64,000 nucleotides of DNA from positions 14,334-78,333 of the forward strand of contig CAZBUJ010000010.1 in the NCBI GenBank assembly GCA_964495075.1. Direction: 5' to 3'. Shown in pieces: positions 1 through 64,000 of this stretch. Numbering within the stretch: position 1 is the stretch's first letter; the number at the start of each line of letters is the position of its first letter. The notes beneath the pieces were generated by a model. The model did no database searches and had not been told where the DNA came from. It saw only the letters and a program-made list of their open reading frames with translations. Both the position numbers and the translations under genes were made by a program. Source of the stretch: an uncultured Phycisphaeraceae bacterium. GTDB taxonomy: Bacteria; Planctomycetota; Phycisphaerae; UBA1845.

Positions 1-95
1 CTCGACTTGACCACCCGCGCGCGGGCCACCAGCAATGGTGGCAGAAACGCCAGCAGAATCACGAACACCGGCGCGATTTTCATCCACTTCGGCAT
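1..95 (-). CDS. Partial CDS (about 31 N-terminal aa, runs off the window). Membrane-anchored protein in the operon position expected for ActE of Alternative Complex III.
   Basis: Manual minus-strand translation from the ATG at 93-95 gives MPKWMKIAPVFVILLAFLPPLLVARARVVKS, a hydrophobic signal anchor. It starts 2 nt after the actD stop. The assignment rests on operon position only; no haem motif is visible in the fragment. Confidence 0.3.
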   Translation of the reverse strand, partial: MPKWMKIAPVFVILLAFLPPLLVARARVVKS

Positions 96-97
96 CA

Positions 98-664
98 CTA
101 CTCGTCCGTCACGGCTTCGACGGTCGTACCGCCTATCGACTGCAGGAACGTCCGCGTCCGATCACGGTCGAACTTCGGGTCCACCGCCTCAATGCTGATG
201 AAGAAACGGTCCGCCGTCACCCGCCGGAACCGCCGGCTGCGGAACAACGCATGGTACCACCTCGGCAGCCCGTTCAGGAGCAACATACCGAGGAACGACG
301 CGACCGCACTGAACAGGATCGTCAACTCGAACGTGACCGGGATGTTGGCCGGCAGCGAAAAGTACGGCTTTCCACTGATCAGGAACGGATAGTTGACCGC
401 GTTGGTCCACCACTGCAACGCCAGCCCGACCATCGCCCCGGTCAGCCCGGCTCCGAACACGATCAGCGGCAGCCGCGTCGCCTTCAGGCCCATCGCATCG
501 TTCAGCCCGTGCACGGGAAACGGCGTATGGCAGTCCCATCGTCGATACCCCGCGTCGCGGACCTTTTCGGCCGCTTCGATCAACGCGAGCGCCGACTCGA
601 ACTCCACGAGATAGCCCCACAGGGCGTCGTCAATGCCCGACTGGGATTCCGCGGCCCGCGTCAC
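98..664 (-). CDS. actD: Alternative Complex III subunit ActD (DUF3341 membrane protein)
   Basis: 188 aa. The N-terminal soluble part ([36 protein letters not shown]) followed by two TM helices and [13 protein letters not shown] matches my recollection of the DUF3341/ActD family. It overlaps actC by 4 nt in the conserved actABCD order. Confidence 0.8.
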
Positions 665-2142
665 GATTGCCCTCCTCTGTCATGGAGTCCTTCCACGTGC
701 AGCTCCGGCATGTCGCCCCAGTAGTCGCCCAGGCCGCGATGCTCGCCATGGACGAGTTGCGCCTGCGGCATGACGCTCTTCACTTCCGCCATCGCCACCA
801 TCGGCAGGTAGCGTACGAACAGCAGGAACATCGTGAAGAACAACCCGAAACTGCCGGCGAACGTCAGCATGTCCACGATCGTCGGCGAATAGTAGTCCCA
901 GCTCGACGGCAGGAAGTCCGCACTCAGCGAGGTGACCGTGATCACGAACCGCTCGAACCACATCCCGATGTTCACCACGATGGAGATGCCAAAGAGAATC
1001 CACACGTTCGACCGGCACTTTTTGAACCAGAACAGTTGCGGCGACAACACGTTGCACGTCACCATGATCCAGTATGCCCAGGCGTACGGGCCCAGCGCCC
1101 GGCTGACGAACGCAAATGCCTCGTACGGATTGCCGCCGTACCACGCGATGAAGAACTCGACCCCGTACGCGTAGCCCACCATCGAGCCGGTCACCAACAT
1201 GATCTTGGCCATGTTGTCCAGGTGCCGCATGGTGATAATCTCTTTCAGCCCGAAGAACTGCCGGGCCGGGACGATCAACGTCATCACCATCGCGAACCCG
1301 CTGAAGATGGCCCCGGCCACGAAGTACGGCGGGAAAATCGTGGTGTGCCAGCCGGGCACCTGCGCCACCGCGAAGTCGAAACTCACCACCGAGTGCACGC
1401 TCAACACCAGCGGCGTCGCCAGCGCCGCCAGCAGCAGGTACGCCCGCTCGTACCGCAACCACTGCCGGTTCGAACCGCGCCAGCCCAGCGCGAGGATGCC
1501 ATACGCAACCGCGCGGATTTTTGTCGTCGCCCGGTCCCGCAGCGTGGCCAGGTCCGGGATCATGCCCATGTACCAGAACATGGTGGAGACCAGGGCATAC
1601 GTGCCGACCGCGAACATGTCCCACAGCAGTGGGCTGCGGAAGTTCGGCCATATCTCCATCTGGTTCGGGTACGGCGCCATCCAGTATGCCACCCAGACGC
1701 GGCCGAGGTGAATGCCTGGAAAGATCCCCGCGCACATGACGGCGAAAATCGTCATCGCCTCGGCGAACCGGTTGATACTCGTCCGCCATTTCTGACGGAA
1801 CAGAAACAGGATCGCCGAGATCAACGTGCCCGCGTGACCGATCCCGACCCAGAACACGAAGTTGACGATCGCCCAGCCCCAGCCCACCGGGTTGTTCACC
1901 CCCCACACGCCGACGCCCGTGGCGAACAGGTACCCGATCATCAGGAACAACACGCCGGTCAGAGCCGACGAGCAGCCGAACGCCACGTACCACGCCTTGG
2001 GCGGCCGGCGCCGCTCCGCCAACCCGCAGACCGTGTCCGTCACGGTGGTGAAATCGTTTGCCCCCACGACCAGCGGCGCACGCCTGGTGGGATCTTCCAC
2101 CGTGTTGTCGATCGCAACCTGGTTGACCGGAACCGTCGTCAT
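661..2142 (-). CDS. actC: Alternative Complex III quinol-binding membrane subunit ActC (NrfD/PsrC-like polysulfide reductase family)
   Basis: 493 aa polytopic membrane protein with NrfD-like helices ([26 protein letters not shown]). It lies between actB and actD. Confidence 0.85.
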
Positions 2143-2187
2143 GGCTCTTGTCTCGTCACCCCGCGCTGCCGTCCCCGCCGCGCCGAC

Positions 2188-5100
2188 CTACCCGTGCGCC
2201 TGACCGTGATCGCCATCACCGGCCGGCGCCGCGGGCGGACTCGCGTCGAGCCCGGACCGCGGGTTGCGGATCCGCGCCGAATACTTCGTCCGCGGCTTGA
2301 TGTTCAATTCGTCCAGCAGCACGTACGCACGGTCGGCCGCGTGCGCCTTCGCCACCCGGCTCTTCGGATCGTTCAGATCGCCGAACACGATCGCGCGGGA
2401 CGGGCACGCCTGGCCACATGCCGGCGTGATTTCGCCGTCGGCGATCGGCCGGCCCTCGTTCCTCGCCGCGATCTTCACCGCCGAGATCCGCTGCACGCAG
2501 AACGTGCACTTCTCCATCACGCCGCGGCTGCGGGCCGTCACCTCCGGGTTCAACCCCAGTTTCTCGATGTCCTCCCGGTCCTTGTAGTTGTTGAACCAGT
2601 TGAATCGCCGAACCTTGTACGGACAGTTGTTGGAGCAGTACCGGGTCCCAATGCAACGATTGTACACCATGTCATTGAGCCCTTCCTGACTGTGAACCGT
2701 CGCGGCCACCGGGCACACCTGCTCGCACGGGGCGTTCTCACACTGCTGACACGCCACCGGCTGGTGCGCCACCGCAGGCGCGTCCACCGCGCCCTTGAAG
2801 TAGCGGTCGACGCGGATCCAGTGCATCTCCCGGCCACGGGACACTTCGTCCTTGCCGACCACCGGGATGTTGTTCTCCGCCTGGCACGCCACCACGCACG
2901 CGCTGCACCCGATGCACGCGTTCAAATCGATCGACACCGCCCAACGCGGCTTGTCGGGAAACGTATGCTCCTCCCATAGCGAAACCAGCGGCAACGGGTG
3001 ATGACCCGGCGGATGCTTCGCGAATTCGGGACGGTGCACGTACTCGGCCAGCGTCGCTTCACGCAGGATGCGGTTCGGCACCCGGGCCGCCTTCTCGGCG
3101 TCACCTACCCGCGACTCCATCGCATGGTGATCCTGCGTGGTGGCCAGTGGGTAGGTGCGGCCGGTCCGCGTCACCGTGACCCCGGTAGCCATGTGCATGC
3201 CCCGCGTCGCACGCAGCGCGTAGGTATTGAAACCCGTGCTTTCGCCGACCCGGCCGACCACCGTGCGGCCGTAGCCCAGCGGCAGCGTAACCGTGTCCGG
3301 GGCATGGCCGGGAAGTACGAAGGCCGCCATCTCCAACGACCGGCCGTTGCAGTCGATCTTGACCATGTCGCCCGATCGCACGTTCAGGCCTCGGGCCGTG
3401 GCGGGACTCATCAGGGCCGCGTTGTCCCAGGTCAGCTTGGTCAGCGGATCCGGCATCTCCTGAAGCCAGCCGTTGTTCGCGAAGCGGCCGTCGTAGACGC
3501 TCGCGTCCGGCCGGAACACCACTTCGATCGGCGCTGTCGGCCAGCTCATCAGTGCGGACAGCCCCGCCACCCATTCGCCGGTCACCGGCTTCTGGTTCAG
3601 CGGCGGCCGTTTCTGGTCGATCACCGCGCCGTTGCACAGCGATTCCGCCCACAAGTTCTCGAAGCCCTTCCCCGCCCGTTCACTCACGCCCTTGAACGTC
3701 TCGCGGACGATATCATAGGGCTTGACCGTCTTTTCTCCGGCCAGCACGGCCACCAGTTCCAGCGGCGTCCGCCCGCCGTACAGCGGCTCGATGATCGGCT
3801 GGACGATACTGAAGGTGAGGTCGTGGCTACGGGCGTCGCCCCACGACTCGAGGTAGTGCGCCCGCGGAACGTGCCACGTGCACGCAACGGCCGTTTCGTT
3901 CTCGTACTCGCCGAGATGAATCGTCATGGCCACCAGCCCCAGACGCCGGTCGAATTCCAGGTCGGCCGGGGCGTCGAAGACCGGGTTGCCGCCGAGAATC
4001 ACCAGCGTATCGACTTGGCCGTCCGCCATCGCCGACGACAGCTTGGCGATCGCCGCGTCGTGCGACAGCCGGTCCGCGTCCGGCTCGGGCAGGTACCACA
4101 CCGTCTTGTTGGTGTTGCCCAGCGCATCGTTCAACAGCGCGACCAGCGCGTGCACCTCGGCCGGCTGACGTGGCCCCACCGCGATGGCGCCGCGCCCCGG
4201 GTTGGCCTGCAGGTCCTCGGCCATCGCTTCCAGTACCGCGGTCTGGTGCGACAGGTCATCCGGAATGCTCGCGGCGAGTTGCCGGACCTCGTCCGGCAGC
4301 TTCACGCCCCGTTCGGCCAGCATCGCGGCCAGCCGGGCCACCAGCTTGGGCACCAGCGTGGGATGGACGGCCAGTCGGTGATCGGCCATTCCGCCCGTGA
4401 TCGAGTAATCGCTTTCCGCCACGTAGAGCCGGTTCATCGGCTCGAGCGTGTCGGTCCGCTTGCCATCGCGGCGGATGCACCGGCCGGTGACGAACTCCCG
4501 GGCGTGCCGAACTGACGCCGGGTGGCTCCCGAGGAGGTCCTCGTCGAAGCTCACGATCACCACCGCATTGTCCAGCATCAAATGCGTGCGGTACGGTCGC
4601 CCCAGGGCCATCCAGGTCCCGAGCCGCTCGGCGTCCCGCGACACCGGCTCATACTCGAACCATTGCATGCCGGGGCATGCCTCGGCCAACCGCTCGCGGA
4701 GGCGGGCCAGGCTCGGCGACGACGACGCCTCACTCAGGACGCACAGTCCTTGCCCGCCCTGACTTCGCAGCGGGGCGAGCTTCGCGTTGAGCGCGTCAGT
4801 GAACGCCGTCCAGTCCCGGTTTACCGGCTTCCCGCCGACCCGCTCCACGATCGCCCGGCTGCGATCCGGGTCCCAGACGCCCAGCACGCCGGCCTGCGCG
4901 AACGCGTCCGTGGCCCCGGCGTTGTTCGGATGAGATGGATTGCCTTCGACCTTGATGGGTCGACCGTCATAAGCCGTCACCAGCAGGCCCTGGGCATGCC
5001 CGCCGAGATCCATTGCGGTCGCGTACTGCACCGGCACGCCCGGAATGCGGTGCTCCGGCCGCCGGGCGTACGGGGCGATCGTCTCCTTCGGCCAGCGGCA

Positions 5101-5304
5101 CCCGGTCAGGCCGGCCATCGCCATGGACGCCCCCATCAGCTTCAGGAACTGACGGCGGGACGACGATCGCAACAGCTCCGGTGCGAAGTTCGGGAACTCG
5201 TTCTCCACGAATTCCCGGAACTCCGGCGTGTCGGCCAGGTCGTCGAGACTGCGCCAGTACATGGCGCCGGGCTTTGTGTTTCCTACCGATGGCATGTACT
5301 GCAA
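2188..5304 (-). CDS. actB: Alternative Complex III subunit ActB: molybdopterin-oxidoreductase-like domain fused to a 4Fe-4S ferredoxin-type domain
   Basis: 1038 aa. Twin-arginine signal SRRQFLKLMGASMAMAGLTGC. C-terminal Cys clusters CIGCSACVVACQAENN, CQQCENAPCEQVCP, CIGTRYCSNNCPYKVR and CTFCVQR. Confidence 0.9.
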   Translation of the reverse strand: MQYMPSVGNTKPGAMYWRSLDDLADTPEFREFVENEFPNFAPELLRSSSRRQFLKLMGASMAMAGLTGCRWPKETIAPYARRPEHRIPGVPVQYATAMDLGGHAQGLLVTAYDGRPIKVEGNPSHPNNAGATDAFAQAGVLGVWDPDRSRAIVERVGGKPVNRDWTAFTDALNAKLAPLRSQGGQGLCVLSEASSSPSLARLRERLAEACPGMQWFEYEPVSRDAERLGTWMALGRPYRTHLMLDNAVVIVSFDEDLLGSHPASVRHAREFVTGRCIRRDGKRTDTLEPMNRLYVAESDYSITGGMADHRLAVHPTLVPKLVARLAAMLAERGVKLPDEVRQLAASIPDDLSHQTAVLEAMAEDLQANPGRGAIAVGPRQPAEVHALVALLNDALGNTNKTVWYLPEPDADRLSHDAAIAKLSSAMADGQVDTLVILGGNPVFDAPADLEFDRRLGLVAMTIHLGEYENETAVACTWHVPRAHYLESWGDARSHDLTFSIVQPIIEPLYGGRTPLELVAVLAGEKTVKPYDIVRETFKGVSERAGKGFENLWAESLCNGAVIDQKRPPLNQKPVTGEWVAGLSALMSWPTAPIEVVFRPDASVYDGRFANNGWLQEMPDPLTKLTWDNAALMSPATARGLNVRSGDMVKIDCNGRSLEMAAFVLPGHAPDTVTLPLGYGRTVVGRVGESTGFNTYALRATRGMHMATGVTVTRTGRTYPLATTQDHHAMESRVGDAEKAARVPNRILREATLAEYVHRPEFAKHPPGHHPLPLVSLWEEHTFPDKPRWAVSIDLNACIGCSACVVACQAENNIPVVGKDEVSRGREMHWIRVDRYFKGAVDAPAVAHQPVACQQCENAPCEQVCPVAATVHSQEGLNDMVYNRCIGTRYCSNNCPYKVRRFNWFNNYKDREDIEKLGLNPEVTARSRGVMEKCTFCVQRISAVKIAARNEGRPIADGEITPACGQACPSRAIVFGDLNDPKSRVAKAHAADRAYVLLDELNIKPRTKYSARIRNPRSGLDASPPAAPAGDGDHGQAHG

Positions 5305-5933
5305 TCCGTGGATGGATTGACGTTGTAACTCTGGATCATCGCTTGCCGCTCCGTCTCTTTCATGTTGGCCGGATCAAAGGCCAGGTCGAAGATCTTATCC
5401 CGCGGGCACAGGTGCGGCTCCGGGTTCCGGTGACACGCCAGGCACCAGCCCATGCTCAGGGTGTGGACCTGGTACACCGTCTCCATCTTGTCCACCCGCC
5501 CGTGGCACGAAACGCATCCGATGCCGCGCTGCACATGGGCGCTGTGGTTGAAATAGACGTAGTCCGGAAGGTCGTGGACGCGAACCCATTCGACCGGCAG
5601 GCCGGTCTCGTAGCTGCGTCGTACGGCCTGCAGCTTCTCGCTGTCCGGCAGAATGCCGGCGTGACAGTTCATGCAGGTTTGCGTCGGCGGGATGGCCGCA
5701 TGCGCCGCCCACTCAACCGTATTGTGGCAATAGCGGCAGTCGAGCCCCAGCTGATCGACGTGGACGGCATGACTGTACGGAACGGGCTGCGCCGGCTGAT
5801 AGCCCACGTCGGTGGTGCGTGGCGACGCGGCGAGCGCGAACACGCCCAGCGCGTAGACTGGCCCGCCGATCAGCCCTACGGCCAACCCGGGCTTGAGTAG
5901 GTTCACCCACTTTGGGAAAACGTGCATGCTCAT
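5283..5933 (-). CDS. actA: Alternative Complex III pentahaem cytochrome c subunit ActA
   Basis: Five CxxCH motifs (CRYCH, CMNCH, CVSCH, CLACH, CSTCH) and an N-terminal TM anchor. The maximal ORF runs to 6041. I place the start at the ATG at 5933 (MSMHVFPKWVNLL), just before the anchor; this start is uncertain. Confidence 0.85.
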   Translation of the reverse strand: MSMHVFPKWVNLLKPGLAVGLIGGPVYALGVFALAASPRTTDVGYQPAQPVPYSHAVHVDQLGLDCRYCHNTVEWAAHAAIPPTQTCMNCHAGILPDSEKLQAVRRSYETGLPVEWVRVHDLPDYVYFNHSAHVQRGIGCVSCHGRVDKMETVYQVHTLSMGWCLACHRNPEPHLCPRDKIFDLAFDPANMKETERQAMIQSYNVNPSTDCSTCHR

Positions 5934-6297
5934 CAGCAGCTCGGTCAGCAGTAACTCAATCAGCCCACGCGTACGGGAGACATGCCCCTCATCCACCGTC
6001 GCCAAGGGCCGGATCGTAACTTGCGTCACAAACCCGGTCAAGCACGCGTCTTACGGCTCATTCGCCGCCGCCGAAGCGGCGCGCAAACACCGTTCTCGGC
6101 GGAATCGCTTCAGCAAAGCCGTATTCATGGTGCCGCTATCGTGACATATTCCATGTATTGGTGAAGAGACGTCGCCGCCCGCTTGTCGCGTATCCGACAT
6201 AGCTTGCGCGAACAAGGAGCACCCACGAAGACCGAGTGGCGACCGTCCGATGCCCCGTTCTTTCGTCTTCGTTTCCGAACGCGGCGGTCGTTCCGTC

Positions 6298-7272
6298 TCA
6301 CGACTCCGCGGTGTGATCGATGCCCCAGGTGCTGCGGACCACGAACTCCGGGCGGTCCTTGGTCTCGCCGTAGACGCGCCCGACGTACTCGCCGATGATC
6401 CCTAACGACAGCAGTTGAATGCCGCCCATGAACAAAACGACCACCATCAGTGACGCGTAGCCCGGAACATCGACTCCCTTGATCAGGGTTCGCAGGATGA
6501 GAAACAGACCGTACAGAAACGCAAGCATCGCGATGACACCGCCCACGTAGCTCCAGACCCGAAGCGGCACCGTGGAGAACGACGTGATCCCGGTCAGCGC
6601 AAAGTTCCAACGCTTCCACACGCTCCATTTGGTGTGGCCGGCCGTCCGCTTGGGACGGGTGAAGTATACGTAGGCACGACGAAAACCGATCCAGGAGAAC
6701 AGTCCTTTCATGAAGCGGCTCTTTTCACGGATCCGATTGAGCTGGCGGACCACGCGCCGGTCGAGAAGACAATAATCGCCGGCATTCTCGGTGAGTTGGT
6801 ACAAGGCGATCTTGTTGAAGACCCGATAGAAGGCCGCGGCCGTGAACCGCTGAAAAGTCGAGTCCTCGGGACGGGCCTTCCTCACCGCCAATACTACTTC
6901 CGCCCCCGCCTCCCATTTCTCCAGCATTTCGGTCAGAATCTCCGGCGGGTCCTGGAGGTCGACGTCCATGGGTACGACCGCTCGACCCGTGGCGTACCGT
7001 AACCCCGCCGTCAACGCCAACTCCTTGCCGAAGTTCCGCGCAAGGCTCACGATCCGGATGCGCGGGTCCTCCTCGTGCCGCGCGACGAGCATTGCCAACG
7101 TGCGATCCGAGCTGCCGTCGTCCACGCAAAGGATCTCATAGGACCGATGGAGACCGTCAAGAAACGGGACGACGCGATCAAAGAAGCAGTCGATCGCGTC
7201 CTGCTCATCGAACATCGGGACGATGATTGTCAAGTCCACGACGTGTTCCGTGTTGTCCTGGCCGCTGGACAT
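6298..7272 (-). CDS. Family 2 glycosyltransferase, GtrB / polyprenyl-phosphate sugar synthase-like, with two C-terminal TM helices
   Basis: 324 aa. GT-A signature IIVPMFDEQDAI...ILCVDDGSSDRT, a DxD-type VDLQDPPE, and C-terminal TM helices typical of GtrB/ArnC-like enzymes. Confidence 0.85.
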   Translation of the reverse strand: MSSGQDNTEHVVDLTIIVPMFDEQDAIDCFFDRVVPFLDGLHRSYEILCVDDGSSDRTLAMLVARHEEDPRIRIVSLARNFGKELALTAGLRYATGRAVVPMDVDLQDPPEILTEMLEKWEAGAEVVLAVRKARPEDSTFQRFTAAAFYRVFNKIALYQLTENAGDYCLLDRRVVRQLNRIREKSRFMKGLFSWIGFRRAYVYFTRPKRTAGHTKWSVWKRWNFALTGITSFSTVPLRVWSYVGGVIAMLAFLYGLFLILRTLIKGVDVPGYASLMVVVLFMGGIQLLSLGIIGEYVGRVYGETKDRPEFVVRSTWGIDHTAES

Positions 7273-7476
7273 CTGGCGTTCCTTCTAGCGGCTGGCAGCC
7301 GGGCGGCTGCGGTTCACGACCGTGGTGGGCTCGACGCGTCGTGATGCCTGGGGAATGCCCGTTCCGGTCGTTGACGACAACATCTTCGGCTCCACCGCGT
7401 TTGGCGATGGGCCACGATATACCATACTTATTGATACACCCCGATACAAGCAGAGGCGGTTCCGCGCGCGGTGCAC

Positions 7477-9591
7477 TCACTCAGCGGGCGCCGGACGCGG
7501 AGCCCGATCGTCGATCGACCCGCCGACGTCGGTATCGACGGCCGGACCGCCGCCGGGGATCAGCCGGTACACGGTGGCGTTGTCATCGGCATAGACCACC
7601 TCGAACAGGGCCGGATCGCGAAACTGATCCAGCGAGCCGAACCGCTCCCGCTCGATGCGGCCGACCAGCACGTACTCGATGCCCCACCGCGCGAGCAGTT
7701 CATGGGCGACCTCGCTCGCGTTGGTGGTGAACGCCCGCTCGACGTCGGCCATGGCGCAATCCATTCGGGCCGGGTCGAGCGGCTGGAACACAACCACGTG
7801 CGGACACTCGGGATCCAGCACGCCCAGCGGCCGGTCGATCAGGGCCGCCAGATCCACCCGCCGGAGTGGATCGCCCTGAACCACCGCGTCGGGCGGCGTC
7901 TGCTCACGCAGATACGCCAGCGCGCCCGCGTCGACCATGGCCGAACGGCGCTCGATCAGTCGGCGCCCGGCGGTAGCGGGTACTTCGTACAACCCCACCG
8001 AAAGCCCCGTCGTCACACCAACAACGATCACCGGCCACCGCAACCACCGAACCGACGGCCGAACGTACGCCGGCGTCAACAGGGCGCCGGCCACGACGGC
8101 GGCCAACGCCGCTGCCGGGATCCCGCCCACCCGCAGACCATAATCGATCTTGTTGACGTCGCTGCGAATCAGGAAACAGGCCGCCACGCCGAACACCGCG
8201 GAGATCGTCAGCAACTGCGTTCCCGCATTCGACAAAAGCCGCTTCCACACCTGCCGGGTCACGAACAGGCACGCCAGTGCCCCGAGCCCCAGATCAACGA
8301 TCAGAATCCACGGCGCGTCCAGGAAGTTCGCGATCGGCCCGGGCGGAACCAGGCGACCCAGCACCGCGTAGGGAAAACGATCCCATTGCATCGTGAGCCC
8401 GCCTTCGTAACGGCTGTTCATGACGGCGCACTGGTAGGCCTGCAAACCCGTGAGGAGCAGGCCGATCACCGTCATGGCCCCGATGGCCGCGAGCAGACGC
8501 CCGGCGCGGCCGCCCTCCATCCTCGCCTCGCGGATGACGCGGACGACGAGGAACACGGCGGCCGCCGGGAACACGACGATGGCCACGTGGACGCTGCTGC
8601 CGAACAGCGCCGCACCCGCCAGCGGGGCGACCACCACCCACCACTTCTGGTCCGGCGCGTGCCATAGCCAGTACGCGCAGAGAAGTAGCGCCACGCCGGC
8701 CAGCACATGCTGCGGACACCAGAAGTACTGGGTGATCACATTGGGAAACCGCCACGCGACAGGCGACCATGCGTCGAGCGTTACCACCATGACACCACTG
8801 GTGAGGAAGCGAAGGGCGACGGGCAGGATGTCGAAGCCGCCGACCACACTGACGCACGCCGCGCTCAACAGCGCGCCGCGGTCCGATTCGAGCACAGCCC
8901 GAGCGATTAGAAAGACCAGGACAATGAACACCGCGGCCTCCGCGGCGGCGATGAGCCCGAACACAAACGCGATCGACACCGCATTGCCGGTGATGGTCCG
9001 GATCGCGGCCGGCACGAGATACGCGTAGTGATAGTAGTAGTAGGGCGTGTTCGACTCGGCGGCGTAGAAGACGTTGTGCAGGGGGAGCGGGTGCCGCCCC
9101 AGCGAACACATCACCGCGTGATGCTTCAGGTAATCGTGGGCTCGCGTCGTCGTGACGCCACCGGCCGCGTAGGGAAGCCAGAACGACGCAAATACCGCGC
9201 CGCCCGTCCAGAGCACCAGCGCGAGCAAAATCAACCGAACCCGCCGCGACGGCGCCGGCGACGGCGGCGCCGAGGGACGCCTCCACGAAAACACGATGAG
9301 CAGCAGATCGACGACCGACACCGCCGCCACAATCACCCACCGGTTGTTCGTGAGCAGGTAGACCCACGTCAGCACCACCGGGATGAACACGAGCGACGCC
9401 GCGACGGCCACCGGCCCCGCCCCGGCCGCACGGTCCACGCCTCCGAGCGATCTGACCAGAGACCGCCCCGGCAACCAGGCAAACAACACCAGGGCGGCCG
9501 GTAACGCGAGCCAGGGCACCGTCGTCACGCACCCCGCCACGGACGCCACCAGCAAAATGAGATCAAAGGCCGGGTTCTGGCGACGATGCAC
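7477..9591 (-). CDS. Large polytopic membrane protein with a C-terminal soluble domain; candidate GT-C-fold glycosyltransferase
   Basis: 704 aa with many hydrophobic helices. The C-terminal tail (WGIEYVLVGRIERERFGSLDQFRDPALFEVVYADDNATVYRL) resembles the tails of PMT_2/ArnT-like GT-C proteins. Family not confirmed. Confidence 0.6.
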   Translation of the reverse strand: MHRRQNPAFDLILLVASVAGCVTTVPWLALPAALVLFAWLPGRSLVRSLGGVDRAAGAGPVAVAASLVFIPVVLTWVYLLTNNRWVIVAAVSVVDLLLIVFSWRRPSAPPSPAPSRRVRLILLALVLWTGGAVFASFWLPYAAGGVTTTRAHDYLKHHAVMCSLGRHPLPLHNVFYAAESNTPYYYYHYAYLVPAAIRTITGNAVSIAFVFGLIAAAEAAVFIVLVFLIARAVLESDRGALLSAACVSVVGGFDILPVALRFLTSGVMVVTLDAWSPVAWRFPNVITQYFWCPQHVLAGVALLLCAYWLWHAPDQKWWVVVAPLAGAALFGSSVHVAIVVFPAAAVFLVVRVIREARMEGGRAGRLLAAIGAMTVIGLLLTGLQAYQCAVMNSRYEGGLTMQWDRFPYAVLGRLVPPGPIANFLDAPWILIVDLGLGALACLFVTRQVWKRLLSNAGTQLLTISAVFGVAACFLIRSDVNKIDYGLRVGGIPAAALAAVVAGALLTPAYVRPSVRWLRWPVIVVGVTTGLSVGLYEVPATAGRRLIERRSAMVDAGALAYLREQTPPDAVVQGDPLRRVDLAALIDRPLGVLDPECPHVVVFQPLDPARMDCAMADVERAFTTNASEVAHELLARWGIEYVLVGRIERERFGSLDQFRDPALFEVVYADDNATVYRLIPGGGPAVDTDVGGSIDDRAPRPAPAE

Positions 9592-10948
9592 GATGCATGA
9601 CTCCTACAGTCTCGCGTTCCGCCACGACGCACCGGGTGACGCGGCGGGCGGCCACGAGTAACAGCAGCGTTACCAGCAGTATGCAGTAGGTTTGATGCGG
9701 CAGGAGCACGGAGTTGGACCACCAGGTCCGCAGCGCGCCGGGCGGCATGAGCCGGAGCAGCGTGGCCACGCCGGGAACCAGGAACACCATCAGCAGAACG
9801 GTCACGCCGCGAGCCGGCCAGCGACACCGCGAGTCATTCCACGCGCCCAGTGCCCAGGCGAGCGGAATCAAAAGCAGAACCGCCGAATAGAAACGGTTGT
9901 AGATCGGCAGCAGGGTGAGCGTGCTGATCAGGGCGAGATCGACCAGTTCCAGTTGCTCGGTTGCCGCCGGCCCGGCCCGACGCCGATGCCATCGCCATGC
10001 CACGACTGCCACCATCACCACGATCAGCCAGGGGAGGTACTTCGTCACCACGCCCCGCCCGAACCAGGTGCTCAGCACCGGCTGCAGATTAATCATGATG
10101 AAACGTTCCGGCCGGTCCGGCGCGAAGGATCCGGTGCCCTCGCTGTGTTGACCGATCTCGTCCTGCTGGAACAGGTCCACGTTTCGGGGCCACGCCTCGC
10201 GCCACTCGACGTTCGCCAACTCGAACCGGTAGACGGCGATCAGCATGACAAGGGCGAAGACCACAGCGCCGCTGATCCCGACGCGCACGCACCGCCGGAC
10301 GCTGATCAGGTACCACAGCGCCAAGACAATGAAAAACGTCGGTCGAAACGTGGCCGCCGCCGCGAATACGGCGCCGGCGGCGTACTGATGTCGCTGCCGC
10401 ATGAGCCATACGCCGCACAGCAACAAGGTCATGGCGGTGAGGGCGTGCTGGCCTTGCGAGATGGTCGTGTGCAACGGCGCCCACGCCACGACGAGCAGAA
10501 CGAACGCCGCGCCCGCCCAACCGGTCGGCACCTGACCAGGGAACAGGCGATACAGCAGCCAGACGATGACTGCCGCCAGCACGACATTGCCGATCAACAC
10601 CAGCACGTTGGCGACCGGATAAGAAAACACCGAAAGCAGGGCGAACCACGGCAGCGAACACGGCGGATTGATCAGCATCTGAACATAACCGTCGGGTGGA
10701 CCGCCGTGCTCACGAAAAGTCCGGACGAGTACGGGCATATCGTAGGGGTCTTCCCCCGCCCACCAGGCTGCCCCCGCGGCGTAGAACACCGGGAGGTCGG
10801 GACAGACACGAACCAGACACCGCCGCGGGCCGCGGTAGCCGAAGTACGCCAGCGCCAGGGCGAACAGGAGGACGTAGACGCCGATCAACACTCGTCGGCG
10901 AGACGTGCCCGGACCGGTCGGTACTGTCGGTTCTACGCCCGGGTCCAT
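9563..10948 (-). CDS. Polytopic membrane protein, DUF2029/GT87-like candidate glycosyltransferase
   Basis: About 11 or more TM helices with an early periplasmic loop (GEDPYDMPVL...INPPCSLPWF) reminiscent of GT87/DUF2029. The maximal ORF reaches 11113. The ATG at 10948 (MDPGVEPTV) is a more plausible start. Confidence 0.5.
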   Translation of the reverse strand: MDPGVEPTVPTGPGTSRRRVLIGVYVLLFALALAYFGYRGPRRCLVRVCPDLPVFYAAGAAWWAGEDPYDMPVLVRTFREHGGPPDGYVQMLINPPCSLPWFALLSVFSYPVANVLVLIGNVVLAAVIVWLLYRLFPGQVPTGWAGAAFVLLVVAWAPLHTTISQGQHALTAMTLLLCGVWLMRQRHQYAAGAVFAAAATFRPTFFIVLALWYLISVRRCVRVGISGAVVFALVMLIAVYRFELANVEWREAWPRNVDLFQQDEIGQHSEGTGSFAPDRPERFIMINLQPVLSTWFGRGVVTKYLPWLIVVMVAVVAWRWHRRRAGPAATEQLELVDLALISTLTLLPIYNRFYSAVLLLIPLAWALGAWNDSRCRWPARGVTVLLMVFLVPGVATLLRLMPPGALRTWWSNSVLLPHQTYCILLVTLLLLVAARRVTRCVVAERETVGVMHRASSPEPGL

Positions 10949-11447
10949 GGCGACACTGCGTTCGTCGAAGAGCGGCCGCCGGTCGCGAACCGCGGCGTGG
11001 CCAGGCTTCTCCGGCCGGTCGCATGACGGGGCGAGGAACGATGCGTCACGCCGCTCTCCTGCAAGAAAGGTGAAACTCGGAGACCGCGGGGCCCGTCGCG
11101 GGACAAACCCCACCGCGGCAGTCTAGTCAATGCCACCCCCGCCCGCAAATCAGCCCACGAGAAAACCGTGCCACTGCACGGCGGTGACGGTCCGCCCCAT
11201 CGACCGCCTCCCGGAACATGGAGCCCATTCGGCGGCCGCGCTCTACTGCTCGTCTGCTGCTCTACTGTCTCGGCCGAAGGTCGAAGCGCGAGGCGGGTCT
11301 CACGCGCCGCCTGCTCGAACGCCGCCAGGCGATCCACCCCGTGCATCGAATACGGGCCGAACGCATGCGCGGTCATCACACGCATACGATCATCCGGCCG
11401 TTGTACCGTTTCGTGGTCTCCAGCGGGGGGCAAGGTCCGCCCATTCT

Positions 11448-11984
11448 CTAGGCGAAAGGCCAAGGGAACGTCGAGCTACTCATTGGCGGGGCCGGCTGAT
11501 CGCTGTTGGCGATCAAGCGGGCGATCTTCCAGGTGCCGTCCGGCTGTCGCTTGACAATGAACAAGGATATGCCGCTGTCTTCGAGCGGTTCGCCGCCGGC
11601 CTTGGGCGTGGCTGTCAACGTGTAGGTGCTGCGGTAGAACGCCCAGTCGCCGGCCACTTCGACCTCGAGCAGCTCGCCCTCGCCCTTGATGGTGTACTCG
11701 TCGAACACGGATTGATACAGGGCGTTGATCTCGTCTTTGCCGATCACCGCGGGGCGGTTCTGCGGCATCAATACCGGGTCATCCGTCCAGAGGGCGGTCA
11801 GCGCGGCGGCATCGCCGGCCAGCCACGCATCGTGCCATACCTCGGTCAGCCGCGTGATCGCCCTCACGTCTTCCGCGTGGTCGCTCGGTCCGGCGTCCGG
11901 CACCGGCCGGGGTTGGGCGAAGCGACAGGACGCCCCCAAAAGCAGCAGGGCCATCAACCCCGCTATGGATGTGTACACTTCCAT
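11448..11984 (-). CDS. SnoaL-like / DUF4440 (NTF2-fold) lipoprotein
   Basis: 178 aa. Lipobox-like LLLGASC. ITRLTEVWHDAWLAGDAAALTALWTDDPVLMPQN...GTWKIARLIANSD is typical of DUF4440/YybH-type proteins. Confidence 0.65.
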   Translation of the reverse strand: MEVYTSIAGLMALLLLGASCRFAQPRPVPDAGPSDHAEDVRAITRLTEVWHDAWLAGDAAALTALWTDDPVLMPQNRPAVIGKDEINALYQSVFDEYTIKGEGELLEVEVAGDWAFYRSTYTLTATPKAGGEPLEDSGISLFIVKRQPDGTWKIARLIANSDQPAPPMSSSTFPWPFA

Positions 11985-12164
11985 TGGACGTGCCTCCCCA
12001 GCGGATTATCGCCGGATCGCCGATGCTCGCAAGATCACCGCCATCCACCGCGGTTGACGGCCCGCGTACGTCCCGCTCCCCGTGTCCTCCGTTTCGCCGA
12101 CGGGAACGGGCGTGTGTAGCAAGCGTGCACGGCACGGGGGCCGCTCGCGCCTTGAGCGGCCTGT

Positions 12165-12584
12165 TTGTGGTATCGTATCTGCATGCGACGGGCCCGAACA
12201 CGGCGGATTCTGAAGTGGGTGGGGCTGGCTGCGAGCGTGCCGCTCCTCGCGGCCTGGACAGTCCTTCCGAGCAGCACGTTCACCTTGTTCGGCTCGCCGG
12301 CGATCCGCCTGGAACGGGGCTTGGCCATGCCACACCGGGTGTTCACCATTGTGCACATCGACGGGCCCGAGTACCGTCTCGGCTGCATCAACCTCCCGAA
12401 GTTTATGCACGTCGCCGTGCCGTTCTGGCTCGCGTTCGTACCGGTCGCCGTCCCGACCGCCATCCTCTGGTACCGCGATCGCCGGCCACCAAAGGGGCAT
12501 TGTCAGAACTGCGGATACGATCTAACCGGCAACGTGTCGGGCGTGTGTGCGGAGTGCGGGGAGGCACTCTCGCGGCGTGCGTAG
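12165..12584 (+). CDS. Small membrane protein with C-terminal zinc ribbon (CxxCGYDLxG...CxxCG)
   Basis: 139 aa with two TM segments. The C-terminus GHCQNCGYDLTGNVSGVCAECG is, as I recall, a motif common in planctomycetal hypothetical proteins. Confidence 0.5.
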   Translation: MWYRICMRRARTRRILKWVGLAASVPLLAAWTVLPSSTFTLFGSPAIRLERGLAMPHRVFTIVHIDGPEYRLGCINLPKFMHVAVPFWLAFVPVAVPTAILWYRDRRPPKGHCQNCGYDLTGNVSGVCAECGEALSRRA

Positions 12585-13420
12585 AGGCGATTGGACCAGT
12601 TGCGCACGCGCTCACAGGAAAGAACTGAACAAGGCTTGCGCTGGACGGCGTTCTGCTGGTCCTGATTGCCGGGTGCGCCGGTTCGCAGAGGGTGGCATGC
12701 GACGTCAAGGAGTTGTCGCAAGACGACATCCAGGCTCTGGGAGACACCCTCGGCCTTTCCCTTTCAGACGGTAATGCGCCGGACGCGTGGGAGTCAGGTG
12801 GCTTGGAGTTCATTCGCGGAGGGCAATGGTGTCGGGCGGCGTACTTCTCGACGGGCGGTTGTTTGGGCTCTGCTCGCGTGGGTTTCTTCGAGGAAGCAGG
12901 ACTCCTCAGGGAAACGCGGCACACGGGGCCGGACGCGGACGACGAAGCCAAAGCGGCCGAAGCCCTCACCGCCGAATGGTGGGAGGCCTGAACGCAGGAG
13001 AGCTCGGACCGGGTGGAGGCCGAACTCGACGACTGAAAACTCCCCTGCGACGAGCCCTACCAGCCACCGGTATCCGTTCGGCAACGGAGCCTCGATATCG
13101 TCGGCACCTGGCGTACCCATGGCGGTCTCGAGGGGAGCAGCCTCACGATCGAGCGGGCCGACGACGTGGGGTACGTCGTATCGTTTTCCGCCTACGGCTG
13201 TCTCGACCACTGGCGTTTGGAGCGGTACGGCGATTATCAGGACTGCATGCTGGTCTGTGCAGGCAATTCCGGGCATGCGTTCTATCTGGGTTCCACGCTG
13301 ACCCTGCGGACGTGGAACATCGAGACCGGCCGGCGCCGAGTGAGAAGCGGGGCCGCAACCCCCCCCCAGTCTTTGCTCTCTACTTTTTACTTTCGCCCTT
13401 CTCGGCCGAAGGCCGCGGCG

Positions 13421-15868
13421 TCAATCGAACAGGCCGTGCAGGAACCAGCCGCCGTGGTGGTCGCGGTAGAGCCAGAACCGCTGGCCTGATGCCGTCGTCA
13501 CCCGGAAGTAGTCGCGCTGAATGTGCTCGCCACGCCACCAGCCGGTTTCGATCCGTTCCGGGCCGATCGACTCCACCACGTCATGCGACCGCCCTTGCCA
13601 GGTGAATCGGGCCGGCGGCCCGGCCGGCAGCAGGGCCACCACGGACACCTCCATCGCCCGACGCCACAACCGCACCGGACGCCCCCGCACCGCCGACTCC
13701 CCCCTCCCCACCGCACCCGCGCCGGTACCCGTTCTTTCCACTGCGCCCGCACTCGAGACCTTCCGCCCGGCCACCTCATTTTCACGGGGCACGCTCGCGG
13801 CGACGCCATCCTCGCGGGACCTCGATAAACGGGATGCACTGGCGCGCCTTTTCGACGCACGGTCCCTCGGCGTAGGGGACTCGATCGCATTATCCACCAT
13901 GGCGCCATCTGGCATCGCGCCTTCCCGCGCTGTGGAGGACGCCGTCGCGCGACCCGTCACTGCACCATCTGGCGTCGCGTCGCTCCGCGCCGGGCGGGAC
14001 GCCGACCTGCGTGCCCTCGCCGAACGAGATCCTGTCGTTGGGGATCCCGTCGTTTGATTCATGACCGGGCTGTATCGAAACGCCGCTTCGGGCTGATGTT
14101 CGCTCACCAACTCCGGGGAGACCACCCCATCAGGACCCAGCCGCACCGACAATCGATCCACCAGTTCCGCCAGGCCTTCCGCGTCCCGCTGGCCCGTTTC
14201 GAAGAACTCGTCCTGCCAGTCCGCCAGCGACTCGGTTTGCCGGGTCCACACCTGAACCGTGTGCACCGGCGAGGGAACACGCCGTTGCTCGAACCGTGCG
14301 ACGGCCAGCGATCGCAGCCGCTTGACGGACCGCGTGGCCCGCGACATGTTGACCTCGAACGTGTAGGGCCCGCCCTCATCGCAATAGAGCGTCACGCAGA
14401 CCCGCCGCACACCCACCCCGCGAACTCCCAACTGCTCGCAGAACTCCGCGAACAGCCGGTCCAGCGCCTCCCCGACAATGTCCCGCCGTTCCGTGGAAAC
14501 CACGAACCGCAACCGACTTGTCACCGGGGGCGGTGGGCGAAACGGAGTCAGTAACTCGATCGCCTCACCCAGGACCTGGTCCAGCCGCAACAGCAATCCG
14601 TCGCCGAACCGCCGGGCCAGCGACGACCGCGGCAGGTGCAGTAACGCCTCCACTGTTTCCACCCCGACCGCGGCCAGCGACTCGACCGTCGCCCGATCCA
14701 CTCGCAACGACCACACCGGCAACGGGGCTAGCGCCGCCGCCGTTTGTCCCGGCTCGACCACCAGGGCGGCGTTCGGATGCGCGTGGGCGAGGGCCCAGGC
14801 CGCACCGGGCGTGTCGGCCACCGCCGCTCGCACCGAAAACCCCCGCCTCGCAACGCCCCGGTCCGAAACGTCCTGCTTCAAACGCCCCCGCACCGGAGGC
14901 TCCTGCCTCGATACGCCCTGCCCCAAAACGTTCTGCTCCGACACTCTCCGTTCCGTGTCACACTGCCCCCTCATGCCACCCTTCGCGTCCGGCCCGCCCG
15001 CACCGCCTTTCGCAATAGGACGGCCTGTCTCGCCGGGCCGACTCGCACCGGTCGCACCCGCCCCCGAAGGCGGCGCGCTGCAAGCGGCGCCGAAATCGGA
15101 GAAGGAAGCACCGCAGGCTTCCAGCCTGCCCTCGGTTGGATCGCCGCCAGGCGATCCACTTCGGTCGTCGACGTTCCGGCGTGTGCCCGCGCGGCGCTCG
15201 CTCGAATACGACGAACCGTTGTTCGGACCCGGCTTGCCACCACCATGCAGGTTGGAAGCCTGGGCTACTACCGTCCCCCCCGTCCGCCCACTTCTCCGCC
15301 GATCCGCCCAGTCACCATCGTCGTACGGCCGGGCTCCCCTGCTCTCGGCCGAAGGCCGCATTCTCCGCAGCCCTTCGATCGCCCGGGCGAGCAGGTTTGC
15401 CTCTCCCTGGAACAGCCGTTCGCAGCCGGTCACGTCCAGCAACAACGAGCGGTCGTCCGCGATGTGCACGATCGGAGAAAGGCAACCGGCCCATTCCGCC
15501 AGTGCTTCGAGCGCGCGACGATCCGCGTCCGCGTCATAATGTTGCGACTCGATCCCCGGAACCAGCGCGCGGGCTTCGGTCAGCGTCACGCCCCGCCGCA
15601 CCCCCAGACGAGCCGCCGCCCGATTCGCCTGAACCACCACCATCGTGCCACGCTGCTCCGTGACCACCACGACCGGCCGAGGCCCCGATTCCGGTTCTTC
15701 AGATTGCGACGCTTCCTTTCGTGATGTGTGCGATCCCGATTCGACACGCCCCGATCTGTTACGCCCCGATGCTCCCGATCCTGGCCCGCTAAGCCCCGAC
15801 CTGTCGCTCTCCAACGCCAGACGCTCGATCGACAACCATGGAATGTAGAGGCACAAAAACCGCCTCAT
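13421..15868 (-). CDS. imuB: ImuB, Y-family-polymerase-like accessory protein of the imuA-imuB-dnaE2 mutasome, with long low-complexity inserts
   Basis: The N-terminus MRRFLCLYIPWLSIERL and the C-terminus RFWLYRDHHGGWFLHGLFD match my recollection of ImuB termini. It lies directly downstream of an ImuA-like gene. At 815 aa it is much longer than the roughly 500 aa I recall as usual. Confidence 0.75.
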   Translation of the reverse strand: MRRFLCLYIPWLSIERLALESDRSGLSGPGSGASGRNRSGRVESGSHTSRKEASQSEEPESGPRPVVVVTEQRGTMVVVQANRAAARLGVRRGVTLTEARALVPGIESQHYDADADRRALEALAEWAGCLSPIVHIADDRSLLLDVTGCERLFQGEANLLARAIEGLRRMRPSAESRGARPYDDGDWADRRRSGRTGGTVVAQASNLHGGGKPGPNNGSSYSSERRAGTRRNVDDRSGSPGGDPTEGRLEACGASFSDFGAACSAPPSGAGATGASRPGETGRPIAKGGAGGPDAKGGMRGQCDTERRVSEQNVLGQGVSRQEPPVRGRLKQDVSDRGVARRGFSVRAAVADTPGAAWALAHAHPNAALVVEPGQTAAALAPLPVWSLRVDRATVESLAAVGVETVEALLHLPRSSLARRFGDGLLLRLDQVLGEAIELLTPFRPPPPVTSRLRFVVSTERRDIVGEALDRLFAEFCEQLGVRGVGVRRVCVTLYCDEGGPYTFEVNMSRATRSVKRLRSLAVARFEQRRVPSPVHTVQVWTRQTESLADWQDEFFETGQRDAEGLAELVDRLSVRLGPDGVVSPELVSEHQPEAAFRYSPVMNQTTGSPTTGSRSARARRSASRPARSDATPDGAVTGRATASSTAREGAMPDGAMVDNAIESPTPRDRASKRRASASRLSRSREDGVAASVPRENEVAGRKVSSAGAVERTGTGAGAVGRGESAVRGRPVRLWRRAMEVSVVALLPAGPPARFTWQGRSHDVVESIGPERIETGWWRGEHIQRDYFRVTTASGQRFWLYRDHHGGWFLHGLFD

Positions 15869-17075
15869 CGTCCAACCCCACCAAGAAGGGCCCCGCCGGC
15901 ATCCCTTCGCGAACTTTCAATAAACTCACCCGCACCGACCGAATCCCACGGGCCCCGACGGTCAGCCTCGGATTCGCATCCGGCTCGACTGGTACCGCCT
16001 CGATTGGGACCGGCTCCAACCCGATCCGCACCGCGGCAAAACTCCGCGGAACACTCCGCGAAAAACGCTCCCAGGCCTCAAAAGGCTCCCGTGCCCTTGA
16101 ACACCCCCGGATTCCTGAATGTTCCCCAACCCCAGGGTCACCGCACGCCTGCGAAGACCACGGGGAAGCTTGCCGCGGTTCTTTCCGCCCGTTCCGCGAC
16201 GCGTTCCCCGGTGCATGTCTCTGTGAGTTCCCCGGAGATTGCCGCGGCGCGATCCGGGGCGAGTGCCACTGGGCATTCGACTGGGCATTCCCCCCGGCAT
16301 TCCATTGTGGCCACCCCCACCGGGACCGGAGGATCACACCCAGGTTGCCCGCGCTCTCCGCCGCCAACTGCAACCGACGGGACTGACCGACCTCCAATCG
16401 GTCCAACCGGGCGATCACCGCCGCCACGGCCGGACACCGCAGACACTGATCCGCCGCCCAGACCGCATCCTTCAGGCAGCGCGGCCGGACCACGACGAGC
16501 TGATCCACCCGCAACCCCAACCGCTCGACCGCGGGGGGATAGAAATCGCCCGTCCCAAGACCCCCTGCTCCCCCCAAAAAAACCGGCCCGTCGACCAGCA
16601 CCACCGGACGTTCCGCCGCGGCCGCCCGACCGGCCAACCGCAGGGCAAACGACGTTGCCCCGACCCCCACCGCGCCCTCCAGAATCTCCGTCACCGCCCC
16701 CTTCGGCACCCCGCCAAAGGGCAACGCCGCATCCAACGCCTCCAACCCCGTGGCGACCACGGCGCGCCGATCCCCACGCCGCAGCCATAGAAAGCCAGAG
16801 CCAGCCTCGCCGTCACCCGACCGGTCCTCATCACCGCCGGGCCAACCGTCGGGGGACCCACCGTCGCGGGACCGGCCGTCGCGGGACCGGCCATCGTCGG
16901 ACCAGCCGCCACCCGCTCGCCCGCCACCGGGCCAATGGCTGTTAGGGCGGCAGCCGCCTTGCTGATAGTCGCGCAGCATCCACCGCAGCCGTTCCACCAC
17001 CTCGGCGGGGCCTCCCACGCGCATACCTTCCCCGTTGGCCCGGACTCCCGGCATTCCACGTCCTCCACGACTCAA
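15789..17075 (-). CDS. imuA: ImuA (RecA/SulA-like) SOS mutagenesis protein, extended
   Basis: Core ALPFGGVPKGAVTEILEG...FYPPAVERLGLRVDQLVVVRP...DAVWAADQCLRCPAVAAVIA...SRRLQLAAESAGNLGVILR matches the ImuA pattern. The start is uncertain: TTG at 17075, with internal ATGs downstream. It overlaps the imuB maximal ORF by 80 nt. Confidence 0.7.
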   Translation of the reverse strand: MSRGGRGMPGVRANGEGMRVGGPAEVVERLRWMLRDYQQGGCRPNSHWPGGGRAGGGWSDDGRSRDGRSRDGGSPDGWPGGDEDRSGDGEAGSGFLWLRRGDRRAVVATGLEALDAALPFGGVPKGAVTEILEGAVGVGATSFALRLAGRAAAAERPVVLVDGPVFLGGAGGLGTGDFYPPAVERLGLRVDQLVVVRPRCLKDAVWAADQCLRCPAVAAVIARLDRLEVGQSRRLQLAAESAGNLGVILRSRWGWPQWNAGGNAQSNAQWHSPRIAPRQSPGNSQRHAPGNASRNGRKEPRQASPWSSQACGDPGVGEHSGIRGCSRAREPFEAWERFSRSVPRSFAAVRIGLEPVPIEAVPVEPDANPRLTVGARGIRSVRVSLLKVREGMPAGPFLVGLDDEAVFVPLHSMVVDRASGVGERQVGA

Positions 17076-17087
17076 TTCAGTTCACAG

Positions 17088-17120
17088 ACCAAACATATAC
17101 CAAACATTGAGCGGTGTCAA
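17088..17120 (-). promoter_or_regulatory. Candidate sigma-70-type promoter of imuA overlapped by a 9-bp direct repeat (possible SOS/LexA-type operator)
   Basis: The gene strand reads TTGACA (17120-17115), a 17-nt spacer, then TATGTT (17097-17092). ATGTTTGGT occurs twice with an 11-bp period (plus strand ACCAAACAT at 17088-17096 and 17099-17107), covering the spacer and the -10 element. Confidence 0.4.
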
Positions 17121-17711
17121 GCGAGGTGAGCACTATTCCAGAGTTTATTGCAAGTACCTGTAAAAAATATAGTTAATACTGCACAATCGCCAGAGAAGTT
17201 GACGGGCTTTCCCGCCGGAAGGAGAACCACTGATTCAGCGATGATCAAACCAGTGCGAGTGGGGACTCGTGGCTCATCCGAGTCCGCCACCGCGGCCGGC
17301 CATGAGACACCCCGCCTCGCGATAACCACCGCCACAGCCACACACAGATCGGCAGGCGGACGTCCTCCGGCGCATTCAGCCACCCCGCGTCGGCCCGGCT
17401 CCCGCAATACCTGGTCAAGGCAGCCCCGATTCTCGGCGCGCGAACACAGGAGCAGAGCAACGGTGCACTGCCCCTGTGTTCATCGCACCCCACTCACCCA
17501 ACCGTCGCGACCGTTCGGGCCCGTGGCGGACCCGTGCTCTCACATACGAATGTCATGGCGGCCACCGCAGTGGACGGTCGATCGTCCATTGACCGGACGG
17601 TAGCCGCCCTACTAGCCCCAGCCAAGGCGGAAGCCCGCGGGTGTCCGGAACCCCAGCACCCACCGGGTCGAGCCTGCGATTCCGGTGGGTGGTGGCGGTT
17701 GGCCCGGCCCG

Positions 17712-18971
17712 TCACGGACCGGCCGACAGCGGGCCGGTCACCGATTCGGCCAAGCCGCGTCGCGAGCCCGCTCGAGCGGGCCGCGTCTCGACGGCCGGCG
17801 TGTAGCCGTCGGATAGGGTCTTCATGAACGCCACGATCGCGGCTTCCTCGTCCGGTGTCAGACCGAGGTCACCCAGTTCTTCCGTGTTGACGTTCTCCGC
17901 GACCTCCGGTGGCGGCCACTCGGCGACGTCACGCGTGTTGTAGAAGTGGACGATCTCCTCAAGCGTTTTGAAGAAGCCATTGTGCGCGTACGCCTTGGCG
18001 AAATCCGGGGAGGGCCGCCGATCCACGTTGCGGAGCGTCGGCACTTTGTGTTTGCCGAGTTGGGGTTCGACTACCTCAAACCCGAAGCCGGCCCGCATCA
18101 GGAACCCGCCCAGCCCGTGGTCGATCCAGGCCTCGCCGGCCGGGTTCCACCGGCGGGGCATCGCGTAGAACGGATTCTCGAGGTTCTTCGGTACCCCGAG
18201 GTTGTCGTAGGTGAAGTCGGTGAAGAGCGGCGGTTCGCCGTTCGGGCCCGGTGTACTCGGGTGGCACGCCGCGCAGTTGCCCTTGCCGGGATCGTTGAAC
18301 AGACTGAGCCCCCAGGCCTCCGGCTCGGTGAGTTCGGCCATGCCGGCCAGGTAATAATCGTACTTGGAGGAGAAGGGATTGACTTCCGGCGACCTTTCAT
18401 AGGCCGCGATGGCGCGGGCGATCCGCTCGTAGGTGCCCTCGACATCGTCAACGAAGTCGAGCGAGCCCGGTCCCCACACCTCTTCGAAGAAGTCGGCGTA
18501 GTCTGAATTCGCGACCTTGATGCATACCTGCATGGGGTGTGGGTTGTTCTGCTCGAGCGGATTCACAAACGGCCCCTGGGCCTGCTCGGCGAGCGGGTCG
18601 CCCAGCACCCACCCGGTCGCCCGGCCGTCCCAGAAAACACCGCCCACCCAGGTCTCCTCGTCCTCGTCGTAATACAGTACGGGGCTGTCGCCGGCGTACG
18701 ACGCGGCGGGCGGTTTGCGGTTGCCAAACCGTTCGTGCACCGCCCCGGGATACACGGCGCCGTGCGCGTTGAGTTCCGAGATCGGACCGGTGAAACCGAC
18801 TTCGGGACCGTGGCACGCGGCGCAGGATTGTCCCGGCGGCGTGGAGAGGTTCTCGTCAAAGAAAAGCAGCTTACCCAATTCTTCCAGCGGCGTAAGTTCC
18901 TGCGCCAGCGCGGGAATCGCGCCGATACTCAAACCGACCAGTAAACAAACTGTCATCCTGCTGTTCAACAT
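17712..18971 (-). CDS. Di-haem cytochrome c peroxidase (CCP/MauG family)
   Basis: Two CxxCH motifs (CAACHGP, CAACHPS), ELGKLLFFDENLS, and a signal peptide. The ATG at 18971 is preceded by GGAGG. The maximal ORF extends to 19100. Confidence 0.85.
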   Translation of the reverse strand: MLNSRMTVCLLVGLSIGAIPALAQELTPLEELGKLLFFDENLSTPPGQSCAACHGPEVGFTGPISELNAHGAVYPGAVHERFGNRKPPAASYAGDSPVLYYDEDEETWVGGVFWDGRATGWVLGDPLAEQAQGPFVNPLEQNNPHPMQVCIKVANSDYADFFEEVWGPGSLDFVDDVEGTYERIARAIAAYERSPEVNPFSSKYDYYLAGMAELTEPEAWGLSLFNDPGKGNCAACHPSTPGPNGEPPLFTDFTYDNLGVPKNLENPFYAMPRRWNPAGEAWIDHGLGGFLMRAGFGFEVVEPQLGKHKVPTLRNVDRRPSPDFAKAYAHNGFFKTLEEIVHFYNTRDVAEWPPPEVAENVNTEELGDLGLTPDEEAAIVAFMKTLSDGYTPAVETRPARAGSRRGLAESVTGPLSAGP

Positions 18972-19388
18972 GGCAATGCCTCCTTTCACAACCGAGTTCA
19001 GACGTGATCGGCCGGAAGCTCCCGGCGTACGGGACGACTGCAATCGCGCGCCCATCCGCCGAGGACAAGTGCGCGGAAGCAGCGACAGAAACGCTCGCAA
19101 TCGCAGCCGACTCCCGGCCCGACACTGACCACACTACTTGATTCCCGGTTCCGCGGACGGTCTATTAGAGTGGTCTAATCATTATGCCGTCCTGTTCAGC
19201 GCATCACCGCAGTACCGGCGTTCGACTACTCGATTCCGGGCGCGCCGTGTGCCATGAACGATGCACTCGGCCGCGGTTCGAAGATCCGAGACCACAGGTG
19301 CGGTTGGGTTCCGGCCCGTTGACCCGTACAATCAGCGGGTGGGTCGTAGGCCTGGCATGCGAACGACGTTGGCAACGGACATCTCGTC

Positions 19389-20090
19389 ATGGAAGCAATC
19401 GAGAGACCACGCGTGTTACTGGTGGAAGACGACGATGATGTGGCGAGCACGGTGCAGGATGCCTTGGCTGCCGCCAACATGCAGTCGGATCACGCAGGCA
19501 CGCTCGCCGCGGCGAAACAGCAGATGGACCATCGCGCGTATGACGCCGTCATCCTCGACCTGGGGCTTCCCGACGGGGATGGTCTGGAACTGGCGGACGC
19601 GTTGCGGCGCGACGGCAGCGAAATCCCCATCGTGATGTTGACGGCCCAGGCGTCGGTGCCCCAGCGCGTGAGCGGTTTCGCCCACGGGGCCGACGACTAC
19701 GTGTGCAAACCGTTCGCGGCCGAGGAACTCGTCGCCCGGCTTCAAGCATTGCTGAGGCGGGTCCGGTCCCAACAGCAACACGTTCTGCGGTACGCCGGCG
19801 TGGAGCTGGATCTGCTTAAACGGAGTCTTCTGGTCGACGGTGAGGAAACCGCGCTCTCGGATCGTGAAGCCGCGTTGCTCGCCTGCCTGATGCGGCACGC
19901 CGAACAACCACTGTCTCGCCACGAGCTGGCCCAGGAAGTGTGGGGGATCGACTCCGAGACCGACAGTGGCGTGGTCAACGTGTATGTCAATTATTTGCGC
20001 AACAAACTCGAGCAGGGCGATCGACGCACGCGACTGATCCACACCGTCCGCGGGGTGGGTTACGTGCTGTCCGACCGCGACCCCAACTAA
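19389..20090 (+). CDS. OmpR/PhoB-family response regulator (REC + winged helix)
   Basis: 233 aa. VLLVEDDDD, phospho-acceptor context AVILDLGLPDGDG, KPF, and a C-terminal winged-helix motif IHTVRGVGYVL. Confidence 0.9.
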   Translation: MEAIERPRVLLVEDDDDVASTVQDALAAANMQSDHAGTLAAAKQQMDHRAYDAVILDLGLPDGDGLELADALRRDGSEIPIVMLTAQASVPQRVSGFAHGADDYVCKPFAAEELVARLQALLRRVRSQQQHVLRYAGVELDLLKRSLLVDGEETALSDREAALLACLMRHAEQPLSRHELAQEVWGIDSETDSGVVNVYVNYLRNKLEQGDRRTRLIHTVRGVGYVLSDRDPN

Positions 20091-21997
20091 CACTCCGTCG
20101 TCTGCGAGTGAGTCACCCGCGGGCCGACCGGATCCGGCTCCGCCAGTGGAAGCCAGACACAAAACGTCGCACCCGCCTCGGGCCGGTTCCAGGCCTGAAT
20201 GACGCCACCCGCGTTCTTGACCGCCGCGTACACCACCGCCAGCCCCATGCCCCGGCTTCGCCGCTGTCCATGTTCCTTCGTGGTGACGAACGGCTCGAAC
20301 AGGCGCTCCTGCACGTCCGGGCTGATGCCGCAGCCGGTGTCGGACACGGTGAGAACGGCGTGCGTCGACGGCCCGTCCGTATCCGCGGCGGACGGCAGTT
20401 TGCCCGGCTGCACGGCAATACGGAGTTCTCCCCCCTCACCCATCGCCTCGCATGCATTTCGAGTGAGGTTCAGCACAATCTCTGTGAACTGATCACGGTC
20501 AATGATGACCGTCGCCGTGCGATCAAGGTCGGTCTCGAGCCGGGTCTTGTCGAACCAGGATTCGTCGAGCGATTCGAGAATCAACTCAACGGTGTCGCTC
20601 AGGTTCAGTCGCTCGGGATTGCCCGGGTCGCCGCCGGCGAAGGTGAGGAGCGTGCGCGACAGGCTGACCGCCTGGCCACACGCACGCAGGGCCTTGCCCG
20701 CCAACTCCGCCGATCGCCCATCGCCCAGCACCGAGTTCAACTGGGACAACGACGCAATGGCGCTGGTCAGCAGGCTGCTGAAGTCATGGGCGACCCCGCG
20801 GGCGAGCGTCACCGTCGCCTCCATCGCCTCGGTACGTCGAACTTGACGCTCGGAGCGCCGTTGCTCCGTAACATCACGGAGCACGATGGCCACGGCCATT
20901 CGCGCGCCCAAACGCAGGGGAAACGCGATCAAATCGACGATCAGCGCTCGCTGGGGATCCCCGCCGGCGTGCAGGCGGACGTCCGTCGCCCGCACCCGCT
21001 CCCCGTTGGCCAGCACCTGACCGATGACGTGCGACCAACTCAGGGCGTGATCCGCCGGCCAGAGCTTCACCAGCGACCGCCCCTCGCAATCGTGGGCGAT
21101 TCGGCCGAGGAGGCCCGTTTCCCCGTCGCGGCATTCGATAATCCGCGCCTGCTCGTCACAGATGATCATCGCGTCCCGCAGGTTATCGAACAGGGACCGG
21201 TACTTCGCCTCCGACACGCGCAGGTCCTCTTGCGTCTTGGTCAGCGTCTCCGCCATCCGGTTCATCGCGGCCCCCAGCGCACCCAGTTCGTCCTGCGACG
21301 AACCGGCGACGCGGTGAGCCAGATTGCCCCGCGCGAACTCATGCGTCGCTCTTTCCAGGTTCCGGATGGGCATCAGCACCCAGCGTCGCAGCAGAATCGT
21401 TCCCACCGCGACCAGCGTGACTCCAATGACCGCGATGACGGAAGCGCACAGCAGCACCTGCGTGTTGGTGGCCACCACCGCGTCCACGGCAGCCGACCGC
21501 GAATCGTCGAGCATCCGCTGGACTTGCTTGAGTTGCAGGTCGAGCGCGGGCGCCAGTTCACGCTCGATTCGTTCCTGGTACAGTTGCCGGGCCGCATCGG
21601 CCCGAGAGTCGCCCGCCAGCGCGACGCATTCCCCGAATGCCGAGCGAAGCTGCGCCGTCAAGCCCAGGATCTGCTCGGCACAGCTGCCCTGATCCTGGCC
21701 GAGCGTGAACTGAGCCACTTGCCGCAGCTCATCGAAGTACGCCTCTCGTTGGGCCTCGTAACGTTTGTCCGCCCGGCCCAGCCCGGTCAGTATTTCGTGC
21801 AGTTGGACCTGCTGCTGCCGGATGCCGAGTCGCAGCCGCTCGATCCAATCCGCCTCGACGTGGGTTCGTTGGACGCTGGTCAGCGCCCCTTCCACGTGCA
21901 GGCGGACGGCGTACACCGTAACCCCGGTGGCGAGTGTCGCGAACCCGGCAAACGCCGCAAGCAGCCAGGTTAGTCTGCGTTGAAGGCTCATGACCAC
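20087..21997 (-). CDS. Sensor histidine kinase (TM, HAMP, PAS, HisKA, HATPase_c)
   Basis: 636 aa. HAMP (PIRNLERATHEFARGNLAHRV), PAS (EAKYRSLFDNLRDAMIICD), H-box (VAHDFSSLL), N-box (NLTRNACEAM), DTGCGI and GMGLAVV. Convergent with the response regulator; the two stop codons overlap. Confidence 0.85.
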   Translation of the reverse strand: MVMSLQRRLTWLLAAFAGFATLATGVTVYAVRLHVEGALTSVQRTHVEADWIERLRLGIRQQQVQLHEILTGLGRADKRYEAQREAYFDELRQVAQFTLGQDQGSCAEQILGLTAQLRSAFGECVALAGDSRADAARQLYQERIERELAPALDLQLKQVQRMLDDSRSAAVDAVVATNTQVLLCASVIAVIGVTLVAVGTILLRRWVLMPIRNLERATHEFARGNLAHRVAGSSQDELGALGAAMNRMAETLTKTQEDLRVSEAKYRSLFDNLRDAMIICDEQARIIECRDGETGLLGRIAHDCEGRSLVKLWPADHALSWSHVIGQVLANGERVRATDVRLHAGGDPQRALIVDLIAFPLRLGARMAVAIVLRDVTEQRRSERQVRRTEAMEATVTLARGVAHDFSSLLTSAIASLSQLNSVLGDGRSAELAGKALRACGQAVSLSRTLLTFAGGDPGNPERLNLSDTVELILESLDESWFDKTRLETDLDRTATVIIDRDQFTEIVLNLTRNACEAMGEGGELRIAVQPGKLPSAADTDGPSTHAVLTVSDTGCGISPDVQERLFEPFVTTKEHGQRRSRGMGLAVVYAAVKNAGGVIQAWNRPEAGATFCVWLPLAEPDPVGPRVTHSQTTEC

Positions 21998-22024
21998 AGT
22001 CGCCCCTGCGCGTCGCAGGACGCG

Positions 22025-22873
22025 CTAACGGCGAACCTCCGCCTGGTAAACCCAGTCCCACTGCTCCGCGCCAGGATGTTGGGTGGACGAGACATGCCCC
22101 CCGACGAACACAACGTTGGTGTACCCGCCATGGCGCTTCGAGGGAAACCAGTACCGCCCGTCTGAGTACGGACCCTCGTCGTCCACCGCGGGCGGTGGCG
22201 CCGCATAGAACGGTTCCAGCCCTCGCCCCACGGCCGCCTCGCCATCGACATCCATGAGTAACGGGACGTACGGATGCTGGAGGACGTCGACCCTGACACG
22301 CGTGGCCGCGGCGGGGGCGAGAACGAGCCGACCCATGAACTCGACCGTGGCCCGATACAGCCGCATGTTGGCTCCCAAGGTGACGGCCTCCGGGGGCTCG
22401 ATCGCGGCCCGGCTGCACGGCAATCCGGCCCGCCGGGTGAGTTGGGAGGCGCCGGCCGGGCACAACATGGCTTCCCGGGACGCCTTCATCGTCGCCGTGG
22501 CGACGCCCGGCACGTCCCAGTACTCATCAATGCGATACAAGTAGTCCAGAAAATCGTTGATGTAGAAGCGGTTCGGACCGAGCGCCTGGCTGTCGCCCTG
22601 CCCTCCGGGCGTATTGCCCTCCGCATACAATTGGAACTCGAACGCCACCGTTCGCAGGTTCGACGAGCACTTGAGTTTCTTCATCCGACTGCGAGCGGAC
22701 GAGAGTGATGGCAGCAGGATGGACAACAGAATGGCAATCATCGTCACGACGACCAGCAGTTCAAGCAGCGTGAAACCGGCCCCTTGGCGTCGACCTCGCC
22801 TGATGGGGCAGGCGCCGCGGCGGGGATGCCCTTGCCCGGCCCGGTCAAACTGAGATGCGGCTTCCCCAGTCAC
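22025..22873 (-). CDS. DUF1559 protein with prepilin-type N-terminal cleavage/methylation domain
   Basis: GFTLLELLVVVTMIAILLSILLPSL is followed by a DUF1559-like body ending in a region similar to the H-X9-DG motif (HGGYTNVVFVGGHV). This family is strongly expanded in Planctomycetota. Confidence 0.85.
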   Translation of the reverse strand: MTGEAASQFDRAGQGHPRRGACPIRRGRRQGAGFTLLELLVVVTMIAILLSILLPSLSSARSRMKKLKCSSNLRTVAFEFQLYAEGNTPGGQGDSQALGPNRFYINDFLDYLYRIDEYWDVPGVATATMKASREAMLCPAGASQLTRRAGLPCSRAAIEPPEAVTLGANMRLYRATVEFMGRLVLAPAAATRVRVDVLQHPYVPLLMDVDGEAAVGRGLEPFYAAPPPAVDDEGPYSDGRYWFPSKRHGGYTNVVFVGGHVSSTQHPGAEQWDWVYQAEVRR

Positions 22874-22926
22874 GCGTCGATACCTCTGCTACTCGCCGGG
22901 AGGCCGCCCGGCCATCGGTCTCACGG

Positions 22927-24570
22927 CTATTGATGCTCACAACCCGGCCCCGTCCCGCGGACGAGCATGCGTACGACGTCCGCGCTGTCCACGTCCCCAT
23001 CGGTGTCCAGATCCACAAGGCGACAGGGGGTCGATTCGATCGGTACCTCGGGCCCGGCGAAGCACCGCTGGGCAGTCGAGAAATCGGTGAGATCCACGTC
23101 ATGATCGCCATCGACATCGCCGGGAACGCTGACCAGGAGAACATCGATGTCATCCACCACGCCATCGTGGTTCACGTCAAACACACTGAAGTTCGCAGGA
23201 AACCCGCTCAGGACGACGCTTCCGGTGCCGCCCCCCTCGTCATCGATGAATCGTTCGATCCTTCGCACATCACCCGTGTCCGCCTCGCCATCGCCGTTGA
23301 CGTCGCCTCGCAAGCCGTCCGGGTGAATGTCCGTCCAGACGAAGTACTCGCCGGACGGATCAGGTGCGGTGTAACTGGTCCCCAGGATGACGTTCACCGC
23401 CCACGCGCCAGGCACCAGAAAGTCTTCCGGTTGTTTGTGTTCCCACTCGATGATGATGTGTTCCTCGGGGAGACCGGTCGGGAACTCACTGAGAAAGACG
23501 GCACTGAGGTGCAGATCGACCAGAGCCTCGTGGACGGAGAACTGGTTGGACGGATCGAAATCGGGCGGTTCGGGCGGCTCGCCTCGCATGGCCGCCGCCG
23601 CCTCGTTCGTCAGGGGGAACACCAGCGACAGAACCGTGGTGTCGTCGGACGGGTCGTGCGCGAACCGCAGCACGCAAGGGGGCTCGTAGGCGCCGGGGGC
23701 GCCGCCGCCCTGGGCCAGACTGAACGGCTCGTACCCGTGGGCCCGATGGAACCACGGCCCCTCAATCTCCCAGGCTTCGCCGGGCTCGAATTCGAGATCG
23801 CCGTCTCCACTGACAACCGTTACATCGCCGGCCCCGAACGCGCCCCCGAGCAAGGCGAGGTGGAACTCCTCTCCGCTGCGATCGACAAAGGGACGCGTCA
23901 TGAAATCACCGTCAAACGCCGAGGCATCCAGCGCGAACCGGTCCTCGAGCGATTCCACCGCGGGCTTGCTGCCGAACCGCACGGCATTCCCTACATATCG
24001 GAACTCCGGCGCCTCCAGTTCACCACCGGTTTCCTCGTCGACATCCATATCGAACTCGACGAATCCATAGACGGGATTATCGCCGTAGGCGAACGGATCG
24101 AAGACCGAGGGAGCCGACGGACCGGGTGGATTCACCAACCCGTCGACGCGCAAATCGAGGCGCAGGAAGAGGCCCTCCGGCGCATATTCGCCCTCGAAAA
24201 GGTCGCCCGTGGGTTCGGCAGGGCTCCACGAGCCGATGGAGAGTTGGAGCAGGTCGATGGGGCGGTGCGTGGCGGGGTCGAAGGGGAGACTCCCGTCGGC
24301 ATCGGTTGGTCGCAGTAACCAGTCGTGGCGCGGATCCTCGAGGCAAACGACCCCGGCGGGATCCGCGTGGACCGCCGCCGCCCCCATCGCCAGGCCGATC
24401 AGTACGAGCGAAGCCAGCCGGGGGGGCCGCCCACGTCCGATATCGGCCGCTGGCCGAGAACCGCTCGTGATCCCAGACCCGTGCGGACCAGTGCGCCGTG
24501 ACACGCCGCTCGGCGACAATCTCGACTCGTCGCCCACCCCCGGCCCTTCGATCCCACCCATCATGACCAT
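22927..24570 (-). CDS. Secreted protein with C-terminal dockerin/EF-hand-like Asp-rich repeats
   Basis: 547 aa. Signal-like LASLVLIGLAMGAAAVHA. C-terminal repeats DVNGDGEAD, DVNHDGVVDDIDVLL, GDVDGDHDVDLTDF and DLDTDGDVDSADVV. The start is uncertain. Confidence 0.6.
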   Translation of the reverse strand: MVMMGGIEGPGVGDESRLSPSGVSRRTGPHGSGITSGSRPAADIGRGRPPRLASLVLIGLAMGAAAVHADPAGVVCLEDPRHDWLLRPTDADGSLPFDPATHRPIDLLQLSIGSWSPAEPTGDLFEGEYAPEGLFLRLDLRVDGLVNPPGPSAPSVFDPFAYGDNPVYGFVEFDMDVDEETGGELEAPEFRYVGNAVRFGSKPAVESLEDRFALDASAFDGDFMTRPFVDRSGEEFHLALLGGAFGAGDVTVVSGDGDLEFEPGEAWEIEGPWFHRAHGYEPFSLAQGGGAPGAYEPPCVLRFAHDPSDDTTVLSLVFPLTNEAAAAMRGEPPEPPDFDPSNQFSVHEALVDLHLSAVFLSEFPTGLPEEHIIIEWEHKQPEDFLVPGAWAVNVILGTSYTAPDPSGEYFVWTDIHPDGLRGDVNGDGEADTGDVRRIERFIDDEGGGTGSVVLSGFPANFSVFDVNHDGVVDDIDVLLVSVPGDVDGDHDVDLTDFSTAQRCFAGPEVPIESTPCRLVDLDTDGDVDSADVVRMLVRGTGPGCEHQ

Positions 24571-24997
24571 TCACCTCCGGTACCTGTCATTCTATCAACG
24601 CCGCCCCCCCAAAGCGACGGCGTTAAACCGGGGATCACAGGCCGGTAAGCGTGCCGGGAACACACCGCCCTCGGTACGTAAGAACGGCGGGCTGGTCAGG
24701 CCGCGAACTATCGAAGCGGGCAGGACCCGGCCCATGGGCTGGCCGCCCTGCGCTCGCGCGTTTGGCAACCGGCGAAACGCATCCCGGTGGCGTTGGTCGG
24801 GCTCGACTTGAGTCGCACACCCGAATGCGCCACCCGCTGCGCGAAGGCGAAGTGAACAATCTGCCGCACGAGCCACCCCGTTCGGAAGCTCATCGCAATT
24901 CGGCGGCGGAGGGAGCCGGCCCCACCGTCTGCGGTGCGCCCCTCGCCCGCTTTCGGCATGACGCACGGTTCAGCGTGTGCGAAGCGTCTGCCGGACG

Positions 24998-25594
24998 TCA
25001 GCGCATCTCGTCGAACGGACCCGCCGGGCCGACGACCCAAGCGTCCCCCTGTTCCACCCGACGCACGATCTCCGACGCGCCCCCCCGCTCGCCCCGCAGG
25101 TCCCGCAGCAACTGCTCGAAACTTCGGAACAGAACCGGATGCCGCACCTCCGCCGCGATCTCCACCAGCGGCACCAGCACGAACGACCGATGCTGCATAC
25201 GCGGATGCGGCACCACCAGGTTCGGCTCTTTACGAACGCAATCGCCGTACGTCAACAGATCGATGTCCAGCGTCCGCGGCCCGTCGACCACCGTTCGCTT
25301 CCGCCCGAGCCGGTCCTCGATCCGCAGCCCGCATTCCAGGAGCGCTTCCGGCCCGCCATCCGTCTCCACCGCCACCACCGCATTGAGAAACGACCCCTGA
25401 TCCACCGGCCCGCCCACCGGCGACGTCTCGTACACGCTCGACACCCGCAACAACCGGACGCCCGGCTCGTCGGCCAGCCGACGCACACCCTCCCGCAAGT
25501 AGCCCAAACGGTCCCCCAGATTGGAGCCCAGGGCCAGAAGCGCCGTCACCAACGGGGATGGATCCGAATTGTCACAACTTGTCGCCGGCTGCAT
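24998..25594 (-). CDS. folK: 2-amino-4-hydroxy-6-hydroxymethyldihydropteridine diphosphokinase (HPPK)
   Basis: ALLALGSNLGDR...YETSPVG...GPRTLDIDLL...VVPHPRMQHRSFVLVPL are canonical HPPK motifs. Confidence 0.85.
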   Translation of the reverse strand: MQPATSCDNSDPSPLVTALLALGSNLGDRLGYLREGVRRLADEPGVRLLRVSSVYETSPVGGPVDQGSFLNAVVAVETDGGPEALLECGLRIEDRLGRKRTVVDGPRTLDIDLLTYGDCVRKEPNLVVPHPRMQHRSFVLVPLVEIAAEVRHPVLFRSFEQLLRDLRGERGGASEIVRRVEQGDAWVVGPAGPFDEMR

Positions 25595-25798
25595 GACTCC
25601 TCAGTCTATCCGATCCCTCGCGGTCGCCCCATCCCCGTCTGCCGTGACGTCGAGCCCCGCCAGTCGCGATCATGCTTGCCGGCCGCTTCAGCCGAAACAT
25701 AGAATGCCGGCGGTGGCCCGTGCCCAGACCGACCCGCCTCGGGGAGAACGGAGTCACCCTGAAGCCGACGCCGCGGAACCGACGGGAGCGACCACAAC

Positions 25799-26482
25799 GT
25801 GCCTCAAACCTTCACCAGTACGACGGCCCGGGCGGTTCATATGAAGAGCCAGGCCAAGCAGCAGTTTGACGCCTGGGCGCGAACGTACGACCGATCCCTG
25901 CTCAACCACTTCCTCTTCCGCCCGGCCTACCGGATCTCCATGGAGGAGATCGCCAAATGGTACGAGGAGAACCAGCGGCCGTTCCGCGTGCTTGACATCG
26001 GCTCCGGCACCGGGTCCCTCGCCGGACTGCTCGCCGCCTCCCCGTGGCCGGTCTCCGTGGTCGGCACGGACTACTCGCCCGCCATGTGCGTGGAGGCCAT
26101 CGCGAAGGCCCGGCAGGCCGGGCACGCCGGGGATGCCGGCTTCGTCGCCGGCGACAGCGAACACCTGCCCTTCGCCGACGGCACATTCGACATCGTCACC
26201 TGCTCGAACTCCTTCCACCACTACCCGCACCAGGACGTCGCGGTCCGGGAGATGCGCCGCGTGCTCGCCCCGGGCGGACGGCTCATTCTCATCGACGGCT
26301 ACCGGGACAACATCATCGGCTTCGTCACCTTCGACGTCATCATCGATCACGTCGAGAAAAACGTCCACCACGCAACCTGGTCCCTGATCCACCGCTACTT
26401 TGAGGACGCCGGCTTCAAGAACATGCGACGCCGAAAGACCGGGTTCTGGATGCCCCTGCTGGCCACCATCGGCGATGCCTGA
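25799..26482 (+). CDS. Class I SAM-dependent methyltransferase (Methyltransf_11-like)
   Basis: Motif I VLDIGSGTGSL, then FDIVTCSNSFHH and PGGRLILID. Substrate unknown. Confidence 0.8.
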   Translation: MPQTFTSTTARAVHMKSQAKQQFDAWARTYDRSLLNHFLFRPAYRISMEEIAKWYEENQRPFRVLDIGSGTGSLAGLLAASPWPVSVVGTDYSPAMCVEAIAKARQAGHAGDAGFVAGDSEHLPFADGTFDIVTCSNSFHHYPHQDVAVREMRRVLAPGGRLILIDGYRDNIIGFVTFDVIIDHVEKNVHHATWSLIHRYFEDAGFKNMRRRKTGFWMPLLATIGDA

Positions 26483-26610
26483 CCCGGTCTCGCCACCGTG
26501 GGACACTGACCGGCGCTCGTGGGGGCGAACGCCCCGTTCCCATCGCACGCAAAAAGCGGCTACACTCGCCCGCTGCGGGATCGGTTCCCCTGCTGCGATG
26601 GTGCACCCTG

Positions 26611-27330
26611 ATGAACTACTTCGCCCATGCCACCCTCGTCCTCGCCCACGACCGGCCACTGACCACCGCCGGGGCGATCCTGCCTGATCTGATCCGCTAC
26701 GCCGGCCCGCGCCGCGCGCACAAGCCGCTGGATTGGGCCGACGTGGCCGACCCGACGGTGGACGGCTCCAGCGAAACCCGCTCCCCACGCGTGCGCGAGC
26801 AGTTCGAGCAGGTCGCCGACGGCGTCCGCAACCACCTCGCCGCCGACGCCGTGTTCCACACTTCCAAGCCCTTCCTCAGCGCGCTGCACGCGTTGAACCG
26901 GTTCATCCACGACAAAACGCCGGTGCTCGCCGACCACTGGACCCGCTGGCTCCTGCCGCACGTCGTCGTCGAACTGGTGCTCGACCGGCTGCTGGTGCGG
27001 GTCGACCCGGCCGGCGCCGAACTCTGCTATCACGCCATCGACACCCTCCGCCGCAGCGAGGTGTTCGACCGCATCTGCGACCGCTATCACGTCGACCCGG
27101 CCGTCACCGACGCCCTCCTGACCCAATGGGTCACCAACCGCCGCCTCCACAGCTACGACACCAACGAGGGCATCAGCCGAGCCATCGAGCGGACCCTCGG
27201 CGGCCACGGTCGCCGTGTCATCGCCGACGGCGAGGCGAAGGCGTTCGCCCTCCTCCTCGACCACACGGAATCGCTGATTGGTGAGCCGTATCGATTGCTA
27301 CCGCCGATGGGTGAAACAGGGCGGCGTTGA
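26611..27330 (+). CDS. ACP phosphodiesterase (AcpH/DUF479)-like protein
   Basis: The N-terminus MNYFAHATLVLAH resembles AcpH MNFLAHLHLAH, and the His/Asp-containing helices are in similar order. The similarity is weak and judged by eye. Confidence 0.4.
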   Translation: MNYFAHATLVLAHDRPLTTAGAILPDLIRYAGPRRAHKPLDWADVADPTVDGSSETRSPRVREQFEQVADGVRNHLAADAVFHTSKPFLSALHALNRFIHDKTPVLADHWTRWLLPHVVVELVLDRLLVRVDPAGAELCYHAIDTLRRSEVFDRICDRYHVDPAVTDALLTQWVTNRRLHSYDTNEGISRAIERTLGGHGRRVIADGEAKAFALLLDHTESLIGEPYRLLPPMGETGRR

Positions 27331-28910
27331 TGCCTACTCAGCCACGTGCTACGATCCCGCCCGACCGGCGGACGCGGCCCAGACCAACGAGGAATGCCTT
27401 GGACAGCAGATTCAAAGAAGAACGCACCAAAAAGCTCGAGAGAATCCGTGAACTCGGGATCGATCCGTACGGGCACCGCTACCCCGATATCAATGCCATC
27501 TGCGCCGTGCGGCAGCGCGGCGAGGCCCTGCACCTCGACGCCGGCCAGATCGCCGACGCCGAGCGGTGCCGCGTGGCCGGCCGCATCATGCTCCACCGGC
27601 CCATGGGCAACCTGGTCTTCCTCACCCTCCAGGACGGCACGGGCCGGATCCAGATCGGGCTCTCCAAGCGGGCCCTCAAAGACGACTGGCCGGTCATCAA
27701 GCTCCTCGACCTGAGCGACATCATCGGCGTCGAAGGGGCGATCGGCACCACCAAGACGGGCGAGCTGACCGTCTGGGCCGACAACTTCGTCATGCTCACC
27801 AAGGCCCTCCAGCCCCCGCCCGAAAAATGGCACGGGCTGACCGACGTCGAGATCCGCTACCGCCGCCGGTACGTGGACCTGTTCGCCAACCCCGAGGTGC
27901 GAGACGTCTTCCGGCAGCGCAGCGCGATCATCCAGGCCGTCCGCGATTACCTCGTCGGCTTGGACTACGTGGAGGTCGAGACGCCGGTGCTCCAGCCGAT
28001 TTACGGGGGCGCCGCCGCCCGACCGTTCACCACCCACCACAACACGCTCGACATGGAGCTGTACCTGCGGATCAGCCCCGAGCTCTATCTCAAGCGGCTG
28101 CTGGTGGGGGGCATGGACCGCGTCTTCGAGTTCTCCCGCAACTTCCGCAACGAAGGCATCAGCACCCAGCACAACCCCGAGTTCACGCTGCTCGAACTCT
28201 ACGAGGCGTACGCCGACTACAACGTGATGATGGAGCGGGTCGAGCAGATGACGGCCGCCGCCATCGAGCGAATCGGCGGTGGAACGCGACGGACCTTCGC
28301 CGGTACGGACCTGGATTTTGCAGTCCCCTGGCCTCGCCGCAAATACGCCGACCTGTTCCGCGAGTACGTGGGGGTGCCCATGACCGACGTCGCGGCGGTC
28401 CGGGCCAAGGCCAGCGAGCGGGAGCTCGACCACCAGTCCATGGCCGACGCCGTGGTGGTCAACGAGCTGTTCGGAACCTGCGTGGAGCCCCACCTGGTGC
28501 AGCCGGTCTTCGTGTGCGACTACCCGGCCGAGATCTGCGCGCTGACCAAGCGCCACCCGGACGACCCCTCGCTTGCTCTGCGCTTCGAGGCGTTCGTGAG
28601 CGGCATGGAGATCGGCAACGCGTACACCGAACTGAACAACCCGCGAATCCAGCGGGAGAACTTCGCCCGAAAGCTCGACGGCGAAGGCGACGAGACAATG
28701 GCGGTGATGGACGAGGACTTCATCACTGCCCTGGAGTACGGGATGCCGCCCGCCGGCGGGCTCGGCGTCGGCATCGACCGCCTGGTCATGGTTCTGACCG
28801 ACAGCCCCAGCATTCGCGACGTGATCCTGTTCCCGCTCCAGAAACCGCAACGCGGCCCGGACGTGTCAGCAGAGCGGGACGCCCGGGGAGAGAGCGACAG
28901 GGATGTATAA
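27327..28910 (+). CDS. lysS: Lysine--tRNA ligase, class II
   Basis: 527 aa. OB-fold N-domain, motif 2 FRNEGISTQHNPEFTLLE, motif 3 GGLGVGIDRLVMVL. Confidence 0.9.
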   Translation: MMPTQPRATIPPDRRTRPRPTRNALDSRFKEERTKKLERIRELGIDPYGHRYPDINAICAVRQRGEALHLDAGQIADAERCRVAGRIMLHRPMGNLVFLTLQDGTGRIQIGLSKRALKDDWPVIKLLDLSDIIGVEGAIGTTKTGELTVWADNFVMLTKALQPPPEKWHGLTDVEIRYRRRYVDLFANPEVRDVFRQRSAIIQAVRDYLVGLDYVEVETPVLQPIYGGAAARPFTTHHNTLDMELYLRISPELYLKRLLVGGMDRVFEFSRNFRNEGISTQHNPEFTLLELYEAYADYNVMMERVEQMTAAAIERIGGGTRRTFAGTDLDFAVPWPRRKYADLFREYVGVPMTDVAAVRAKASERELDHQSMADAVVVNELFGTCVEPHLVQPVFVCDYPAEICALTKRHPDDPSLALRFEAFVSGMEIGNAYTELNNPRIQRENFARKLDGEGDETMAVMDEDFITALEYGMPPAGGLGVGIDRLVMVLTDSPSIRDVILFPLQKPQRGPDVSAERDARGESDRDV

Positions 28911-30468
28911 GCTCTTCCTGACACTTCGCTACCTGTTACGCCGACGCATCGCGGCGGTCGCGGTGATCGGCGTCTGGCTCTGCGTGGCTCTCGTGCTCAT
29001 CGTCATCAGCGTGATGGGCGGTTTCCTGGAGATGGTCAAGGAACGATCGCGCGGCCTGCTCAGCGACCTGATCATGGACAACCAGACGCTCCAGGGATTC
29101 CCCTACTACGAGGAATTCATCGACGAGATGAAGCTGAAACTGCCCGACGTCGTCGACATCGCCACGCCCGCCATCTACAACTACGGCATCATCCGGGTGA
29201 AGGACATCAACTTCACCAAGCCCGTCCAGGTGATCGGGATCCGGCTGGACGACTACATCCGCGTCAATGACTTTGGCCGCGCACTGTTCTACAACAAGTA
29301 CTACCCCGGCACCACCACGCTCGGCGCGCAACGCATGCCCATGGCCGGCTTCAACGAGAAAGGCGAGCCGGTCCTGCCGCCCGAGTACCGCGAAGCGCTG
29401 GCCGCGTACGAGGCCGAGAACCCCGGAGCTCTCCGCCAGGACAAGAACCGGACAACCCCGCGATCGGAGTCACCCGATGGTATCGGCATCTTCCACCGCT
29501 CGTTCGGGCTCCCCGGGTATGACGGCGACGAGCTGCCGGGCATCATCCTGGGCACCGATCTGATCAACTCGCGGACCGACCGGGGGACCTACAAACGCGA
29601 GTTCTGGCGCGGGTGGGAGATCATCCTGACCCTGCTGCCCATGACCCAGGAAGGCGTCATCTCGGCCACCGGGGCCACCACCGTCGCCATGCGCTACATC
29701 GACGACTCGTACACGCGGGTCTTCGACATAGACAAACTGTGCGTCTACGTCGACTTCGAGCTGCTGCAGCGGTATCTCCACATGGACGCCCAGGAACTCG
29801 TCGACGGGGGGGAAACGCCGCCCCGCGCGTCGCAGATCCTGATCAAGCTCAAGGACGGGGTCGACGCCTACAAGGCCAAGGAACAGATCGAAGCGCTGTG
29901 GGCCCGGTTCTACGCCCGACTGGCCCCGTCCCTCTCGCTGATGGACGACCGGATGATGGCCCGCGCCTCCGTCGAAACGTGGCAGGAGCGGCAGATCGAA
30001 TACATCAGCGCCGTCGAAAAGGAAAAGGTCCTGATGCTGATCCTCTTTGCCCTGATCAGCCTGGTGACCGTCGCCCTGATCGGCTGCATCTTCTACATGA
30101 TCGTCGTCCAGAAGACGCGGGACATCGGCATCATCAAGAGCGTGGGGGCGTCCGCGTCGGGCGTGGCCAGCATCTTCATCGGCTACGGGGCCGCGATCGG
30201 GATCGTCGGGTCGATCCTCGGCAGCATCACCGGGGCGGTGTTCGTCTACTACATCAACGACATCCAGGACCGGCTGGCCCAGTTCAACCCCAACCTGCGG
30301 GTTTGGGATCCCAAGGTATACGCCTTCGACCGGATTCCGAACGTGGTGAACGCGGACGAGGTCGTCGTCATCTTCCTGATCGCCGTGGCGGCATCGATGC
30401 TCGGGGCGTTGATCCCGGCCATCCTGGCCGCCCGGGTCTGGCCGGTGAAAGCACTGCGCTATGAGTAA
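28903..30468 (+). CDS. ABC transporter permease, LolC/E / FtsX (MacB-type) family
   Basis: 521 aa. An N-terminal TM helix, a large periplasmic domain, and a C-terminal FtsX-type three-helix bundle (DIGIIKSVGAS). It overlaps the downstream ATPase gene. Confidence 0.8.
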   Translation: MYKLFLTLRYLLRRRIAAVAVIGVWLCVALVLIVISVMGGFLEMVKERSRGLLSDLIMDNQTLQGFPYYEEFIDEMKLKLPDVVDIATPAIYNYGIIRVKDINFTKPVQVIGIRLDDYIRVNDFGRALFYNKYYPGTTTLGAQRMPMAGFNEKGEPVLPPEYREALAAYEAENPGALRQDKNRTTPRSESPDGIGIFHRSFGLPGYDGDELPGIILGTDLINSRTDRGTYKREFWRGWEIILTLLPMTQEGVISATGATTVAMRYIDDSYTRVFDIDKLCVYVDFELLQRYLHMDAQELVDGGETPPRASQILIKLKDGVDAYKAKEQIEALWARFYARLAPSLSLMDDRMMARASVETWQERQIEYISAVEKEKVLMLILFALISLVTVALIGCIFYMIVVQKTRDIGIIKSVGASASGVASIFIGYGAAIGIVGSILGSITGAVFVYYINDIQDRLAQFNPNLRVWDPKVYAFDRIPNVVNADEVVVIFLIAVAASMLGALIPAILAARVWPVKALRYE

Positions 30469-31156
30469 GTTCATCCTGACCGCCAGCAACGTGCACAAGT
30501 CCTACATGATGGGCCCGGGCCCGCTGCACGTCCTGCGCGGCGCCTCGCTGAAGGTGGTCGCCGGGGAACTGGTCGCCATCATGGGGGCGAGCGGGTCGGG
30601 CAAGAGCACGCTGCTGCACATTCTCGGCGCCCTGGATCTGCCGGACAAAGGCCAGGTCACCTTTGACGGAATCGACGTGTTTCGTCAGTCCGGCGCGGCC
30701 CGCGACCGCATGCGTAACCGCAACGTCGGGTTCGTGTTCCAGTTCTATCACTTGCTGCCTGAGTTGGACGTCCTGGAGAACATCTTGTTCCCGTCCATGG
30801 TCAAGCACTCCGTGTGGTCTTGGACGCACGGCGGGCGCGAGGCCCGCGAACACGCACGGGAGGTGCTGACCCGGGTGGGACTCGGCGAGCGCATGCACCA
30901 CCGCCCCAACGAACTATCCGGCGGCGAGCGGCAGCGGGCGGCCATCGCCCGGGCCATCGTCAACCGGCCGGAGCTGCTGCTGGCCGACGAACCTACCGGC
31001 AACCTCGACGCCCACACCGGCCAGGGCATCCTCGACGTCCTGCTCGACCTCAACCAGGTCGGACAGACCATCGTCATCGTCACCCACGACCCCAACGTCG
31101 CCGCCCTCGCCCACCGCTGCGTCCAGCTCGTCGATGGCCGGATCGCCGACAAGTAG
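30461..31156 (+). CDS. ABC transporter ATP-binding protein, LolD/MacB-like
   Basis: Walker A GASGSGKST, signature LSGGERQR, Walker B LLLADEPT, H-loop VTHD. Confidence 0.9.
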   Translation: MSKFILTASNVHKSYMMGPGPLHVLRGASLKVVAGELVAIMGASGSGKSTLLHILGALDLPDKGQVTFDGIDVFRQSGAARDRMRNRNVGFVFQFYHLLPELDVLENILFPSMVKHSVWSWTHGGREAREHAREVLTRVGLGERMHHRPNELSGGERQRAAIARAIVNRPELLLADEPTGNLDAHTGQGILDVLLDLNQVGQTIVIVTHDPNVAALAHRCVQLVDGRIADK

Positions 31157-31278
31157 CACGCCGTCGCGCCAAAGGCCACTGCTCCGCCGCCGACCGCAGC
31201 GCAGAAAGCGAAATCATGAGCATGCCATGCGAGCGACACGGCGCGAAGATGGAGTTCATTCAGCGCACACCCATTCGG

Positions 31279-32016
31279 CTACAGACATGCAGCATACGTT
31301 CGCACGTGAGCCGAAAGGGATCGCAAGAAGTGGAAAGGCCCCACCTCGGGGTTGGGTGTGGTGAACGTACCATTGAGCGAGCCATGTTCGGCCGGGCTCA
31401 AGATAAGACAAGCGGCATCATATAGCCGTTCACGCACGAGCCTCAGACAGAGTAGCTCATACCGCTCTGCATAAGATGAATCCTTGAACTCCGCAAACAC
31501 GGGAAAGTGAGGCTCCTTAACTCCCACTGGTTTGACGGAACCTGGGGCTTCCTCAAGAAGCATGAAATAACCGAGCCATGGCCTCGGTGAACCCTCAAAG
31601 GCTCCCTCTCGATATGCCGTCCAGAAGTCTTGAGCGTTACCAATCGCCTCTTCCGTTCGATTATTCGCGTTGTTTCCGAACGATCCAACCTGTGATTTCA
31701 ATTCAATGCAGGCAAGAATCTTGTGCTCCCCGACGACCAGCAAGTCCCACTCTTTAGTTGGACGGAAGAAACCTGGTAAATAACGAGTGTTCTTGTTGCG
31801 GTAATAGATGCTTGCTTCCGCAATACCGGCCTCTCTCGCGACTTCTGCGAATAACTCAACGAAGCCGTCAAGTTGCTTTCCCCCGGTTACCGCACCTCTC
31901 GTCCCCGCGTCCTTTACTCCCGTCTTTTCGCCCTGCCGTCGCTGTTGCGATAACCGAGCCGCCCAGAAGTACAGAACAGCCTTGGCCACTCGGCCATGGA
32001 CGTCCTCGTCGTTCAT
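31279..32016 (-). CDS. Type II restriction endonuclease, PaeR7I/XhoI family
   Basis: 245 aa. AVTGGKQLDGF, WDLLVV, IELKSQVGSFGNNANNRTEEAIG, PWLGYFMLLE and SYAERYELLCLRLVRERLY match my recollection of PaeR7I-family sequences. It overlaps the upstream methyltransferase gene by 4 nt. GC is visibly lower here. Confidence 0.8.
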   Translation of the reverse strand: MNDEDVHGRVAKAVLYFWAARLSQQRRQGEKTGVKDAGTRGAVTGGKQLDGFVELFAEVAREAGIAEASIYYRNKNTRYLPGFFRPTKEWDLLVVGEHKILACIELKSQVGSFGNNANNRTEEAIGNAQDFWTAYREGAFEGSPRPWLGYFMLLEEAPGSVKPVGVKEPHFPVFAEFKDSSYAERYELLCLRLVRERLYDAACLILSPAEHGSLNGTFTTPNPEVGPFHFLRSLSAHVRTYAACL

Positions 32017-33005
32017 CGTTCTACCTGAATGTCATACTTGCTGAACAATCCTGCCGACTCCTTCTCGACCCGCCGCTGGGCCAGCGACAGATAATCTGGG
32101 TCCACCTCGATCCCGATGCTGTTTCTTCCCGCATGCATCGCAGCGACTGTTGTCGTTCCCGTCCCAACAAACGGGTCCAGTACCGTGTCGCCCACGAAGC
32201 TGAACATTCGAATGAGGCGATCGGCCAGTGCTAACGGATAGGGGGCTGGGTGCTTGCGAGTCGACGCGCCAGTCAGGCCCATCCAGACTTGTTGGAACCA
32301 CTCCTTGTGTTCATCCGCCGCGATCACACTCATGATGCGAGTAGCCTCTGCTGGTCGTCGATAGCCGCCTGGCTTTCGTTCCATGAGAATAAACTCAATG
32401 TCATTCTTGACGACGGAGTTAGGCTCGTACGGTTTGCCAAGAAAGCCAGCCCCATTTCCTTCGGCTTCGTAGACGGCATTGGCGATTTTGTTCCAGATAA
32501 TCGGCGCGAGATTATCGAATCCGATGCGGCGGCAAGCCTCCTGAATGGAGGCATGTAGCGGCACCACGGTGTGCCGCCCGTTGTTCTTGCGACGTGCTAG
32601 GCAGACGTCTCCCACAACGCACACGAGACGCCCTCCTGGTACCAAAGCGCGAAAACACTGGCGCCAGACCTTGTTCAGTTCGCCAAGAAACCGTTCGTAA
32701 TCCTCTACGTGTCCAAGCTGATTCTCAGACGCGTTATACTCCTTGAGTGTCCAGTAGGGAGGAGATGTCACGACAAGATGAATGCTCTCCGGTTCTAAGT
32801 GCATTTGCCGCGCATCTCCCAGGCTGATGACATGGCGGGTTGGAAAACTCTGAATCGCCGCGCGGATTGCGCCAATCGCCTTGGGGTCTTTTGCGATGCG
32901 AGGGATGCCACGCTGCGAGTCCTGCAAGTCACGGAGGTGTTGGGGCACTAGCTGTGCAAGCCCGGCAGGCGTCGTTTCGAATTTTCGTACTTTCGTTTCT
33001 GGCAT
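32013..33005 (-). CDS. DNA methyltransferase (beta-class N6-adenine/N4-cytosine), cognate of the adjacent endonuclease
   Basis: 330 aa. The catalytic motif TSPPYW comes before the AdoMet motif DPFVGTGTT (order IV...I, which is beta class). Confidence 0.85.
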   Translation of the reverse strand: MPETKVRKFETTPAGLAQLVPQHLRDLQDSQRGIPRIAKDPKAIGAIRAAIQSFPTRHVISLGDARQMHLEPESIHLVVTSPPYWTLKEYNASENQLGHVEDYERFLGELNKVWRQCFRALVPGGRLVCVVGDVCLARRKNNGRHTVVPLHASIQEACRRIGFDNLAPIIWNKIANAVYEAEGNGAGFLGKPYEPNSVVKNDIEFILMERKPGGYRRPAEATRIMSVIAADEHKEWFQQVWMGLTGASTRKHPAPYPLALADRLIRMFSFVGDTVLDPFVGTGTTTVAAMHAGRNSIGIEVDPDYLSLAQRRVEKESAGLFSKYDIQVER

Positions 33006-33477
33006 AACGCGCTGAGATTATTGCCTGGTGGGCGGCGACGTCAAGTCATGGTCAGGAACCGGCAAGCGTTGCAGATCCTGCACACATCACGTTTCGGAGA
33101 CCGCGATCGTACAATCCACATCACTCGTGCGCTTAAGTGCAAGTACGGCTGGACGGGATTCCCGGAGAGCGGTGGGGCGAGGCGCGGCTTTCGGCCACGT
33201 CCGCGCCCGACCGAGCGACGAGACGACGACCCTACCGCCTCCCGATCCCGGTGAGCTGCATTCGGCGGGACGCCGCCGCTTCCATCCTCGTCGCCGAGTC
33301 AGTCGCGTATCGTCAGCTCAAATGCCCTTAGGCCAGCGCTCATAAGGCAGAGGCCGCTCTGCCGGTGCGCGGCGGAAGACCACAGCTCGGCGTCCCAACG
33401 AACGAGCCCACGGGCCGGAACTCGTGGGCTTGCGTTTGGTTCTATTGTGGCGTCCCGTTCTCGCGGCGAAAGAGACC

Positions 33478-34584
33478 TCAGCGCCGCGTGCGGTACCGCG
33501 GGTGCGGCGGCGAACGCTTGAGGTACGACCGCTTGAGCTTGCCGACCGTCTCGAGCCGCCGTTCGGCCATCAGGTCCGCCGCCCGCGCGGTGGAGATCCC
33601 TTCCCGGTCGGCGATGTTGAAGATCGCGTGGATCGTGTTGTAGATCTTGCTGACCATGCGGGTCGCCCGATCCTTGGAGTAGGCTTCCAACTCCACGAAC
33701 ACGTTCATCAGCCCGCCCGCGTTGATCGCGTAATCCGGGGCGTAAAGGATCCCCCGCTTGCGGAGCATGTCGCCCATCTCCGGCGTCTCGAGCTGATTGT
33801 TCGCCGCACCGGCCACCACTGAACACTTGAGCTGCTCCACCGTGTTCGGGTTGATCGTCGCGCCGAGCGCACACGGACAATACACGTCGCAATCGACGGC
33901 GTAGATGTCGTCCGGCTTCACGATCGTCACGTTCTTCAGACCTTCGATCGCTTCCTTGCACCGCTGCTCGTTGATGTCGCACACGTACAGGGTCACGCCG
34001 GCCTCGGACAGGCTGCGGGCCAGGTGAACGCCAACGTGCCCCATGCCCTGGATGGCGACCGTCAGGTCCCGGAGCTTCTTGTCCGGGAGCTTGCGCTCGA
34101 CACACGCTTCGATGCCCCGGAACGTGCCGTACGCCGTGAAGGGGGACGGGTCGCCGCTGCCGCCGTGGAACTCCCCCACACCCACCACGTTCGACGTCTC
34201 CATGAACACGTATTCCATGTCATCGACCGTGGTGCCGACGTCCTCGGCCGTGATGTAACGCCCGTTGAGACTCTCGATGTATCGCCCCAACGAGCGGAAC
34301 AGACCCTCGGACTTGTCCTTTTCGGGGTCACCCATGATGACCGTCTTGCCACCGCCCAGGTTGAGCCCCGACACGGCGGCCTTGTAGGTCATGCCTTTCG
34401 ATAATCGAAGAGCGTCCAGGAGGGCGGCGTCGTCGGACTTGTACGTCCACATCCGAGATCCCCCCAAAGCCGGACCGAGATGGGTGTTGTGTATGGCAAT
34501 GATCGCCCGCAGCCCGACATTGGGATCACTGCATAGCACGACCTGTTCGTGACCCATCTCATTGATGAGGTCGAAGTTGAGCAT
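33478..34584 (-). CDS. Leucine (Glu/Leu/Phe/Val family) dehydrogenase
   Basis: 368 aa. LGPALGGSRMW, KGMTYKAAVSGLNLGGGK (catalytic Lys region), and Rossmann motif GMGHVG. It looks closest to Leu/Phe dehydrogenases. Confidence 0.85.
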   Translation of the reverse strand: MLNFDLINEMGHEQVVLCSDPNVGLRAIIAIHNTHLGPALGGSRMWTYKSDDAALLDALRLSKGMTYKAAVSGLNLGGGKTVIMGDPEKDKSEGLFRSLGRYIESLNGRYITAEDVGTTVDDMEYVFMETSNVVGVGEFHGGSGDPSPFTAYGTFRGIEACVERKLPDKKLRDLTVAIQGMGHVGVHLARSLSEAGVTLYVCDINEQRCKEAIEGLKNVTIVKPDDIYAVDCDVYCPCALGATINPNTVEQLKCSVVAGAANNQLETPEMGDMLRKRGILYAPDYAINAGGLMNVFVELEAYSKDRATRMVSKIYNTIHAIFNIADREGISTARAADLMAERRLETVGKLKRSYLKRSPPHPRYRTRR

Positions 34585-34980
34585 GTTGGTGCCCTCCGAA
34601 ATGGATAGACAATCGCAGGTTCTGATCAGCCGACCCCGCCTGTCTGCGGCGTCAACGAGTGGACGGGGTCCCGCGCGCAGCCGCGCCGGAAAAATACGAT
34701 ACTAGGCGGTCCTGCCAATTGTTGCAACCGCCGCGGACCGACTCCGCGACGGCGCCTGCCTGCACGTTCCGCGCCGCGCCGAACGGACGCGCAAGCCGCC
34801 ACATCAACGCGCGGAACGACGCCCATTGACCTCCGCACCTCCCCTCATCACGCCCGCCACCCATACCGGCTGCGGGAAATTCCGCGACCCCCCGCGCGCC
34901 GCCACACGGCCGACCCACCCGCGCGCCGATTGCTTCACCGCCGCCGCCAACCGACCGATACACCTCCTGGAGTTGACGCC

Positions 34981-35151
34981 ATGGTCAGATGGAAGTACCT
35001 GTCTCTCGGCTCGGTCATCGGGGCCGGCGTGCTCGGATTCCTCCGCGTCGTCGCCAACGAAATCCTCGCCGTCGAAAAGAAACTCCGGCTCCTCGAAGCG
35101 GAGGAAGAAGCACGCCGCGAACGGGCCAGGAAGTGGGGAGAGGCCGCCTGA
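34981..35151 (+). CDS. Small single-pass membrane protein with a charged coiled tail, hypothetical
   Basis: MVRWKYLSLGSVIGAGVLGFLRVVANEILAVEKKLRLLEAEEEARRERARKWGEAA. Codon usage is plausible for this genome. No homology recognised. Confidence 0.35.
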   Translation: MVRWKYLSLGSVIGAGVLGFLRVVANEILAVEKKLRLLEAEEEARRERARKWGEAA

Positions 35152-35306
35152 CCGCTCACGCGGATACGGACCGAACCCCGCACCGCCACGGCCCGAATCG
35201 CCCCGCCGCGCATTGTTGACTTGCCGTTAGGCCCAACTTAGAGTGAATTTATCGGGCCCACGGCAGGGGATGGCCGGTCGGTGGGGCGGCGGAATGGGAG
35301 AGGACT

Positions 35307-36368
35307 ATGCGATCGCATCCGGTTCGATTCTCGAAGATACGCACGCTCGTGGTGGTGTTCGCGGTGCTGGCCATTCTCGGCGGCGCAGGACTCATCGCCC
35401 TCGGCGTCAGGGAAACCCTGCGAAGCGGGCTGACCCCGTCGGGCGGCGTGCCGTTGATCGCGGCCGGCCTGGCGACCATCGCGGTCGCCTTCGCGGCCGT
35501 CGCCATGACCTGGCTCCTGGTGAAAATCGAGTCGCACACCAACCGCCAATACAACCAGCTCATCGACCTGTGCGATCTCATCAAGAACGAGGCGAACGTC
35601 CTCTCCTCCATCGCCCAGAGCAGCCGGATCTCGGAGGCCGTCAAGTCCATCACCGGACGCGAAGAAGAGCGGGAGGCCCTCCGCGCCGCCATCCGCGAAG
35701 ACATTTCCCGCGAGGACTGGGAAGCCGCCCTCTACCTCGTCGATCAGATGGAGCAGCGGTTCGGGTACCACGACGAGGCGGAACGACTGCGCCGTCAGGT
35801 CATTGACGAACGCACCAGCGACATGCGCAACCGGTTGAACGAAGCGCTGGGACGCATCGAAGAGCACTGGGCCGCCTACGAATGGGACCGCGCCGCCCAG
35901 GAAATCCAGCGACTGTTGCGGGCGCTGCCCGACGACAAGCACACCCGACGCCTCCCCGAAGAACACCAGAAACGGCGCGAGGCCCGCAAGCAGGAACTGC
36001 TGGCCGCCTGGCGAGACGCCGTCCGCCCCTCCTCCGCCCAGGAGGACGACATGGACCTCGACAAGGCCATCGCCGTGCTCACCGAACTCGACCCCTATTT
36101 AACGCGGGAAGAAGCCCGCGCCCTGGAAGAGTCGGCCCGCGGCGTGTTCCGGGCCAAGCTGGCCCGGTTCGGCATGCAGTTCGAGCTGGCGGTCAAAGAC
36201 CAGCGATGGCGCCAGGCCCTCGAAATCGGGGTCCAGATCATCGAGGAGTACCCCAATTCCACCATGGCCCAGCAGGTGCGCGAGATGGAAGGGGTGCTCC
36301 GGCAGCGCGCCGGACTGACCGGCGACGTCGAGGTCACCGTCCACCCCGCCCCGGCGTCCGATAACTAG
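35307..36368 (+). CDS. Membrane-anchored (2 TM) helical/TPR-like protein, hypothetical
   Basis: 353 aa. Two N-terminal TM helices followed by about 260 aa of charged helical sequence. Confidence 0.55.
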   Translation: MRSHPVRFSKIRTLVVVFAVLAILGGAGLIALGVRETLRSGLTPSGGVPLIAAGLATIAVAFAAVAMTWLLVKIESHTNRQYNQLIDLCDLIKNEANVLSSIAQSSRISEAVKSITGREEEREALRAAIREDISREDWEAALYLVDQMEQRFGYHDEAERLRRQVIDERTSDMRNRLNEALGRIEEHWAAYEWDRAAQEIQRLLRALPDDKHTRRLPEEHQKRREARKQELLAAWRDAVRPSSAQEDDMDLDKAIAVLTELDPYLTREEARALEESARGVFRAKLARFGMQFELAVKDQRWRQALEIGVQIIEEYPNSTMAQQVREMEGVLRQRAGLTGDVEVTVHPAPASDN

Positions 36369-36605
36369 CCCGGGTGCCCCGCTCCACCCCGTAACGCCCG
36401 CGACCCGCACGGGACGCCCGCCGCGCCGACCACGCATTTACTCTTTAAACCGACCCGATAATCGGCCGATACGCCTGAGACCGGTCCACCGGGAACTGGG
36501 CGTGCCCCCGGCCGGTCCCGTGCGGTCCGAGAAACTTGCCCGACCGTGCTATCGAATTTTACGCTGTGAACTGACGGTTGGGGAACTGAGGTCTCTGGAT
36601 GGCTT

Positions 36606-37988
36606 GTGATGGCGGCTGCAATCCAAGGGGGCCGACCACGCCGAACGCTCGGCCAGTGGATCCGGGCGTCGGTTCTCGGTCTACAATGCAAATCCACCGT
36701 GCTCGTCGTCGCCCTGACGCTCTGCGTGGCGACCGTCGTGGGCGGACTGTTCGTTCACTTCGCCGGACGCCTCACCGCGAAGAACCAGGAACGACACGCC
36801 ACCCAGCTTTGCGCCGGATTGGCCCAACTGGCCGCCGATGCCCTCGCCCAGCGGGACTGGCCGCACCTGCAGCGAGTCGCCAACAAATTCGCCAGCGGTG
36901 ACCCGCTCATCTTCGTCTCCTTCTGCGATGCGCAGGGCCGGTCGTGGGCATCCGCGTCCCGGAACGACCTGCCGATCGACCCGGCCTGGCTCCAGCTCGG
37001 GGAGGACGCCCGCCGAACGGTGGGCCAGCCTCTGCTCCGCTACGAGCATCCGGGCGTCCCGACCTTCCTCGACGTCAGCTACCCCATCAACCGAGCACTG
37101 GCGGCCACCGACGGTGGGCCCAGCCCACTGCTCGGGTACGTGCGAGTCGGCTTCAATGTCGATCCCACGCTGAAGGAGTTCGCGGGGGTGATGGATCTCG
37201 TTTCCGGCATCGCCCTGGTGGTCGTCCTCATCACGATCCCGTTCGCGTTCCTCGTCGTCCGGCAGATCGTGGTGCCGCTCAACGAGCTGTCGCTCACGGC
37301 CGAGAAGCTTGCCCAGGGCGACCGGTCCGCCCGCTCCCGCGTGAGCCGGACCGACGAGATCGGACAACTCGCCCGGTCGTTCAACCACATGGCGGACGAG
37401 ATCGATCGCAACGAAAAGAAGATCACGGCCATGAACGCGGACCTTGAGGAACGGGTCCGCGATCGCACCCGGCAGTTGAAGGAGATGGCAGCCCGCGATC
37501 CGCTCACCGGCCTCTACAACCGGCGCCACGTGGACGAGGTCCTCGCCCGCAGCTTCGCCGAAGCCAAGCGCTACGGGCACCCCCTTTCCTGCCTGATGAT
37601 CGATCTCGACAACTTCAAGGCGGTCAACGACCGGTTCGGCCACCATGCCGGGGACCAGGCGTTGATGCTGGCCGCGGACACCGTTTCGGGCGAGTTGCGG
37701 GCGTCGGACATCGCGGCACGCTTCGGCGGCGACGAATTCGTCGTCCTGCTGCCCCACGCCGAGCAGGAACAGGCGGCCGTGCTGGCCCGGCGGATCGCCG
37801 ACCGGTTCGCGAGCAACATCCGGGCCGCGCTGCCGACGCTCCGTACGCGATTGAGCATCGGAATCGCCAGTCTGGGCGACGGCGACGCGGATCGTCCGGA
37901 GGGCCTGGTACGAGCCGCCGACCGCGCCCTCTACGCCGCCAAGCAGCGCGGGCGCAATCGCATCGAAATCTCGCGAGTCCCCGTATAA
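36606..37988 (+). CDS. Diguanylate cyclase (TM sensor, HAMP, GGDEF) with an RxxD I-site
   Basis: HAMP (LNELSLTAEKLAQGD...IGQLARSFNHMADEI) and an active site RFGGDEFVVLL preceded by RASD five residues upstream. Confidence 0.85.
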   Translation: MMAAAIQGGRPRRTLGQWIRASVLGLQCKSTVLVVALTLCVATVVGGLFVHFAGRLTAKNQERHATQLCAGLAQLAADALAQRDWPHLQRVANKFASGDPLIFVSFCDAQGRSWASASRNDLPIDPAWLQLGEDARRTVGQPLLRYEHPGVPTFLDVSYPINRALAATDGGPSPLLGYVRVGFNVDPTLKEFAGVMDLVSGIALVVVLITIPFAFLVVRQIVVPLNELSLTAEKLAQGDRSARSRVSRTDEIGQLARSFNHMADEIDRNEKKITAMNADLEERVRDRTRQLKEMAARDPLTGLYNRRHVDEVLARSFAEAKRYGHPLSCLMIDLDNFKAVNDRFGHHAGDQALMLAADTVSGELRASDIAARFGGDEFVVLLPHAEQEQAAVLARRIADRFASNIRAALPTLRTRLSIGIASLGDGDADRPEGLVRAADRALYAAKQRGRNRIEISRVPV

Positions 37989-38151
37989 TTCTGTAAGCAC
38001 GCCCGCGAATACACGGGTGTCGGAGCGGTGGCGCCCGACGCATATGCGGTTCTGCGACGCCCTTTCTAATCGCAGCCGCGGACGTTGTGTGTTATGGTTT
38101 CAGTGGGCGGGCGAACCGCCCCCCAGGACTCCCGAATGGCGGTGATCGACG

Positions 38152-38562
38152 ATGTGGACGGAAGTCGGAAAATTCGTCGGCGGCAAGGTCCTGACGGCCG
38201 TACTGGTCGTCGGCGTGTTTGCCAGTGGATTTTGGTTCTACAGGCATCCGGAGCAGCTCCAGGCCATCTGGGGCGTGCTGAAATCGGTGCTCGCCTGGCT
38301 GGGATTCGTGATTGTCCTGCCCTGGGCCCTCTTTTTCGTGGTGGCCTGGGTCCGGCGGTTCGACAGCAACGCCGCCGCCGCCGCCATGCTGATTGCGTAT
38401 CTGCTGCTGGACGTGCTGGCCGCCCTGTACCTCGCCGGCTGGCACGTGAGCGGGGCCCTGACTTGGACCGTGCTGGTCCTTGGCTTCCTTGCAGCAGGAG
38501 TTTATAATTTCCTGGCCTGTGAGACGATCGACAACCGGCTCGAATCGTCCGAGGGCCTGTAA
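38152..38562 (+). CDS. Four-TM small membrane protein, hypothetical; first gene of the ESCRT-III/Vps4-like cluster
   Basis: 136 aa with four clear hydrophobic helices. It ends 22 nt upstream of the kinase ORF. Confidence 0.5.
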   Translation: MWTEVGKFVGGKVLTAVLVVGVFASGFWFYRHPEQLQAIWGVLKSVLAWLGFVIVLPWALFFVVAWVRRFDSNAAAAAMLIAYLLLDVLAALYLAGWHVSGALTWTVLVLGFLAAGVYNFLACETIDNRLESSEGL

Positions 38563-38625
38563 CGCCCGCGGTGGGAACGACGGGTGGACAGGGCCGAGCC
38601 GGCACAGAATAGGGAGGACCTGGCG

Positions 38626-39645
38626 ATGGTCAGCCTGAAAGCAGGCGACCGAATCAGCAACTACCTGCTCGAGGAGCTGGTGGGGACGGGCAGCTTCGCC
38701 CAGGTGTGGAGAGCCCGCCATCATACCCTTGACAAGGTCGTCGCGATCAAAGTCCTGACCGACCAGCAGTACGTTCGGAACTTCCGGCAGGAAGGGGTGG
38801 TCGTCCACGGACTGCGGCACCCCAACATCGTGCGGGTCGAGGACATTGACGCGTACGATGATCCGCCGTATCTGATCATGGAACTTGTGGACGGGCCCTC
38901 CTTGCGGAGGGTGATCGATGCCCACCCGGACGGATTGCCCATCCCCGCGTGCCAGACGGTGTTTGGCGGGTTGTGCAAGGCCCTTTCGTTTGCCCACGAG
39001 AACGGTTTGATCCATCGGGACATCAAGCCGGCCAACATTCTGCTCAACCATCGCGAAGACGATCTGACCACGCTGACGGAGCAGGCGGTCAAGGTGGGCG
39101 ATTTCGGCCTGGGCCGCACCGGCGGCGTGACCACCGCATCCATCATGCAGTCGGGCAGCCTTCAGACGGAAGAGGGCCGAAGCATCGCCGGCACCCTCGC
39201 GTACATGTCGCCCGAGCAGAAGGAGGGCGGGGCCGTGGACGCGCGGAGTGACCTCTATGCGTGCGGCATTGTCCTGTTCGAGATGCTGACGGGCAGTCGA
39301 CCGGCCGGAGTGGAGATCCCCAGTTCCGTGCGTTCGGACGTCCCTCCGGTCCTGGACGAGGCCTTTCGTCGCTGCTACACGCGGCTGGATCGCCGTGTCG
39401 CCTCCGCCGGTGACCTGCTCGACATCGTGCGGCGTACCGGTCCGTCGGGGCCGGCGGCGGCCGGCGGGGGGCTGACGTGCCCGTCGTGCCACGGGCGCGT
39501 CGCCGGTGGAGACCAGTTCTGCACCCACTGCGGATACCAGTTGGTCGAGTCGGTGCCGCGCTGTCCGTCGTGCCACGCGTTTGTCAATCGCACTGACCGG
39601 TACTGCATTTTCTGTGGGACGCAGTTGCAGAGAACCGGCGAGTAG
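38626..39645 (+). CDS. Ser/Thr protein kinase with a C-terminal double zinc ribbon
   Basis: GTGSFAQVW, VAIKVL, HRDIKPANILL, DFGLG and TLAYMSPEQ. C-terminus CPSCHGRVAGGDQFCTHCG...CPSCHAFVNRTDRYCIFCG. The ATG at 38626 is preceded by GGGAGGA. The maximal ORF starts with GTG at 38584. Confidence 0.85.
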   Translation: MVSLKAGDRISNYLLEELVGTGSFAQVWRARHHTLDKVVAIKVLTDQQYVRNFRQEGVVVHGLRHPNIVRVEDIDAYDDPPYLIMELVDGPSLRRVIDAHPDGLPIPACQTVFGGLCKALSFAHENGLIHRDIKPANILLNHREDDLTTLTEQAVKVGDFGLGRTGGVTTASIMQSGSLQTEEGRSIAGTLAYMSPEQKEGGAVDARSDLYACGIVLFEMLTGSRPAGVEIPSSVRSDVPPVLDEAFRRCYTRLDRRVASAGDLLDIVRRTGPSGPAAAGGGLTCPSCHGRVAGGDQFCTHCGYQLVESVPRCPSCHAFVNRTDRYCIFCGTQLQRTGE

Positions 39646-39662
39646 CATCGGGATCGAGTGAG

Positions 39663-39920
39663 ATGGCGTCGTGGATCTTCATCATCTTCGCGATCGTCCT
39701 CGTGGCCGGGCTCGTGCTCACCGCGGTGCTCATGATCATGTTCATCGTTCATAGCGCCAAGCGGTCGTTGTCGGGACAATCGCCGCGCCAGCCGGCCGGC
39801 CCCGCCCGACGCGTTGGTGACCGACGGGCGAATGTTGACCGGATTTGTCCGAATGATCATTGTAGGCATCCGAACCGGTCGGATGCCCTCTATTGCGGCC
39901 AGTGCGGACGGCGGTTGTAA
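39663..39920 (+). CDS. Small single-TM protein with a C-terminal zinc ribbon
   Basis: 85 aa. TM helix WIFIIFAIVLVAGLVLTAVLMIMFIV, then CPNDHCRHPNRSDALYCGQCG. Confidence 0.5.
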   Translation: MASWIFIIFAIVLVAGLVLTAVLMIMFIVHSAKRSLSGQSPRQPAGPARRVGDRRANVDRICPNDHCRHPNRSDALYCGQCGRRL

Positions 39921-39923
39921 ACG

Positions 39924-41396
39924 TTGACCGATTCATCGAGCGGACAATCCGGCCGGCTGAACGCGGACGCGGCGGAGACCCTTCGGGTCGAGACGGAGTT
40001 TCTGTCCGGCGTGGAGGCCAACCTCGAGGCCGCCAAGGGCGGGCTGTTGCCCGGCGATCGCTGGCGTGCCGTGCGGGACGACGAGAGCGACGCCTTGCGG
40101 GCGATGATGGCCTCCCGGCGGATGTACGACCGCGAGTTGCTCAAGCAGCTCCCGCACAACCGGCGGATCGTGGTCCAGGGCTCGCAGCGTCGCTGGCTCC
40201 TGTTCCGCCGTCCGACCGAGGTGGCCATTGCCACCGTGGTGGCACCGTTTGAGCACTTGCTGACGCCCGAGTCGACCACCGCACCCCCGGTCACGCTCGG
40301 CGAGTTGACCGCCCACGTGCGCGGGCTGGTGGGCGAGGCCAAGGTGCCGCACGTTGTCGGCGTCTGTTCGCCCAGCGGATTCGCCGACGACGTGCGGGAG
40401 ACGCGCCTGGACATGCCGAACGTCACCATCGTGCTGGTCGAGCCGCGGGCGGGCGGCGGGTGGACCATCGCGACGCCCGGCGGAACCCAGGTCTCGGAGA
40501 ACATCCGAAAGCTGTACGACCCCGAGGCGATTAGCCAGAAGGTGACCCGGGCGCTGCGGGAGATCGAACACCGCCGGGTCGACCTGTTGACGGGCGGGCT
40601 GTCGGCCGCGTCGATCGCCGCGGGCACCGGGCTGCCCGAAGGAGTGGTCATGTTGGCCTTCAAGAAGGTGGCGGGCGAAGACACCGAGCTGCGCGTGACC
40701 CGCCGCTCGGGACATGTGGTGCTCTACCGCGGAGCGCCATCACGGTCGCAGGAGAGTAGTGCCATGAACGTCGTCGATCGCATCCGCGCACTGTTTTCAT
40801 CGGAAGGCGACGAAGCCCAGAAGATCAACGTGCTGGCCGAGCGACGGGCCAACCTCGCCCAACGCCGCGATCGGCTCTACGAGGACATCGGCAAGCTGGA
40901 AAAACGCGAGGCCGAGCTGCTCAATGAAGGACGGACGTCCAAATCGCAGGTCACCCGCCGGCGGCTGGCCGCCCAGCTGGGGCAGCTTCGCAAGGACATC
41001 GCGCGGCAGAACACGACCGCCAACATGCTGAATCAGCAGATCAACATCCTCAGCACCGACATCCACAACCTCACGCTGATCCAGCAAGGCCAGATGGCCA
41101 GCCTGCCCAATACCGAGGAACTGACCGAGAACGCGGTCAAAGCCGAGGAAATGCTCGAAACCCTCCGGGCCGACGCGGACATGGTCGCCGGCCTGGAAAC
41201 AGGACTGGCCGACGTGGCGACCAGCGACGAAGAACTGGCCATTCTCAAGGAGTTCGACGAGCCGGAGGCACCGAGGCAAACGGCCAGCGCCGACAGCGCG
41301 GCGGAACGCGAGGTGATGCGCGAGTTCGACCAACCGCAAGAAGAGGCGAGGCCAGAGAAGAACGCAGGGAAGCAACGGGCCGACCCGGAGGCGTGA
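39924..41396 (+). CDS. Fusion protein: unknown N-terminal domain (about 270 aa, possibly ending in a winged helix) plus a C-terminal ESCRT-III/Snf7-like helical domain
   Basis: The region from about aa 275 (MNVVDRIRALFSSEGDEAQKINVLAERRANLAQRRDRLYEDIGKLEKREAELLNEG...LRKDIARQNTTANMLNQQINILSTDIHNLTLIQQG...TENAVKAEEMLETLRADADMVAGLE) follows the Snf7 helix pattern, with a basic hairpin and then an acidic tail. The tail carries the repeated motifs LAILKEFDEPE and REVMREFDQPQ. Confidence 0.6.
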   Translation: MTDSSSGQSGRLNADAAETLRVETEFLSGVEANLEAAKGGLLPGDRWRAVRDDESDALRAMMASRRMYDRELLKQLPHNRRIVVQGSQRRWLLFRRPTEVAIATVVAPFEHLLTPESTTAPPVTLGELTAHVRGLVGEAKVPHVVGVCSPSGFADDVRETRLDMPNVTIVLVEPRAGGGWTIATPGGTQVSENIRKLYDPEAISQKVTRALREIEHRRVDLLTGGLSAASIAAGTGLPEGVVMLAFKKVAGEDTELRVTRRSGHVVLYRGAPSRSQESSAMNVVDRIRALFSSEGDEAQKINVLAERRANLAQRRDRLYEDIGKLEKREAELLNEGRTSKSQVTRRRLAAQLGQLRKDIARQNTTANMLNQQINILSTDIHNLTLIQQGQMASLPNTEELTENAVKAEEMLETLRADADMVAGLETGLADVATSDEELAILKEFDEPEAPRQTASADSAAEREVMREFDQPQEEARPEKNAGKQRADPEA

Positions 41397-41441
41397 GCGA
41401 TCCGTCCCGCAAGCCCGACGAGACACCGCGAAGGTACAACG

Positions 41442-42050
41442 ATGGACTTCTTCGACTGGCTGACCAAGCGAAAGAAACCGCTGTCCGAAATGTCGCGAGC
41501 CGAACTCCGGCGGCAGGAGCTGCTGCTGGAGAAAGACCGCACGCAACTGCTCAACAAGGTCACCAAGCTGGCCAAGGCCAAGCAGGAGCTGTTCGAACGC
41601 GGGGCCGGTGAGAAGACCCCCGAAGTCCGGCGCATCCTGGCCCAGGAGTTCGAACTGAAGACCACCGAGCAGCTCATGCTCTCCCGGCAACTCAATATCC
41701 GCAGCAAGGAGATGATGACCGTCTCCCGGCTGCGGATGCTCCGCGAGAACGCCGAGCGGGCGGCCAGTACCGGCGGCAAGCTCGGCCTGATCAACGAAAA
41801 GGACATGCTGCGCCTCGGACGCCTCATCGAGAACGACTCGATCAAGGCCGAAGCGTACCAGGAGCGTCTCGACGAGATCCTCTCGATGGGGGCGGAAGTG
41901 GACGAAGGGGCCGCCGGGCTGTCCGAGGCCGGTCAGTCCGTGCTCGACATCTGGGACAAGATGGACGCCGGCGCCATCGCGGACTCGCGGGAAGCGTTTG
42001 AGGAAGCGGATCGACGCGTCCGGGAGCAGGCCAGTCCGGCCGAGGAGTAG
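41442..42050 (+). CDS. ESCRT-III/Snf7 (PspA-superfamily)-like protein
   Basis: 202 aa. N-terminus MDFFDWLTKRKKP, a basic helical hairpin in the first half, and an acidic C-terminal half. The length and charge asymmetry are typical of ESCRT-III subunits. Confidence 0.65.
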   Translation: MDFFDWLTKRKKPLSEMSRAELRRQELLLEKDRTQLLNKVTKLAKAKQELFERGAGEKTPEVRRILAQEFELKTTEQLMLSRQLNIRSKEMMTVSRLRMLRENAERAASTGGKLGLINEKDMLRLGRLIENDSIKAEAYQERLDEILSMGAEVDEGAAGLSEAGQSVLDIWDKMDAGAIADSREAFEEADRRVREQASPAEE

Positions 42051-42056
42051 CCCATC

Positions 42057-42257
42057 ATGGCGGGATCGCAACCACTGCGTCGATCCGTCAACAACCGTGT
42101 CATCGCCGGGGTGGTGGGAGGCGTCGCCGAGCACTTCGGCCTGGACGCCACCCTGTTGAGGGTGGTCTACGTGCTGGCGAGTGTGCTGTCGGCGGCGTTC
42201 CCGGGTATGCTGGTCTACCTCATCTGCTGGTTGATCATCCCCGAGCGCGAGTATTAG
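42057..42257 (+). CDS. PspC-domain membrane protein
   Basis: 66 aa. LRRSVNNRVIAGVVGGVAEHFGLDATLLRVVYVLASVLSAAFPGMLVYLICWLIIPE is a canonical PspC domain. Confidence 0.8.
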   Translation: MAGSQPLRRSVNNRVIAGVVGGVAEHFGLDATLLRVVYVLASVLSAAFPGMLVYLICWLIIPEREY

Positions 42258-42322
42258 GCAACCAGACCGTCGTGCAGAAACCGGGGAGCCCCGGTCGTCC
42301 GCGCGAAACGCGAGCGGAACTC

Positions 42323-42922
42323 ATGGCACTATTCAAGTCAGCGGAAGAGCGGCGGATTGAACGCGACATCAAGATCCGGCAGGGCATCCGCCGGATCGAG
42401 AAGGCCATTCGCGAGCAGAACAAGTTCGCGGACGAGTTCATCAAGAACGCCCAGCGGGCCAGGAAAATGGGCGACAACGCCCAGTACAAGTTCATCCGCA
42501 ACTCGCTCAAGAAAACAGCCGCCGTCAAGCGGGCCCTCGAGCGGCAGTTGCTCTCGGTCAAAAACGCCCTGCTCATCAAGCGGCAGGCCGAGGCGTCCGC
42601 CGACTTCGCCCAGTGCATGGGCACGATGGCCACCGAGATCGGCAAGCTGTTTGGCGAGACCGACCTGCTCAAGACCCAGGCCGATTGGGAGAAGGCCATG
42701 GTCCAGTCGCAGTCGATGGAGGAACGGATGTCGATGTTCCTCGACACCATCGAGGACATCGCCGCCGAAGACACCGAGGCCGCTGAACTGGTCACCGACG
42801 AAGAGATCGACCGCATGATCGAGGCCGAACAGGAAGCCGAGCACCAGAAAGAGCTGGGAAAACTCGCGAACCTGCGAGCGGAGCTGGACTCCTTGAAAGG
42901 CGAAGGCGAGAAGCAGAAGTGA
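42323..42922 (+). CDS. ESCRT-III (Vps2/CHMP1-2-like) protein with a C-terminal amphipathic MIM-like helix
   Basis: 199 aa from the ATG at 42323 (MALFKSAEERRIERDIKIRQGIRRIEKAIREQNKF...). The order basic N-half, acidic C-half (DTIEDIAAEDTEAAELVTDEEIDRMIEAEQEAE), then terminal KLANLRAELDSLKG parallels CHMP-type subunits. The maximal ORF starts with GTG at 42272. Confidence 0.7.
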   Translation: MALFKSAEERRIERDIKIRQGIRRIEKAIREQNKFADEFIKNAQRARKMGDNAQYKFIRNSLKKTAAVKRALERQLLSVKNALLIKRQAEASADFAQCMGTMATEIGKLFGETDLLKTQADWEKAMVQSQSMEERMSMFLDTIEDIAAEDTEAAELVTDEEIDRMIEAEQEAEHQKELGKLANLRAELDSLKGEGEKQK

Positions 42923-42927
42923 GCGGT

Positions 42928-43128
42928 AATGACAAATTACAAATTACTAATTACTAATGAACATGGCGGCAGAGCGGGTATCGGCAAATGGATATACGAA
43001 TAATTGGATGCAAGGGCCGGGAAGCGAGATGTGCCGGTGTGCGCCCTCCTAATGGGCCATACACAACAATTGACAATAGCTCCGTTGCGTCGCCTCATTC
43101 GTAATTAGTAATTGGTAATTAGTAATTC
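42928..43128. repeat. AT-rich imperfect inverted repeat (about 33-bp arms, each about four tandem heptamers of AATTACN / GTAATTN) flanking a core of about 135 bp
   Basis: The left arm at 42928-42960 reads aatgacAAATTACAAATTACTAATTACTAATGA. The right arm at 43096-43128 reads TCATTCGTAATTAGTAATTGGTAATTAGTAATTc. About 29 of 33 positions are complementary by my hand alignment. The repeat ends 11 nt before the Vps4-like ATG. Confidence 0.7.
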
Positions 43129-43139
43129 ACCTGCGTCCC

Positions 43140-44258
43140 ATGACCGTGTCCTTTTCAACCTTCGAGCGTCTCAAGACCAAGGGCGTCTGCGCCTACAAGA
43201 AGGGCGAGTACAACTCGGCCAAATCGTACCTCATCGAGGCCGCCGAATGCATGGTCGAGCTGGCGGAGAAGGCGCCATCGGCCGAAGTGCGCCGTCAGCG
43301 CGAGGAGATTGCGGCCGAGCTGATCGACCTGGCTCGCGATTGCGAACGATACAAGACCTCGCCACCCCGGCGGCGGCAGGCCGCACGGGAACGCGACGAC
43401 GACAGCGGCCGCGACGCCTCCGACTGGATCCTGAAGGAGAAGCCCGACTTCGGCTTCGACCATATCGCCGGCCTCGATGACGTCAAAGAGGAAATCCGGC
43501 TCAAGATGATCTACCCGTTCAACCACCCGGAACTCGCCCGGAAGTACGGGATCGGGGTCGGCGGCGGCGTGCTCCTCTACGGGCCGCCCGGCACGGGCAA
43601 AACCATGATGGCCAAGGCCGTCGCCCACGAGGTCGAGGCGACCTTCTTCGTCATCAGCCCCGCCCAGGTGCTGAGCAAATGGGTCGGCGAGGCGGAGCAG
43701 AACATCCAGAAACTCTTCGACGCCGCCACGAGTGAGGCGAAATCAGTCATCTTCATCGACGAGATCGAGGCCCTCGTCCCGCGGCGTAAGTCGGACGGGT
43801 CGAGCGTCATGCAACGCGTGGTCCCCCAGATCCTCCAGGAGCTGGAAGGATTCGACCGGAAGGGGGACCGGGCCCTATTATTTGTCGGAGCCACCAACAA
43901 GCCGTGGATGCTGGACGAGGCCATGCTGCGGCCCGGTCGGTTCGACACGCGAATCTACCTGGGCTTGCCCGACCCGCCGGCGTTGTACCGGCTATTGGAG
44001 ATCTACTTCGGCGACCGCCCGCTGTCCGACGACGTCGACTTCAGCCGCCTGTGCGACGGGCTCGACGGCTACAGCGGCGCCGACATCAAGAACATCGCGC
44101 AACAGGCGGCGGCCATCCCGTTTATGGAATCGGTGGCCGGAGCGGAGCCGCGCCCGATCGCGATGAAGGACATCGAAAAGGTGATCGAAAGTACCCCGCC
44201 TTCGGTCAAGCAATCGGACCTCGTGCGGTTCGAGAAGTTCGACAGCACGGGTCGATGA
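43140..44258 (+). CDS. MIT-domain AAA+ ATPase, Vps4-like (meiotic-clade AAA)
   Basis: 372 aa. An N-terminal three-helix, MIT-like region (KGVCAYKKGEYNSAKSYLIEAAECMVELAEKAPSAEVRRQREEIAAELIDLARDCERYK). Walker A GPPGTGKT, Walker B IFIDEIE, second region of homology ATNKPWMLDEAMLRPGRFD. The C-terminus STPPSVKQSDLVRFEKFDSTG resembles the Vps4/katanin/spastin tail. Confidence 0.85.
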   Translation: MTVSFSTFERLKTKGVCAYKKGEYNSAKSYLIEAAECMVELAEKAPSAEVRRQREEIAAELIDLARDCERYKTSPPRRRQAARERDDDSGRDASDWILKEKPDFGFDHIAGLDDVKEEIRLKMIYPFNHPELARKYGIGVGGGVLLYGPPGTGKTMMAKAVAHEVEATFFVISPAQVLSKWVGEAEQNIQKLFDAATSEAKSVIFIDEIEALVPRRKSDGSSVMQRVVPQILQELEGFDRKGDRALLFVGATNKPWMLDEAMLRPGRFDTRIYLGLPDPPALYRLLEIYFGDRPLSDDVDFSRLCDGLDGYSGADIKNIAQQAAAIPFMESVAGAEPRPIAMKDIEKVIESTPPSVKQSDLVRFEKFDSTGR

Positions 44259-44342
44259 CCCGGGGCGACACCGCAGACGAAAGGAAGCGCTTCGGCGGCG
44301 ACCAAGGTGACCGAACGGGCGACGGCGGCCGGAGGTAAGACG

Positions 44343-46100
44343 ATGACAGCCAGGTTCGATGCCAAGCGCCTGTTCAACGACGTGGACGCCGTGGCGGCCG
44401 TGGTGCCGGCATCGGAGGTCTTCTCGCTACTGACGCGTGCGCTTGATCTTCCGCCCGCGTGGGCGGCCCTCGTCGGCGACGTCCAAGGGGGGCAGCGGTT
44501 CTTCGCGCCCGGTGAGGTCGTACCGCGCGAAAACGCCGATGAGCTGCTCCTCGTACGCGTCACGCCGATCGACCTCCGCGTCCAGGAATCCGGCCTCGTC
44601 TCCCGCGACAAGTACCAGTTCGATGCGGAAGTCCGCGTCCGGGTCGCGCTCATCGCCGATCGCGGGGAACTCAGCTCGTTTCAGAACACCGCGCTGGGCA
44701 GCAAGCGGACGGCCACCAGCGACACGTTGGCCCAACTCCTCCGTCCCGACATCCGGTCCGCCCTCATCGACGTGGTCGGCGAGTCGAACGCGGAGACACT
44801 GATCACCGATGCCGACCGCCACACCTGGTCCGACCGGCTGAACGCGGCACTCAAGCCGGTCTGTTTCCGCGCCGGCCTGGCCGTCGACGCGGCCCCGTCG
44901 GTGCGCTTCGATTCGCCGACGTTCCGGCAGGTGCGCGTGTCGCAGGAACAGACGGCCCGCCATCAGGCCGAGCACCAGGCACGCCGACAACTGGAGCAGG
45001 CCATCGAAGCGGCACAGGTCGAACACCTCGACCACCTCGAGAGCCTGCTGGCCCGGTTGAAGGACGCCGCCGACTCCTCACCGGACGTGGAACTGCCGGA
45101 GCTCATGCGTACCTTCTCGCAACGAGAGCGCGGCGAGATGTACGAGGCGCTGTTCGCGGCGGATTCGGTGCAGGCCACACGGTGGATCGTGGTGGCCACC
45201 AGCGACGGGCTTTACTGGTTCGACCCGGCATCGCCGGGCGAACCGGCCCGCGCCGTCGACGTCGTGCCGGAGGTCGGCGGGATTCGAAGCGTGCACTGTC
45301 TGCGTTCGTCCGCGAGTGATCAGCGACTGTTGCTCGGCGCCGCCCGTGGCGTGTACGAGTTCGTGCCCGAGGGCACGGATCCGGCTGCGATCTATGTCGC
45401 CGATCGGCAGCGCGAGGTCCGCGGCGGGTTCAACGCGGTCGCGCTGGCCGGCCGCCAACTCTGGGCGTCGCACTCGGAACTCGGCCTGGTCCGCTGGGAT
45501 CGCACGGCGCCGGACCGACCGGAGCCCGTTCTCGAATCGCAAACCCAAGCCGCCCGCGCGGTGCGCGGCGTGCTGTTCCACGAAGGGAAGATCTGGGTCT
45601 CGCTCGACGACCGGGTCGCGTCGCTGCCCGCCGATGCTCCCGGGTCCGAGCCCGATTGGTATACCGGCAGCGAGGCGACGATCACGGCCCTGGCCGTCAC
45701 GCCGGGCGGCGTGCTGGGCGGCACCGCGGACGGCCGGATCCTGCACTGGCGGTTCGACGAACCCCGGGCCCCGCAGACGCTGCACACCGGAAACCGGCGT
45801 TCGGTCGAGTCGATCCACGTGCTCAGCACCGGCGGCGTCGATCGCCTCTTCTTCACCGACACGTCGCTGGCCGTCCACGCCCGGGTGCGGGGCGATTCGT
45901 TTACGTGCCGTTACGAGGCGGGCGGCCAGACGTTGCGGCGGGTGGAGGTCATGCCGGACCTGATCGTGGCCACCAATGACGTGCGCGATCGCCTGGTCTG
46001 CTGGTCGCCGTCCAGACCCGACCAGCCCCGCGCGGTCATCCCCGTCGCCCGGCTGACCCACCATTCCGTACAGGATGTCTGCCTCGTGCCGACGGCGTGA
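44343..46100 (+). CDS. SPFH/Band-7-like N-domain, coiled coil, and C-terminal beta-propeller-like domain protein
   Basis: The N-domain pattern (LLLVRVTPIDLRVQ...FDAEVRVRVALI...LAQLLRPDIRSALIDVVGESNAETLIT...AGLAVDAAPSVRFDSPTF) resembles SPFH. It is followed by a Gln/Glu/Arg-rich coiled coil and about 300 aa of repetitive beta-rich sequence. An alternative GTG start lies at 44307. Confidence 0.55.
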   Translation: MTARFDAKRLFNDVDAVAAVVPASEVFSLLTRALDLPPAWAALVGDVQGGQRFFAPGEVVPRENADELLLVRVTPIDLRVQESGLVSRDKYQFDAEVRVRVALIADRGELSSFQNTALGSKRTATSDTLAQLLRPDIRSALIDVVGESNAETLITDADRHTWSDRLNAALKPVCFRAGLAVDAAPSVRFDSPTFRQVRVSQEQTARHQAEHQARRQLEQAIEAAQVEHLDHLESLLARLKDAADSSPDVELPELMRTFSQRERGEMYEALFAADSVQATRWIVVATSDGLYWFDPASPGEPARAVDVVPEVGGIRSVHCLRSSASDQRLLLGAARGVYEFVPEGTDPAAIYVADRQREVRGGFNAVALAGRQLWASHSELGLVRWDRTAPDRPEPVLESQTQAARAVRGVLFHEGKIWVSLDDRVASLPADAPGSEPDWYTGSEATITALAVTPGGVLGGTADGRILHWRFDEPRAPQTLHTGNRRSVESIHVLSTGGVDRLFFTDTSLAVHARVRGDSFTCRYEAGGQTLRRVEVMPDLIVATNDVRDRLVCWSPSRPDQPRAVIPVARLTHHSVQDVCLVPTA

Positions 46101-46336
46101 GCCGCCGGCCGCCACCGTTCAGTGCCATCGCCCAACTGCCGCCCTGCTCTTGGGGCCGGATTCGGGGGTTATGCCCTCACGCCTCGGCTCGGCCACCAGA
46201 TCGCCGTCGTGCCTCCCCACGATACCCAAACCCTCCGTGTCACCCGACCCGTCAATAATGGTGCGCCAGAGAACGTTACCCTCCGCATCGAACCGGGCGA
46301 GCCGGAGCTTCCGCCGGTCCGAACTGCCGCCGGCGG

Positions 46337-46531
46337 TTAGCCGGTGACGGCAAACCCGCCGTCGGCGGTGGCCGTCACGGTATTCACGACATCCGTCTCG
46401 CTACCTCCACAGGTCAACGCGTACACCGCACACTCGTCCGCCGTCGCGACCATCGTCTGGGACAACACACGCAGCAGATCCGTGTCACCATCCTGGTCAT
46501 CTGTCGGTCCTCCATTCTCGAGATTCGCCAT
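46337..46531 (-). CDS. Possible small ORF (64 aa), acidic N-half and Cys/Thr/Gly-rich C-half
   Basis: MANLENGGPTDDQDGDTDLLRVLSQTMVATADECAVYALTCGGSETDVVNTVTATADGGFAVTG. Third-position GC is about 70% by hand count, compatible with coding. No homology recognised. The longer 144-aa ORF upstream looks non-coding. Confidence 0.25.
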   Translation of the reverse strand: MANLENGGPTDDQDGDTDLLRVLSQTMVATADECAVYALTCGGSETDVVNTVTATADGGFAVTG

Positions 46532-46864
46532 ACGGTTTCGGCGGGAAGATCGGGTTGCAGAAGTGCCCTCCCGTGGGGGCCATGCGCCGACTCCCACCAC
46601 TACTGCGGGGCAAACCGCACGCAGAGACCCTTCGCCTGGCACTTGGACCCGTGTGATCCGAGCGACAGCCGCAGACCTCCCGGACGCACGCTCTCTCCCC
46701 AATTCACTGATACGTCGGGTGCGGCCAGCGCTCCCGCGACCGCCGGAGTCAATTGCGCACACGTTGAGCAACAGTCGGACTGAACGCCCGCTCGCGGCGG
46801 TGCGTCATCAAGCCGTGCTGTCGACAGCCGGTATGAAGCGATGATCCAGAATCAGGTTACGCGA

Positions 46865-48142
46865 TCAATGAGGCTCATGACGGCTTGGTGAATCTGTGCC
46901 GTTCATCGGCACCGAATCCCCGCCAATACGGAGGAACTTCATCAACGGCTTCATGGTCAAGCCCTGCGCGATGAGCGAGAACATGATCACCATGAAGCCG
47001 GAAATCAGCAGCACGGGACGAAAGGCGTCCAGGGCCGGGTGCCTGGGCAGGCCCAGCAGCAACGCGATCGGAATCGACCCTCGCAGTCCGCCCCAGAACA
47101 GAATGTGCGACCACCGCCACGGACGATGCGTCCCCCGCAGATTAAGCACCCAATACAACGGGTACACCGCCACCGCCCGGGCCGCTACGAACGCCAGGAC
47201 AGCCACCAGGATCGGCCGTGCGTTCGCCGAAATGTCATGCCGCGTCACTTCCTGCAACTCCAGCCCGATCAGAATGAACAGCACCGAGTTGATCAAGAAA
47301 TCAACCGACCCGAAAAACGTCTCCACCGTGTCGGTGGCCTGGGTGCTCATCGACAGCCGCCGCCCGTAGTTGCCGATCATCAGCCCGGCCAGCACCGTCG
47401 CGATCACACCCGACACGTGCACGACTTCGGCCAGCCAGAACGAGCCGTAGGCGGCCACCAGGCAGATCGCGTTCTCCAGCAGGTGGTCCTCCAGCTTCAG
47501 CAGCATCCAGTGGGCCGCCAGCCCGATGACCAGCCCCAGCAAGAATCCGCCCGCCGCCACTTTGACGAACTCGAGCACCGCGTACGACGCGTGAAACTCG
47601 GCCCCGCTGACCACCATCTGCAGGATGATCGTGAAGATCACCACCCCGACCCCGTCGTTGAACAGTGATTCGCCCTCGACCAGGTACCGAAGATCCTGCG
47701 GGGCGTTGGCCTCCTTGAAAATCGCCAGCACGCTTACCGGGTCCGTGGGTGAGATCAGCGATCCGAACAGCAACGCGATCAGCCACGCCGACACGCCGCC
47801 CAGCCAGAAGTACATCCCGCCGATGACGAACGTCGAAATCAGTACGCCGAGAACGGCGAAGGTCAGAATCGGCCACAAGTGGCTCAGCAGGCGGTTCAAT
47901 TCCATGTGCAGCGCGCCGTGGAACAACAGCGGCGGCAACATTACGAAGAAGATCAGGTCCTTGCTGAACCCGGTCTCCGCGATCGCCGGCCCGACCCCGG
48001 CCAACGCGACCGCCAGCCCGACCACCGTCAGCGCCACCGTGTACGGAACGTGGGCGATCCACTTCGCCAGCGTGCCGACCAGGCACGCCACCAGTAGCAG
48101 TCCTACGTAAATCCCCGTCGCGTGCTGAATCGGATGATCCAT
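46865..48142 (-). CDS. Na+/H+ antiporter, CPA1 (NhaP-type)
   Basis: About 425 aa from the ATG at 48142 (MDHPIQHATGIYVGLLL). About 12 TM helices, PTDPVSV and ESLFNDG motifs typical of CPA1 exchangers. Confidence 0.85.
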   Translation of the reverse strand: MDHPIQHATGIYVGLLLVACLVGTLAKWIAHVPYTVALTVVGLAVALAGVGPAIAETGFSKDLIFFVMLPPLLFHGALHMELNRLLSHLWPILTFAVLGVLISTFVIGGMYFWLGGVSAWLIALLFGSLISPTDPVSVLAIFKEANAPQDLRYLVEGESLFNDGVGVVIFTIILQMVVSGAEFHASYAVLEFVKVAAGGFLLGLVIGLAAHWMLLKLEDHLLENAICLVAAYGSFWLAEVVHVSGVIATVLAGLMIGNYGRRLSMSTQATDTVETFFGSVDFLINSVLFILIGLELQEVTRHDISANARPILVAVLAFVAARAVAVYPLYWVLNLRGTHRPWRWSHILFWGGLRGSIPIALLLGLPRHPALDAFRPVLLISGFMVIMFSLIAQGLTMKPLMKFLRIGGDSVPMNGTDSPSRHEPH

Positions 48143-48340
48143 GAAGCCCTGTTCCGGTTCCCGCGGCTGATCGAAGGCCGGGCACCAAGTGGATTCGCTG
48201 CACTCGCGCCGTATTGTGGCGGAAACCTGCCTGCCCACAAGGTGGATTCGGGCATCCGCCCCCTGGCCAGCCGCATCACCGGTCCGACGTGTGCGTGGGG
48301 CCTCTACGAACCGGGTGGCGTGCGGTCTGACCGATCGCCA

Positions 48341-48904
48341 CTATGCGCACCCGCCGCAACCCTCGCCCGCCTCGCGCTCCGCGTCCGGAAGTAGCCCCAG
48401 TCGCTCGACCTGGCCCGTGGAGAGCCGATTCCGCGCCACTTCGTCCGCGTCGTTCGCCTCGTGGCAGTGCGGACATTCGCACCCGTTGGCCAACCCTGCC
48501 TCATCCGTGGCGGCCAGCTCGCCGCACCAGTCGCAACGGAAGTAGATCGCATCATACGCGGCATGGTCGTCCACCAGCGAACCCAGCACGTCGATCTCTT
48601 CCCCGCAATGCGGACACGCCTGTTCCGTACCGGCGGCCGCCGCGTCGAAACGGGCCTGCTCATCACAGAACGGACAAATCAGGAAGATCATGCCCGGTTC
48701 GTCCTCCGCGGCCCCGATCGACGCGTCGCCGGACACGTCCGCACCATCCGCGCTCTCCCGGCTTGCCAGCCATCGCTCGGTCTCGGTCGGCAAGGCGATG
48801 AAGGTGTGGCACTGCGAACACTCCACCGTCGTACCGGCCGCGATTCCCGGGTATCGGCCGACCGCGCCGCACGCCGAGCAAGCCATCTCGATCTCGTCCG
48901 CCAT
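48341..48904 (-). CDS. Acidic protein with four zinc-ribbon (CxxC...CxxC) modules, hypothetical
   Basis: From the ATG at 48904: CSACG...CSQCH, CPFCD...CPHCG, CDWCG...CPHCH, and a terminal CGGC. Confidence 0.55.
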   Translation of the reverse strand: MADEIEMACSACGAVGRYPGIAAGTTVECSQCHTFIALPTETERWLASRESADGADVSGDASIGAAEDEPGMIFLICPFCDEQARFDAAAAGTEQACPHCGEEIDVLGSLVDDHAAYDAIYFRCDWCGELAATDEAGLANGCECPHCHEANDADEVARNRLSTGQVERLGLLPDAEREAGEGCGGCA

Positions 48905-49005
48905 TGCATCGCTCCCTGCCACATTATCCGCGCCGGCACGCCGCCGGGCCGGCCACGACGATTGTCGCGGTCCTCCCGTTCCCATACAATCCCGCACGAA
49001 GAGGA

Positions 49006-49962
49006 TCAGCCGCCCGGCTCAGCGGTGCGCTTGAGTTGCCCTAGCAGATCCCGGATCCTCCCCACCGGAAACTCGGTCAGGATCGCGTCGATGCGGCGCG
49101 CGAAGGCCTTGCGGCCAAGCCCCTGGTGCAGCCGGCAGTGCAGGGGCAGTGCCAACCTTTTATCCCAAATAGCATTAGGATCGAATTCGTACGGATGGCA
49201 ATACATCACGGCGGGCTGGCCTCGGGCCTCGATCCGCCGAAGCCCCCACCGGATCAGTGGTAACGGCAACAGGCGATAGTATCCGCCGCCGCCAAGCGGA
49301 ACGCGCCCCCAGGGAACGACATCCAGGGTCGCCACCGGCAACTCGATCAACTCCGCCCCCGACCGGCACCGCAAACGATGCGGACCGGGATACCAGCCCC
49401 GGATCCCGTAGCCGCGGATCCGCATTGGAAAGACCGACGAGTCCACGCGGAACCCCTCTTCGGCGAGGACGTCCAGGGCCCAGGCCGTCCGCTCGGTCAA
49501 TGAAAATCGGGGCGCGCGATACGCGGTGACCGGCCGCCCGATCGAATCTTCCACCGCCGCCTTGGCCCGCGCGATGTCGGCCCGAAAGGCCCGCGGGGCC
49601 TGCCGGGTGATCTCCGTGTGGTCGTAGCCGTGCGTCTGCACTTCGTGCCCGCAGCGGTCCAGCTCACGCACGAAGTCCGGCGAATGCTCCGCCAGGTTGC
49701 CGAGCACGAAAAACGTGGCCCGCACGTCGCAGCAGGCCAGCAGATTGAGCAAGCGATCCGCCCCGGCCCGGAACCGGTGGGACGCCGGCCGACCACCTCC
49801 CAGCACGGACTGGTGCCAATCCTCCAGGTCGACGGTCAGGGCATGGCGGGGGCCGCCCCCGGGGACCATCCTCAACGGGGCCATGGCCACCCCCTCCACC
49901 GGTGTCTCGCGCCAGCGGGTCGGCGTTGCGTCGCGTGTCGTGATGGGCAGCGAATCGACCAC
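49006..49962 (-). CDS. Polysaccharide deacetylase family protein with a DUF3473-type C-terminus (the subfamily often linked to exopolysaccharide/PEP-CTERM loci)
   Basis: ALTVDLEDWHQS, ATFFVLGNLAE, GHEVQTHGYDH, YRAPRFS, GGGYYRLLP and YCHPYEFDP. Confidence 0.8.
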   Translation of the reverse strand: MVDSLPITTRDATPTRWRETPVEGVAMAPLRMVPGGGPRHALTVDLEDWHQSVLGGGRPASHRFRAGADRLLNLLACCDVRATFFVLGNLAEHSPDFVRELDRCGHEVQTHGYDHTEITRQAPRAFRADIARAKAAVEDSIGRPVTAYRAPRFSLTERTAWALDVLAEEGFRVDSSVFPMRIRGYGIRGWYPGPHRLRCRSGAELIELPVATLDVVPWGRVPLGGGGYYRLLPLPLIRWGLRRIEARGQPAVMYCHPYEFDPNAIWDKRLALPLHCRLHQGLGRKAFARRIDAILTEFPVGRIRDLLGQLKRTAEPGG

Positions 49963-50185
49963 CGGTCGGCCTGCCTCGCGTTACCTTGATGAACCCGCCG
50001 TCGACCGGGCACGGTGACCGGCCTGCGGTACGCCTACTGAACCGTCGTCCGCCGGCGGGGCCTGTCTTGAGAATCTTCTGAAGTGAGCGGGATGTCGGGG
50101 GCCGCCGGTGTCGCCGGCCGACGAGGCGGTGATAGCGCCGGTTGCTGCCAAGCGTCGTGCGGACGCGACGGACCTGGCCAGCCGC

Positions 50186-50761
50186 CTACTTCTTCCTTTT
50201 TTTGGCCTTGGCTTTTTTCGCCCTCGCCGCCTTGGTCGCCTTTTTGGCCGTGGTGACGGTTTTTGCCTTCACGACCTTCTTCACCGTCTTCTTGACGGCT
50301 TTCTTGGTTGTCTTGGTCGCCTTGGTCTTGGTCGTTTTCTTGGCGGTCGCCTTCTTCGCGGTCTTCTCCTTGGCGACCGCGACTTTCGGTTTGGGCCCAC
50401 GAATGATCGATGGCGTGAGCGGCTTCTTGGGGGCTTTCACTCTGGCGGCCGCCTTCTTCGACTTGCTCGGCTCGGGGATGGGCTCCGGCTTCCACCGGTT
50501 CTTGGTATCGGGCGGTGGCGGCACCGTATCATCGATGGCGGACACCAACAGCCCGGTGTAATACCCCTCGGCTTGAAGCCGTTCCATCTGCGCGTCGGCG
50601 TCTTTCTTGTCCACGCATTTTAGCAGGGTGAGCGTCAAGCCATCGGCATAGCCGGTCAGCTTCCAGGCGAACGCGGGCGGCTCCTTCTTTTTCGCGGCGG
50701 GGCTCGCCGACGTCTCGGTACCGCTGTTTTCTTCTGTCTTTTCTCTGGGTTCGTTTTCCAC
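50186..50761 (-). CDS. Protein with a small globular N-domain and a Lys/Ala/Thr-rich histone-H1-like C-terminal tail
   Basis: 191 aa. The C-terminal 80 or so aa read KPKVAVAKEKTAKKATAKKTTKTKATKTTKKAVKKTVKKVVKAKTVTTAKKATKAARAKKAKAKKRKK. Confidence 0.6.
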   Translation of the reverse strand: MENEPREKTEENSGTETSASPAAKKKEPPAFAWKLTGYADGLTLTLLKCVDKKDADAQMERLQAEGYYTGLLVSAIDDTVPPPPDTKNRWKPEPIPEPSKSKKAAARVKAPKKPLTPSIIRGPKPKVAVAKEKTAKKATAKKTTKTKATKTTKKAVKKTVKKVVKAKTVTTAKKATKAARAKKAKAKKRKK

Positions 50762-50911
50762 GGTCGGACCTGTCTGCCTAATTCGCCCAAGCTGATGACT
50801 GTTGTGCGGGGATGACGTCTTCCTTGGCGCTGACGGTGGTCCGCCACGGCAACTGTGGCGGGGTGCGCCAGCTTGATCCTAGGGATCACGCCAGCGCCTG
50901 TCCAGGGTCAT

Positions 50912-50985
50912 CGCGCCCGGGAGGACTCGAACCTCCAACCTACTGGTTCGAAGCCAGCCACTCTATCCAATTGAGCTACGGGCGC
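50912..50985 (-). tRNA. tRNA-Arg (anticodon TCG), 74 nt, CCA not encoded
   Basis: Hand-folded cloverleaf: acceptor GCGCCCG/CGGGCGC, D arm GCTC-AATTGGATA-GAGT, anticodon stem GCTGG/CCAGT with loop CTTCGAA, variable loop AGGTT, T arm GGAGG-TTCGAGT-CCTCC, discriminator G. Confidence 0.85.
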
Positions 50986-51445
50986 TTCGCGCCGCTCGAC
51001 CGGCCGCCGCGATCGATCGGCCGATAGGCGACCCAGGACTGGGTTCCGACGCGTATTATATGAATTTGTTCCCGCCGTGCCACCTCGCCACGCCGGTCAT
51101 ATTGACAGTTACCCCGGCATCAGGCTTCCGCACCACTGGAACCGGTCATCGGATGCCCATCGGCCGAACCGCCGGAAAAGATGCGCCAAAGAACGCCGCC
51201 GATCTGGGCGACGCGGTGACGACGGGGACGCTCGCGTGGCTCGCCGGCTGGCTCGCCGGCGTCGATCCACAATCTGATCACCACCCGATCCCAACCGTGG
51301 CGCGACCGCGCCCGGCAGCGCCCGACAACGCCGCCATCCCCGTGGGCGCACTCGCCGAACTCGATACGGAAACCATGACGTCGACGATCCCGCAGCGCTC
51401 CGTTTGCCCGCGGAGCGCCGAGTCGGCCGACGGCCGGAGTGCGGG

Positions 51446-52528
51446 CTAGGGCGACGCCGGCACGGTCGGACAGCCGATCTGCTCGCGTAGCTGCTTCGCC
51501 TCCGGGTGGTCCGGGTGGGTGTCCAGCAGGGAGTCCACCGCAATACAGGCGTCCTCCTTCCGACCGACCGCATACTGCAATCGAGCCGTCTCCAGCAGCA
51601 GTTCGGGCGGCGTGTTGGGCGCGGTGTTCGTCACGCCCTGCTCGAGAATCGCCACCGCCTGATGCCAGGCCATCAACCGCCCAAGATCCGCCTGGTCCTG
51701 GATCACGTGAGCCATGGCGATGTAGGTGTTCGCCTGTTCGGGCATGACGGCCTGCCGGGTCTGCAGGATGCCGAGCCGGAGCCCCAGCATCTCGTTCAGC
51801 TTCATCAGCTTGGGCCGGTCGAACGGCGCTTCCCGGATGGCGGCGCGAGCCAGTTCCACCGCCCGCTGGGACGAAACATCCGCCTCCTCGTAGTTTTTCA
51901 TTTGCAGCAGCGTCTGGGCGAGGATGGCTTGGGCGGCCAGGCTGGGCTCCTCGTCCAGCTCGATCGCTTGCCGCGCGTGCTGCGCGGCATCCTCAAGCAT
52001 CTTCTGAGCCAGCTTGACCCGCGCCAAACCCAGGTGAATGGACGGCTCCACCTTGTTGAGCTTCAGCGCCTCTTCGTACTTGGCCTGGGCAAGCTCGTAG
52101 TAGCTCCCCTGGGTCAGGATGTCCGCCAACAGCTTGAAGCCCAGCCAGTCATTACTGCCCACCCGGGTCGACGTGTACTCCCGAAGGTAGCCCATCGCCT
52201 CCCGGTACCGCCCTTGCAGGAGCAACACCCGCCCCAGGACGAACGTGCCATGCGCGTTGGTTGGATCCTTGGCCAGAACATACTGCGCGAGCTGGTACGC
52301 CTTCTGGGCGGCCACGGTCGCTTCCGGACCGCCCGCCTCCGCCTTTTCGATCGCCGTCAACGCGAGGGTCACCGCGTCTGGAACCGTCAGCGCCTCGGCG
52401 GGCGGCGCGTCGGCGGCCTCCTCGGCCGGGGCGGCTTCCGGCGTCTGTCCCAGCGCGACGGGCAACCCCGCGTTGAGCAGCAGGCCCGCCCCGATGATCC
52501 ATGTCAGCGCTGCTGATACCCTCGTCAT
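51446..52528 (-). CDS. Secreted TPR-repeat protein
   Basis: 360 aa with a signal peptide (AALTWIIGAGLLLNAGLPVALGQ) and repeated A/Y/L helical pairs typical of TPR. Confidence 0.7.
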   Translation of the reverse strand: MTRVSAALTWIIGAGLLLNAGLPVALGQTPEAAPAEEAADAPPAEALTVPDAVTLALTAIEKAEAGGPEATVAAQKAYQLAQYVLAKDPTNAHGTFVLGRVLLLQGRYREAMGYLREYTSTRVGSNDWLGFKLLADILTQGSYYELAQAKYEEALKLNKVEPSIHLGLARVKLAQKMLEDAAQHARQAIELDEEPSLAAQAILAQTLLQMKNYEEADVSSQRAVELARAAIREAPFDRPKLMKLNEMLGLRLGILQTRQAVMPEQANTYIAMAHVIQDQADLGRLMAWHQAVAILEQGVTNTAPNTPPELLLETARLQYAVGRKEDACIAVDSLLDTHPDHPEAKQLREQIGCPTVPASP

Positions 52529-52672
52529 GATTGTGCCTCCCCAGGTGCCTTCGCTCCTACGCCGCCGAGCCTCTCTTGGTTCACAGGGGCTCTTATCGTT
52601 GCCGCGCCAATCGAGTGGGTCAAGGCCGGCCCGGCGGTAGGTGGCCAGACGCGAATCGGCCGCGGGATGTGA

Positions 52673-53155
52673 TCAGCCCTCGAGGGACAGGGTGCAGCCG
52701 GTGGGGGCGCCGATCGGAGTCGGACCGTCTTCTTCCGCCGAACCGGACGACGCCTGCTGGCCGGCGCGTTCCTTGTTCACCTTGTCGATCAGCATGACCC
52801 ACGTCTCGCGCTGATAGCGCAGGATCTTCAGCACATCGTCGATGTCCTGCACACTGCGATTCACGCTGGCGTCGACCATCTTGCGGTACAGAAAGGCATA
52901 GATGGCCGACATGCGATCGCAAAGCTCCCGGTTGACTTCCGGCCGCAGCCCGTTCTGCATCTCGACGATGATCGCCTGGGCACGTGACAGCCGCAGGTAC
53001 GACGTCTCATAATCCTTGACTTCAATCGCGTCGCGGGCCTGGAGGGTGAACCGGATCGCGCCGTCGTACAGCATCAGGTGGAGCTGCTCCGGCGTGGCGG
53101 TCATGACCGCGTCGCGGAGATACGCGTTGGGCGGCGGATTGGGCATGACGCCCAA
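52673..53155 (-). CDS. fliS: Flagellar export chaperone FliS
   Basis: 160 aa. TATPEQLHLMLYDGAIRFTLQA...RAQAIIVEMQNGL...LCDRMSAIYAFLYRKMVDA matches the FliS four-helix pattern. It lies downstream of fliD. Confidence 0.85.
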   Translation of the reverse strand: MGVMPNPPPNAYLRDAVMTATPEQLHLMLYDGAIRFTLQARDAIEVKDYETSYLRLSRAQAIIVEMQNGLRPEVNRELCDRMSAIYAFLYRKMVDASVNRSVQDIDDVLKILRYQRETWVMLIDKVNKERAGQQASSGSAEEDGPTPIGAPTGCTLSLEG

Positions 53156-53234
53156 TACATCGGAGTCCGAATGACGCGATATGACGTAAAAATGAGGCTC
53201 GCGTGGTGCCCGGACGGCCGGGGCGGCCCCGTCA

Positions 53235-56200
53235 TCAGGATTGTCCGAACGACAGCGAGCTCAACGCGGAAAGCGACGACTGCTGCTGGCTCAGTTGGGC
53301 CAGGGCGGTCTCCAGGGCCTGGAACTGCCGCTCGAGCAGCGCCCGCTTGCCTTCCAGCAGGGCTTTTGTTGTTTCAATCCGACTGTTCAAGTCGTCCTCG
53401 CGCTTCTGGAGGGTGGCATTCTGGCGGTCGATCAGCCCGTCGCTGGAGCGAGTGATCTCGTCCAGCATCTCCTCCAGCACCGCGCCGATCCCGTCCTCGT
53501 CGTCGGTGAACAACTGCTCCACGATCTCCGGGCGTTCGGCATAGGCGTCGCGGAACGTCTCTTCGTCGAACTCCAGCCGGGCACCGCTGGTCAGCCGGAC
53601 CCCCACGTCGAACAAGCGGTTCAGCGCGGACGGGCCGGCATCGTACGGCTGAACCACCGCGCGGCTCAGCCGGTCCTGGATCCGGCGTACCGTGGCGTCG
53701 CCGAGCAGCACGCCCCGCGTCTCCGTCTCCGGGTCGAACGCGGTGTATTCGTCAATGCGATCCTGGACGTCGTTATACGTCGAGACGAAGCTCTTCAGGT
53801 CCGCCACGATCCGCTCGAGATCCTGCGTGACCGAAATGGAGACCGGGTCGTCGGAGGTGCCGATCAGGTTGAGGGTCACCCCCTCGATCACGTCGGACAC
53901 CGAGTTGCTCGAACTCGACACCACGATCGGGTTTGGCGACGTTCCGTCACCGAGGAAAAAGACCGCGTCACGCGCCTCGACCAGCGTCTGCGTGGCGAGT
54001 CCGGTCGCCCCGGCGTCGAAGATCAGCTCGCCCCGACTGCCCGACACGTCCGAGGTCAGGGTCAGGCGGTACGGACTGGACCCCGACCCGTCATTCAGCA
54101 CGGAGGCGCTGATCCGGCCGCCCGCATCGTTGATCTTGGCGACGACGTCGTTCAACGTATCGTCGGCGTCGATGTCGATGGAAAGCTCCATCGTGCCGTC
54201 GATGAACGATTCCCCGTCCTTCGCCGCGCCCGCGATGTGCAGGTCCACCGCGGTGCCGCCGTCCTCGTCGTCGACCCGAAGCCGCTCCTCGCCGCCCGCG
54301 CTGTCCGTGAGCACGATGCCGTCGCCCTGCTCGTTGATCGACGCCACCACATGCGACGCATCGGAGAACGCGTTGATCTGGCGTATGATGTCGCCCAGGG
54401 TGGTCAGCTGCTCCGAGATGTTGATGGTGAAACCGGCCCCCTGGCTGTTGGTCAGGCGCATCTTCCCCGCCCGCACCCCCTGACCGTAATTCATGTCCTC
54501 GAGACGAGTGGCCTCCGAGATGTACTGTAGCTGCACGTTGTCACCGTCGTGCACACCGTCGGCCGTTTCACCGAGCAGACCGAGATCCGCCGCCGTCGTG
54601 CTTCCGCTCTCTTCCACCCGAATGGCCCCGGAGGTCATCCCGGTCTCGTCCACGATCGCGATGCCGTTGCCGGCGTTGTTGATCTGGGCCCGGATCCGGG
54701 CGGTGCCGGCGCTACTATTGATCCGATCCAGCACGTCCTGCACCGTCTGGGCACCCGCCAGATCCACCACCGTTTGCGCCCCCGCCCGGTCCGAGATGCG
54801 AATGCTGCCGAGTGCCACCCCGCGTCCCCCGTTGAGCGACTGGAGCAACACCGTGTTCAGCCCGGCAATCAGGTCCCGCGACTGCGCCGAGAGGCCGCTG
54901 TGCTCGCCGGCGAGCCCGAGATCGGCGGCGGTGTGGGTCAGCGTGCCATCCGGCAACTCCACGCCTTCGACCGTGATGCCGCCGCCGCCGATCGTGTTGT
55001 ACGTCAGTCGGATCCCGTTGCCGGAGAGGGAGGCGGTGACCTCTCCCTCGTTCCCCTCGGCGTAGTTGATCGCCCGAATCACGTCGCCGACGGTGGCGAT
55101 GCGGAAGATGTCGCTGCCGGTCAGCGTCTGCTTGTCGACCTCGCCGGCGATCCCGAGATCGCGGGCCGCGAACCCGCTCACGTCCTCGATCTTCAGGGCG
55201 CGCCGCTGATCCTCCGGCGTCTCGGTCGTGTCCGAGATCATCAGGTAGTTGTTGGCCCGCGTCGCCCGCACCCCGACGTCCGCTTCGTTGATGAAGGTGA
55301 TCACGTCTTGAATCGTCCGGGCCGACGACAGGTCAATCTCGGCGGACGTCCCGCTGCGATCGGTGATCCGGATGATGCCGGGCGGACGACCGGTTCCGTC
55401 ATCCATCCGCACGCCGTTGCCACTATTGAGCTGCTCCAGCCGGGTCGTGTCGTCCAGGAAATCGGACAGGGAGACCGTGAACGACGTGTCCCCGCCGCCG
55501 GCGGTGATGCGGAAGTCCCCCGTCCCGGCGCGAACGTCACGCCGGACGCCGTTGCCGTCGTTGAGCGTCGACAGCAGCGTGGCGTCGGACAGGTGCACCA
55601 CGTCGGCCCCGTCGATGCGACCCGTCTCGCTCGTCCCGAGGATGCCCAGGTCGGACGCCGTGGCCCCGCCGGCGTACTCGCCGACCGTCAGTGTGCCCCC
55701 GTCCACGTTCTCCAGCACGATGCGATCGCCGGAGACCGACGCCTTCACGTTGATCAGCGACTGCTGGTTGATCGCGTCGAGCACGTCGTCGACGGTGATG
55801 GCCGCCGAGAGATCGACGACCGCCGTCACCGCGGTGTCGTCGCTTCCGGTCGTGATCGAGACGCGTCCCCGCCGGACGCCCTCTCCGCCATTAAGGCGAT
55901 CGAGCGAAGTGGTCGGGTTGAGCTTGCCCCGCCCGATTTCCACCGTCAGCGTGCCGGCCCCCACCGGCGTGGTGTCGGCGTCGGACAGCCCGCGGGCGAT
56001 CAATTGGTGATTGCTCACCAGCGAATGGACGCGAAACTGGTACGAGCCCGGCCGGGCACTGGAGCTCGTGATCGCCGTCATGACCGACTCGTCGCTGCTC
56101 GTGCTCTTGAAGGTCTGGAAGAACTGCGACTCGCCGAACCGGGACACGATTCCCTTCAGCGACGTGAGCCGGGCGGCCAGATCGGCGAACGCCGTCCGCT

Positions 56201-56330
56201 GGATCTGCAACGCCTGGACCCGCTCTTCCATGAGCGTGACCGGGCCGGAGGACGCGTTGATGTAAGCGTCGATGATGTCCTGCGTGGGCAGGCCGGACAG
56301 AAGACCGACGGAACTCGTAATGCCGCTCAT
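53235..56330 (-). CDS. fliD: Flagellar filament cap protein FliD (HAP2), unusually long, with internal repeat modules
   Basis: FliD N-terminus (ITSSVGLLSGLPTQDIIDAYINASSGPVTLMEERVQALQIQRTAF) and a C-terminal FliD_C-like coiled region. I prefer the ATG at 56330 (MSGITSS). The maximal ORF starts with GTG at 56393. Confidence 0.85.
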   Translation of the reverse strand: MSGITSSVGLLSGLPTQDIIDAYINASSGPVTLMEERVQALQIQRTAFADLAARLTSLKGIVSRFGESQFFQTFKSTSSDESVMTAITSSSARPGSYQFRVHSLVSNHQLIARGLSDADTTPVGAGTLTVEIGRGKLNPTTSLDRLNGGEGVRRGRVSITTGSDDTAVTAVVDLSAAITVDDVLDAINQQSLINVKASVSGDRIVLENVDGGTLTVGEYAGGATASDLGILGTSETGRIDGADVVHLSDATLLSTLNDGNGVRRDVRAGTGDFRITAGGGDTSFTVSLSDFLDDTTRLEQLNSGNGVRMDDGTGRPPGIIRITDRSGTSAEIDLSSARTIQDVITFINEADVGVRATRANNYLMISDTTETPEDQRRALKIEDVSGFAARDLGIAGEVDKQTLTGSDIFRIATVGDVIRAINYAEGNEGEVTASLSGNGIRLTYNTIGGGGITVEGVELPDGTLTHTAADLGLAGEHSGLSAQSRDLIAGLNTVLLQSLNGGRGVALGSIRISDRAGAQTVVDLAGAQTVQDVLDRINSSAGTARIRAQINNAGNGIAIVDETGMTSGAIRVEESGSTTAADLGLLGETADGVHDGDNVQLQYISEATRLEDMNYGQGVRAGKMRLTNSQGAGFTINISEQLTTLGDIIRQINAFSDASHVVASINEQGDGIVLTDSAGGEERLRVDDEDGGTAVDLHIAGAAKDGESFIDGTMELSIDIDADDTLNDVVAKINDAGGRISASVLNDGSGSSPYRLTLTSDVSGSRGELIFDAGATGLATQTLVEARDAVFFLGDGTSPNPIVVSSSSNSVSDVIEGVTLNLIGTSDDPVSISVTQDLERIVADLKSFVSTYNDVQDRIDEYTAFDPETETRGVLLGDATVRRIQDRLSRAVVQPYDAGPSALNRLFDVGVRLTSGARLEFDEETFRDAYAERPEIVEQLFTDDEDGIGAVLEEMLDEITRSSDGLIDRQNATLQKREDDLNSRIETTKALLEGKRALLERQFQALETALAQLSQQQSSLSALSSLSFGQS

Positions 56331-56397
56331 GCGAATCACTCCCGACAGCCGGGCGACCGGGCGCAGACCGGGCGCGACAGGCTGAGAAACCACATGG

Positions 56398-56405
56398 TTA
56401 TCGGC
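56398..56405 (-). promoter_or_regulatory. Exact sigma-28 (FliA) -10 consensus GCCGATAA on the gene strand upstream of fliD; the -35 is weak or absent
   Basis: The plus strand reads ttatcggc at 56398-56405. The expected TAAA 15 nt upstream is not present (it reads TTAG). The placement is only compatible with the ATG at 56330 as the fliD start. Confidence 0.3.
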
Positions 56406-56477
56406 AGAAACACGGCGGTTCTAAAGGGGATTCATTCACCTTCAGAACCGCCGCGAATCGGTAGGGGAAGCTGTCGA

Positions 56478-57896
56478 TCAACCACCCAGCAGAGTCAGCG
56501 CCGTCTGCGGCACCTGCTGGCTGATGTTCAGTGTCATCGAGTTCGCCTGAAGCAGGATCTGATCCCGGGTCAGGGCCGACACCTCGACGGCATAATCGGC
56601 GTCGCGGATCGCGGACTCGCTTGCCGTCACGTTCTCGAAGGCGATCTGCTGGCTGTTGATGTTGGTCTCCATTTTCTGCTTCTGGGCGGCTCCCAGCCGC
56701 CCCCGCATGCTGGAGACCTGGTTGATCGCCTCGGTGATGATGTTCTCGGCCGCGATGAAGTTGCCGCGGGCCACCTCGTACGCGCCGCCGCTGCGAATGT
56801 CGCTCAGGAAACCGGTGATCGTGTTGCCCAGGTTCGCCGTCGACGTCGAATCGATCCCCATATGAAGCTGGCCCTGGAGGTTGACCTGCGGCGTGATCTG
56901 GAACAGGGCCCCTCCGCCGGTGATGTAGAACGTGGACGTCGTGGTCTGCATGGCGAACGCGGACGTCAGGTAGAACCGGGCCTCCAGCCCCTGGGTTCGC
57001 GTGTCTGCCTGCAACCCGCTCGTGTAGGCCCGCTGCCCGTTCACGATAACGTTCGGATCGAACCCTTCGTCCCGCTGCGTCGTGCCCGTTGCGATGCTCG
57101 AGCCCATGAACGTGCCGTTGATTGACCGCACGCTCACGAAGGCGTCGCTGCCGAACTCCGTGCTCACCAGGACCAACGACCCGCCGGACACCGCCGCCCG
57201 GACTCCCGTCGCGTCGGTGATGCTGTTGATCGCGTCGCGAACTTCGGCCTGGGTGGACCCCGACTGGAACGACAGAATGTCCGTCCCCAGCCGACCCGAA
57301 AGCTCGATGGTCACCGCGCTGGTGGTCGTCGCGCCGAACGACATCTGGGCCAGCTCGGCCGCCGACTGCACCTCCACCACGACCCGCTTCGTCCCGCCTT
57401 CGGCGATGCGGGCCGCATAGACCGACGTATGGGCGAGTTGCGTCGTGTCGATGCTGCTGGCCTGGTACGCCATCGCCCCGCTCAACAGCTTCTTGCCGGC
57501 GAACGTCGTGGTATTCGCGATGCGGTCGATGCTCGACAGGATCGCATCGATCTCGAGCTGGTTGGCCTGCACTTCCTCGTCGGAGATGGCACCTTCGTTG
57601 GCGATTCCGAGCACCAGCCCCTTGAGGTCAAGCAGCAGCGAGGAGACCTCGTTCAGCGAGCCCTCGGCCACCGAGATGACGTTGATGGCCCGCTGGGTGT
57701 TCTTGATCGCGGCCGACAGGCCGCGGATCTCCTTCCGCAGGCTCTCGGAGGCAATCAGTCCGGCCGGGTCATCTTTTCCCCGGTTGATGCGCAGCCCCGT
57801 GGCCAGCCGTTCCAACCTCGTATACAGGTCGTTGGTGTTGCCGCGGAAACGCCCCATGGCAACGATGGCGGGAACATTGGTGTTGATGCGAGTCAT
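56478..57896 (-). CDS. fliC: Flagellin
   Basis: 472 aa. N-terminus MTRINTNVPAI...LATGLRINRGKDDPAGLIASESLR, and the C-terminus has conserved flagellin D0/D1 helices (SALTRDQILLQANSMTLNISQQVPQTALTLLG). Confidence 0.9.
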   Translation of the reverse strand: MTRINTNVPAIVAMGRFRGNTNDLYTRLERLATGLRINRGKDDPAGLIASESLRKEIRGLSAAIKNTQRAINVISVAEGSLNEVSSLLLDLKGLVLGIANEGAISDEEVQANQLEIDAILSSIDRIANTTTFAGKKLLSGAMAYQASSIDTTQLAHTSVYAARIAEGGTKRVVVEVQSAAELAQMSFGATTTSAVTIELSGRLGTDILSFQSGSTQAEVRDAINSITDATGVRAAVSGGSLVLVSTEFGSDAFVSVRSINGTFMGSSIATGTTQRDEGFDPNVIVNGQRAYTSGLQADTRTQGLEARFYLTSAFAMQTTTSTFYITGGGALFQITPQVNLQGQLHMGIDSTSTANLGNTITGFLSDIRSGGAYEVARGNFIAAENIITEAINQVSSMRGRLGAAQKQKMETNINSQQIAFENVTASESAIRDADYAVEVSALTRDQILLQANSMTLNISQQVPQTALTLLGG

Positions 57897-58083
57897 AGCA
57901 TCCTCCGTGACAATGCGGGCCGCCTGTTCCGCTCATGCCCGCGATCGCGCAGCCGTGCACGATCCAAACCCGTTTTTCGGCCGGCGAGCGATTCCACCGG
58001 ACGTCCGCCAGACCCGCCCCGCGATGGATCGAGCGCGGCGTCCGCAGACGCAGCGAGCATTATCGCTCGACGCCGTACAGCGC

Positions 58084-58111
58084 ATTTCGTCCGGCCGATA
58101 AGGGCCCTTTA
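58084..58111 (-). promoter_or_regulatory. Conserved 28-nt block upstream of flagellin gene 1; candidate sigma-28-like promoter (TAAAGGGC-N12-GACGAAAT on the gene strand)
   Basis: 21 of 28 positions are identical to the block at 59977-60004. The gene strand reads TAAAGGGCCCTTATCGGCCGGACGAAAT, about 190-215 nt upstream of the ATG at 57896. Confidence 0.3.
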
Positions 58112-58262
58112 CTTAATTCCCGGTCCTTGCAGTAGATAGGAACTTATGGGACCTCCTCGCCAACCCGGGGCCGATAACGCCCCCAGTCCGTTCAACGAAA
58201 ACGCCCGCCGCCGGTCGAAACCGGCGCCGGGCGCCTGCTGCGATCCCTCAACGCGGCCGGCT

Positions 58263-59684
58263 TTACCCGAGTAGCTGCAATGCGTTCTGCGGCAACTGGT
58301 TGGCCAGCTGCAGCGACAGAATGTTCGACTGCACCAGGATCTGCGCCCGGGACAATGAACTCGTCTCGACGGCGAAGTCCGTGTCGCGGATCGCACTCTC
58401 GGCTGCCGCCGTATTCTCGAACGCCACCTGCAGCGAGTTGATCGTCGTCTGCAGCGTGTCCTTCTGGAACGCACCGATCCGACCGCGGAGGGACGAGATC
58501 TGGTCCTGTGCCTTGCGCACGATCCGCTGCGCGTTCAGGTAGTTGCGGCTGTGCACGTCGTTGGTCTGACCGCGGGACAGCGTCGACAGTCGGCCGATGA
58601 CATCGTCACCCAGCGACGCCGTGGTAACGGAACCGATGCCGATCGTTTCCCGCCCGATCAGACCCACCTCGGGCGAGATGGCGAATTTCGCGCCGCCGCC
58701 CGTGACGTAGAACGTGGCCGCCGCCGACGTGTTCTGCGAGAACGCCGCCGACAACGACAGGTCGAGTGACAGGGAGCCGGAAACCACCGACGCTTCCAGG
58801 CCGCGGGTGGTGGCGGTGAACCCGTTGATGGTCACCGTCGGATCCACGCCAGTATCGGTGACCACGCCACCGGTCGGCGTGAAGTCGCCCGTCAGGACCT
58901 GGATCTCGACCAGGGCGTCGCTGCCGTAGTTCGTGCTGTTCAAATACAGCGTCCCCCCGGCCGCCGAGGCGGTCACCCCGGTCAGCTCTTGGGAGGAGTT
59001 GATCGCAGTAGCCATGTCGCTCAACGTGGTGCCGGAGGCAAAGCTCAACACGTCGGCCCCGTACTCACCGCGAACCTCGAGCGTGGTGGCCGACTGCAGC
59101 GCACCGCCCGCACCGCCGCCGAGCCCGGAGAGCCGGGCCGTCTGGGCCGAGGCCAGCACCTGCACGGTGACGGTCCGGGCGGCCCCGTCGGGGACCTTGG
59201 CGGAGTTGATCTGGAGAGCCGCGATCTGCGAACTGTTCACCGAGGAGGTCGTGAAATCGTAGTTCCCGTCGAGCAGCTTCTCGCCGTTGAACGCGGTGGT
59301 GCCTGAGATCCGATTGATCGACGACAGGATCGTGTCGATCTGGAGCTGGTTTGCGTCCCGCTCGCTGTCGGACAGCCCCGCTTCGTTGGCGCTGCGATCG
59401 ATCAGGTCCTCCAGTTCGAGGAGTAGCGCGTTGACCTCGGCCAGGGCCGCTTCCGCGATGCCCACCACGTGGTCGGCCCGATTGGCGTTGTTGATCGCCG
59501 CGGTGATCGCAATCTTGGAGGCCCGCAGGCCCTCGGATGCGATCAGGCCCGCCGGGTCGTCCTTGCCCGTGTTGATTCGCACGCCCGTGCTCAGGCGGTC
59601 CAGGGCCGTCGTCAAGGACAGGTTGTTGGCGTCGAGCGTTCGCCTGGCAATGAGGTTCTGGACATTCGTGTTGATGCGAGTCAT
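58263..59684 (-). CDS. fliC: Flagellin (second paralogue)
   Basis: The ATG at 59684 gives MTRINTNVQNLIARRTL...GVRINTGKDDPAGLIASEGLR. The C-terminus is LSRAQILVQSNILSLQLANQLPQNALQLLG. The maximal ORF extends to 59744. Confidence 0.9.
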   Translation of the reverse strand: MTRINTNVQNLIARRTLDANNLSLTTALDRLSTGVRINTGKDDPAGLIASEGLRASKIAITAAINNANRADHVVGIAEAALAEVNALLLELEDLIDRSANEAGLSDSERDANQLQIDTILSSINRISGTTAFNGEKLLDGNYDFTTSSVNSSQIAALQINSAKVPDGAARTVTVQVLASAQTARLSGLGGGAGGALQSATTLEVRGEYGADVLSFASGTTLSDMATAINSSQELTGVTASAAGGTLYLNSTNYGSDALVEIQVLTGDFTPTGGVVTDTGVDPTVTINGFTATTRGLEASVVSGSLSLDLSLSAAFSQNTSAAATFYVTGGGAKFAISPEVGLIGRETIGIGSVTTASLGDDVIGRLSTLSRGQTNDVHSRNYLNAQRIVRKAQDQISSLRGRIGAFQKDTLQTTINSLQVAFENTAAAESAIRDTDFAVETSSLSRAQILVQSNILSLQLANQLPQNALQLLG

Positions 59685-59976
59685 GACGGTTCGTGCCTCC
59701 AAACGCGTCTTCGTATCCGCCGGCCGGCTCGATGGGAGCGCCATCGATGCAGTTCACCGCGACGGATGGTTTGACGGTGCCGTCAGGGCGATGCTGACTG
59801 ACGGCGGGCTCGTGCATCCGAGTATGTTGAGCGGACGACCGTACCCGTTGCCGATCACGTCCGCTGCCGAATCTGGCGAGTAAATCTCCTGTCCAGCGCC
59901 GCGGCGATCGGCGCCTTGCGTCGCAGCTCCCGTTGTCCGCCATCGGCAGCCGGGACACCGCGCGTTGACTCTGCTC

Positions 59977-60004
59977 GGATCGTCGCACCGATAAGGCCCC
60001 TTTA
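59977..60004 (-). promoter_or_regulatory. Conserved 28-nt block upstream of flagellin gene 2; candidate sigma-28-like promoter (TAAAGGGG-N12-GACGATCC on the gene strand)
   Basis: The gene strand reads TAAAGGGGCCTTATCGGTGCGACGATCC, about 295-320 nt upstream of the ATG at 59684. It is a paralogue of the block at 58084-58111. Confidence 0.3.
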
Positions 60005-60310
60005 GGTGTTTCCCCGCGGCCGGAAACCGGCGGTTGGACACCGCACCGATATCGGGACCAAGCCGGGATTCCCATAAACCGCCGCAATGGAATCAGACCC
60101 GATCAGGCTCGGCTATTACCGGACAAGCCCTCGGCGGCGTCCCAAAACCGAAGGGCCAAAATTTTTGACGGCAAGACCGCTTTTATCGCGTACAGCCGCC
60201 CGATGACGGCCATGACAAACCCGCAGGCGCGAGATTCCCGGCCACGACCGTAAACATCCAAATGGAGAGTGGATGGAAAGACATTCTGGCGACAAGGCAA
60301 GGCGAGAAGA

Positions 60311-61141
60311 CTACGAGGAACGCAACGCGTCCTCCAACGTGGTACGCGCATCCGTCCGGGCGTCACGGTACTTCACGATCACCGCCGCGTAGATCGCGAT
60401 GCCCCGCGCAGCGGCAAAGTCACCGGACGCTGCCCGTGTTCCAGACACCACCACCGCGCCCGGCGGAATCGTCAATACGCCGTCCATCGGCTCGATGCGA
60501 CACTCGTGGACCAGGTCGATCACCGGCGTCGATGACGCCAACACGACGCCGGCCGCCAGGACGGCACCGCGACCGACACGCACGCCTTCGTAGACGCCGC
60601 AGTTCCCGCCGATGAACGCGTGGTCCTCCACGATTACCGGCAACGCACCGACCGGCTCCAACACGCCACCGATCTGCGCCGCGGCGGACACGTGAACGCC
60701 GCGCCCCACCTGCGCGCACGAACCGATCAACGCATGACTGTCGATCATCGAATCGGCGTCGACGTATGCCCCCACGTTTATGTACGCCGGCGGCATGATC
60801 ACCACGTCGGCGCCGACGTGGGCGCCCCGGCGAATCGTCGTGCCGCCGGGAACCACCCGGACGCCCGGCGGACACTCGGTCTGCGGGAACAGCAGGTCGC
60901 GGTCCCGATAGGGAAACACGTCGCCGGTCAGATCCATGTTGTCCGCCAGGCGAAAGACCTGAAGGATCCCCTCTTTCACACGGCGATCGACCACCCAGTG
61001 GCCATCTCCGCCCGGATGGGCCGCACGCAACTCACCACGCTGCAACGCATCGAGAAACGCACGGCACGCCTCGCGCGACTGGGGCACGGACCCGGTCGAC
61101 GCGTCACGCCCCGGCGACGGCGGAGTGACGTTGATTGGCAT
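60311..61141 (-). CDS. dapD: 2,3,4,5-tetrahydropyridine-2,6-dicarboxylate N-acyl(succinyl)transferase
   Basis: Left-handed beta-helix hexapeptide repeats (GAHVGADVVIMPPAYINVGAYVDADSMIDSHALIGSCAQVGRGVHVSAAAQIGG) and a DapD-like N-domain. It lies downstream of dapB-dapA. The start at the ATG at 61141 is chosen by eye. Confidence 0.8.
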   Translation of the reverse strand: MPINVTPPSPGRDASTGSVPQSREACRAFLDALQRGELRAAHPGGDGHWVVDRRVKEGILQVFRLADNMDLTGDVFPYRDRDLLFPQTECPPGVRVVPGGTTIRRGAHVGADVVIMPPAYINVGAYVDADSMIDSHALIGSCAQVGRGVHVSAAAQIGGVLEPVGALPVIVEDHAFIGGNCGVYEGVRVGRGAVLAAGVVLASSTPVIDLVHECRIEPMDGVLTIPPGAVVVSGTRAASGDFAAARGIAIYAAVIVKYRDARTDARTTLEDALRSS

Positions 61142-62057
61142 CGCTTGCCCCCCGTTGAACAATCTGCGTGGTCTCGATAACTCTCGCCTGCTGCAACGCC
61201 GCCCGGACCGCGGCATGATGCGGCTCGAGCAACGTCGTCATCGGCGTCCGCAGCACGTTCGCGATCAACCCCATCTCCGCCATTGCGAACTTGACCGGGA
61301 TCGGATTGGATTCGATGAAGTTCGCCTTCATCAACCCGAACAACTGCCCGTGCAGCTCCGCAGCCGTCGCCCGGTCGCCGCCGAGGGCCGCCCGGACCAG
61401 CGACACGAACGCGGCGGGCACCTCGTTCGAGATTACGGCGATCACACCGTCCGCCCCCAACGCGATCATCGGGAGGGCCAACGAATCCTCGCCCGACAGC
61501 ACGGTGAACCGATCCGGCCGCCCACGCAGAATCGCCGCCGCCTGATCCAGGTCGGCCACCGCCTGCTTCACCGCGACGAAACGCGAATCCTCGGCGAGTT
61601 GGAGCACCGTCTCCGGCGCCATCGTGACACTCGTCCGCGAGGGCACGTTGTAGAGAATCACGGGCCGGTCCGTCGCGTCCGCCACCGCGTGGAAATGATC
61701 GACCAGTCCCTGCTGCGTGGGCTTGACGTAATACGGCGTGACGTGCAGCAACGCGTCAGCCCCGGCCCGGACACAATCCCGGGACAACGCGACGGCCTGC
61801 GCCGTCCGATTACTCCCCGCACCGGCGATCACCGGCACCCGCCCCGCCGCCGCCGCCACCACCGCCTCGACGACGTGGACATGCTCCTCTGGCTCCATCG
61901 CCGCCGCTTCACCGGTGGTCCCGCAGGCCACGACGCCGGCCACGCCCGCGTCCACCTGCCGGTCCACCAGCCGGGCCATGGCCGGCCCGTCAAACGAACC
62001 GTCCGCGTGAAAGGGTGTCACCAGTGCGGTGAAGACTCCGGTCAGCCGTTCGTCCAT
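61104..62057 (-). CDS. dapA: 4-hydroxy-tetrahydrodipicolinate synthase
   Basis: 317 aa. GVFTALVTPF, GTTGEAAAM, YNVPSRT and the lysine-containing motif region VAVKQA. Confidence 0.9.
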   Translation of the reverse strand: MDERLTGVFTALVTPFHADGSFDGPAMARLVDRQVDAGVAGVVACGTTGEAAAMEPEEHVHVVEAVVAAAAGRVPVIAGAGSNRTAQAVALSRDCVRAGADALLHVTPYYVKPTQQGLVDHFHAVADATDRPVILYNVPSRTSVTMAPETVLQLAEDSRFVAVKQAVADLDQAAAILRGRPDRFTVLSGEDSLALPMIALGADGVIAVISNEVPAAFVSLVRAALGGDRATAAELHGQLFGLMKANFIESNPIPVKFAMAEMGLIANVLRTPMTTLLEPHHAAVRAALQQARVIETTQIVQRGASDANQRHSAVAGA

Positions 62058-62755
62058 GTTCCGGCCCTTTCCAGAAAGCGATCAAAATCCACCAGCCCGA
62101 TCGGCCGGTCGCGGTAGAGCCACTCCGCGGCCCGAATCGCACCCAGGGCAAACACCTCGGGCGATCGCGCCGAGTGAGTGATCGTAAGCGTCTCGGCGTG
62201 CCCCTCGAAAATCAGCGTGTGCTCGCCCGGCTGATTGCCGTGCCGCAACGCCGCCACCGGAAGATCGGACGCCGCACCCGCCTCCTCCAGCACCGACGCC
62301 AACATGCGGGCGGTGCCGGACGGCGCGTCACGCTTCGACCGATGATGGCGCTCGACCAGCGCCGGCTCGAAACCCTCGATGTTACGCAGCAGCAGACCGG
62401 CCTGCCGGACCAGCCGCTTCATCACCGCGATCCCGATCGAGAAGTTGGCCGCGACCAGCAGCGAGGCCCCGGCCTCGCGGGCCACCGCGTCCAGCGACCG
62501 GGGATCCCAGCCGGTCGTCCCGCTCACCACCGGCACGCCCAACGCCAGCACGGTCCGGACGTTGCCTTCGGCCGCCTCCGGCTGCGTGAACTCGATCACG
62601 ACGTCCGGGGCCGTCGCCCGCACCGCGTCGGCCAGCGGCCGACCCGCCGCGTCGCCGTCCACGTCGATCTGATTGACAATGGTGTGTCCGAGGTCGCCGG
62701 CGACCGATGTCACCGCCCGCCCCATGCGCCCCAGTCCGACCACAACAATGTTCAT
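62042..62755 (-). CDS. dapB: 4-hydroxy-tetrahydrodipicolinate reductase
   Basis: 237 aa. N-terminal Rossmann motif MNIVVVGLGRMG, TTGW, and the catalytic motif ERHHRSKRDAPSGTA. Confidence 0.9.
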   Translation of the reverse strand: MNIVVVGLGRMGRAVTSVAGDLGHTIVNQIDVDGDAAGRPLADAVRATAPDVVIEFTQPEAAEGNVRTVLALGVPVVSGTTGWDPRSLDAVAREAGASLLVAANFSIGIAVMKRLVRQAGLLLRNIEGFEPALVERHHRSKRDAPSGTARMLASVLEEAGAASDLPVAALRHGNQPGEHTLIFEGHAETLTITHSARSPEVFALGAIRAAEWLYRDRPIGLVDFDRFLERAGTWTNG

Positions 62756-63361
62756 GCCCGACTCCGGAATGGATGGACGGTCGATTGTAGCGTGCGGAAC
62801 CGCCCTTGTCGCGCCTATTTATCGACCGTCGACCGACGACCGCCGCAGCGTTTTCGCCGCGCCACGACATCCCCCGCCCGACGCGATGCAACGGGGTCGC
62901 TTCACCTGCTCCCACCTACGCGGTACGCGGCTGAAGCCGTGCGGTGTGCCTCGGCCCATCCTGTTGCTGATCGCGTTGATGGGAGGCCTGACGCCGATCG
63001 GGTTCGCGTGGCGGTCGCCGAACCGCCGCCGATATGGATCGCCTGGGTCCGCTTCGGCACCGCGGGGATCCGGCTCCGGGCAACGGTGCGGGCACTTGGG
63101 CGGCGACTGGCGTACCGCGCCAAAGACCTGCGCTGGTTAATCGGACTCGGGCTCACTGAACTACCGGCGGTTCTACATCGTGCTCGCGAGATGGGAAACG
63201 ACCCGGGCGATGGTGGTCGTCAACGGGACGTCTCTCGTGACGGTCGCCGTCGAGTGGCTCTTCTGCGACGAACGGCTCCACCGTCTACTTCTTCGTGGGT
63301 GGGGCGCTGATTGTGGCCGCCAGTGACCTCGACGTTCTCGCCAACGTCCGGCGTCGACCCG

Positions 63362-64000
63362 TTACGGCCCACAGGTCAGCACGCGGCTCGCATCGGCGCG
63401 GAGCGTGTTCACCACGTCGCGCAACCCCTTGAACGCCTCCGGCGAAATGGTCTCCTGCGAGACGTCGATCGACTGGTGCACGCGAATGCCGCTCTCCGTG
63501 ACCTCCACCCGCTGACCCGCGCTCCCCCACGCGCCTTTGACCGTCGGCACGGTGGCCGGGAGGATGTCGGCCGACCACCCGTCGGGCAGCTCGACCATCA
63601 CGTTCACGTCCTGCACGAACCGGCCGGCCAGGCCGACGTCGGTCGCCCGATAGGACTGATCCAACGGCATGGGGAAGTCCGCCAGGCAGACCGGCCCGTC
63701 ACCCAGAACGAGGACGTGCTGTGATCCCGCCTTCACGAGAGGTTCTTTGGAGGCGACGTTGACGGTGGCCCGCAGCGATTCGTCCGACAGCGTTGCGATC
63801 ACGTGGCTGGTGACGTGAAACCCGCTGGCGATCCGGCCGACCAGCCGTTCGAGCAACCGTTCCTGCTGGCCGCTCGTCTCCAGCGCGGCCGGATCGTAGA
63901 ACGCGCCGGTGAGGTGGACCCGCCATTCGCCGGCGGCGTGACCGTCCCCGTCGATCGTGACTTTTCCGCTGACATACATCCGGCTGGTGGTTTTCTCACC
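63362..64000 (-). CDS. C-terminal portion of a larger protein of unknown function (reading frame open to the window edge)
   Basis: The frame stays open upstream of the M at 63979 (the codons read GEKTTSR). Codon usage matches the genome. No family recognised with confidence. Confidence 0.45.
   Translation of the reverse strand, partial: GEKTTSRMYVSGKVTIDGDGHAAGEWRVHLTGAFYDPAALETSGQQERLLERLVGRIASGFHVTSHVIATLSDESLRATVNVASKEPLVKAGSQHVLVLGDGPVCLADFPMPLDQSYRATDVGLAGRFVQDVNVMVELPDGWSADILPATVPTVKGAWGSAGQRVEVTESGIRVHQSIDVSQETISPEAFKGLRDVVNTLRADASRVLTCGP

Follow-up and report, generated by a model that had tools for sequence, protein, structure and literature searches.

Recent reviews regard the membrane-cutting pairing of ESCRT-III with Vps4 as absent from bacteria. 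Bacterial operons with Vps4-like ATPases are known, including from Planctomycetes, and are reported to carry a TPR-6TM gene in the place of snf7 (Ravi et al. 2024, PMC11237479, Text S2.2). SPFH proteins have been tied to ESCRT-III homologues in two settings: in B. subtilis, membrane proteins recruit an SPFH protein, which then recruits the ESCRT-III homologue PspA (bioRxiv 10.64898/2026.02.06.704340), and archaeal ESCRT loci are linked to SPFH as well (PMC11188069).

The Phycisphaerae cluster that we describe here, found in a window of 64,000 nucleotides (the whole stretch of DNA analysed), brings together a genuine Snf7/ESCRT-III protein and an ATPase of the Vps4/CdvC type; its hosts belong to a group whose division does not use FtsZ. 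The original prediction had allowed that this pairing might already have been described; what the surveys give is Vps4-like ATPases with TPR-6TM in place of snf7 (PMC11237479 supplement), and we found no earlier description of the cluster in the searchable literature. The host had been placed in the Planctomycetota, which is correct, the class being Phycisphaerae. On balance, we believe that the cluster is probably a bacterial ESCRT-III/Vps4-type membrane-remodelling machine, conserved, chromosomal and of housekeeping type in Phycisphaerae. Three outcomes had been named in advance as refuting the idea, concerning Snf7 profile scores, ATPase placement and synteny, and none of them came about.

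Organisation and conservation of the gene block

Nine co-directional ORFs lie on the plus strand between 38152 and 46100 (ORF list), separated in order by 21, 17, 3, 45, 6, 65, 217 and 48 nt; coordinates and spacing agree with those first reported. Of 80 species-level Phycisphaerae genomes, most show the genes in this order and orientation, and because of this recurrence the arrangement is not a matter of chance. Synteny across related genomes, on which the significance of the block had been made to depend, is thus strong within the class. Presence counts for single genes, given below, refer to the 38 loci that are fully flanked.

The first ORF (38152..38562) encodes a 136-aa membrane protein with four hydrophobic segments in its sequence; it matched no Pfam family and is present in 31 of 38 loci, with a median identity of 55%. 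The second (38584..39645; start at 38626 in public gene calls) is a Hanks-type Ser/Thr kinase of 353 aa with a C-terminal double zinc ribbon, an assignment borne out by Pfam (Pkinase 1.4e-39, DZR, Zn_Ribbon_1); its VAIK, HRD, DFG and SPE motifs are all intact, and it is found in 34 of 38 loci. Next comes a miniprotein of 85 aa that has a single TM segment and, at its C-terminus, a zinc ribbon of the form CxxxxC...CxxC (39663..39920; Zn_Ribbon_1 4.9e-4, below cutoff), which is absent from the gene calls of locus L001 and is placed at the same position by tblastn in 14 of 38 loci. The small PspC-domain membrane protein (66 aa, 42057..42257), likewise foreseen, is established by a match to PF04024 at 1.7e-22 and occurs in 27 of 38 loci. 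The last ORF (44307..46100; public start 44343) encodes a protein of 597 aa that had been called an SPFH-propeller protein. Its SPFH part is secure, with a Band_7 domain at about residues 77-237 (4.6e-7, 30.5 bits against a cutoff of 23.6); when the protein is compared with itself by hhalign (probability 93%), the C-terminal half shows repeats of some 45 aa, which, from sequence alone, would fit a propeller. This protein is present in 30 of 38 loci, with a median identity of 42%.

The one long gap, a 217-nt spacer at 42923..43139, has a GC content of 46% compared with 65% for the block, and carries inverted arrays of the heptamer AATTAC[T/A] on both flanks (7 matches, 0.06 expected); its fold z-score is -2.9. 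The spacer sequence was found in near-identical contigs only, and its position is the site of insertions of 0.6-3.7 kb in other genomes.

The unit may begin at 35307 and not at 38152, since two further plus-strand, co-directional genes upstream are often syntenic. One (35307..36368) encodes a protein of 353 aa, hydrophobic in a segment at its N-terminus and helical in the region after it; it matched no Pfam family, is syntenic in 21 of the 38 loci, has a promoter-like site on its 5' side (35216-35244), and is possibly the first gene of the unit. The other (36606..37988), syntenic in 25 of 38, encodes a HAMP-GGDEF membrane signalling protein of the diguanylate cyclase type, according to the precomputed Pfam HAMP and GGDEF annotation of an identical gene in L001.

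Snf7-like proteins and the Vps4-like ATPase

Three Snf7-like proteins had been proposed, and one of them is firm. This is the 199-aa protein (42323..42922), most like Vps2/Vps24 (CHMP2/3), whose ORF gives 216 aa from a GTG at 42272, or 199 aa from the ATG at 42323 as in public gene calls. The profile of its family matches CHMP2A at 1.1e-5 near full length, together with CHMP3, Snf7, CdvB, CdvB2 and CHMP1B; 12 of the 17 PDB profile matches of the family are ESCRT-III proteins, colinear over almost the whole length, and 34 of its 56 members match Pfam Snf7 (PF03357). PF04012 (PspA_IM30) is not among the top-listed Pfam families for these members. The window's own protein reaches only E 0.34 with Pfam Snf7; it is at the family level that membership is established. 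The AF2 model (pLDDT 76.7) has CdvB2/CdvB as its top eight Foldseek PDB matches, and from the family profile and the AF2/Foldseek comparison we regard the 199-aa protein, at that level, as a genuine Snf7-family member on solid grounds. Its median identity across loci is 79%; an N-terminal M[AG]LFKS motif is invariant, as are the C-terminal residues L181, L184, A186, E187 and K192. Judging from sequence, the conserved C-terminal amphipathic helix seems to resemble MIM1.

The other two proteins are only probable members of the family, via an intermediate homologue. For the 202-aa protein (41442..42050), a divergent Snf7-like helical hairpin by AF2, hhalign and this homologue, the model (pLDDT 78.6) predicts helices at 19-56, 60-110, 119-155, 162-175 and 182-197, an ESCRT-III-like layout. 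Foldseek matches of the model are non-specific, with CdvB2 at rank 21 and BAR and designed bundles matching equally well. The protein aligns with the Snf7-like family by hhalign at E 0.0018, and its homologue at L083:7830-8471 (BLASTP 5.6e-8) itself matches Pfam Snf7 at 0.011; its median identity across loci is 74%. The 490-aa protein (39924..41396), present in 34 of 38 loci, has an N-terminal half (residues 1-275) without Pfam or PDB match, in which there may be a winged helix near residues 215-270. In the C-terminal half, a distantly Snf7-like helical hairpin region at about residues 283-445 is followed by an acidic tail. This half has no direct Snf7/PspA match; by hhalign it aligns with the 202-aa protein (probability 61%, E 8e-5) and with the L083 intermediate (probability 86%, E 5e-6). 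We therefore have moderate confidence that the 202-aa protein and the 490-aa C-terminal half are related to each other, and that they would reach Snf7 through the intermediate homologue only.

The ATPase (372 aa, 43140..44258) begins with a helical domain (about 70 aa), which a linker joins to one AAA cassette and the Vps4_C helix. The AAA and Vps4_C parts of the proposed MIT-AAA Vps4-like assignment are upheld by Pfam (1.9e-41, and 1.6e-8 with 30.1 bits against a cutoff of 21.3). The N-terminal domain can be called MIT-like via intermediates only: Pfam MIT matched none of 40 orthologous N-termini, and the link, which rests on sequence and not on a modelled fold, is made by homologues in L084, L086 and L088 that match PF04212 at 9e-7. 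Among NCBIfam models, CdvC gives the best match over the full length (residues 13-367), at 246.7 bits far short of the equivalog cutoff of 650; the pore-loop motif SKWVGE and the motif TNKPW are as in CdvC. In a small, rough neighbour-joining tree, based on a handful of reference sequences that were for the most part entered by hand, the ATPase does not fall with FtsH, Cdc48 or PAN, and is placed, as anticipated, in the meiotic clade with Vps4, CdvC, katanin and spastin (100% bootstrap). The gene is present in 32 of 38 loci with a median identity of 71%; in 8 of 46, the flank on the downstream side, at least 6.5 kb long, lacks it.

A proposed machine and its rivals

We suggest that the 199-aa Snf7 protein, being Vps2/24-like, would form a polymer on the inner membrane, on its cytoplasmic side, probably joined by the two divergent Snf7-like partners (the 202-aa protein and the 490-aa one with its C-terminal half), and that conserved N-terminal hydrophobic and basic motifs would anchor the polymer to the membrane. 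The MIT-like domain of the ATPase could then bind the polymer subunits by their conserved C-terminal helix, and the hexamer would draw them through its SKW pore loop, leading to polymer turnover or tightening. The PspC protein, the SPFH-propeller protein and the TM and zinc-ribbon miniproteins might act as markers or sensors of the membrane site and bring the polymer there, a step that we model on PspC and the SPFH protein YdjI/SamI acting for PspA, while timing may be set by the Ser/Thr kinase and possibly also by the upstream HAMP-GGDEF protein. Polymerisation, MIT-tail binding, disassembly, the order of recruitment, phospho-control and the cellular role are all inferred and have no experimental support. 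If we had to guess at the role, we would name constitutive remodelling or repair of the inner membrane first, and cytokinesis as the leading alternative.

As a cytokinesis machine of the FtsZ-less Phycisphaerae, analogous to archaeal Cdv, the cluster would be identical in its molecular workings and merely more specific in its cellular role: Snf7-like polymers at mid-cell would be removed stepwise by the Vps4-like ATPase, leading to constriction and scission. We consider this possible but rather unlikely. It is attractive in that ftsZ is absent from all planctomycetes and Phycisphaerae divide in a manner like binary fission, with an unknown driver (PMC6952346, PMC12673574), and in that several ESCRT-III-like paralogues with one ATPase parallel CdvB/B1/B2 with CdvC (PMC7615534). 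The polymer and ATPase genes are also the best conserved of the cluster, with median identities of 79, 74 and 71% (199-aa, 202-aa, ATPase) compared to 57% for the co-located kinase; in the three closest genomes, the 199-aa protein is 88-89% identical while the adjacent Leu dehydrogenase reaches 80-82%. Some distant family members even carry fused FtsK/SpoIIIE ATPase domains. However, the window contains no CdvA-like protein and no link to dcw or ftsK genes, the PspC, SPFH and zinc-ribbon/TM miniproteins typify PspA-type stress systems and not division (PMC11237479; bioRxiv 10.64898/2026.02.06.704340), and archaea that have both FtsZ and ESCRT-III give ESCRT-III other tasks (PMC7619361).

More doubtful still is the view that there is no ESCRT-like cycle at all, and that generic coiled-coil or scaffold proteins serve a Cdc48/PAN-like unfoldase in membrane-protein quality control with the SPFH protein, as in FtsH-HflK/C. 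The ATPase core scores about equally against Cdc48-D2 (189 bits) and CdvC (180 bits) and retains the Cdc48/PAN-type RPGRFD motif, its N-terminus lacks the direct Pfam MIT match, and two of the three helical proteins lack a direct Snf7 match; AAA proteases are known to work with SPFH proteins (FtsH with HflK/C). Against this, the 199-aa protein is specifically of the Snf7 family, with ESCRT-III proteins dominating its PDB profile matches, and the ATPase combines the Vps4-specific C-terminal helix and KW pore loop with its place in the meiotic clade. The cluster contains no protease domain, and distant bacteria, too, have a Snf7-like gene paired with an AAA gene, often accompanied by one for an SPFH protein; the Snf7-like and AAA genes remain adjacent in very distant lineages.

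An anti-phage or abortive-infection system, in which the kinase and ATPase control a membrane-acting Snf7-like effector, seems very improbable: distant Snf7-like, MIT-AAA and SPFH modules do lie directly upstream of TIR_2 proteins (L084, L085, L086) or adjoin a CHAT protease and several kinases (L083), and our kinase and ATPase score against PADLOC kinase (PD-T4-6, mad6) and IetA models, but these scores reflect generic Pkinase/AAA similarity, the helical, PspC and SPFH proteins match no defence model in PADLOC, Pfam gives no TIR, CHAT, nuclease or other effector domain in the Phycisphaerae cluster, phage and viral collections yielded no relatives and plasmids a single weak match (on a 375-kb replicon), the flanking genes are those of ordinary metabolism and transport, and both sequence and gene order are far better conserved between species-level genomes than is usual for defence islands.

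Comparison with known ESCRT-III systems

For the remodelling machine that we favour, archaeal Cdv offers a close parallel: in both, a Snf7-family gene adjoins that of a MIT-AAA-Vps4_C ATPase, which has one cassette and some 370 aa and, to judge from this length, lacks the eukaryotic beta domain, and both have several ESCRT-III-like paralogues. The pore loop SKW[VL]GEA and TNKPW are common to CdvC and our ATPase, the best structural matches are CdvB2/CdvB and the best NCBIfam match CdvC, and a tie to SPFH is shared with archaeal ESCRT loci (PMC11188069). In contrast to Cdv, the host is bacterial, there is no CdvA in the cluster, two of the ESCRT-III-like paralogues are very divergent, and the ATPase lies far below the CdvC equivalog cutoff, with RPGRFD in place of RRFxKR; the partners, too, are others, namely PspC, the SPFH-propeller protein, TM and zinc-ribbon miniproteins and a Ser/Thr kinase.

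The best sequence-profile matches of the 199-aa protein are nonetheless eukaryotic, CHMP2A and CHMP3 (Vps2/Vps24), with which it shares an MxLF N-terminus, an EIDR-like motif within an acidic linker and, at its end, an amphipathic helix whose Leu/Lys spacing is MIM1-like in sequence, MIM-MIT binding being inferred. Identity to these proteins is only about 15-20%, and nothing in the cluster corresponds to ESCRT-0, -I or -II or gives a link to ubiquitin.

In its accessory genes the cluster is like the bacterial Psp systems (PspA-PspBC; PspA-YdjGHI/SamGHI of B. subtilis), where an ESCRT-III-superfamily gene is likewise found with PspC, SPFH, and small TM and zinc-ribbon genes. It differs from them in lacking PspF, PspB and Lia-type regulators, in a polymer of the Snf7 branch and not of PspA_IM30, and in its Vps4-like disassembly ATPase, of which PspA systems have none (PMC7619361). 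With the TPR-6TM operons (PMC11237479) it shares a bacterial Vps4-like AAA ATPase in a membrane-proximal context; where those have the TPR-6TM gene, the Phycisphaerae cluster has none, and carries a genuine Snf7-family gene immediately upstream of the ATPase.

The Snf7-like proteins of the cluster

As judged from profile comparison and a predicted model, the 199-residue protein encoded by the seventh gene of the cluster (42323-42922, plus strand) is a true Snf7-family protein at the level of its family profile. An exhaustive representative search (50%-identity clusters) for its relatives returned 301 clusters, with identities down to about 23%, and a diverse 56-member alignment built from these was the source of the profile. 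When compared to the PDB, the profile matched CHMP2A at 1.1e-5 (residues 12-147 aligned to 9-144), CHMP3 at 0.0017 (four entries), Snf7 at 0.023 and CdvB at 0.05, together with CdvB2 and CHMP1B; ESCRT-III proteins account for 12 of the 17 matches. Individually, 34 of the 56 members matched the Pfam Snf7 family (PF03357; best 1.1e-7), and the window protein alone reached only E 0.34. The Snf7 signal came solely from this diverse alignment: single-sequence phmmer searches with the 199- and 202-residue proteins gave no match in the PDB, nor did shallow ortholog profiles of the two (A1 and A2; Neff about 1.4), which also showed no link to each other in hhalign. A PspA-type identity of the polymer protein was rejected because there were no PF04012 matches; PspA_IM30 is absent from the Pfam families listed for the 56 members.

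The AF2 model of the 199-residue protein (pLDDT 76.7) has helices at residues 7-49, 52-91, 95-110, 115-128, 132-148 and 159-198, that is, a long α1-α2 hairpin followed by four shorter helices. In a Foldseek search of the PDB, its top eight matches were CdvB2/CdvB (E 0.03-0.14, probability 0.84-1.0); such modest E-values are usual for flexible all-helical folds. The N-terminal motif M[AG]LFKS is invariant among orthologs, and after an acidic linker the C-terminus carries an amphipathic helix, KLAxLRAELDSLK, with L181, L184, A186, E187 and K192 invariant. We take both the motif and the terminal helix after its acidic linker to resemble features of CHMP2/3, and the spacing within the helix resembles that of MIM1, so that the helix is a putative Vps4-binding motif, inferred from sequence alone.

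Three Snf7-like proteins had been proposed. For the 199-residue protein the proposal stands, in profile and in fold; the 202-residue protein (41442-42050) and the C-terminal half of the 490-residue protein (39924-41396) are probable cases, reached through an intermediate. Neither gave a direct Snf7 or PspA profile match in PDB and Pfam searches, and in the same databases the profile of the 490-residue protein's C-terminal half yielded nothing beyond designed coiled coils and families of generic coiled-coil type. The AF2 model of the 202-residue protein (pLDDT 78.6; helices 19-56, 60-110, 119-155, 162-175 and 182-197) would fit an ESCRT-III protein with α2 and α3 merged; its Foldseek matches are non-specific, with BAR domains and designed bundles first and CdvB2 only at rank 21. 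By hhalign, the 202-residue protein matches the 490-residue protein's C-terminal half with a probability of 61%, and the two match the Snf7-like family at E 0.0018 and 0.0049, respectively, both with low probability. The intermediate is a 213-residue protein at 7830-8471 of L083, a related locus in a distant bacterium. It is a homolog of the 202-residue protein (BLASTP 5.6e-8), scores 0.011 against Pfam Snf7, and in hhalign reaches 60% against the Snf7-like family profile and 86% against the profile of the 490-residue protein's C-terminal half. Since it joins all three, we regard the 202-residue protein and the C-terminal half of the 490-residue protein as probable members of the ESCRT-III superfamily that have diverged greatly.

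The N-terminal half of the 490-residue protein has no detectable family in Pfam or the PDB, and an EAP30/Vps36 match of one member (E 0.06) was discounted as stray. Directly before the helical C-terminal half, residues ~215-270 (LLTGGLSAASIAAGTGLPEGVVMLAFKKVAGEDTELRVTRRSGHVVLYRG) have the look of a winged helix, which is an impression only; in orthologs, Pfam HTH/wH matches to this region are scattered and all sub-threshold. If real, a winged helix at this position would parallel the wH domains with which archaeal ESCRT systems are linked.

The ATPase

The ATPase gene (43140-44258) had been predicted to encode a MIT-AAA protein of the Vps4 type, and the AAA and Vps4_C parts of this description were borne out. 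The protein contains a single classic AAA cassette (PF00004, 1.9e-41) with GPPGTGKT, DEIE and SKWVGE motifs, and a Vps4_C helix (PF09336) that scores 30.1 bits when the full-length sequence is searched and 34.8 bits with the C-terminus alone, at a cutoff of 21.3; by eye, the C-terminus is colinear with those of Vps4 and CdvC. Its pore loop (SKWVGEA) and its TNKPW motif are as in CdvC, and CdvC is also the best full-length NCBIfam match (residues 13-367), at 246.7 bits versus a cutoff of 650. The second region of homology reads RPGRFD, as in Cdc48, PAN and FtsH, an RRF(E/Q)KR-type sequence not being present, and for the core, the scores against Cdc48-D2 (189 bits) and against CdvC (180 bits) are nearly the same. 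From the RPGRFD motif and the CdvC score below its cutoff, we read the putative enzyme as Vps4-like and not as a CdvC ortholog. In a neighbor-joining tree of 272 columns, the ATPase and its distant bacterial homologs fall with CdvC, Vps4, katanin and spastin; the split has 100% bootstrap support and sets the ATPase apart from Cdc48 D1/D2, PAN and FtsH, so that the grouping which would have spoken against the original prediction did not appear. The tree is small, with few references, most of them entered by hand, and the placement is thus provisional.

The MIT domain is the part of the prediction that could not be secured directly. None of 40 orthologous ATPase N-termini matched PF04212 (Pfam, with NCBIfam also run), weak TPR_2 matches being the only ones. 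The best single PDB match of the N-terminus is a MIT domain (2MPK), at a weak E 0.32; its profile found only TPR and designed bundles in the PDB, and an hhalign comparison with hand-entered MIT sequences of Vps4/CdvC gave 16.7 versus a column-shuffle maximum of 16.4, which is at noise level. The same N-terminal profile does match the ATPase N-termini of three loci from distant bacteria (L084, L086 and L088) at 17 bits versus a shuffle maximum of 7.8, with an hhalign probability of 71%, and the N-terminus from L086 in turn matches PF04212 at 9e-7. For a putative MIT domain the indirect evidence is therefore better than the direct, and the assignment is not settled directly.

Gene neighborhood and its conservation

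As predicted, the nine ORFs all lie on the plus strand (38152-46100), in the order TM protein, kinase, miniprotein, 490-residue protein, 202-residue protein, PspC, 199-residue protein, ATPase and SPFH protein, with gaps of 21, 17, 3, 45, 6, 65, 217 and 48 nt; the 217-nt gap is the proposed AT-rich spacer (GC 46% vs 65% for the block). Public gene calls on near-identical contigs start the seventh gene at ATG 42323 (199 aa). The 85-residue miniprotein is uncalled in that annotation, and tblastn locates it in the same position at 14 of 38 fully flanked loci. The accessory assignments likewise agree with the original prediction: a Hanks-type kinase with a double zinc ribbon (Pkinase 1.4e-39 in Pfam/NCBIfam; VAIK, HRD and DFG motifs intact), a PspC domain (Pfam, 1.7e-22), and an SPFH protein (44307-46100) with Band_7 at residues 77-237 (Pfam, 30.5 bits vs a cutoff of 23.6). 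The C-terminal half of the latter includes internal repeats of ~45 aa each, a pattern compatible with a propeller.

The cluster, taken with two upstream genes, lies between a divergent Leu-dehydrogenase-type gene on one side and a convergent Na+/H+ exchanger gene on the other, and an Rfam search of the region gave no match. Upstream and co-directional are a 353-residue membrane/helical protein of no family (35307-36368; syntenic in 21 of 38 loci), with a promoter-like site nearby at 35216-35244, and a HAMP-GGDEF protein (36606-37988; syntenic in 25 of 38). Because these two genes are syntenic with the cluster, the functional unit may be 11 genes long and span 35307-46100. Downstream, past the exchanger gene, a minus-strand gene (48341-48997) encodes a 218-residue protein with several zinc ribbons, whose similarity to TackOD1 ('Thaumarchaeal output domain 1') stays sub-threshold (6.7e-6; 26.2 bits vs a cutoff of 32).

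The 199-residue protein has 2,666 relatives in a 90%-identity clustered collection, and those that are named come from Phycisphaerae or Planctomycetota MAGs, in line with the Planctomycetota host that had been guessed. A scan of species-representative genomes gave 230 matching stretches, from which 80 loci were kept, complete Phycisphaerales chromosomes among them; when these were searched by tblastn with every protein of the window, most showed the same order and orientation, with the miniprotein an optional member. At the 38 loci with full flanks, the 199-residue protein is always present (median identity 79%). The 202-residue protein (74%), the kinase (57%) and the 490-residue protein (54%) are each found at 34, the ATPase at 32 (71%), the SPFH protein at 30 (42%) and PspC at 27 (60%). 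One full cluster of the Phycisphaerae type, at 79% identity, lies on a 558-kb contig labeled 'Alphaproteobacteria bacterium' (L031, JANQQE010000024.1), which is probably a mislabeled bin.

The junction between the 199-residue protein and ATPase genes is variable in the Phycisphaerae-type loci (L003-L082): in about half, 13-260 nt separate the two genes, and the rest carry insertions of 0.6-3.7 kb. The L006 insert (6700-10380) encodes a pair of co-directional multi-TM proteins, each ~540 aa long, of which one is TMEM260/PMT-like (glycosyltransferase type). At 8 of 46 loci, the ATPase does not lie within the downstream flank, although this extends for at least 6.5 kb. In the window, inverted arrays of an AATTAC[T/A] heptamer border the spacer at 42923-43139, with four plus-strand copies at 42928-42961 and three minus-strand copies at 43101-43127; within the window the arrays are unique to the spacer (7 matches vs 0.06 expected), and its RNA fold has z = -2.9. 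Since none of the 80 related loci has the motif, the spacer may have arisen by a small, recent insertion, or it may be a regulatory element specific to the strain.

In other bacteria, Snf7-like relatives again adjoin ATPases of the Vps4-like type. At L084 (4143-9346), L085 and L086 (4913-10145), the genes for SPFH, a ~320-residue helical protein, a Snf7-like protein and a MIT-AAA protein are followed by TIR_2 (~610-655 aa). L088 has Band_7_1, two unknown proteins, a Snf7-like protein and an AAA protein, and L083 (7830-14929) a homolog of the 202-residue protein, AAA, Snf7-like, a kinase and a CHAT protease, with several Ser/Thr kinases. The contexts of P0258, a distant relative of the 199-residue protein, and of L090 consist of a ~205-residue protein, AAA, Snf7-like and AAA. 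This adjacency in distant bacteria leads us to regard the predicted Snf7-like and Vps4-like pair as a recurring bacterial module, with immune-type effectors attached in some lineages. The modules of L083-L086 look like immune or conflict systems on the same Snf7-like/SPFH/MIT-AAA core, and those relatives with a TIR or CHAT link could well act as defense systems. Six further relatives of 430-510 aa (P0347, P0350, P0359, P0372, P0373 and P0378) combine an N-terminal Snf7-like domain with an ATPase domain of the FtsK/SpoIIIE type at the C-terminus (PF01580, 1e-9 to 3e-30), and in two others (P0289 and P0304, about 420 aa) the Snf7-like domain is at the C-terminus. A 192-residue Snf7-like relative (30% identity) in the 375-kb replicon of Ca. 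Chlorohelix allophototropha (L089, NZ_CP128401.1, 6641-12242) has on its two sides genes whose annotated products are 6-bladed beta-propellers and FHA-domain proteins, and an AAA ATPase is missing from the vicinity; it is a further tie of the Snf7-like family to propellers and phospho-Ser/Thr signaling.

Possible roles and comparison with known systems

Read most economically, the cluster would encode a machine of the ESCRT-III/Vps4 type that forms and disassembles a polymer on the inner membrane, with Psp-type partners and kinase control. The Snf7-like proteins would form a membrane-bound polymer, which is inferred in the absence of polymer data, and PspC, the SPFH protein and the TM and zinc-ribbon miniproteins would serve as the Psp-type membrane partners. 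This partner set is comparable to that of PspA-YdjGHI/SamGHI, an analogy that points to membrane maintenance or repair.

A role in cell division stays possible, since the polymer and ATPase genes are very highly conserved and FtsZ is missing from this planctomycete group, which divides by binary fission (PMC6952346, PMC12673574); the partner set points instead to maintenance or repair, and we consider division rather unlikely. In its full form, the proposal would make the cluster the division engine of FtsZ-less Phycisphaerae, a Cdv-analogous ESCRT-III/Vps4 cytokinesis machine under Ser/Thr phosphorylation, and a member of a wider, undescribed family of bacterial Snf7/Vps4-like/SPFH modules that other lineages use for immunity (TIR/CHAT) or have fused to FtsK-type ATPases, a picture that we likewise consider rather unlikely. 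The cluster is nonetheless a testable candidate for FtsZ-independent binary fission in free-living planctomycetes (PMC6952346, PMC12673574). That it is itself an anti-phage defense system is unlikely, because no effector domain is found among its proteins, its conservation is housekeeping-like and collections of phage and viral sequences gave no relatives, the only PADLOC matches being those of the kinase and the AAA protein to generic kinase and IetA/TRIP13 models, with none or marginal ones for the other seven of the nine. Without a complete system-specific set or effector in PADLOC, a known defense system was dropped, and the lack of relatives in the phage and viral collections searched led us to reject a mobile or phage origin as well.

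Returning to the polymer-and-disassembly machine, its likeness to known systems is partial. Archaeal Cdv loci encode CdvA with CdvB and CdvC, whereas the Phycisphaerae cluster proteins gave no domain match to CdvA (PRC barrel plus coiled coil). In the Psp system, PspC accompanies a PspA_IM30 effector; the cluster has PspC but a Snf7-branch effector, and the PF04012, PspB and PspF models matched none of its proteins. Ravi et al. (2024) reported that Vps4-like ATPases have been transferred to bacteria, Planctomycetes among them, in operons in which a TPR-6TM gene takes the place of snf7; as a separate case, they described a divergent Snf7 that is membrane-anchored and accompanied by an AAA ATPase of two domains (PMC11237479). 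We found no description of the cluster in full-text searches on Phycisphaerae or Planctomycetes and ESCRT, Snf7 or Vps4 (PMC7203096, which contains these terms, was not checkable). According to a 2025 review, a Vps4-like ATPase appears to be absent from bacteria; what we read as a true Snf7-branch gene next to a Vps4/CdvC-like ATPase contradicts this picture, and is relevant to the time and place of origin of the polymer-plus-ATPase cycle, or to its spread by gene transfer. Even if its role is repair, the cluster would be the first case of a bacterial ESCRT-III polymer with ATP-driven turnover, PspC/SPFH partners and kinase control.

Follow-up and report, generated by a model that had tools for sequence, protein, structure and literature searches.

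In the Cdv system of the Sulfolobales, the protein CdvB unites an ESCRT-III core and a winged helix in one polypeptide, and it is accompanied by ESCRT-III paralogues (CdvB1/B2) and by CdvC, a single-domain AAA ATPase with a Vps4-type C-terminal helix. In eukaryotic and Asgard systems a winged helix is also coupled to the subunit that starts the polymer, as ESCRT-II (through the winged helix of Vps25) nucleates Vps20/Snf7. Bacterial relatives include PspA/Vipp1 (IM30), which has PspB/C and SPFH partners, and reviews state that a Vps4-like ATPase is absent from bacterial ESCRT-III systems (PMC7619361). Ravi et al. 2024 have reported bacterial operons with a VPS4-like ATPase (e.g. Opitutus ACB74714.1; Planctomycetes are among the hosts listed in the supplement), and in these operons snf7 is described as displaced by a TPR+6TM protein. 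Furthermore, genes for winged-helix proteins recur upstream of ESCRT-III and PspA genes (PMC10936438).

Here we analyse a stretch of 64,000 nucleotides from an uncultured Phycisphaeraceae bacterium (the window), in which one open reading frame of 490 codons (positions 39924..41396; plus strand, as for all features below) appears to join an adaptor domain to an ESCRT-III-like domain. As in CdvB, the predicted product carries an ESCRT-III core and a winged helix in one chain, but here the winged helix is N-terminal and preceded by an extra α/β domain, and the host is bacterial. Several ESCRT-III-like paralogues have their genes close by, together with an ATPase that has a single AAA domain and a C-terminal helix of the Vps4 type, again as in the Sulfolobales, whereas there is no CdvA (PRC-barrel) partner and no Pfam Snf7 match, the cluster holds PspC, SPFH, kinase and GGDEF genes, and an internal start probably gives a second product. 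The likeness to ESCRT-II and Vps20 lies in a winged helix that would be coupled to a polymer-starting subunit and in the top structural matches of the C-terminal domain, which include Asgard ESCRT-IIIB and Snf7. In contrast to that pair, the coupling is a covalent fusion and not a complex, the winged helix is not assignable to the ESCRT-II type, and ESCRT-I/II and ubiquitin components are lacking. With PspA/Vipp1 the locus shares a PspC-domain gene and an SPFH gene in the same cluster, and a Vipp1 filament is the top structural match; it differs in having no PspA_IM30 sequence match and no PspF-type regulator, and in its three divergent paralogues, N-terminal adaptor fusion and associated Vps4/CdvC-like ATPase. 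The operons of Ravi et al. 2024 have the bacterial VPS4-like ATPase in common with it, but here this ATPase clusters with three ESCRT-III-like genes which standard Pfam models miss.

A bacterial class is thereby presented in which three divergent ESCRT-III-like genes, overlooked by standard domain models, are syntenic with a Vps4/CdvC-like ATPase. The fusion to a putative winged-helix adaptor echoes the coupling of winged helix to ESCRT-III in ESCRT-II/Vps20 and CdvA/CdvB. We consider it fairly probable that the product of the gene is a subunit, built of two modules, of a bacterial ESCRT-III/AAA-ATPase system for membrane remodelling that is conserved in the class Phycisphaerae.

The fusion gene and its syntenic cluster

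The open reading frame is a real, conserved gene. It has 431 homologues at E<=1e-3, its orthologues are 53-99% identical and ~475-500 aa long, and every homologue with a named host belongs to the class Phycisphaerae. The TTG listed as its start is plausible because it lies 3 nt past the upstream stop. Most orthologues begin ~10-25 residues downstream of this position, and residues 1-14 are unstructured in the AlphaFold2 (AF2) prediction. Two apparent exceptions to the full-length arrangement were rejected: a locus (L084) that seemed naturally split into an N-domain gene and a C-domain gene owes this to an assembly frameshift at an ambiguous base, and a partial locus (L083) is cut by a contig end.

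The gene belongs to a cluster which runs from a transmembrane protein, a Ser/Thr kinase and a Zn-ribbon protein through the fusion gene to two ESCRT-III-like paralogues, PspC, a Vps4/CdvC-like AAA ATPase and an SPFH protein; a GGDEF gene is also present. Synteny of the cluster was found in 80 species-level genomes and 60 metagenome loci. The first member is a multi-pass membrane protein of 136 aa (38152..38562), upstream of the fusion gene in 75/82 loci and also in Tepidisphaerales. It is followed by the Ser/Thr protein kinase with a C-terminal double zinc ribbon (38584..39645; Pkinase E=1.4e-39, DZR E=9.6e-7; syntenic in 79/82 loci) and by an 85-aa protein with one transmembrane helix and a zinc ribbon (39663..39920; Zn_Ribbon_1 E=4.9e-4), a position at which other loci have a gene as well. 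Downstream, a 66-aa PspC-domain membrane protein (42057..42257; PF04024 E=1.7e-22) lies between the two paralogues. A 597-aa protein with an N-terminal SPFH/Band-7 domain (44307..46100; PF01145 E=4.6e-7, above the cut-off) follows the ATPase in 40 loci.

Neither paralogue is matched by Pfam or NCBIfam. The 202-aa paralogue (41442..42050) aligns in register with the C-terminal domain family of the fusion protein (hhalign Prob 67%, E=5e-5, 143 columns), is syntenic in 76/82 loci at 62-82% identity, and adjoins the fusion gene in Tepidisphaerales too. For the 216-aa paralogue (42323..42922), hhalign gives E=4e-4 against CHMP3 (residues 18-108 versus 1-103) and Prob 77%, E=2e-5 against an ESCRT-III alignment. 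Its conservation begins at M18 (MALFKS...), which is likely to be the true start.

The AAA+ ATPase (43140..44258) consists of an N-terminal three-helix region, one AAA domain and a Vps4_C helix. Pfam identifies PF00004 AAA (E=1.9e-41) and PF09336 Vps4_C (E=4.9e-7, 30.1 bits against a cut-off of 21.3), and among the NCBIfam models CdvC scores best (E=3.4e-73, 246.7 bits over residues 13-367), below the equivalog cut-off of 650. The protein shares 33-34% identity with yeast Vps4 and human VPS4A, and the score of its AAA domain against Cdc48 D2 equals or exceeds that against Vps4. The N-terminus, ~75 residues, is conserved and helical and may be an MIT domain; it has no Pfam MIT match, and its hhalign comparison with the VPS4 MIT domain does not outperform reversed-sequence controls. 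The fusion gene of Tepidisphaerales lacks the ATPase, PspC and the 216-aa paralogue as immediate neighbours, and many Phycisphaerales carry toxin-antitoxin genes that separate the 216-aa gene from the ATPase. The link to the ATPase is therefore contextual and not universal. Pfam, NCBIfam, hhalign and synteny agree in placing an AAA ATPase of Vps4/CdvC type and two other ESCRT-III-like genes beside the fusion gene.

Modules of the fusion protein

The full-length AF2 model (mean pLDDT 82.3) comprises a globular N-terminal module (residues 15-270), a flexible linker of ~12 residues and a C-terminal module (residues 281-490). The linker (residues 270-280, 40731..40763) has low confidence (pLDDT 55-66); its codons, which show nucleotide conservation, carry a putative internal ribosome-binding site.

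In the C-terminal module, helices are predicted at residues 283-292, 296-338, 342-392, 399-428, 433-445 and 459-467, with a pLDDT of ~90 for the hairpin. Modelled alone (pLDDT 80.6), the domain gives helices at its residues 3-12, 17-58, 62-111, 117-145 and 155-165. The predicted layout is complete and spans ESCRT-III helices α0 to α5 over ~200 residues. Helix α0 (VVDRIRALFS, MNVVDRIRALFS; residues 283-292, 40770..40799) stands directly before α1. Its position and the M-x-x-hydrophobic pattern agree with the N-termini of Snf7, CHMP and Vipp1, and the same position is where stand-alone homologues start; by analogy, α0 may be a membrane anchor. The hairpin is formed by α1 (296-338) and α2/α3 (342-392) (40809..41099; pLDDT 92-98 in the domain-only model), and α4 follows at residues 399-428 (41118..41207). 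The basic hairpin, shorter helices and acidic tail which the sequence-only reading had described are thus recovered as AF2 helices.

Structural comparison points to the ESCRT-III superfamily. Among 350,542 PDB chains searched with Foldseek, ranks 1-19 are all members of it (Vipp1, Asgard ESCRT-IIIB, CdvB2, Snf7, CHMP1B, CHMP4-7, CHMP2A/3), as are ~33 of the best 50. The single best match is a Vipp1 filament, and CdvB2/CdvB are among the best at 22-23% identity. Individual E-values are weak (0.058-0.5), and the probability reaches 0.99 for Asgard ESCRT-IIIB. Long helical proteins are difficult to tell apart.

Profile alignment with hhalign placed the domain family in register with Snf7 (E=0.014; reference sequence agreeing with PDB 8wb6 at 239/240 residues), CHMP4B (E=0.011) and a five-sequence ESCRT-III alignment (E=0.0011), against E-values of 0.15-0.4 for reversed-sequence controls. 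Alignments with PspA and Vipp1 were no better than these controls. Pfam and NCBIfam return no ESCRT-III or PspA model and no domain match for the fusion protein: Pfam Snf7 (PF03357) has no match at E<=0.1 for the window protein and matches 1/35 relatives (E=0.0045), and PspA_IM30 (PF04012) matches neither the window protein nor its relatives. Searches of PDB sequences with single sequences and three profiles yielded only sub-significant matches to CdvB, CHMP4B and MARF1, one profile search giving CdvB alone (E=0.43). A second large protein search with the C-domain alignment found close relatives and fragments only, without a Snf7-annotated bridge. Taken together, the predicted models support an ESCRT-III-superfamily fold for the C-terminal half. 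The earlier label "Snf7-like" consequently stands at the level of the superfamily and not at that of the Snf7 family.

Two copies of a short motif in the tail had been proposed as a MIM-like docking element. The window does contain both (ELAILKEFDEPE, residues 437-448; EREVMREFDQPQ, residues 461-472), but only the first is conserved. It coincides with helix α5 (residues 433-448, SDEELAILKEFDEPE, core EELAILKEFE; 41220..41267; AF2 helix 433-445), which is conserved family-wide. Across 40 orthologues E437, I440, L441, E443 and F444 do not vary, nor does the corresponding Glu in 35 relatives that are stand-alone or distant. The second copy (41304..41339; pLDDT <50) is specific to a small subclade and occurs in 8/120 orthologues, all of them closest relatives. 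In ESCRT-III, helix 5 of one subunit binds the hairpin of its neighbour (PMC7619361). Since the first copy occupies the position of this polymer-contact helix, it is less likely to be a MIM. Furthermore, neither copy fits the MIM1 consensus used for comparison, (D/E)xxLxxRLxxL(K/R) in a C-terminal amphipathic helix. The C-terminal helix of the 216-aa paralogue, ELGKLANLRAELDSLK, is conserved (ELdkLagLRAELdsLK) and MIM1-like, though not an exact match to the consensus, and it is a better MIM1-like candidate by sequence than the tail motifs of the fusion protein.

The Pro/Glu-rich tail of the fusion protein ends in a conserved R-x-A-D-P-E-A. This extreme C-terminus (RADPEA, 41376..41393) is a candidate docking peptide in which E489 is invariant. 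A motif of the form [AS][DE]PE[ATSG] / [DEGN][PA]E[APS] terminates 104/120 orthologues, and a similar EPEAG motif is found in Tepidisphaerales. The sequence-only reading did not include this terminal motif.

Residues 15-270 are confidently folded in the AF2 model as an α/β core followed by a winged helix, a module that may serve as a globular adaptor. The core (residues 15-200, 39966..40523; pLDDT >90) contains a conserved VIGVCSPSGFT motif, and nearly invariant residues of the module across divergent homologues are D69, P77, S149, G152, L171, G178, W180, E201 and R209. Its secondary structures follow the order α-β-(α-α)-β-β-α-β-α-β-β, to be compared with α-β-β-β-α-β for Mrr_cat. Sub-threshold Mrr_cat matches appear in 5/46 divergent homologues (E 0.02-0.1) and all map residues ~121-170 to profile positions 59-104 of 115. 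A profile search of the PDB matched the MARF1 NYN domain (E=0.01) over the same β-α-β unit, and Foldseek of the full-length model against the PDB gave nothing for the core better than E=0.23. The catalytic D...(D/E)xK residues are absent, as strands 81-89 and 95-105 hold no conserved acidic-x-Lys. The core is possibly a degenerate, catalytically dead restriction-endonuclease-like (Mrr_cat-type) fold. The initial impression of 270 residues without a recognisable family thus holds in that no match exceeds threshold, but overlooks the recurrent sub-threshold Mrr_cat-type matches.

The winged helix suspected at the end of this module is borne out at residues 203-269 (40530..40730) by its AF2 topology (H-H-H-β-β, pLDDT >90) and by Foldseek, in which the best PDB matches of the full model are wHTH proteins (probability <=0.98, but E>=0.035). 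HTH-family Pfam noise matches also fall at residues 207-240 in one homologue. The ESCRT-II chain 3cuq_B ranks 26th (E=0.13), no better than ArsR/MarR-type regulators, and the fusion protein has one winged helix only, in contrast to the tandem repeats of the ESCRT-II type.

A putative conserved internal start

Conserved internal translation starts generate a long and a short isoform of ClpB, IF2 and CheA. A comparable arrangement is found at the linker of the fusion gene, where an in-frame Shine-Dalgarno-like element and start codon inside the reading frame would give an N-terminally truncated second protein. The element, GGAGA (40751..40755), lies 8 nt upstream of an internal ATG and is conserved at the nucleotide level. 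The putative product is a stand-alone ESCRT-III-like protein of 210 aa (residues 281-490, 40764..41396).

Among 79 unique orthologous loci, a start codon is kept at this position in 78 (ATG 73, GTG 4, TTG 1). The G, G, A, G and A of the element, at positions -13..-9, are retained in 70, 78, 72, 73 and 66 of the loci, respectively, and a Shine-Dalgarno-like 4-mer precedes the internal start in 95% of loci versus a background of 19%. Arg codons at the element are AGR in 19/26 cases versus 7.6% in the background (p=2e-16). Furthermore, Tepidisphaerales keep a GGAGG at the internal start that is encoded by different amino acids. This synonymous bias and the persistence of the element despite different amino acids argue for a second, ESCRT-III-only product. 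With GGAGA conserved 8 nt ahead of a start codon that is itself conserved, the gene most likely yields two proteins, a long adaptor-ESCRT-III form and a short ESCRT-III-only form. The internal start formerly suggested at MNVVDRIR thereby gains strong sequence-level support.

In contrast to ClpB, IF2 and CheA, the short isoform would here be a complete polymerising domain and the long isoform its adaptor-bearing version. To our knowledge, no ESCRT-III protein has been reported to form such a pair of isoforms. An internal start of this kind would be a compact means for one gene to fix the proportion of nucleator and polymer subunits. Homologues that stand alone (190-230 aa) begin exactly at the internal Met, and one locus (L087) has a genuine stand-alone gene in an unrelated neighbourhood. 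A metagenome scan with a narrower stand-alone alignment mostly recovered the Phycisphaerae cluster again.

Proposed membrane remodelling and alternative functions

We propose that the fusion protein would be the targeting or nucleating subunit of the module. Its long form would be placed at a membrane site through the adaptor and would then seed co-polymerisation of the short form with the 202-aa and 216-aa paralogues, with helix α5 (EELAILKEFE) making the inter-subunit contact on the neighbour's hairpin. The ATPase might be recruited via C-terminal tails, namely the MIM1-like helix that ends the 216-aa paralogue and perhaps also the terminal ADPEA of the fusion protein, and would then remodel or disassemble the polymer. 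Membrane anchoring and regulation could be supplied by the PspC-domain protein, the SPFH protein, the small membrane proteins and the Ser/Thr kinase. The physiological output would be envelope or membrane remodelling, either repair or cytokinesis.

The neighbours admit a different assignment of roles. In a Psp-type envelope-stress effector, PspC would recruit three PspA/Vipp1-like proteins to damaged membrane, where they would coat and seal it; the AAA ATPase and the kinase would be regulators only, without a Vps4-style scission cycle. The PspC-domain gene between the paralogues and the SPFH/Band-7 protein are consistent with this, as PspA-SPFH links are known (PMC10936438, PMC11237479), and so is the Vipp1 filament at the head of the Foldseek matches. 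In addition, the bacterial ESCRT-III relatives known so far serve membrane repair (PMC7619361). However, the PspA_IM30 model has no match, archaeal and eukaryotic ESCRT-III reach higher Foldseek probabilities (0.82-0.99) than most Vipp1 chains do (0.3-0.84), and the hhalign signals come from Snf7, CHMP4 and CHMP3 and not from PspA or Vipp1. Three paralogues with a single-domain AAA ATPase bearing Vps4_C are an arrangement of Cdv/ESCRT systems, and PspC is not beside the gene in Tepidisphaerales. We regard such an effector as possible but rather unlikely.

The cluster could also be a Cdv-like cytokinesis machinery of Phycisphaerae. The long form would mark the division site, the short form and the paralogues would make up the constricting polymer, the Vps4/CdvC-like ATPase would drive its stepwise disassembly, and the Ser/Thr kinase would exert cell-cycle control. 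Planctomycetes lack FtsZ, and the protein which drives binary fission in Phycisphaerae is unknown (PMC6952346); the cluster thus offers a concrete candidate for this task, and one that can be tested. It is syntenic across the class with identities that follow divergence, as expected of a housekeeping function, and its architecture parallels CdvB (ESCRT-III and winged helix) with CdvB paralogues and CdvC. PspC and SPFH nevertheless suggest stress or maintenance functions, the ATPase is non-adjacent in Tepidisphaerales, and a CdvA-like protein was not found, so that a division machinery appears improbable to us. If the cluster does not serve cytokinesis, it would instead represent a bacterial membrane-repair module of a new kind.

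It is very improbable that the protein instead binds nucleic acids through its endonuclease-like domain and winged helix and oligomerises by a generic C-terminal coiled coil (in nucleoid organisation, restriction or defence), a reading suggested by the weak Mrr_cat and HTH-type Pfam signals, the wHTH transcription factors that lead the Foldseek matches of the full model and coiled-coil Pfam noise matches in the C-domain, because the PD-(D/E)xK catalytic residues are not conserved, the C-domain matches ESCRT-III specifically and not generic coiled coils in Foldseek, no PADLOC defence model covers the fusion protein or its paralogues, and, in contrast to a defence island, the neighbourhood is stable, syntenic and centred on the membrane. 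A defence-system reading of the locus as a whole was likewise rejected, as PADLOC matches only the generic kinase and AAA domains.

The gene and its ESCRT-III-type C-terminal domain

The gene at 39924-41396 (+ strand) starts with TTG and encodes 490 residues, exactly as the sequence-only reading had placed it. The gene is real and conserved: among 5.8 billion proteins searched, 431 homologues were detected, and those that carry an organism name are all from Phycisphaerae or Planctomycetota. The best 120 of the 431 are 53-99% identical to the target and about 475-500 residues long; each is labelled hypothetical and none carries a Pfam domain. A survey with one genome for each species detected the gene in 96 species; of the 80 loci retrieved, almost all bear a Phycisphaerae or Planctomycetota label. 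Full-length homologues from the Tepidisphaeraceae form a clade further removed from the target (24-35% identity), which extends the family to two or more orders within the class. The TTG follows the stop of the upstream gene after 3 nt. The exact start is uncertain, since most orthologues begin 10-25 residues further downstream and AlphaFold2 predicts residues 1-14 to be unstructured.

The full-length AlphaFold2 model was built from an alignment of 40 orthologues (mean pLDDT 82). In it, a low-confidence linker (residues 271-282) is followed by a short helix at the a0 position (283-292), a long hairpin formed by a1 and a2/3 (296-338 and 342-392), helix a4 (399-428), a short helix a5 (433-445) and a weak helix (459-467). 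The predicted helices run a0, a1, a2/3, a4, a5 as in ESCRT-III proteins, which agrees with the layout first proposed for this half.

Sequence methods barely see the relationship to ESCRT-III. For the C-terminal half, Pfam and NCBIfam returned nothing but coiled-coil noise, the best PDB profile match was CdvB (E=0.43, alignment in register), and a Pfam Snf7 match (E=0.0045) was found in one of 35 relatives. Profile comparison of the C-domain family by hhalign gave a weak but consistent signal: E=0.014 against Snf7 (127 columns, residues 14-148 against 16-147), E=0.011 against CHMP4B and E=0.0011 against a five-sequence ESCRT-III alignment, compared with E 0.15-0.4 for reversed versions of the same references. 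Of these references, the Snf7 sequence was verified (239/240 residues equal to PDB 8wb6).

We regard the structural search with a predicted model as decisive for the C-domain family. The C-domain was modelled separately from 34 aligned relatives, distant or stand-alone (pLDDT 80.6), and this model was compared by Foldseek with 350,542 PDB chains. Ranks 1-19 are without exception ESCRT-III-superfamily structures, including Vipp1, Asgard ESCRT-IIIB (probability 0.99), CdvB2 (22-23% identity), Snf7, CHMP1B, Loki CHMP4-7 and CHMP2A/CHMP3, and the superfamily provides about 33 of the top 50 matches. Single E-values are weak (0.06-0.5); the enrichment among the matches of the model cannot be due to chance. 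Because of this enrichment the C-domain, as modelled, is placed in the ESCRT-III superfamily, and because the Snf7 profile test failed it is kept out of the Pfam Snf7 family. The initial description as ‘Snf7-like’ holds in the former sense and is dropped in the latter.

The N-terminal adaptor domain

The model has a pLDDT above 90 over residues 15-270. The winged helix (wH) suspected at the end of this domain is recovered in the model at residues 203-269, and wHTH proteins are the top Foldseek matches of the full model. It cannot be assigned to the ESCRT-II type, because an ESCRT-II chain is first seen at rank 26 when the full-length model is searched against the PDB. The coupling of wH and ESCRT-III has precedent. 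CdvB carries its own wH. In addition, wH proteins are recurrently encoded 5′ of ESCRT-III and PspA genes (PMC10936438).

The alpha/beta core which precedes the wH had no Foldseek match in the PDB better than E=0.23. Its predicted order (helix, strand, two inserted helices, beta-hairpin, helix, strand, helix, strand) fits a restriction-endonuclease-like fold better than the alternating PIN/NYN fold. Sub-threshold Mrr_cat matches occur in a single register in 5 of 46 divergent homologues, and the conserved VIGVCSPSGFT segment pairs with the C-terminal half of the Mrr_cat profile. The fold call stays tentative because a MARF1 NYN match (E=0.01) lies on the beta-alpha-beta unit which the Mrr_cat matches also cover.

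A probable internal start, and the tail motifs

All aligned orthologues have the Met of MNVVDRIR (codon 40764-40766), and stand-alone relatives of 190-230 residues start at this position. Across 79 unique orthologous loci, the codon is ATG in 73, GTG in four, TTG in one and a non-start codon in one. The bases of a GGAGA at -13 to -9 are present in 66-78 of these loci. A Shine-Dalgarno (SD)-like 4-mer is found at -20 to -5 in 95% of loci, compared with 19% at other in-frame sites within these ORFs and 8-70% at the true starts of genes nearby. The signal resides in synonymous sites: 19 of the 26 Arg residues at codon -3 are encoded by AGA/AGG (background 7.6%, p=2e-16), Glu in the internal-SD codons is GAG in 69/71 (background 60%), and the codon before that Glu ends in G in 68/79 (background 38%). 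In Tepidisphaerales the linker Q-E is replaced by G-G, the DNA still reading GGAGG 7 nt 5′ of the ATG. At the sequence level, the pattern matches the expected outcome of selection on an internal ribosome-binding site. From this pattern we conclude that the gene probably gives both the 490-residue fusion and a 210-residue ESCRT-III-only protein.

Two homologous loci are relevant to separate domains. L084, considered as a natural split into N- and C-domain genes, contains a frameshift at an ambiguous base instead. L087 harbors a genuine stand-alone C-domain homologue (7959-8627 of that locus; 209-222 residues, 51% identical). This homologue, from a lower-GC organism, carries the same SQEELDILKEFDEPE helix and adjoins groES/groEL (groESL), with neither an adaptor domain nor cluster genes nearby.

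The tail had been described as holding a duplicated motif, possibly a MIM-like docking element. The first copy, S/T-x-EELAILKEF-D/E, is conserved (40/40 orthologues at five invariant positions), its core is retained in stand-alone relatives with just 33-45% identity, and it forms the predicted a5 helix. The second copy did not hold up as a family feature: it occurs in 8/120 orthologues, all from the immediate subclade of the target, and lies where pLDDT falls below 50. Conserved in its place, in 104/120 orthologues, is a C-terminal end R-x-A-D-P-E-A, whose Tepidisphaerales counterpart is EPEAG. Docking becomes a less likely role for the first copy, which coincides with a5, and neither tail motif fits the MIM1 consensus. 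In solved ESCRT-III polymers, helix 5 contacts the hairpin of the adjacent subunit (PMC7619361), and such a role of a5 would account for the conservation of the first motif better than MIT docking.

The gene cluster and its proposed function

All genes of the cluster lie on the + strand. Upstream of the target are genes for a 353-residue membrane/helical protein (35307-36368), a HAMP-GGDEF protein (36606-37988), a 136-residue multi-pass membrane protein (38152-38562), a Ser/Thr kinase with a double zinc ribbon (38584-39645) and an 85-residue TM and Zn-ribbon protein (39663-39920). Downstream follow a 202-residue protein (41442-42050), a 66-residue PspC-domain protein (42057-42257), a 216-residue protein (42272-42922), an AAA ATPase (43140-44258) and a 597-residue SPFH protein (44307-46100). 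This order is repeated in 80 loci from genomes and in about 55 from metagenomes.

By profile alignment, the 202-residue protein is a paralogue of the target C-domain (hhalign Prob 67%, E=5e-5, 143 columns in register). The 216-residue protein aligns with an ESCRT-III alignment (Prob 77%, E=2e-5) and, from Met-18, with CHMP3 (E=4e-4). Its ORF is listed from a GTG. The true start is probably Met-18 (MALFKS..., at 42323), where conservation across 63 orthologues sets in and with which CHMP3 residue 1 aligns; this would provide a canonical ESCRT-III N-terminus. Its C-terminus is a conserved amphipathic helix, ELdkLagLRAELdsLK, which resembles MIM1.

The ATPase combines a single AAA domain of the classical type with a Vps4_C helix that passes the Pfam cut-off, and is 33-34% identical to Vps4; its top NCBIfam family is CdvC, with a score under that family's cut-off. 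The N-terminal ~75 residues (43140-43370, residues 1-77) are strongly conserved among 42 orthologues (F.TFERLK.KGV.AYK.GDY..AK.YL..AAEC..ELAE...) and read as three helices. This segment gave no match to the MIT profile and could be a divergent MIT or another substrate-recognition domain.

In the proposed mechanism, the long form would target or nucleate a polymer which the short form and the two paralogues would extend, with a5 mediating subunit contacts. The C-terminal tails would recruit the ATPase, which would then remodel the polymer, and the Ser/Thr kinase may regulate the system. Bacterial ESCRT-III systems are described as apparently lacking a Vps4-like ATPase (PMC7619361). Ravi et al. 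describe VPS4-like ATPases transferred to bacteria, Planctomycetes included, but report the displacement of snf7 by a TPR+6TM protein (PMC11237479, main text and supplement). Full-text literature searches on ESCRT in Phycisphaerae and on Vps4-like bacterial operons gave no account of the cluster. It appears to be a bacterial ESCRT-III/AAA module in which the adaptor fusion is unusual and one gene probably has two products.

A Psp-like repair coat and a Cdv-like division machine are rival readings of the cluster. For the binary fission of Phycisphaerae, which lack FtsZ, no driving protein is known (PMC6952346); the cluster is a concrete candidate for that role. That the target is a DNA-binding coiled-coil protein is disfavoured by C-domain matches specific to ESCRT-III, an N-domain without catalytic residues, membrane-centred synteny and the lack of a PADLOC match.

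The association of the ATPase with the target is frequent but not obligatory in position, because in Tepidisphaerales only a core stays together (membrane protein, kinase, Zn-ribbon protein, target and 202-residue paralogue) and in many Phycisphaerales toxin-antitoxin-like genes lie between the 216-residue gene and the ATPase. This junction (42923-43139 in the window) is a hot spot of variable insertion: in related loci (for example L010, L017, L024, L031, L049) the gap ranges from 12 nt to 4.3 kb. Recurrent inserts look like toxin-antitoxin pairs (nucleotidyltransferase and HEPN-like, DUF433/PIN-like); six loci have a large multi-pass membrane protein instead.

In the complete or near-complete genomes of L002/L046 (CP070718.1, Phycisphaerales bin470) and L028 (CP070827.1), the 216-residue paralogue, ATPase and SPFH gene are absent from their usual downstream place; either they are sited elsewhere or the module works without them. 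In Tepidisphaerales two additions separate the Zn-ribbon gene from the target homologue: an extra conserved gene of ~310 residues with no Pfam match (L085 8903-9832, L086 8915-9847) and, directly 5′ of the target homologue, a 48-residue ORF. In the 597-residue protein, the SPFH/Band-7 domain is confined to the first ~240 residues. The remaining ~350 residues, invariably 3′ of the ATPase, gave no family match, and their repeat-like sequence suggests a beta-propeller. Lastly, the 353-residue protein and the HAMP-GGDEF diguanylate cyclase are syntenic in ~50-58 of 82 loci, which hints at a c-di-GMP input to the cluster.

Follow-up and report, generated by a model that had tools for sequence, protein, structure and literature searches.

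The closest described counterparts of the gene cluster analysed here are the archaeal Cdv system (CdvB paralogues and CdvC), the ESCRT-III proteins of Asgard archaea and eukaryotes, with an A-type (Vps2/24/46, CHMP1-3) and a B-type (Vps20/32/60, CHMP4/6), and the classical phage-shock and Lia systems (PspA-PspB-PspC-PspF; LiaI-LiaH), PspA and ESCRT-III belonging to one superfamily (PMC11237479). One account holds that a Vps4-like ATPase "appears absent in bacteria" (PMC7619361). AAA ATPases resembling Vps4, equipped with MIT and with an oligomerisation domain at the C-terminus, were described from several lineages of bacteria in mSystems (Ravi et al. 2024, PMC11237479) and interpreted as having been transferred from archaea. 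A link between SPFH proteins and the ESCRT-III superfamily has also been described (Makarova et al. 2024, PMC10936438). The window that we analysed comprises 64,000 nucleotides from an uncultured Phycisphaeraceae bacterium (NCBI GenBank assembly GCA_964495075.1, contig CAZBUJ010000010.1), whose lineage is without FtsZ, like the Sulfolobales (PMC6952346). It holds a gene cluster in the order kinase, P490, P202, PspC, 199-aa CHMP1-3-like protein, ATPase and SPFH protein (Table 1), in which the 202-aa protein (P202) is probably a bacterial ESCRT-III superfamily protein of high divergence that belongs with Snf7/CHMP and not with PspA/Vipp1. It would be one of three such subunits whose genes accompany that of a Vps4-style ATPase.

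Table 1. Features of the cluster and its surroundings in the window; occurrence refers to 80 loci from different species.
Feature	Coordinates	Strand	Basis	Occurrence
353-aa protein, two N-terminal TM helices and helical-repeat (TPR-like) body; first gene of the syntenic block	35307..36368	+	ORF	37/80
460-aa HAMP-GGDEF type membrane protein; upstream part of the block	36606..37988	+	RxGGDEF-type motif by eye	50/80
136-aa polytopic membrane protein; conserved member	38152..38562	+	ORF, hydrophobic sequence	68/80
Ser/Thr protein kinase, C-terminal double zinc ribbon	38584..39645	+	Pfam Pkinase 1.4e-39, DZR/Zn_Ribbon	71/80
85-aa protein, TM helix and zinc ribbon; variable member	39663..39920	+	weak Pfam Zn_Ribbon_1/DZR	21/80
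P490, fusion of an N-terminal domain (about 270 aa) with an ESCRT-III-like domain at the C-terminus (P490C, about nt 40740-41396)	39924..41396	+	profile comparison	77/80
P202, 202-aa divergent ESCRT-III-like protein (B-type/Snf7-like)	41442..42050	+	ORF, profile comparison, AF2	
GAGGAG, Shine-Dalgarno-like hexamer (putative function)	42042..42047	+	inside 3' end of P202, 9 nt before PspC66 ATG	
PspC66, 66-aa stand-alone PspC-domain membrane protein	42057..42257	+	Pfam PspC, hydropathy	53/80
199-aa ESCRT-III-like paralogue (P216; A-type, CHMP1-3-like)	42323..42922	+	conserved start, profile comparison	73/80
AT-rich 217-nt spacer, 199-aa gene to ATPase gene	42923..43139	.	33-nt inverted repeats of TAATTAC heptads	
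372-aa Vps4/CdvC-style ATPase	43140..44258	+	Pfam, NCBIfam, AF2, Foldseek	56/80
SPFH protein, 597 aa, N-terminal SPFH/Band-7, long C-terminal region without family match	44307..46100	+	Pfam Band_7 E=4.6e-7, 30.5 bits (cut-off 23.6)	44/80

P202 and PspC66 are real genes, far beyond chance ORFs, because they coincide with public gene calls, have orthologues in the matching place in dozens of genomes and share the GC3 of 0.85-0.87 seen in all genes of the cluster: identical 202-, 66-, 199-, 372- and 490-aa products are called genes on a 105-kb NCBI contig. Thus coordinates, gene calls and recurring orthologues bear out the sequence-only reading, which had taken both ORFs for genes, the second starting 7 nt after the stop of the first. 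The P202 frame, as read from the window, begins with MDFFDWLTKRKKP and ends with a TAG stop. In case of the 199-aa gene, the start is the ATG at 42323 (MALFKS..., comparable to MGLFGK) and not the GTG at 42272 of a mechanical 216-aa ORF. P202 has 1217 homologues, all from Phycisphaerae/Planctomycetota. Conservation is very high, with a mean column identity of 76% for P202 and 84% for the 199-aa protein. The genomes of at least 70 Phycisphaerae species have the cluster in colinear form, with its genes on the same strand and housekeeping genes at its flanks; a mobile or defence island was also considered and is rejected on account of synteny, conservation and these flanks. The 353-aa protein had no significant Pfam match, an Rfam scan of 35000-46600 found nothing and the AT-rich spacer with its TAATTAC repeats is absent from all 82 related loci.

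P202 itself gave nothing in Pfam, NCBIfam and PADLOC scans and no meaningful match in PHROGs. The hmmscan comparison of Snf7 (PF03357) with PspA_IM30 (PF04012), which the sequence-only reading had proposed, matched neither family (Snf7 not even at E<=1), and because both scans give nothing the assignment of P202 draws on evidence that is weaker than a HMMER family match, though controlled: the profile similarity is moderate, with HH probabilities of only 50-61%. Using hhalign, the P202 family profile aligned in register with Snf7-family ESCRT-III over 120 columns, with scores of 37.9 and 37.2 (probabilities of 61 and 57%, E of about 1e-4) against a small reference set of six sequences, validated by Pfam; the reversed control scored 17.5, 30 column shuffles reached at most 17.3 and the comparison with PspA and Vipp1 gave 12.6-16.7, which is background level. 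The start of alpha1, the hairpin-tip Gly54 and an alpha4 motif of the "MDIDKVDELM" type all fall into alignment. In the AF2 model (pLDDT 78, pTM 0.71), helices span residues 19-56, 60-110, 119-152, 162-175 and 182-197 and adopt the ESCRT-III layout, which we define as an alpha1-alpha2 hairpin of about 70 Å followed by shorter helices alpha3-alpha5(6): here a long alpha1-alpha2 hairpin is followed by alpha4-alpha6. The first half of the protein is basic (net +9, pI 10.4) and the second half acidic (net -13, pI 4.3), just as the sequence-only reading had described. The N-terminal amphipathic/basic motif, MDFFDWLTKRKK, has the conserved form M-x-[FL]-[FL]-[DE]-W-L-T-K-R-K-K in the family alignment; by its sequence it is CHMP-like, and insertion into the membrane is predicted. 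No MIM was identified in P202, and its conserved tail, AF[DE]EADRRVRE, fits none of those known. The view that P202 is Snf7-like and not PspA-like is therefore supported by profile comparison (hhalign 37-38 versus 12.6, controls <=17.5), with which helix layout and charge polarity agree.

Other searches for relatives of P202 returned little. HMMER profiles of P202, of the diversified P202 family, of the 199-aa family and of a merged P202 and P490C family retrieved no ESCRT-III and no PspA from all PDB sequences, and for P202, the 199-aa protein and P490C alike there was no HMMER-level match to Snf7 or any solved ESCRT-III. Foldseek comparison of the P202 model with the PDB was non-diagnostic, with nothing at E<=1e-3 and CdvB2 filaments at rank 18 (E=0.38), amid BAR domains and designed helical bundles. 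Within the set of distant P202 homologues, more members match Snf7 than any other Pfam family (3 of 56, best E 2.5e-4); a profile search with the distant P202-like members alone led to further unannotated Planctomycetota proteins and to no Pfam-labelled bridge. These distant genes in other Planctomycetota have no Vps4-like gene nearby.

The genes on either side of the P202/PspC66 pair were likewise proposed to be ESCRT-III-like, and profile comparison of P490C and the 199-aa protein agrees with this. With Pfam Snf7, the 199-aa protein reached E=0.62 and 10.2 bits (cut-off 27.3), yet the alignment is full-length and in register. Its family aligned from residue 1 with CHMP3/2A/1B (hhalign 34.4, E 1.6e-4) and scored 15.7 against CHMP4B/Snf7/CHMP6, where controls reached up to 17.4. 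For P490C, a paralogue of P202 (hhalign E 4.4e-4, with distant P202-family members matching both HMMs), the score was 30.6 over 154 columns against B-type and 14.7 against A-type ESCRT-III. Judged by these profiles, the paralogues appear to be split between the two types, the 199-aa protein matching the A-type only and P490C and P202 the B-type. Basic/acidic charge polarity is common to all three (+13 in the first and -16 in the second half of the 199-aa protein). The 199-aa protein also carries a conserved C-terminal amphipathic helix, KLAxLRAELxxLK, that is MIM1-like: LRAELxxLK is hydrophobic wherever MIM1 (LxxRLxxL[KR]) has one of its three hydrophobic residues and, like MIM1, ends in a basic one, but its Arg is displaced. 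The N-terminal domain of P490 had no match in PDB and Pfam searches apart from faint HTH matches, and a winged helix near residues 205-260 is possible.

In the ATPase, an MIT-fold N-domain (residues 5-72) is joined through a charged linker to a single AAA cassette, which is followed by a C-terminal Vps4_C helix. Pfam matches comprise AAA (1.9e-41) and Vps4_C (30.1 bits, cut-off 21.3), the latter (PF09336) being precomputed for about 40% of the orthologues; the best NCBIfam model is CdvC, with 246.7 bits over residues 13-367 and below the equivalog cut-off of 650. The AF2 model of the N-domain shows three helices (pLDDT 87), and at least 30 of its top 50 Foldseek matches in the PDB are MIT domains (VPS4A/B, yeast Vps4, S. 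solfataricus Vps4, katanin p60, MITD1 and NRBF2), with TM of 0.75-0.87, rmsd of 1.1-3.3 and probabilities of about 1.0, but E of 0.09-1. At the sequence level, the N-domain had no Pfam MIT match, its profile found among PDB sequences one chitin-synthase MIT domain only (E=0.15), and hhalign scores against four MIT domains lay within the shuffled range. The modelled N-domain is thus predicted to fold as an MIT domain, an assignment by fold only. Within the AAA core, which scores 188 bits against Cdc48 D2 and 166 bits against yeast Vps4, pore loop 1 is Vps4-like (SKWVGEAE) and the second region of homology with the arginine finger reads RPGRFD, as in Cdc48/PAN, and not RRRF as in Vps4. This ATPase, encoded two genes downstream of PspC66, is the most telling neighbour and was missing from the sequence-only reading.

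PspC66 has a basic N-terminus, a single hydrophobic helix (roughly residues 35-61) and a C-terminal EREY, and it is the bare PspC domain that it had been taken for: Pfam PspC (PF04024) is matched with E=1.7e-22 and 79.4 bits (cut-off 25) over profile positions 2-57 of 58. Against the enterobacterial-type PspC equivalogs TIGR02978 and NF007973, it reached only 45.3 bits (cut-off 104) and 23.3 bits (cut-off 136), covering positions 3-60 of 121. Enterobacterial PspC binds PspA through its C-terminal region. This region is lacking in PspC66, because only 6 residues follow the transmembrane helix as judged by hydropathy, and therefore the role of partner of a helical protein is not simply transferable. 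Translational coupling of the two genes, which the sequence-only reading had put forward, is plausible in the genome of the window because only 6 nt (CCCATC) separate the P202 stop from the PspC66 ATG and a Shine-Dalgarno-like hexamer lies within the upstream gene; it is not conserved, since in relatives the two genes lie anywhere from -4 to 570 nt apart, and as a tight, conserved design it is rejected. PspC orthologues are present in 49 of the 71 complete loci and absent from the other 22 (31%), which are otherwise intact. PspC is thus dispensable, an optional accessory of the cluster that is often absent, variably spaced and devoid of a PspA-binding tail, and to see in its adjacency a bridge between the two branches of the superfamily was to over-read it. 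The adjacency alone makes the smaller point that a stand-alone PspC domain is recruitable by the Snf7-like side, only as an optional accessory.

These data also bear on a first alternative, that of a Psp-type envelope stress module in which P202 is a functional analogue of PspA/LiaH, PspC recruits or restrains P202 and the ATPase merely recycles the coat, with no role in division or scission. The genuine PspC domain directly downstream, with its 6-nt gap and upstream Shine-Dalgarno sequence, fits such a module, as do the common superfamily of PspA and ESCRT-III and the SPFH protein of the cluster, given the SPFH-PspA links known in B. subtilis (PMC10936438). We nevertheless consider it unlikely: the profile similarity of P202 to PspA/Vipp1 is not above background, PspC66 lacks the PspA-binding part, stays below the equivalog cut-offs and is missing from almost a third of the complete loci, and the presence of three paralogous subunits with an MIT-AAA ATPase is an ESCRT pattern and not a Psp one. 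Among the 11 cluster products, moreover, neither PspA_IM30, PspB nor the sigma-54 activator PspF was found, nor is there a LiaRS-type regulator in the cluster.

Quite improbable, in our judgement, is a second alternative, in which P202 is a lineage-specific coiled-coil or helical-bundle scaffold without any evolutionary link to ESCRT-III, generic long-helix composition accounts for both the AF2 layout and the HH match, and the ATPase acts as a Cdc48-like unfoldase on some unrelated substrate. It could draw on the lack of Pfam, NCBIfam and PDB HMMER matches for P202, on the designed bundles and BAR/eisosome proteins that head its Foldseek list without reaching significance, on HH probabilities that do not exceed 61% and on an AAA core scoring slightly higher with Cdc48 D2 than with Vps4. 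Generic composition, however, is kept in the reversed and column-shuffled controls, which score half of the real value or less, and the alignment stays in register from alpha1 to alpha4; the three paralogues are each specific to a different ESCRT-III subgroup, their N-termini are CHMP-like (MDFFDWLTKRKK; MALFKS versus MGLFGK) with a fitting charge polarity, and an MIT-fold domain on the ATPase would otherwise be hard to explain. An anti-phage or abortive-infection system, in which the kinase and the AAA ATPase would be the sensors and the membrane-active helical proteins would be the effectors, is highly improbable: membrane-disrupting effectors are common in defence systems and the ATPase does match PADLOC IetA models (118.6 bits) and NCBIfam IteA (E 3.5e-31), as the kinase does PD-T4-6/mad6 models, but these are generic AAA and kinase-domain matches, weaker than those to CdvC, PAN or Cdc48. 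No PADLOC match and no meaningful PHROG match exists for P202, PspC, the 199-aa protein, P490 or the SPFH protein. In many species the cluster is present as a single, colinear copy between housekeeping genes, with 70-90% identity, where defence islands are typically patchy.

Taking P202 as an ESCRT-III-like subunit, the cluster resembles archaeal Cdv in that several ESCRT-III-like paralogues are encoded beside a single-cassette AAA ATPase with an MIT-fold N-domain and Vps4_C. It differs in its bacterial host, in similarities far below family thresholds (no Snf7 Pfam match; CdvC 246.7 versus 650 bits), in the arginines of the ATPase (RPGRFD, not RRRF-type), in the absence of a recognised CdvA, in the presence of PspC, SPFH, Ser/Thr kinase and GGDEF proteins and in the fusion of one subunit to a 270-aa N-terminal domain. 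With Asgard and eukaryotic ESCRT-III it shares the split of paralogues in profile comparison, the CHMP-like N-termini, the basic core with an acidic tail and the MIM1-like helix on the A-type-like subunit, whereas ESCRT-I/II, ubiquitin and Bro1 components are absent from the cluster and match probabilities are modest; such extreme divergence could reflect ancient separation or fast evolution after transfer. As in the phage-shock and Lia systems, a helical effector of the ESCRT-III superfamily lies beside a small PspC-domain membrane protein, and an inner-membrane role is likely; unlike there, the effector is not PspA_IM30-like, PspC is a bare and dispensable domain, PspF, PspB and LiaRS are missing and the AAA partner is of the MIT type and not a sigma-54 activator. 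In contrast to the loci of Ravi et al., the two ATPase sets being compared by description, three cryptic ESCRT-III-like genes accompany the ATPase here, and the invisibility of such genes to Pfam may be the reason why such loci read as being without Snf7. The clustering of an SPFH/Band-7 protein with ESCRT-III-superfamily proteins recalls the PspA-SPFH pairs (B. subtilis YdjI-PspA) and archaeal ESCRT loci with SPFH, the difference being that the protein found here, of 597 aa, has a C-terminal region that is large and uncharacterised, and that its gene comes after that of the ATPase.

We propose that P202 would bind the cytoplasmic face of the inner membrane via its N-terminal amphipathic/basic motif and the basic alpha1-alpha2 hairpin and would co-polymerise with the paralogous C-terminal domain of P490, whose N-terminal domain might act as adaptor or nucleator. 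The 199-aa CHMP1-3-like subunit would enter this polymer, and its MIM1-like C-terminal helix would recruit the MIT domain of the ATPase, which in turn would pull out subunits, leading to polymer turnover and membrane remodelling. PspC66, presumably co-expressed with P202 in this genome, may serve as an optional small membrane tether or as a local stress or curvature sensor for the polymer, and the site may be organised or regulated by the SPFH protein, the kinase and the GGDEF protein. As to the role of the cluster, membrane constriction or scission in FtsZ-less binary fission is a tentative possibility, and envelope repair or maintenance is an equally tentative one; vesicle or invagination formation, or some other role, is only slightly less likely. 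It is rather unlikely that the Phycisphaerae, which divide by FtsZ-less binary fission, carry a bona fide bacterial ESCRT-III/Vps4-type machine that cuts or constricts the cytoplasmic membrane at division, with A- and B-type-like subunits, an MIT-AAA ATPase, PspC and SPFH partners and control by kinase and c-di-GMP, as a counterpart of archaeal Cdv.

A probable bacterial ESCRT-III/Vps4-like system of the Phycisphaerae has apparently gone unreported so far. A class-wide bacterial cluster of three ESCRT-III-like paralogues and an MIT-AAA-Vps4_C ATPase would be an exception to three recent syntheses that deny bacteria such a toolkit. The FtsZ-independent binary fission of the Phycisphaerae is without a known driver, for which the cluster provides concrete, testable candidates, and it bears on the origin of Vps4-driven ESCRT-III remodelling: whether this arose in archaea only, was transferred or is older.

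Both open reading frames of the sequence-only reading, encoding a 202-aa ESCRT-III-like protein (P202; N-terminus MDFFDWLTKRKKP in the ORF translation) and a 66-aa PspC-domain protein (PspC66), were found as claimed, and both are called as genes on a 105-kb NCBI contig, as are the 490-aa (P490), 199-aa and 372-aa products of the same cluster (Table), whose genes share a GC3 of 0.85–0.87. The true start of the 199-aa gene is the ATG at 42323 (product MALFKS...), since this N-terminus is conserved and matches the public gene call. Overall, the earlier observation is confirmed and its interpretation supported in part.

Table. Features of the cluster, in gene order, and of related loci. Loci: number out of the 80 fetched loci in which the gene was found by tblastn with the window proteins, many loci being incomplete.
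Feature	Position (strand)	Loci (of 80)	Remark
2TM/TPR-like protein		37	first in order
GGDEF protein		50	
136-aa membrane protein		68	
Ser/Thr kinase		71	with zinc ribbons
Small TM zinc-ribbon protein		21	
P490	39924–41396 (+)	77	
P490 N-terminal domain	39924–40739		270 aa
P490 tail	41250–41396		
P202	41442–42050 (+)	80	
GAGGAG hexamer	42042–42047		within 3' end of P202 gene
PspC66	42057–42257 (+)	53	
199-aa protein	42323–42922 (+)	73	
AT-rich spacer	42923–43139		217 nt
Inverted repeat arms	42928–42960; 43095–43127		33 nt
AAA ATPase, 372 aa	43140–44258 (+)	56	
SPFH protein	44307–46100	44	last in order
Zinc-ribbon protein, 218 aa	48341–48997 (-)		just downstream of cluster
Distant P202-like protein	L081, 10001–10546		
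Distant P202-like protein	L082, 10001–10597		

Comparison of hmmscan scores for Snf7 and PspA_IM30 on P202 was uninformative: neither these nor any other Pfam family matched at E ≤ 1, NCBIfam returned noise only, and HMMER profiles from close (A1) and diverse (A2) homologues matched no solved ESCRT-III or PspA. Going by source names, the family is apparently narrow and confined to Planctomycetota: a word-indexed search gave 1217 homologues, every named source being Phycisphaerae or Planctomycetota, and a profile search, exhaustive over 1.84 billion representatives, returned 175 clusters only. Distant P202-like proteins (181–198 aa, about 27% identity) occur in other Planctomycetota at two fetched loci, L081 and L082. 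Their genes stand in another conserved context, in the order ubiA, P202-like, a ~350-aa HolA-like gene and mutL, with no Vps4-like, PspC or 199-aa gene within 10 kb; the P202 protein family is thus broader than the ATPase-linked cluster.

Helix layout, Snf7 matches, profile comparison and charge distribution together with the N-terminus converge on P202 being an ESCRT-III-like protein. In the AlphaFold2 model (pLDDT 78, pTM 0.71) a short N-terminal helix precedes a long hairpin (19–56 and 60–110), with further helices at 119–152, 162–175 and 182–197, a predicted arrangement that is the α0 to α5/6 layout of ESCRT-III. Snf7 is the commonest Pfam match among 56 diverse family members, albeit weakly (3 members, best E 2.5e-4). 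Against a reference of six ESCRT-III sequences, each validated by Pfam as a strong Snf7 member (E 1e-58 to 2e-16), the P202 profile scored 37.9 (probability 61%, E 8e-5, 120 columns), and a separate hhalign run gave 57% and 1e-4. The alignment is in register: the α1 starts coincide, the hairpin tip is matched by the invariant Gly54, and INEKDMLRLGRLIE of P202 is aligned to the α4 motif MDIDKVDELM. Controls reached 17.5 (reversed alignment) and at most 17.3 (thirty column shuffles), whilst Pfam-validated PspA and Vipp1 references scored 12.6. The basic first half (+9, pI 10.4) and acidic second half (-13, pI 4.3) were borne out, as was the CHMP-like N-terminus, with the family consensus M-x-[FL]-[FL]-D-W-L-T-K-R-K-K; P202 resembles CHMP proteins in both respects.

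PspC66 is indeed a bare PspC domain (Pfam E = 1.7e-22, 79.4 bits against a cut-off of 25, profile positions 2–57 of 58), with one hydrophobic helix followed by only six residues, and it scores below the cut-offs of the enterobacterial PspC equivalogs. PspA binding by the PspC of Yersinia and E. coli is credited to its C-terminal part; PspC66 has no region past its transmembrane helix. In this genome co-translation with P202 is probable, with 6 nt between the TAG stop of P202 and the PspC66 ATG and the GAGGAG hexamer 9 nt before this ATG, but the gap is not conserved, ranging from -4 to 570 nt among loci. Where present, PspC always lies between the P202 and 199-aa genes of the fetched loci; it is missing from 22 of the 71 loci having both flanking genes (HMM search of six-frame translations), some of which leave a gap of merely 12–150 nt. 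The variable gap, these absences, the sub-cut-off scores and the missing C-terminal part together indicate that PspC is an optional accessory, whose most plausible role would be that of a small tether or sensor at the membrane. The proposed link between two branches of the superfamily holds weakly, as gene adjacency and no more. In physiological terms the cluster could be a Psp-like stress module, but family membership gives that reading no support.

The C-terminal 216 residues of P490 (P490C) are homologous to P202 (hhalign E 4.4e-4), many distant P202-family members match the HMMs of both, and the basic/acidic polarity is common to P202, P490C and the 199-aa protein. In hhalign comparisons with ESCRT-III subgroups (controls ≤18.5), the 199-aa protein matched CHMP3/CHMP2A/CHMP1B (34.4, E 1.6e-4, from residue 1, MALFKS aligning to MGLFGK of the CHMP1–3 references) and not CHMP4B/Snf7/CHMP6 (15.7); P490C matched the CHMP4/6 group (30.6 over 154 columns) and not CHMP1–3 (14.7). 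Judged by these alignments, the paralogues split cleanly into an A-type-like 199-aa protein (CHMP1–3) and B-type-like P490C and P202 (CHMP4/6), one and two subunits respectively, mirroring the ESCRT-IIIA/B dichotomy of Asgard archaea and eukaryotes. As a lead, the nearly invariant C-terminal helix of the 199-aa protein, KLAxLRAELxxLK, may correspond to a MIM1 motif: it agrees with the consensus in the hydrophobic residues and in the basic residue at the end, with the arginine displaced. Neither PDB nor Pfam gave a match for the N-terminal domain of P490; faint MarR/TrmB/HTH matches at residues ~205–260 suggest that it may hold a winged helix there, a module partnering ESCRT-III in ESCRT-II and CdvB. 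Conserved in the P490 tail are an ILKEF[DE] motif and the extreme C-terminus, ...DPEA[ST], alongside a Pro-rich stretch.

The ATPase has a single AAA cassette (Pfam 1.9e-41), a C-terminal helix above the Vps4_C gathering score (30.1 vs 21.3 bits) and archaeal CdvC as top NCBIfam model (residues 13–367, 246.7 bits; equivalog cut-off 650). Its first 75 residues were recognised by none of the sequence methods applied. AlphaFold2 with 24 orthologues gave a three-helix bundle (pLDDT 87), whose PDB neighbours in Foldseek are nearly all MIT domains: katanin p60 (6gzc, TM 0.85, rmsd 1.1), VPS4A (1yxr, TM 0.83), VPS4B (4u7y), yeast Vps4 (5fvl), S. solfataricus Vps4 (2v6y, rmsd 1.6), MITD1, NRBF2, calpain-7 and spartin. 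Foldseek E-values were only 0.09–1, values to be expected of a helical domain of 75 residues, and on fold alone a MIT domain is predicted. For the AAA core, Cdc48 D2 gave 188 bits and yeast Vps4 166; the arginine-finger region RPGRFD is of Cdc48/PAN type and pore loop 1, SKWVGEAE, of Vps4 type. The ATPase is thus Vps4-like at the level of architecture, orthology aside. The low reversed and shuffled controls, the subgroup-specific paralogue matches and the putative MIT domain encoded next door all argue against P202 being a generic coiled coil.

Scanning one genome per species gave 176 species with a P202 relative, and in the best 80 loci, which were fetched, the cluster genes form a colinear, same-strand block. 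P202 and the 199-aa protein (mean column identity 76% and 84%) are conserved far above the kinase, GGDEF and SPFH genes. Housekeeping genes flank the cluster in the window, encoding LysRS, a MacB-type ABC transporter, glutamate dehydrogenase and a Na+/H+ exchanger. The cluster is unlikely to be a defence system: matches in PADLOC and PHROGs were confined to generic AAA and kinase domains, and it is core-like and syntenic. A complete Phycisphaerae-type cluster (P202 identity 77%) also lies on a 558-kb contig of a MAG labelled 'Alphaproteobacteria bacterium' (L007, JANQQE010000024.1), which probably stems from mislabelling or mis-binning of the assembly and not from transfer. About 350 C-terminal residues of the SPFH protein have no family match, and its orthologues share 26–58% identity, much below the helical subunits. 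The 218-aa zinc-ribbon protein has sub-threshold matches to TackOD1 ('Thaumarchaeal output domain 1'; 26.2 bits, cut-off 32) and to Anti-TRAP.

The gap between the 199-aa and ATPase genes varies from 12 nt to >3 kb (L013, L018, L022, L024, L036, L047, L064, L066), indicating extra genes inserted there in many genomes. In the window, at 65% GC, this gap is the AT-rich spacer, with an imperfect inverted repeat (arms 88% complementary, three TAATTAC/GTAATTA heptads per side) and, found there only, six copies of the 12-mer TAATTAGTAATT (one mismatch allowed; 0 expected). It has no Rfam match, is absent from all 82 related loci and might represent either an operator array or a small insertion.

Reviews describe bacteria as lacking a clear Vps4 homologue and usually having one PspA-type ESCRT-III (PMC7615534; PMC7619361). 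Ravi et al. 2024 report that some bacteria acquired Vps4-like ATPases by transfer, a TPR-6TM gene having 'displaced' snf7 (PMC11237479), and Popp et al. 2022 find stand-alone PspC domains common, mentioning neither Planctomycetes nor Snf7 (PMC9239133). Full-text literature searches on ESCRT, Vps4 or CdvC in Phycisphaerae or Planctomycetota gave no description of the cluster. P202 and PspC66 are best described as subunit and accessory of an undescribed bacterial ESCRT-III/Vps4 variant, conserved across Phycisphaerae. That they work in an ESCRT-III/Vps4-like system is, on sequence and predicted structure, somewhat favoured, and a Cdv-like division machine, the strongest reading, is unlikely; both gradings reflect moderate computational evidence (HH probabilities of 50–61%, MIT by fold only). 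An ESCRT-III/Vps4-like system would contradict what current reviews explicitly state. Phycisphaerae divide by binary fission although Planctomycetes have no FtsZ; the cluster offers concrete candidates for an open cell-biology question.
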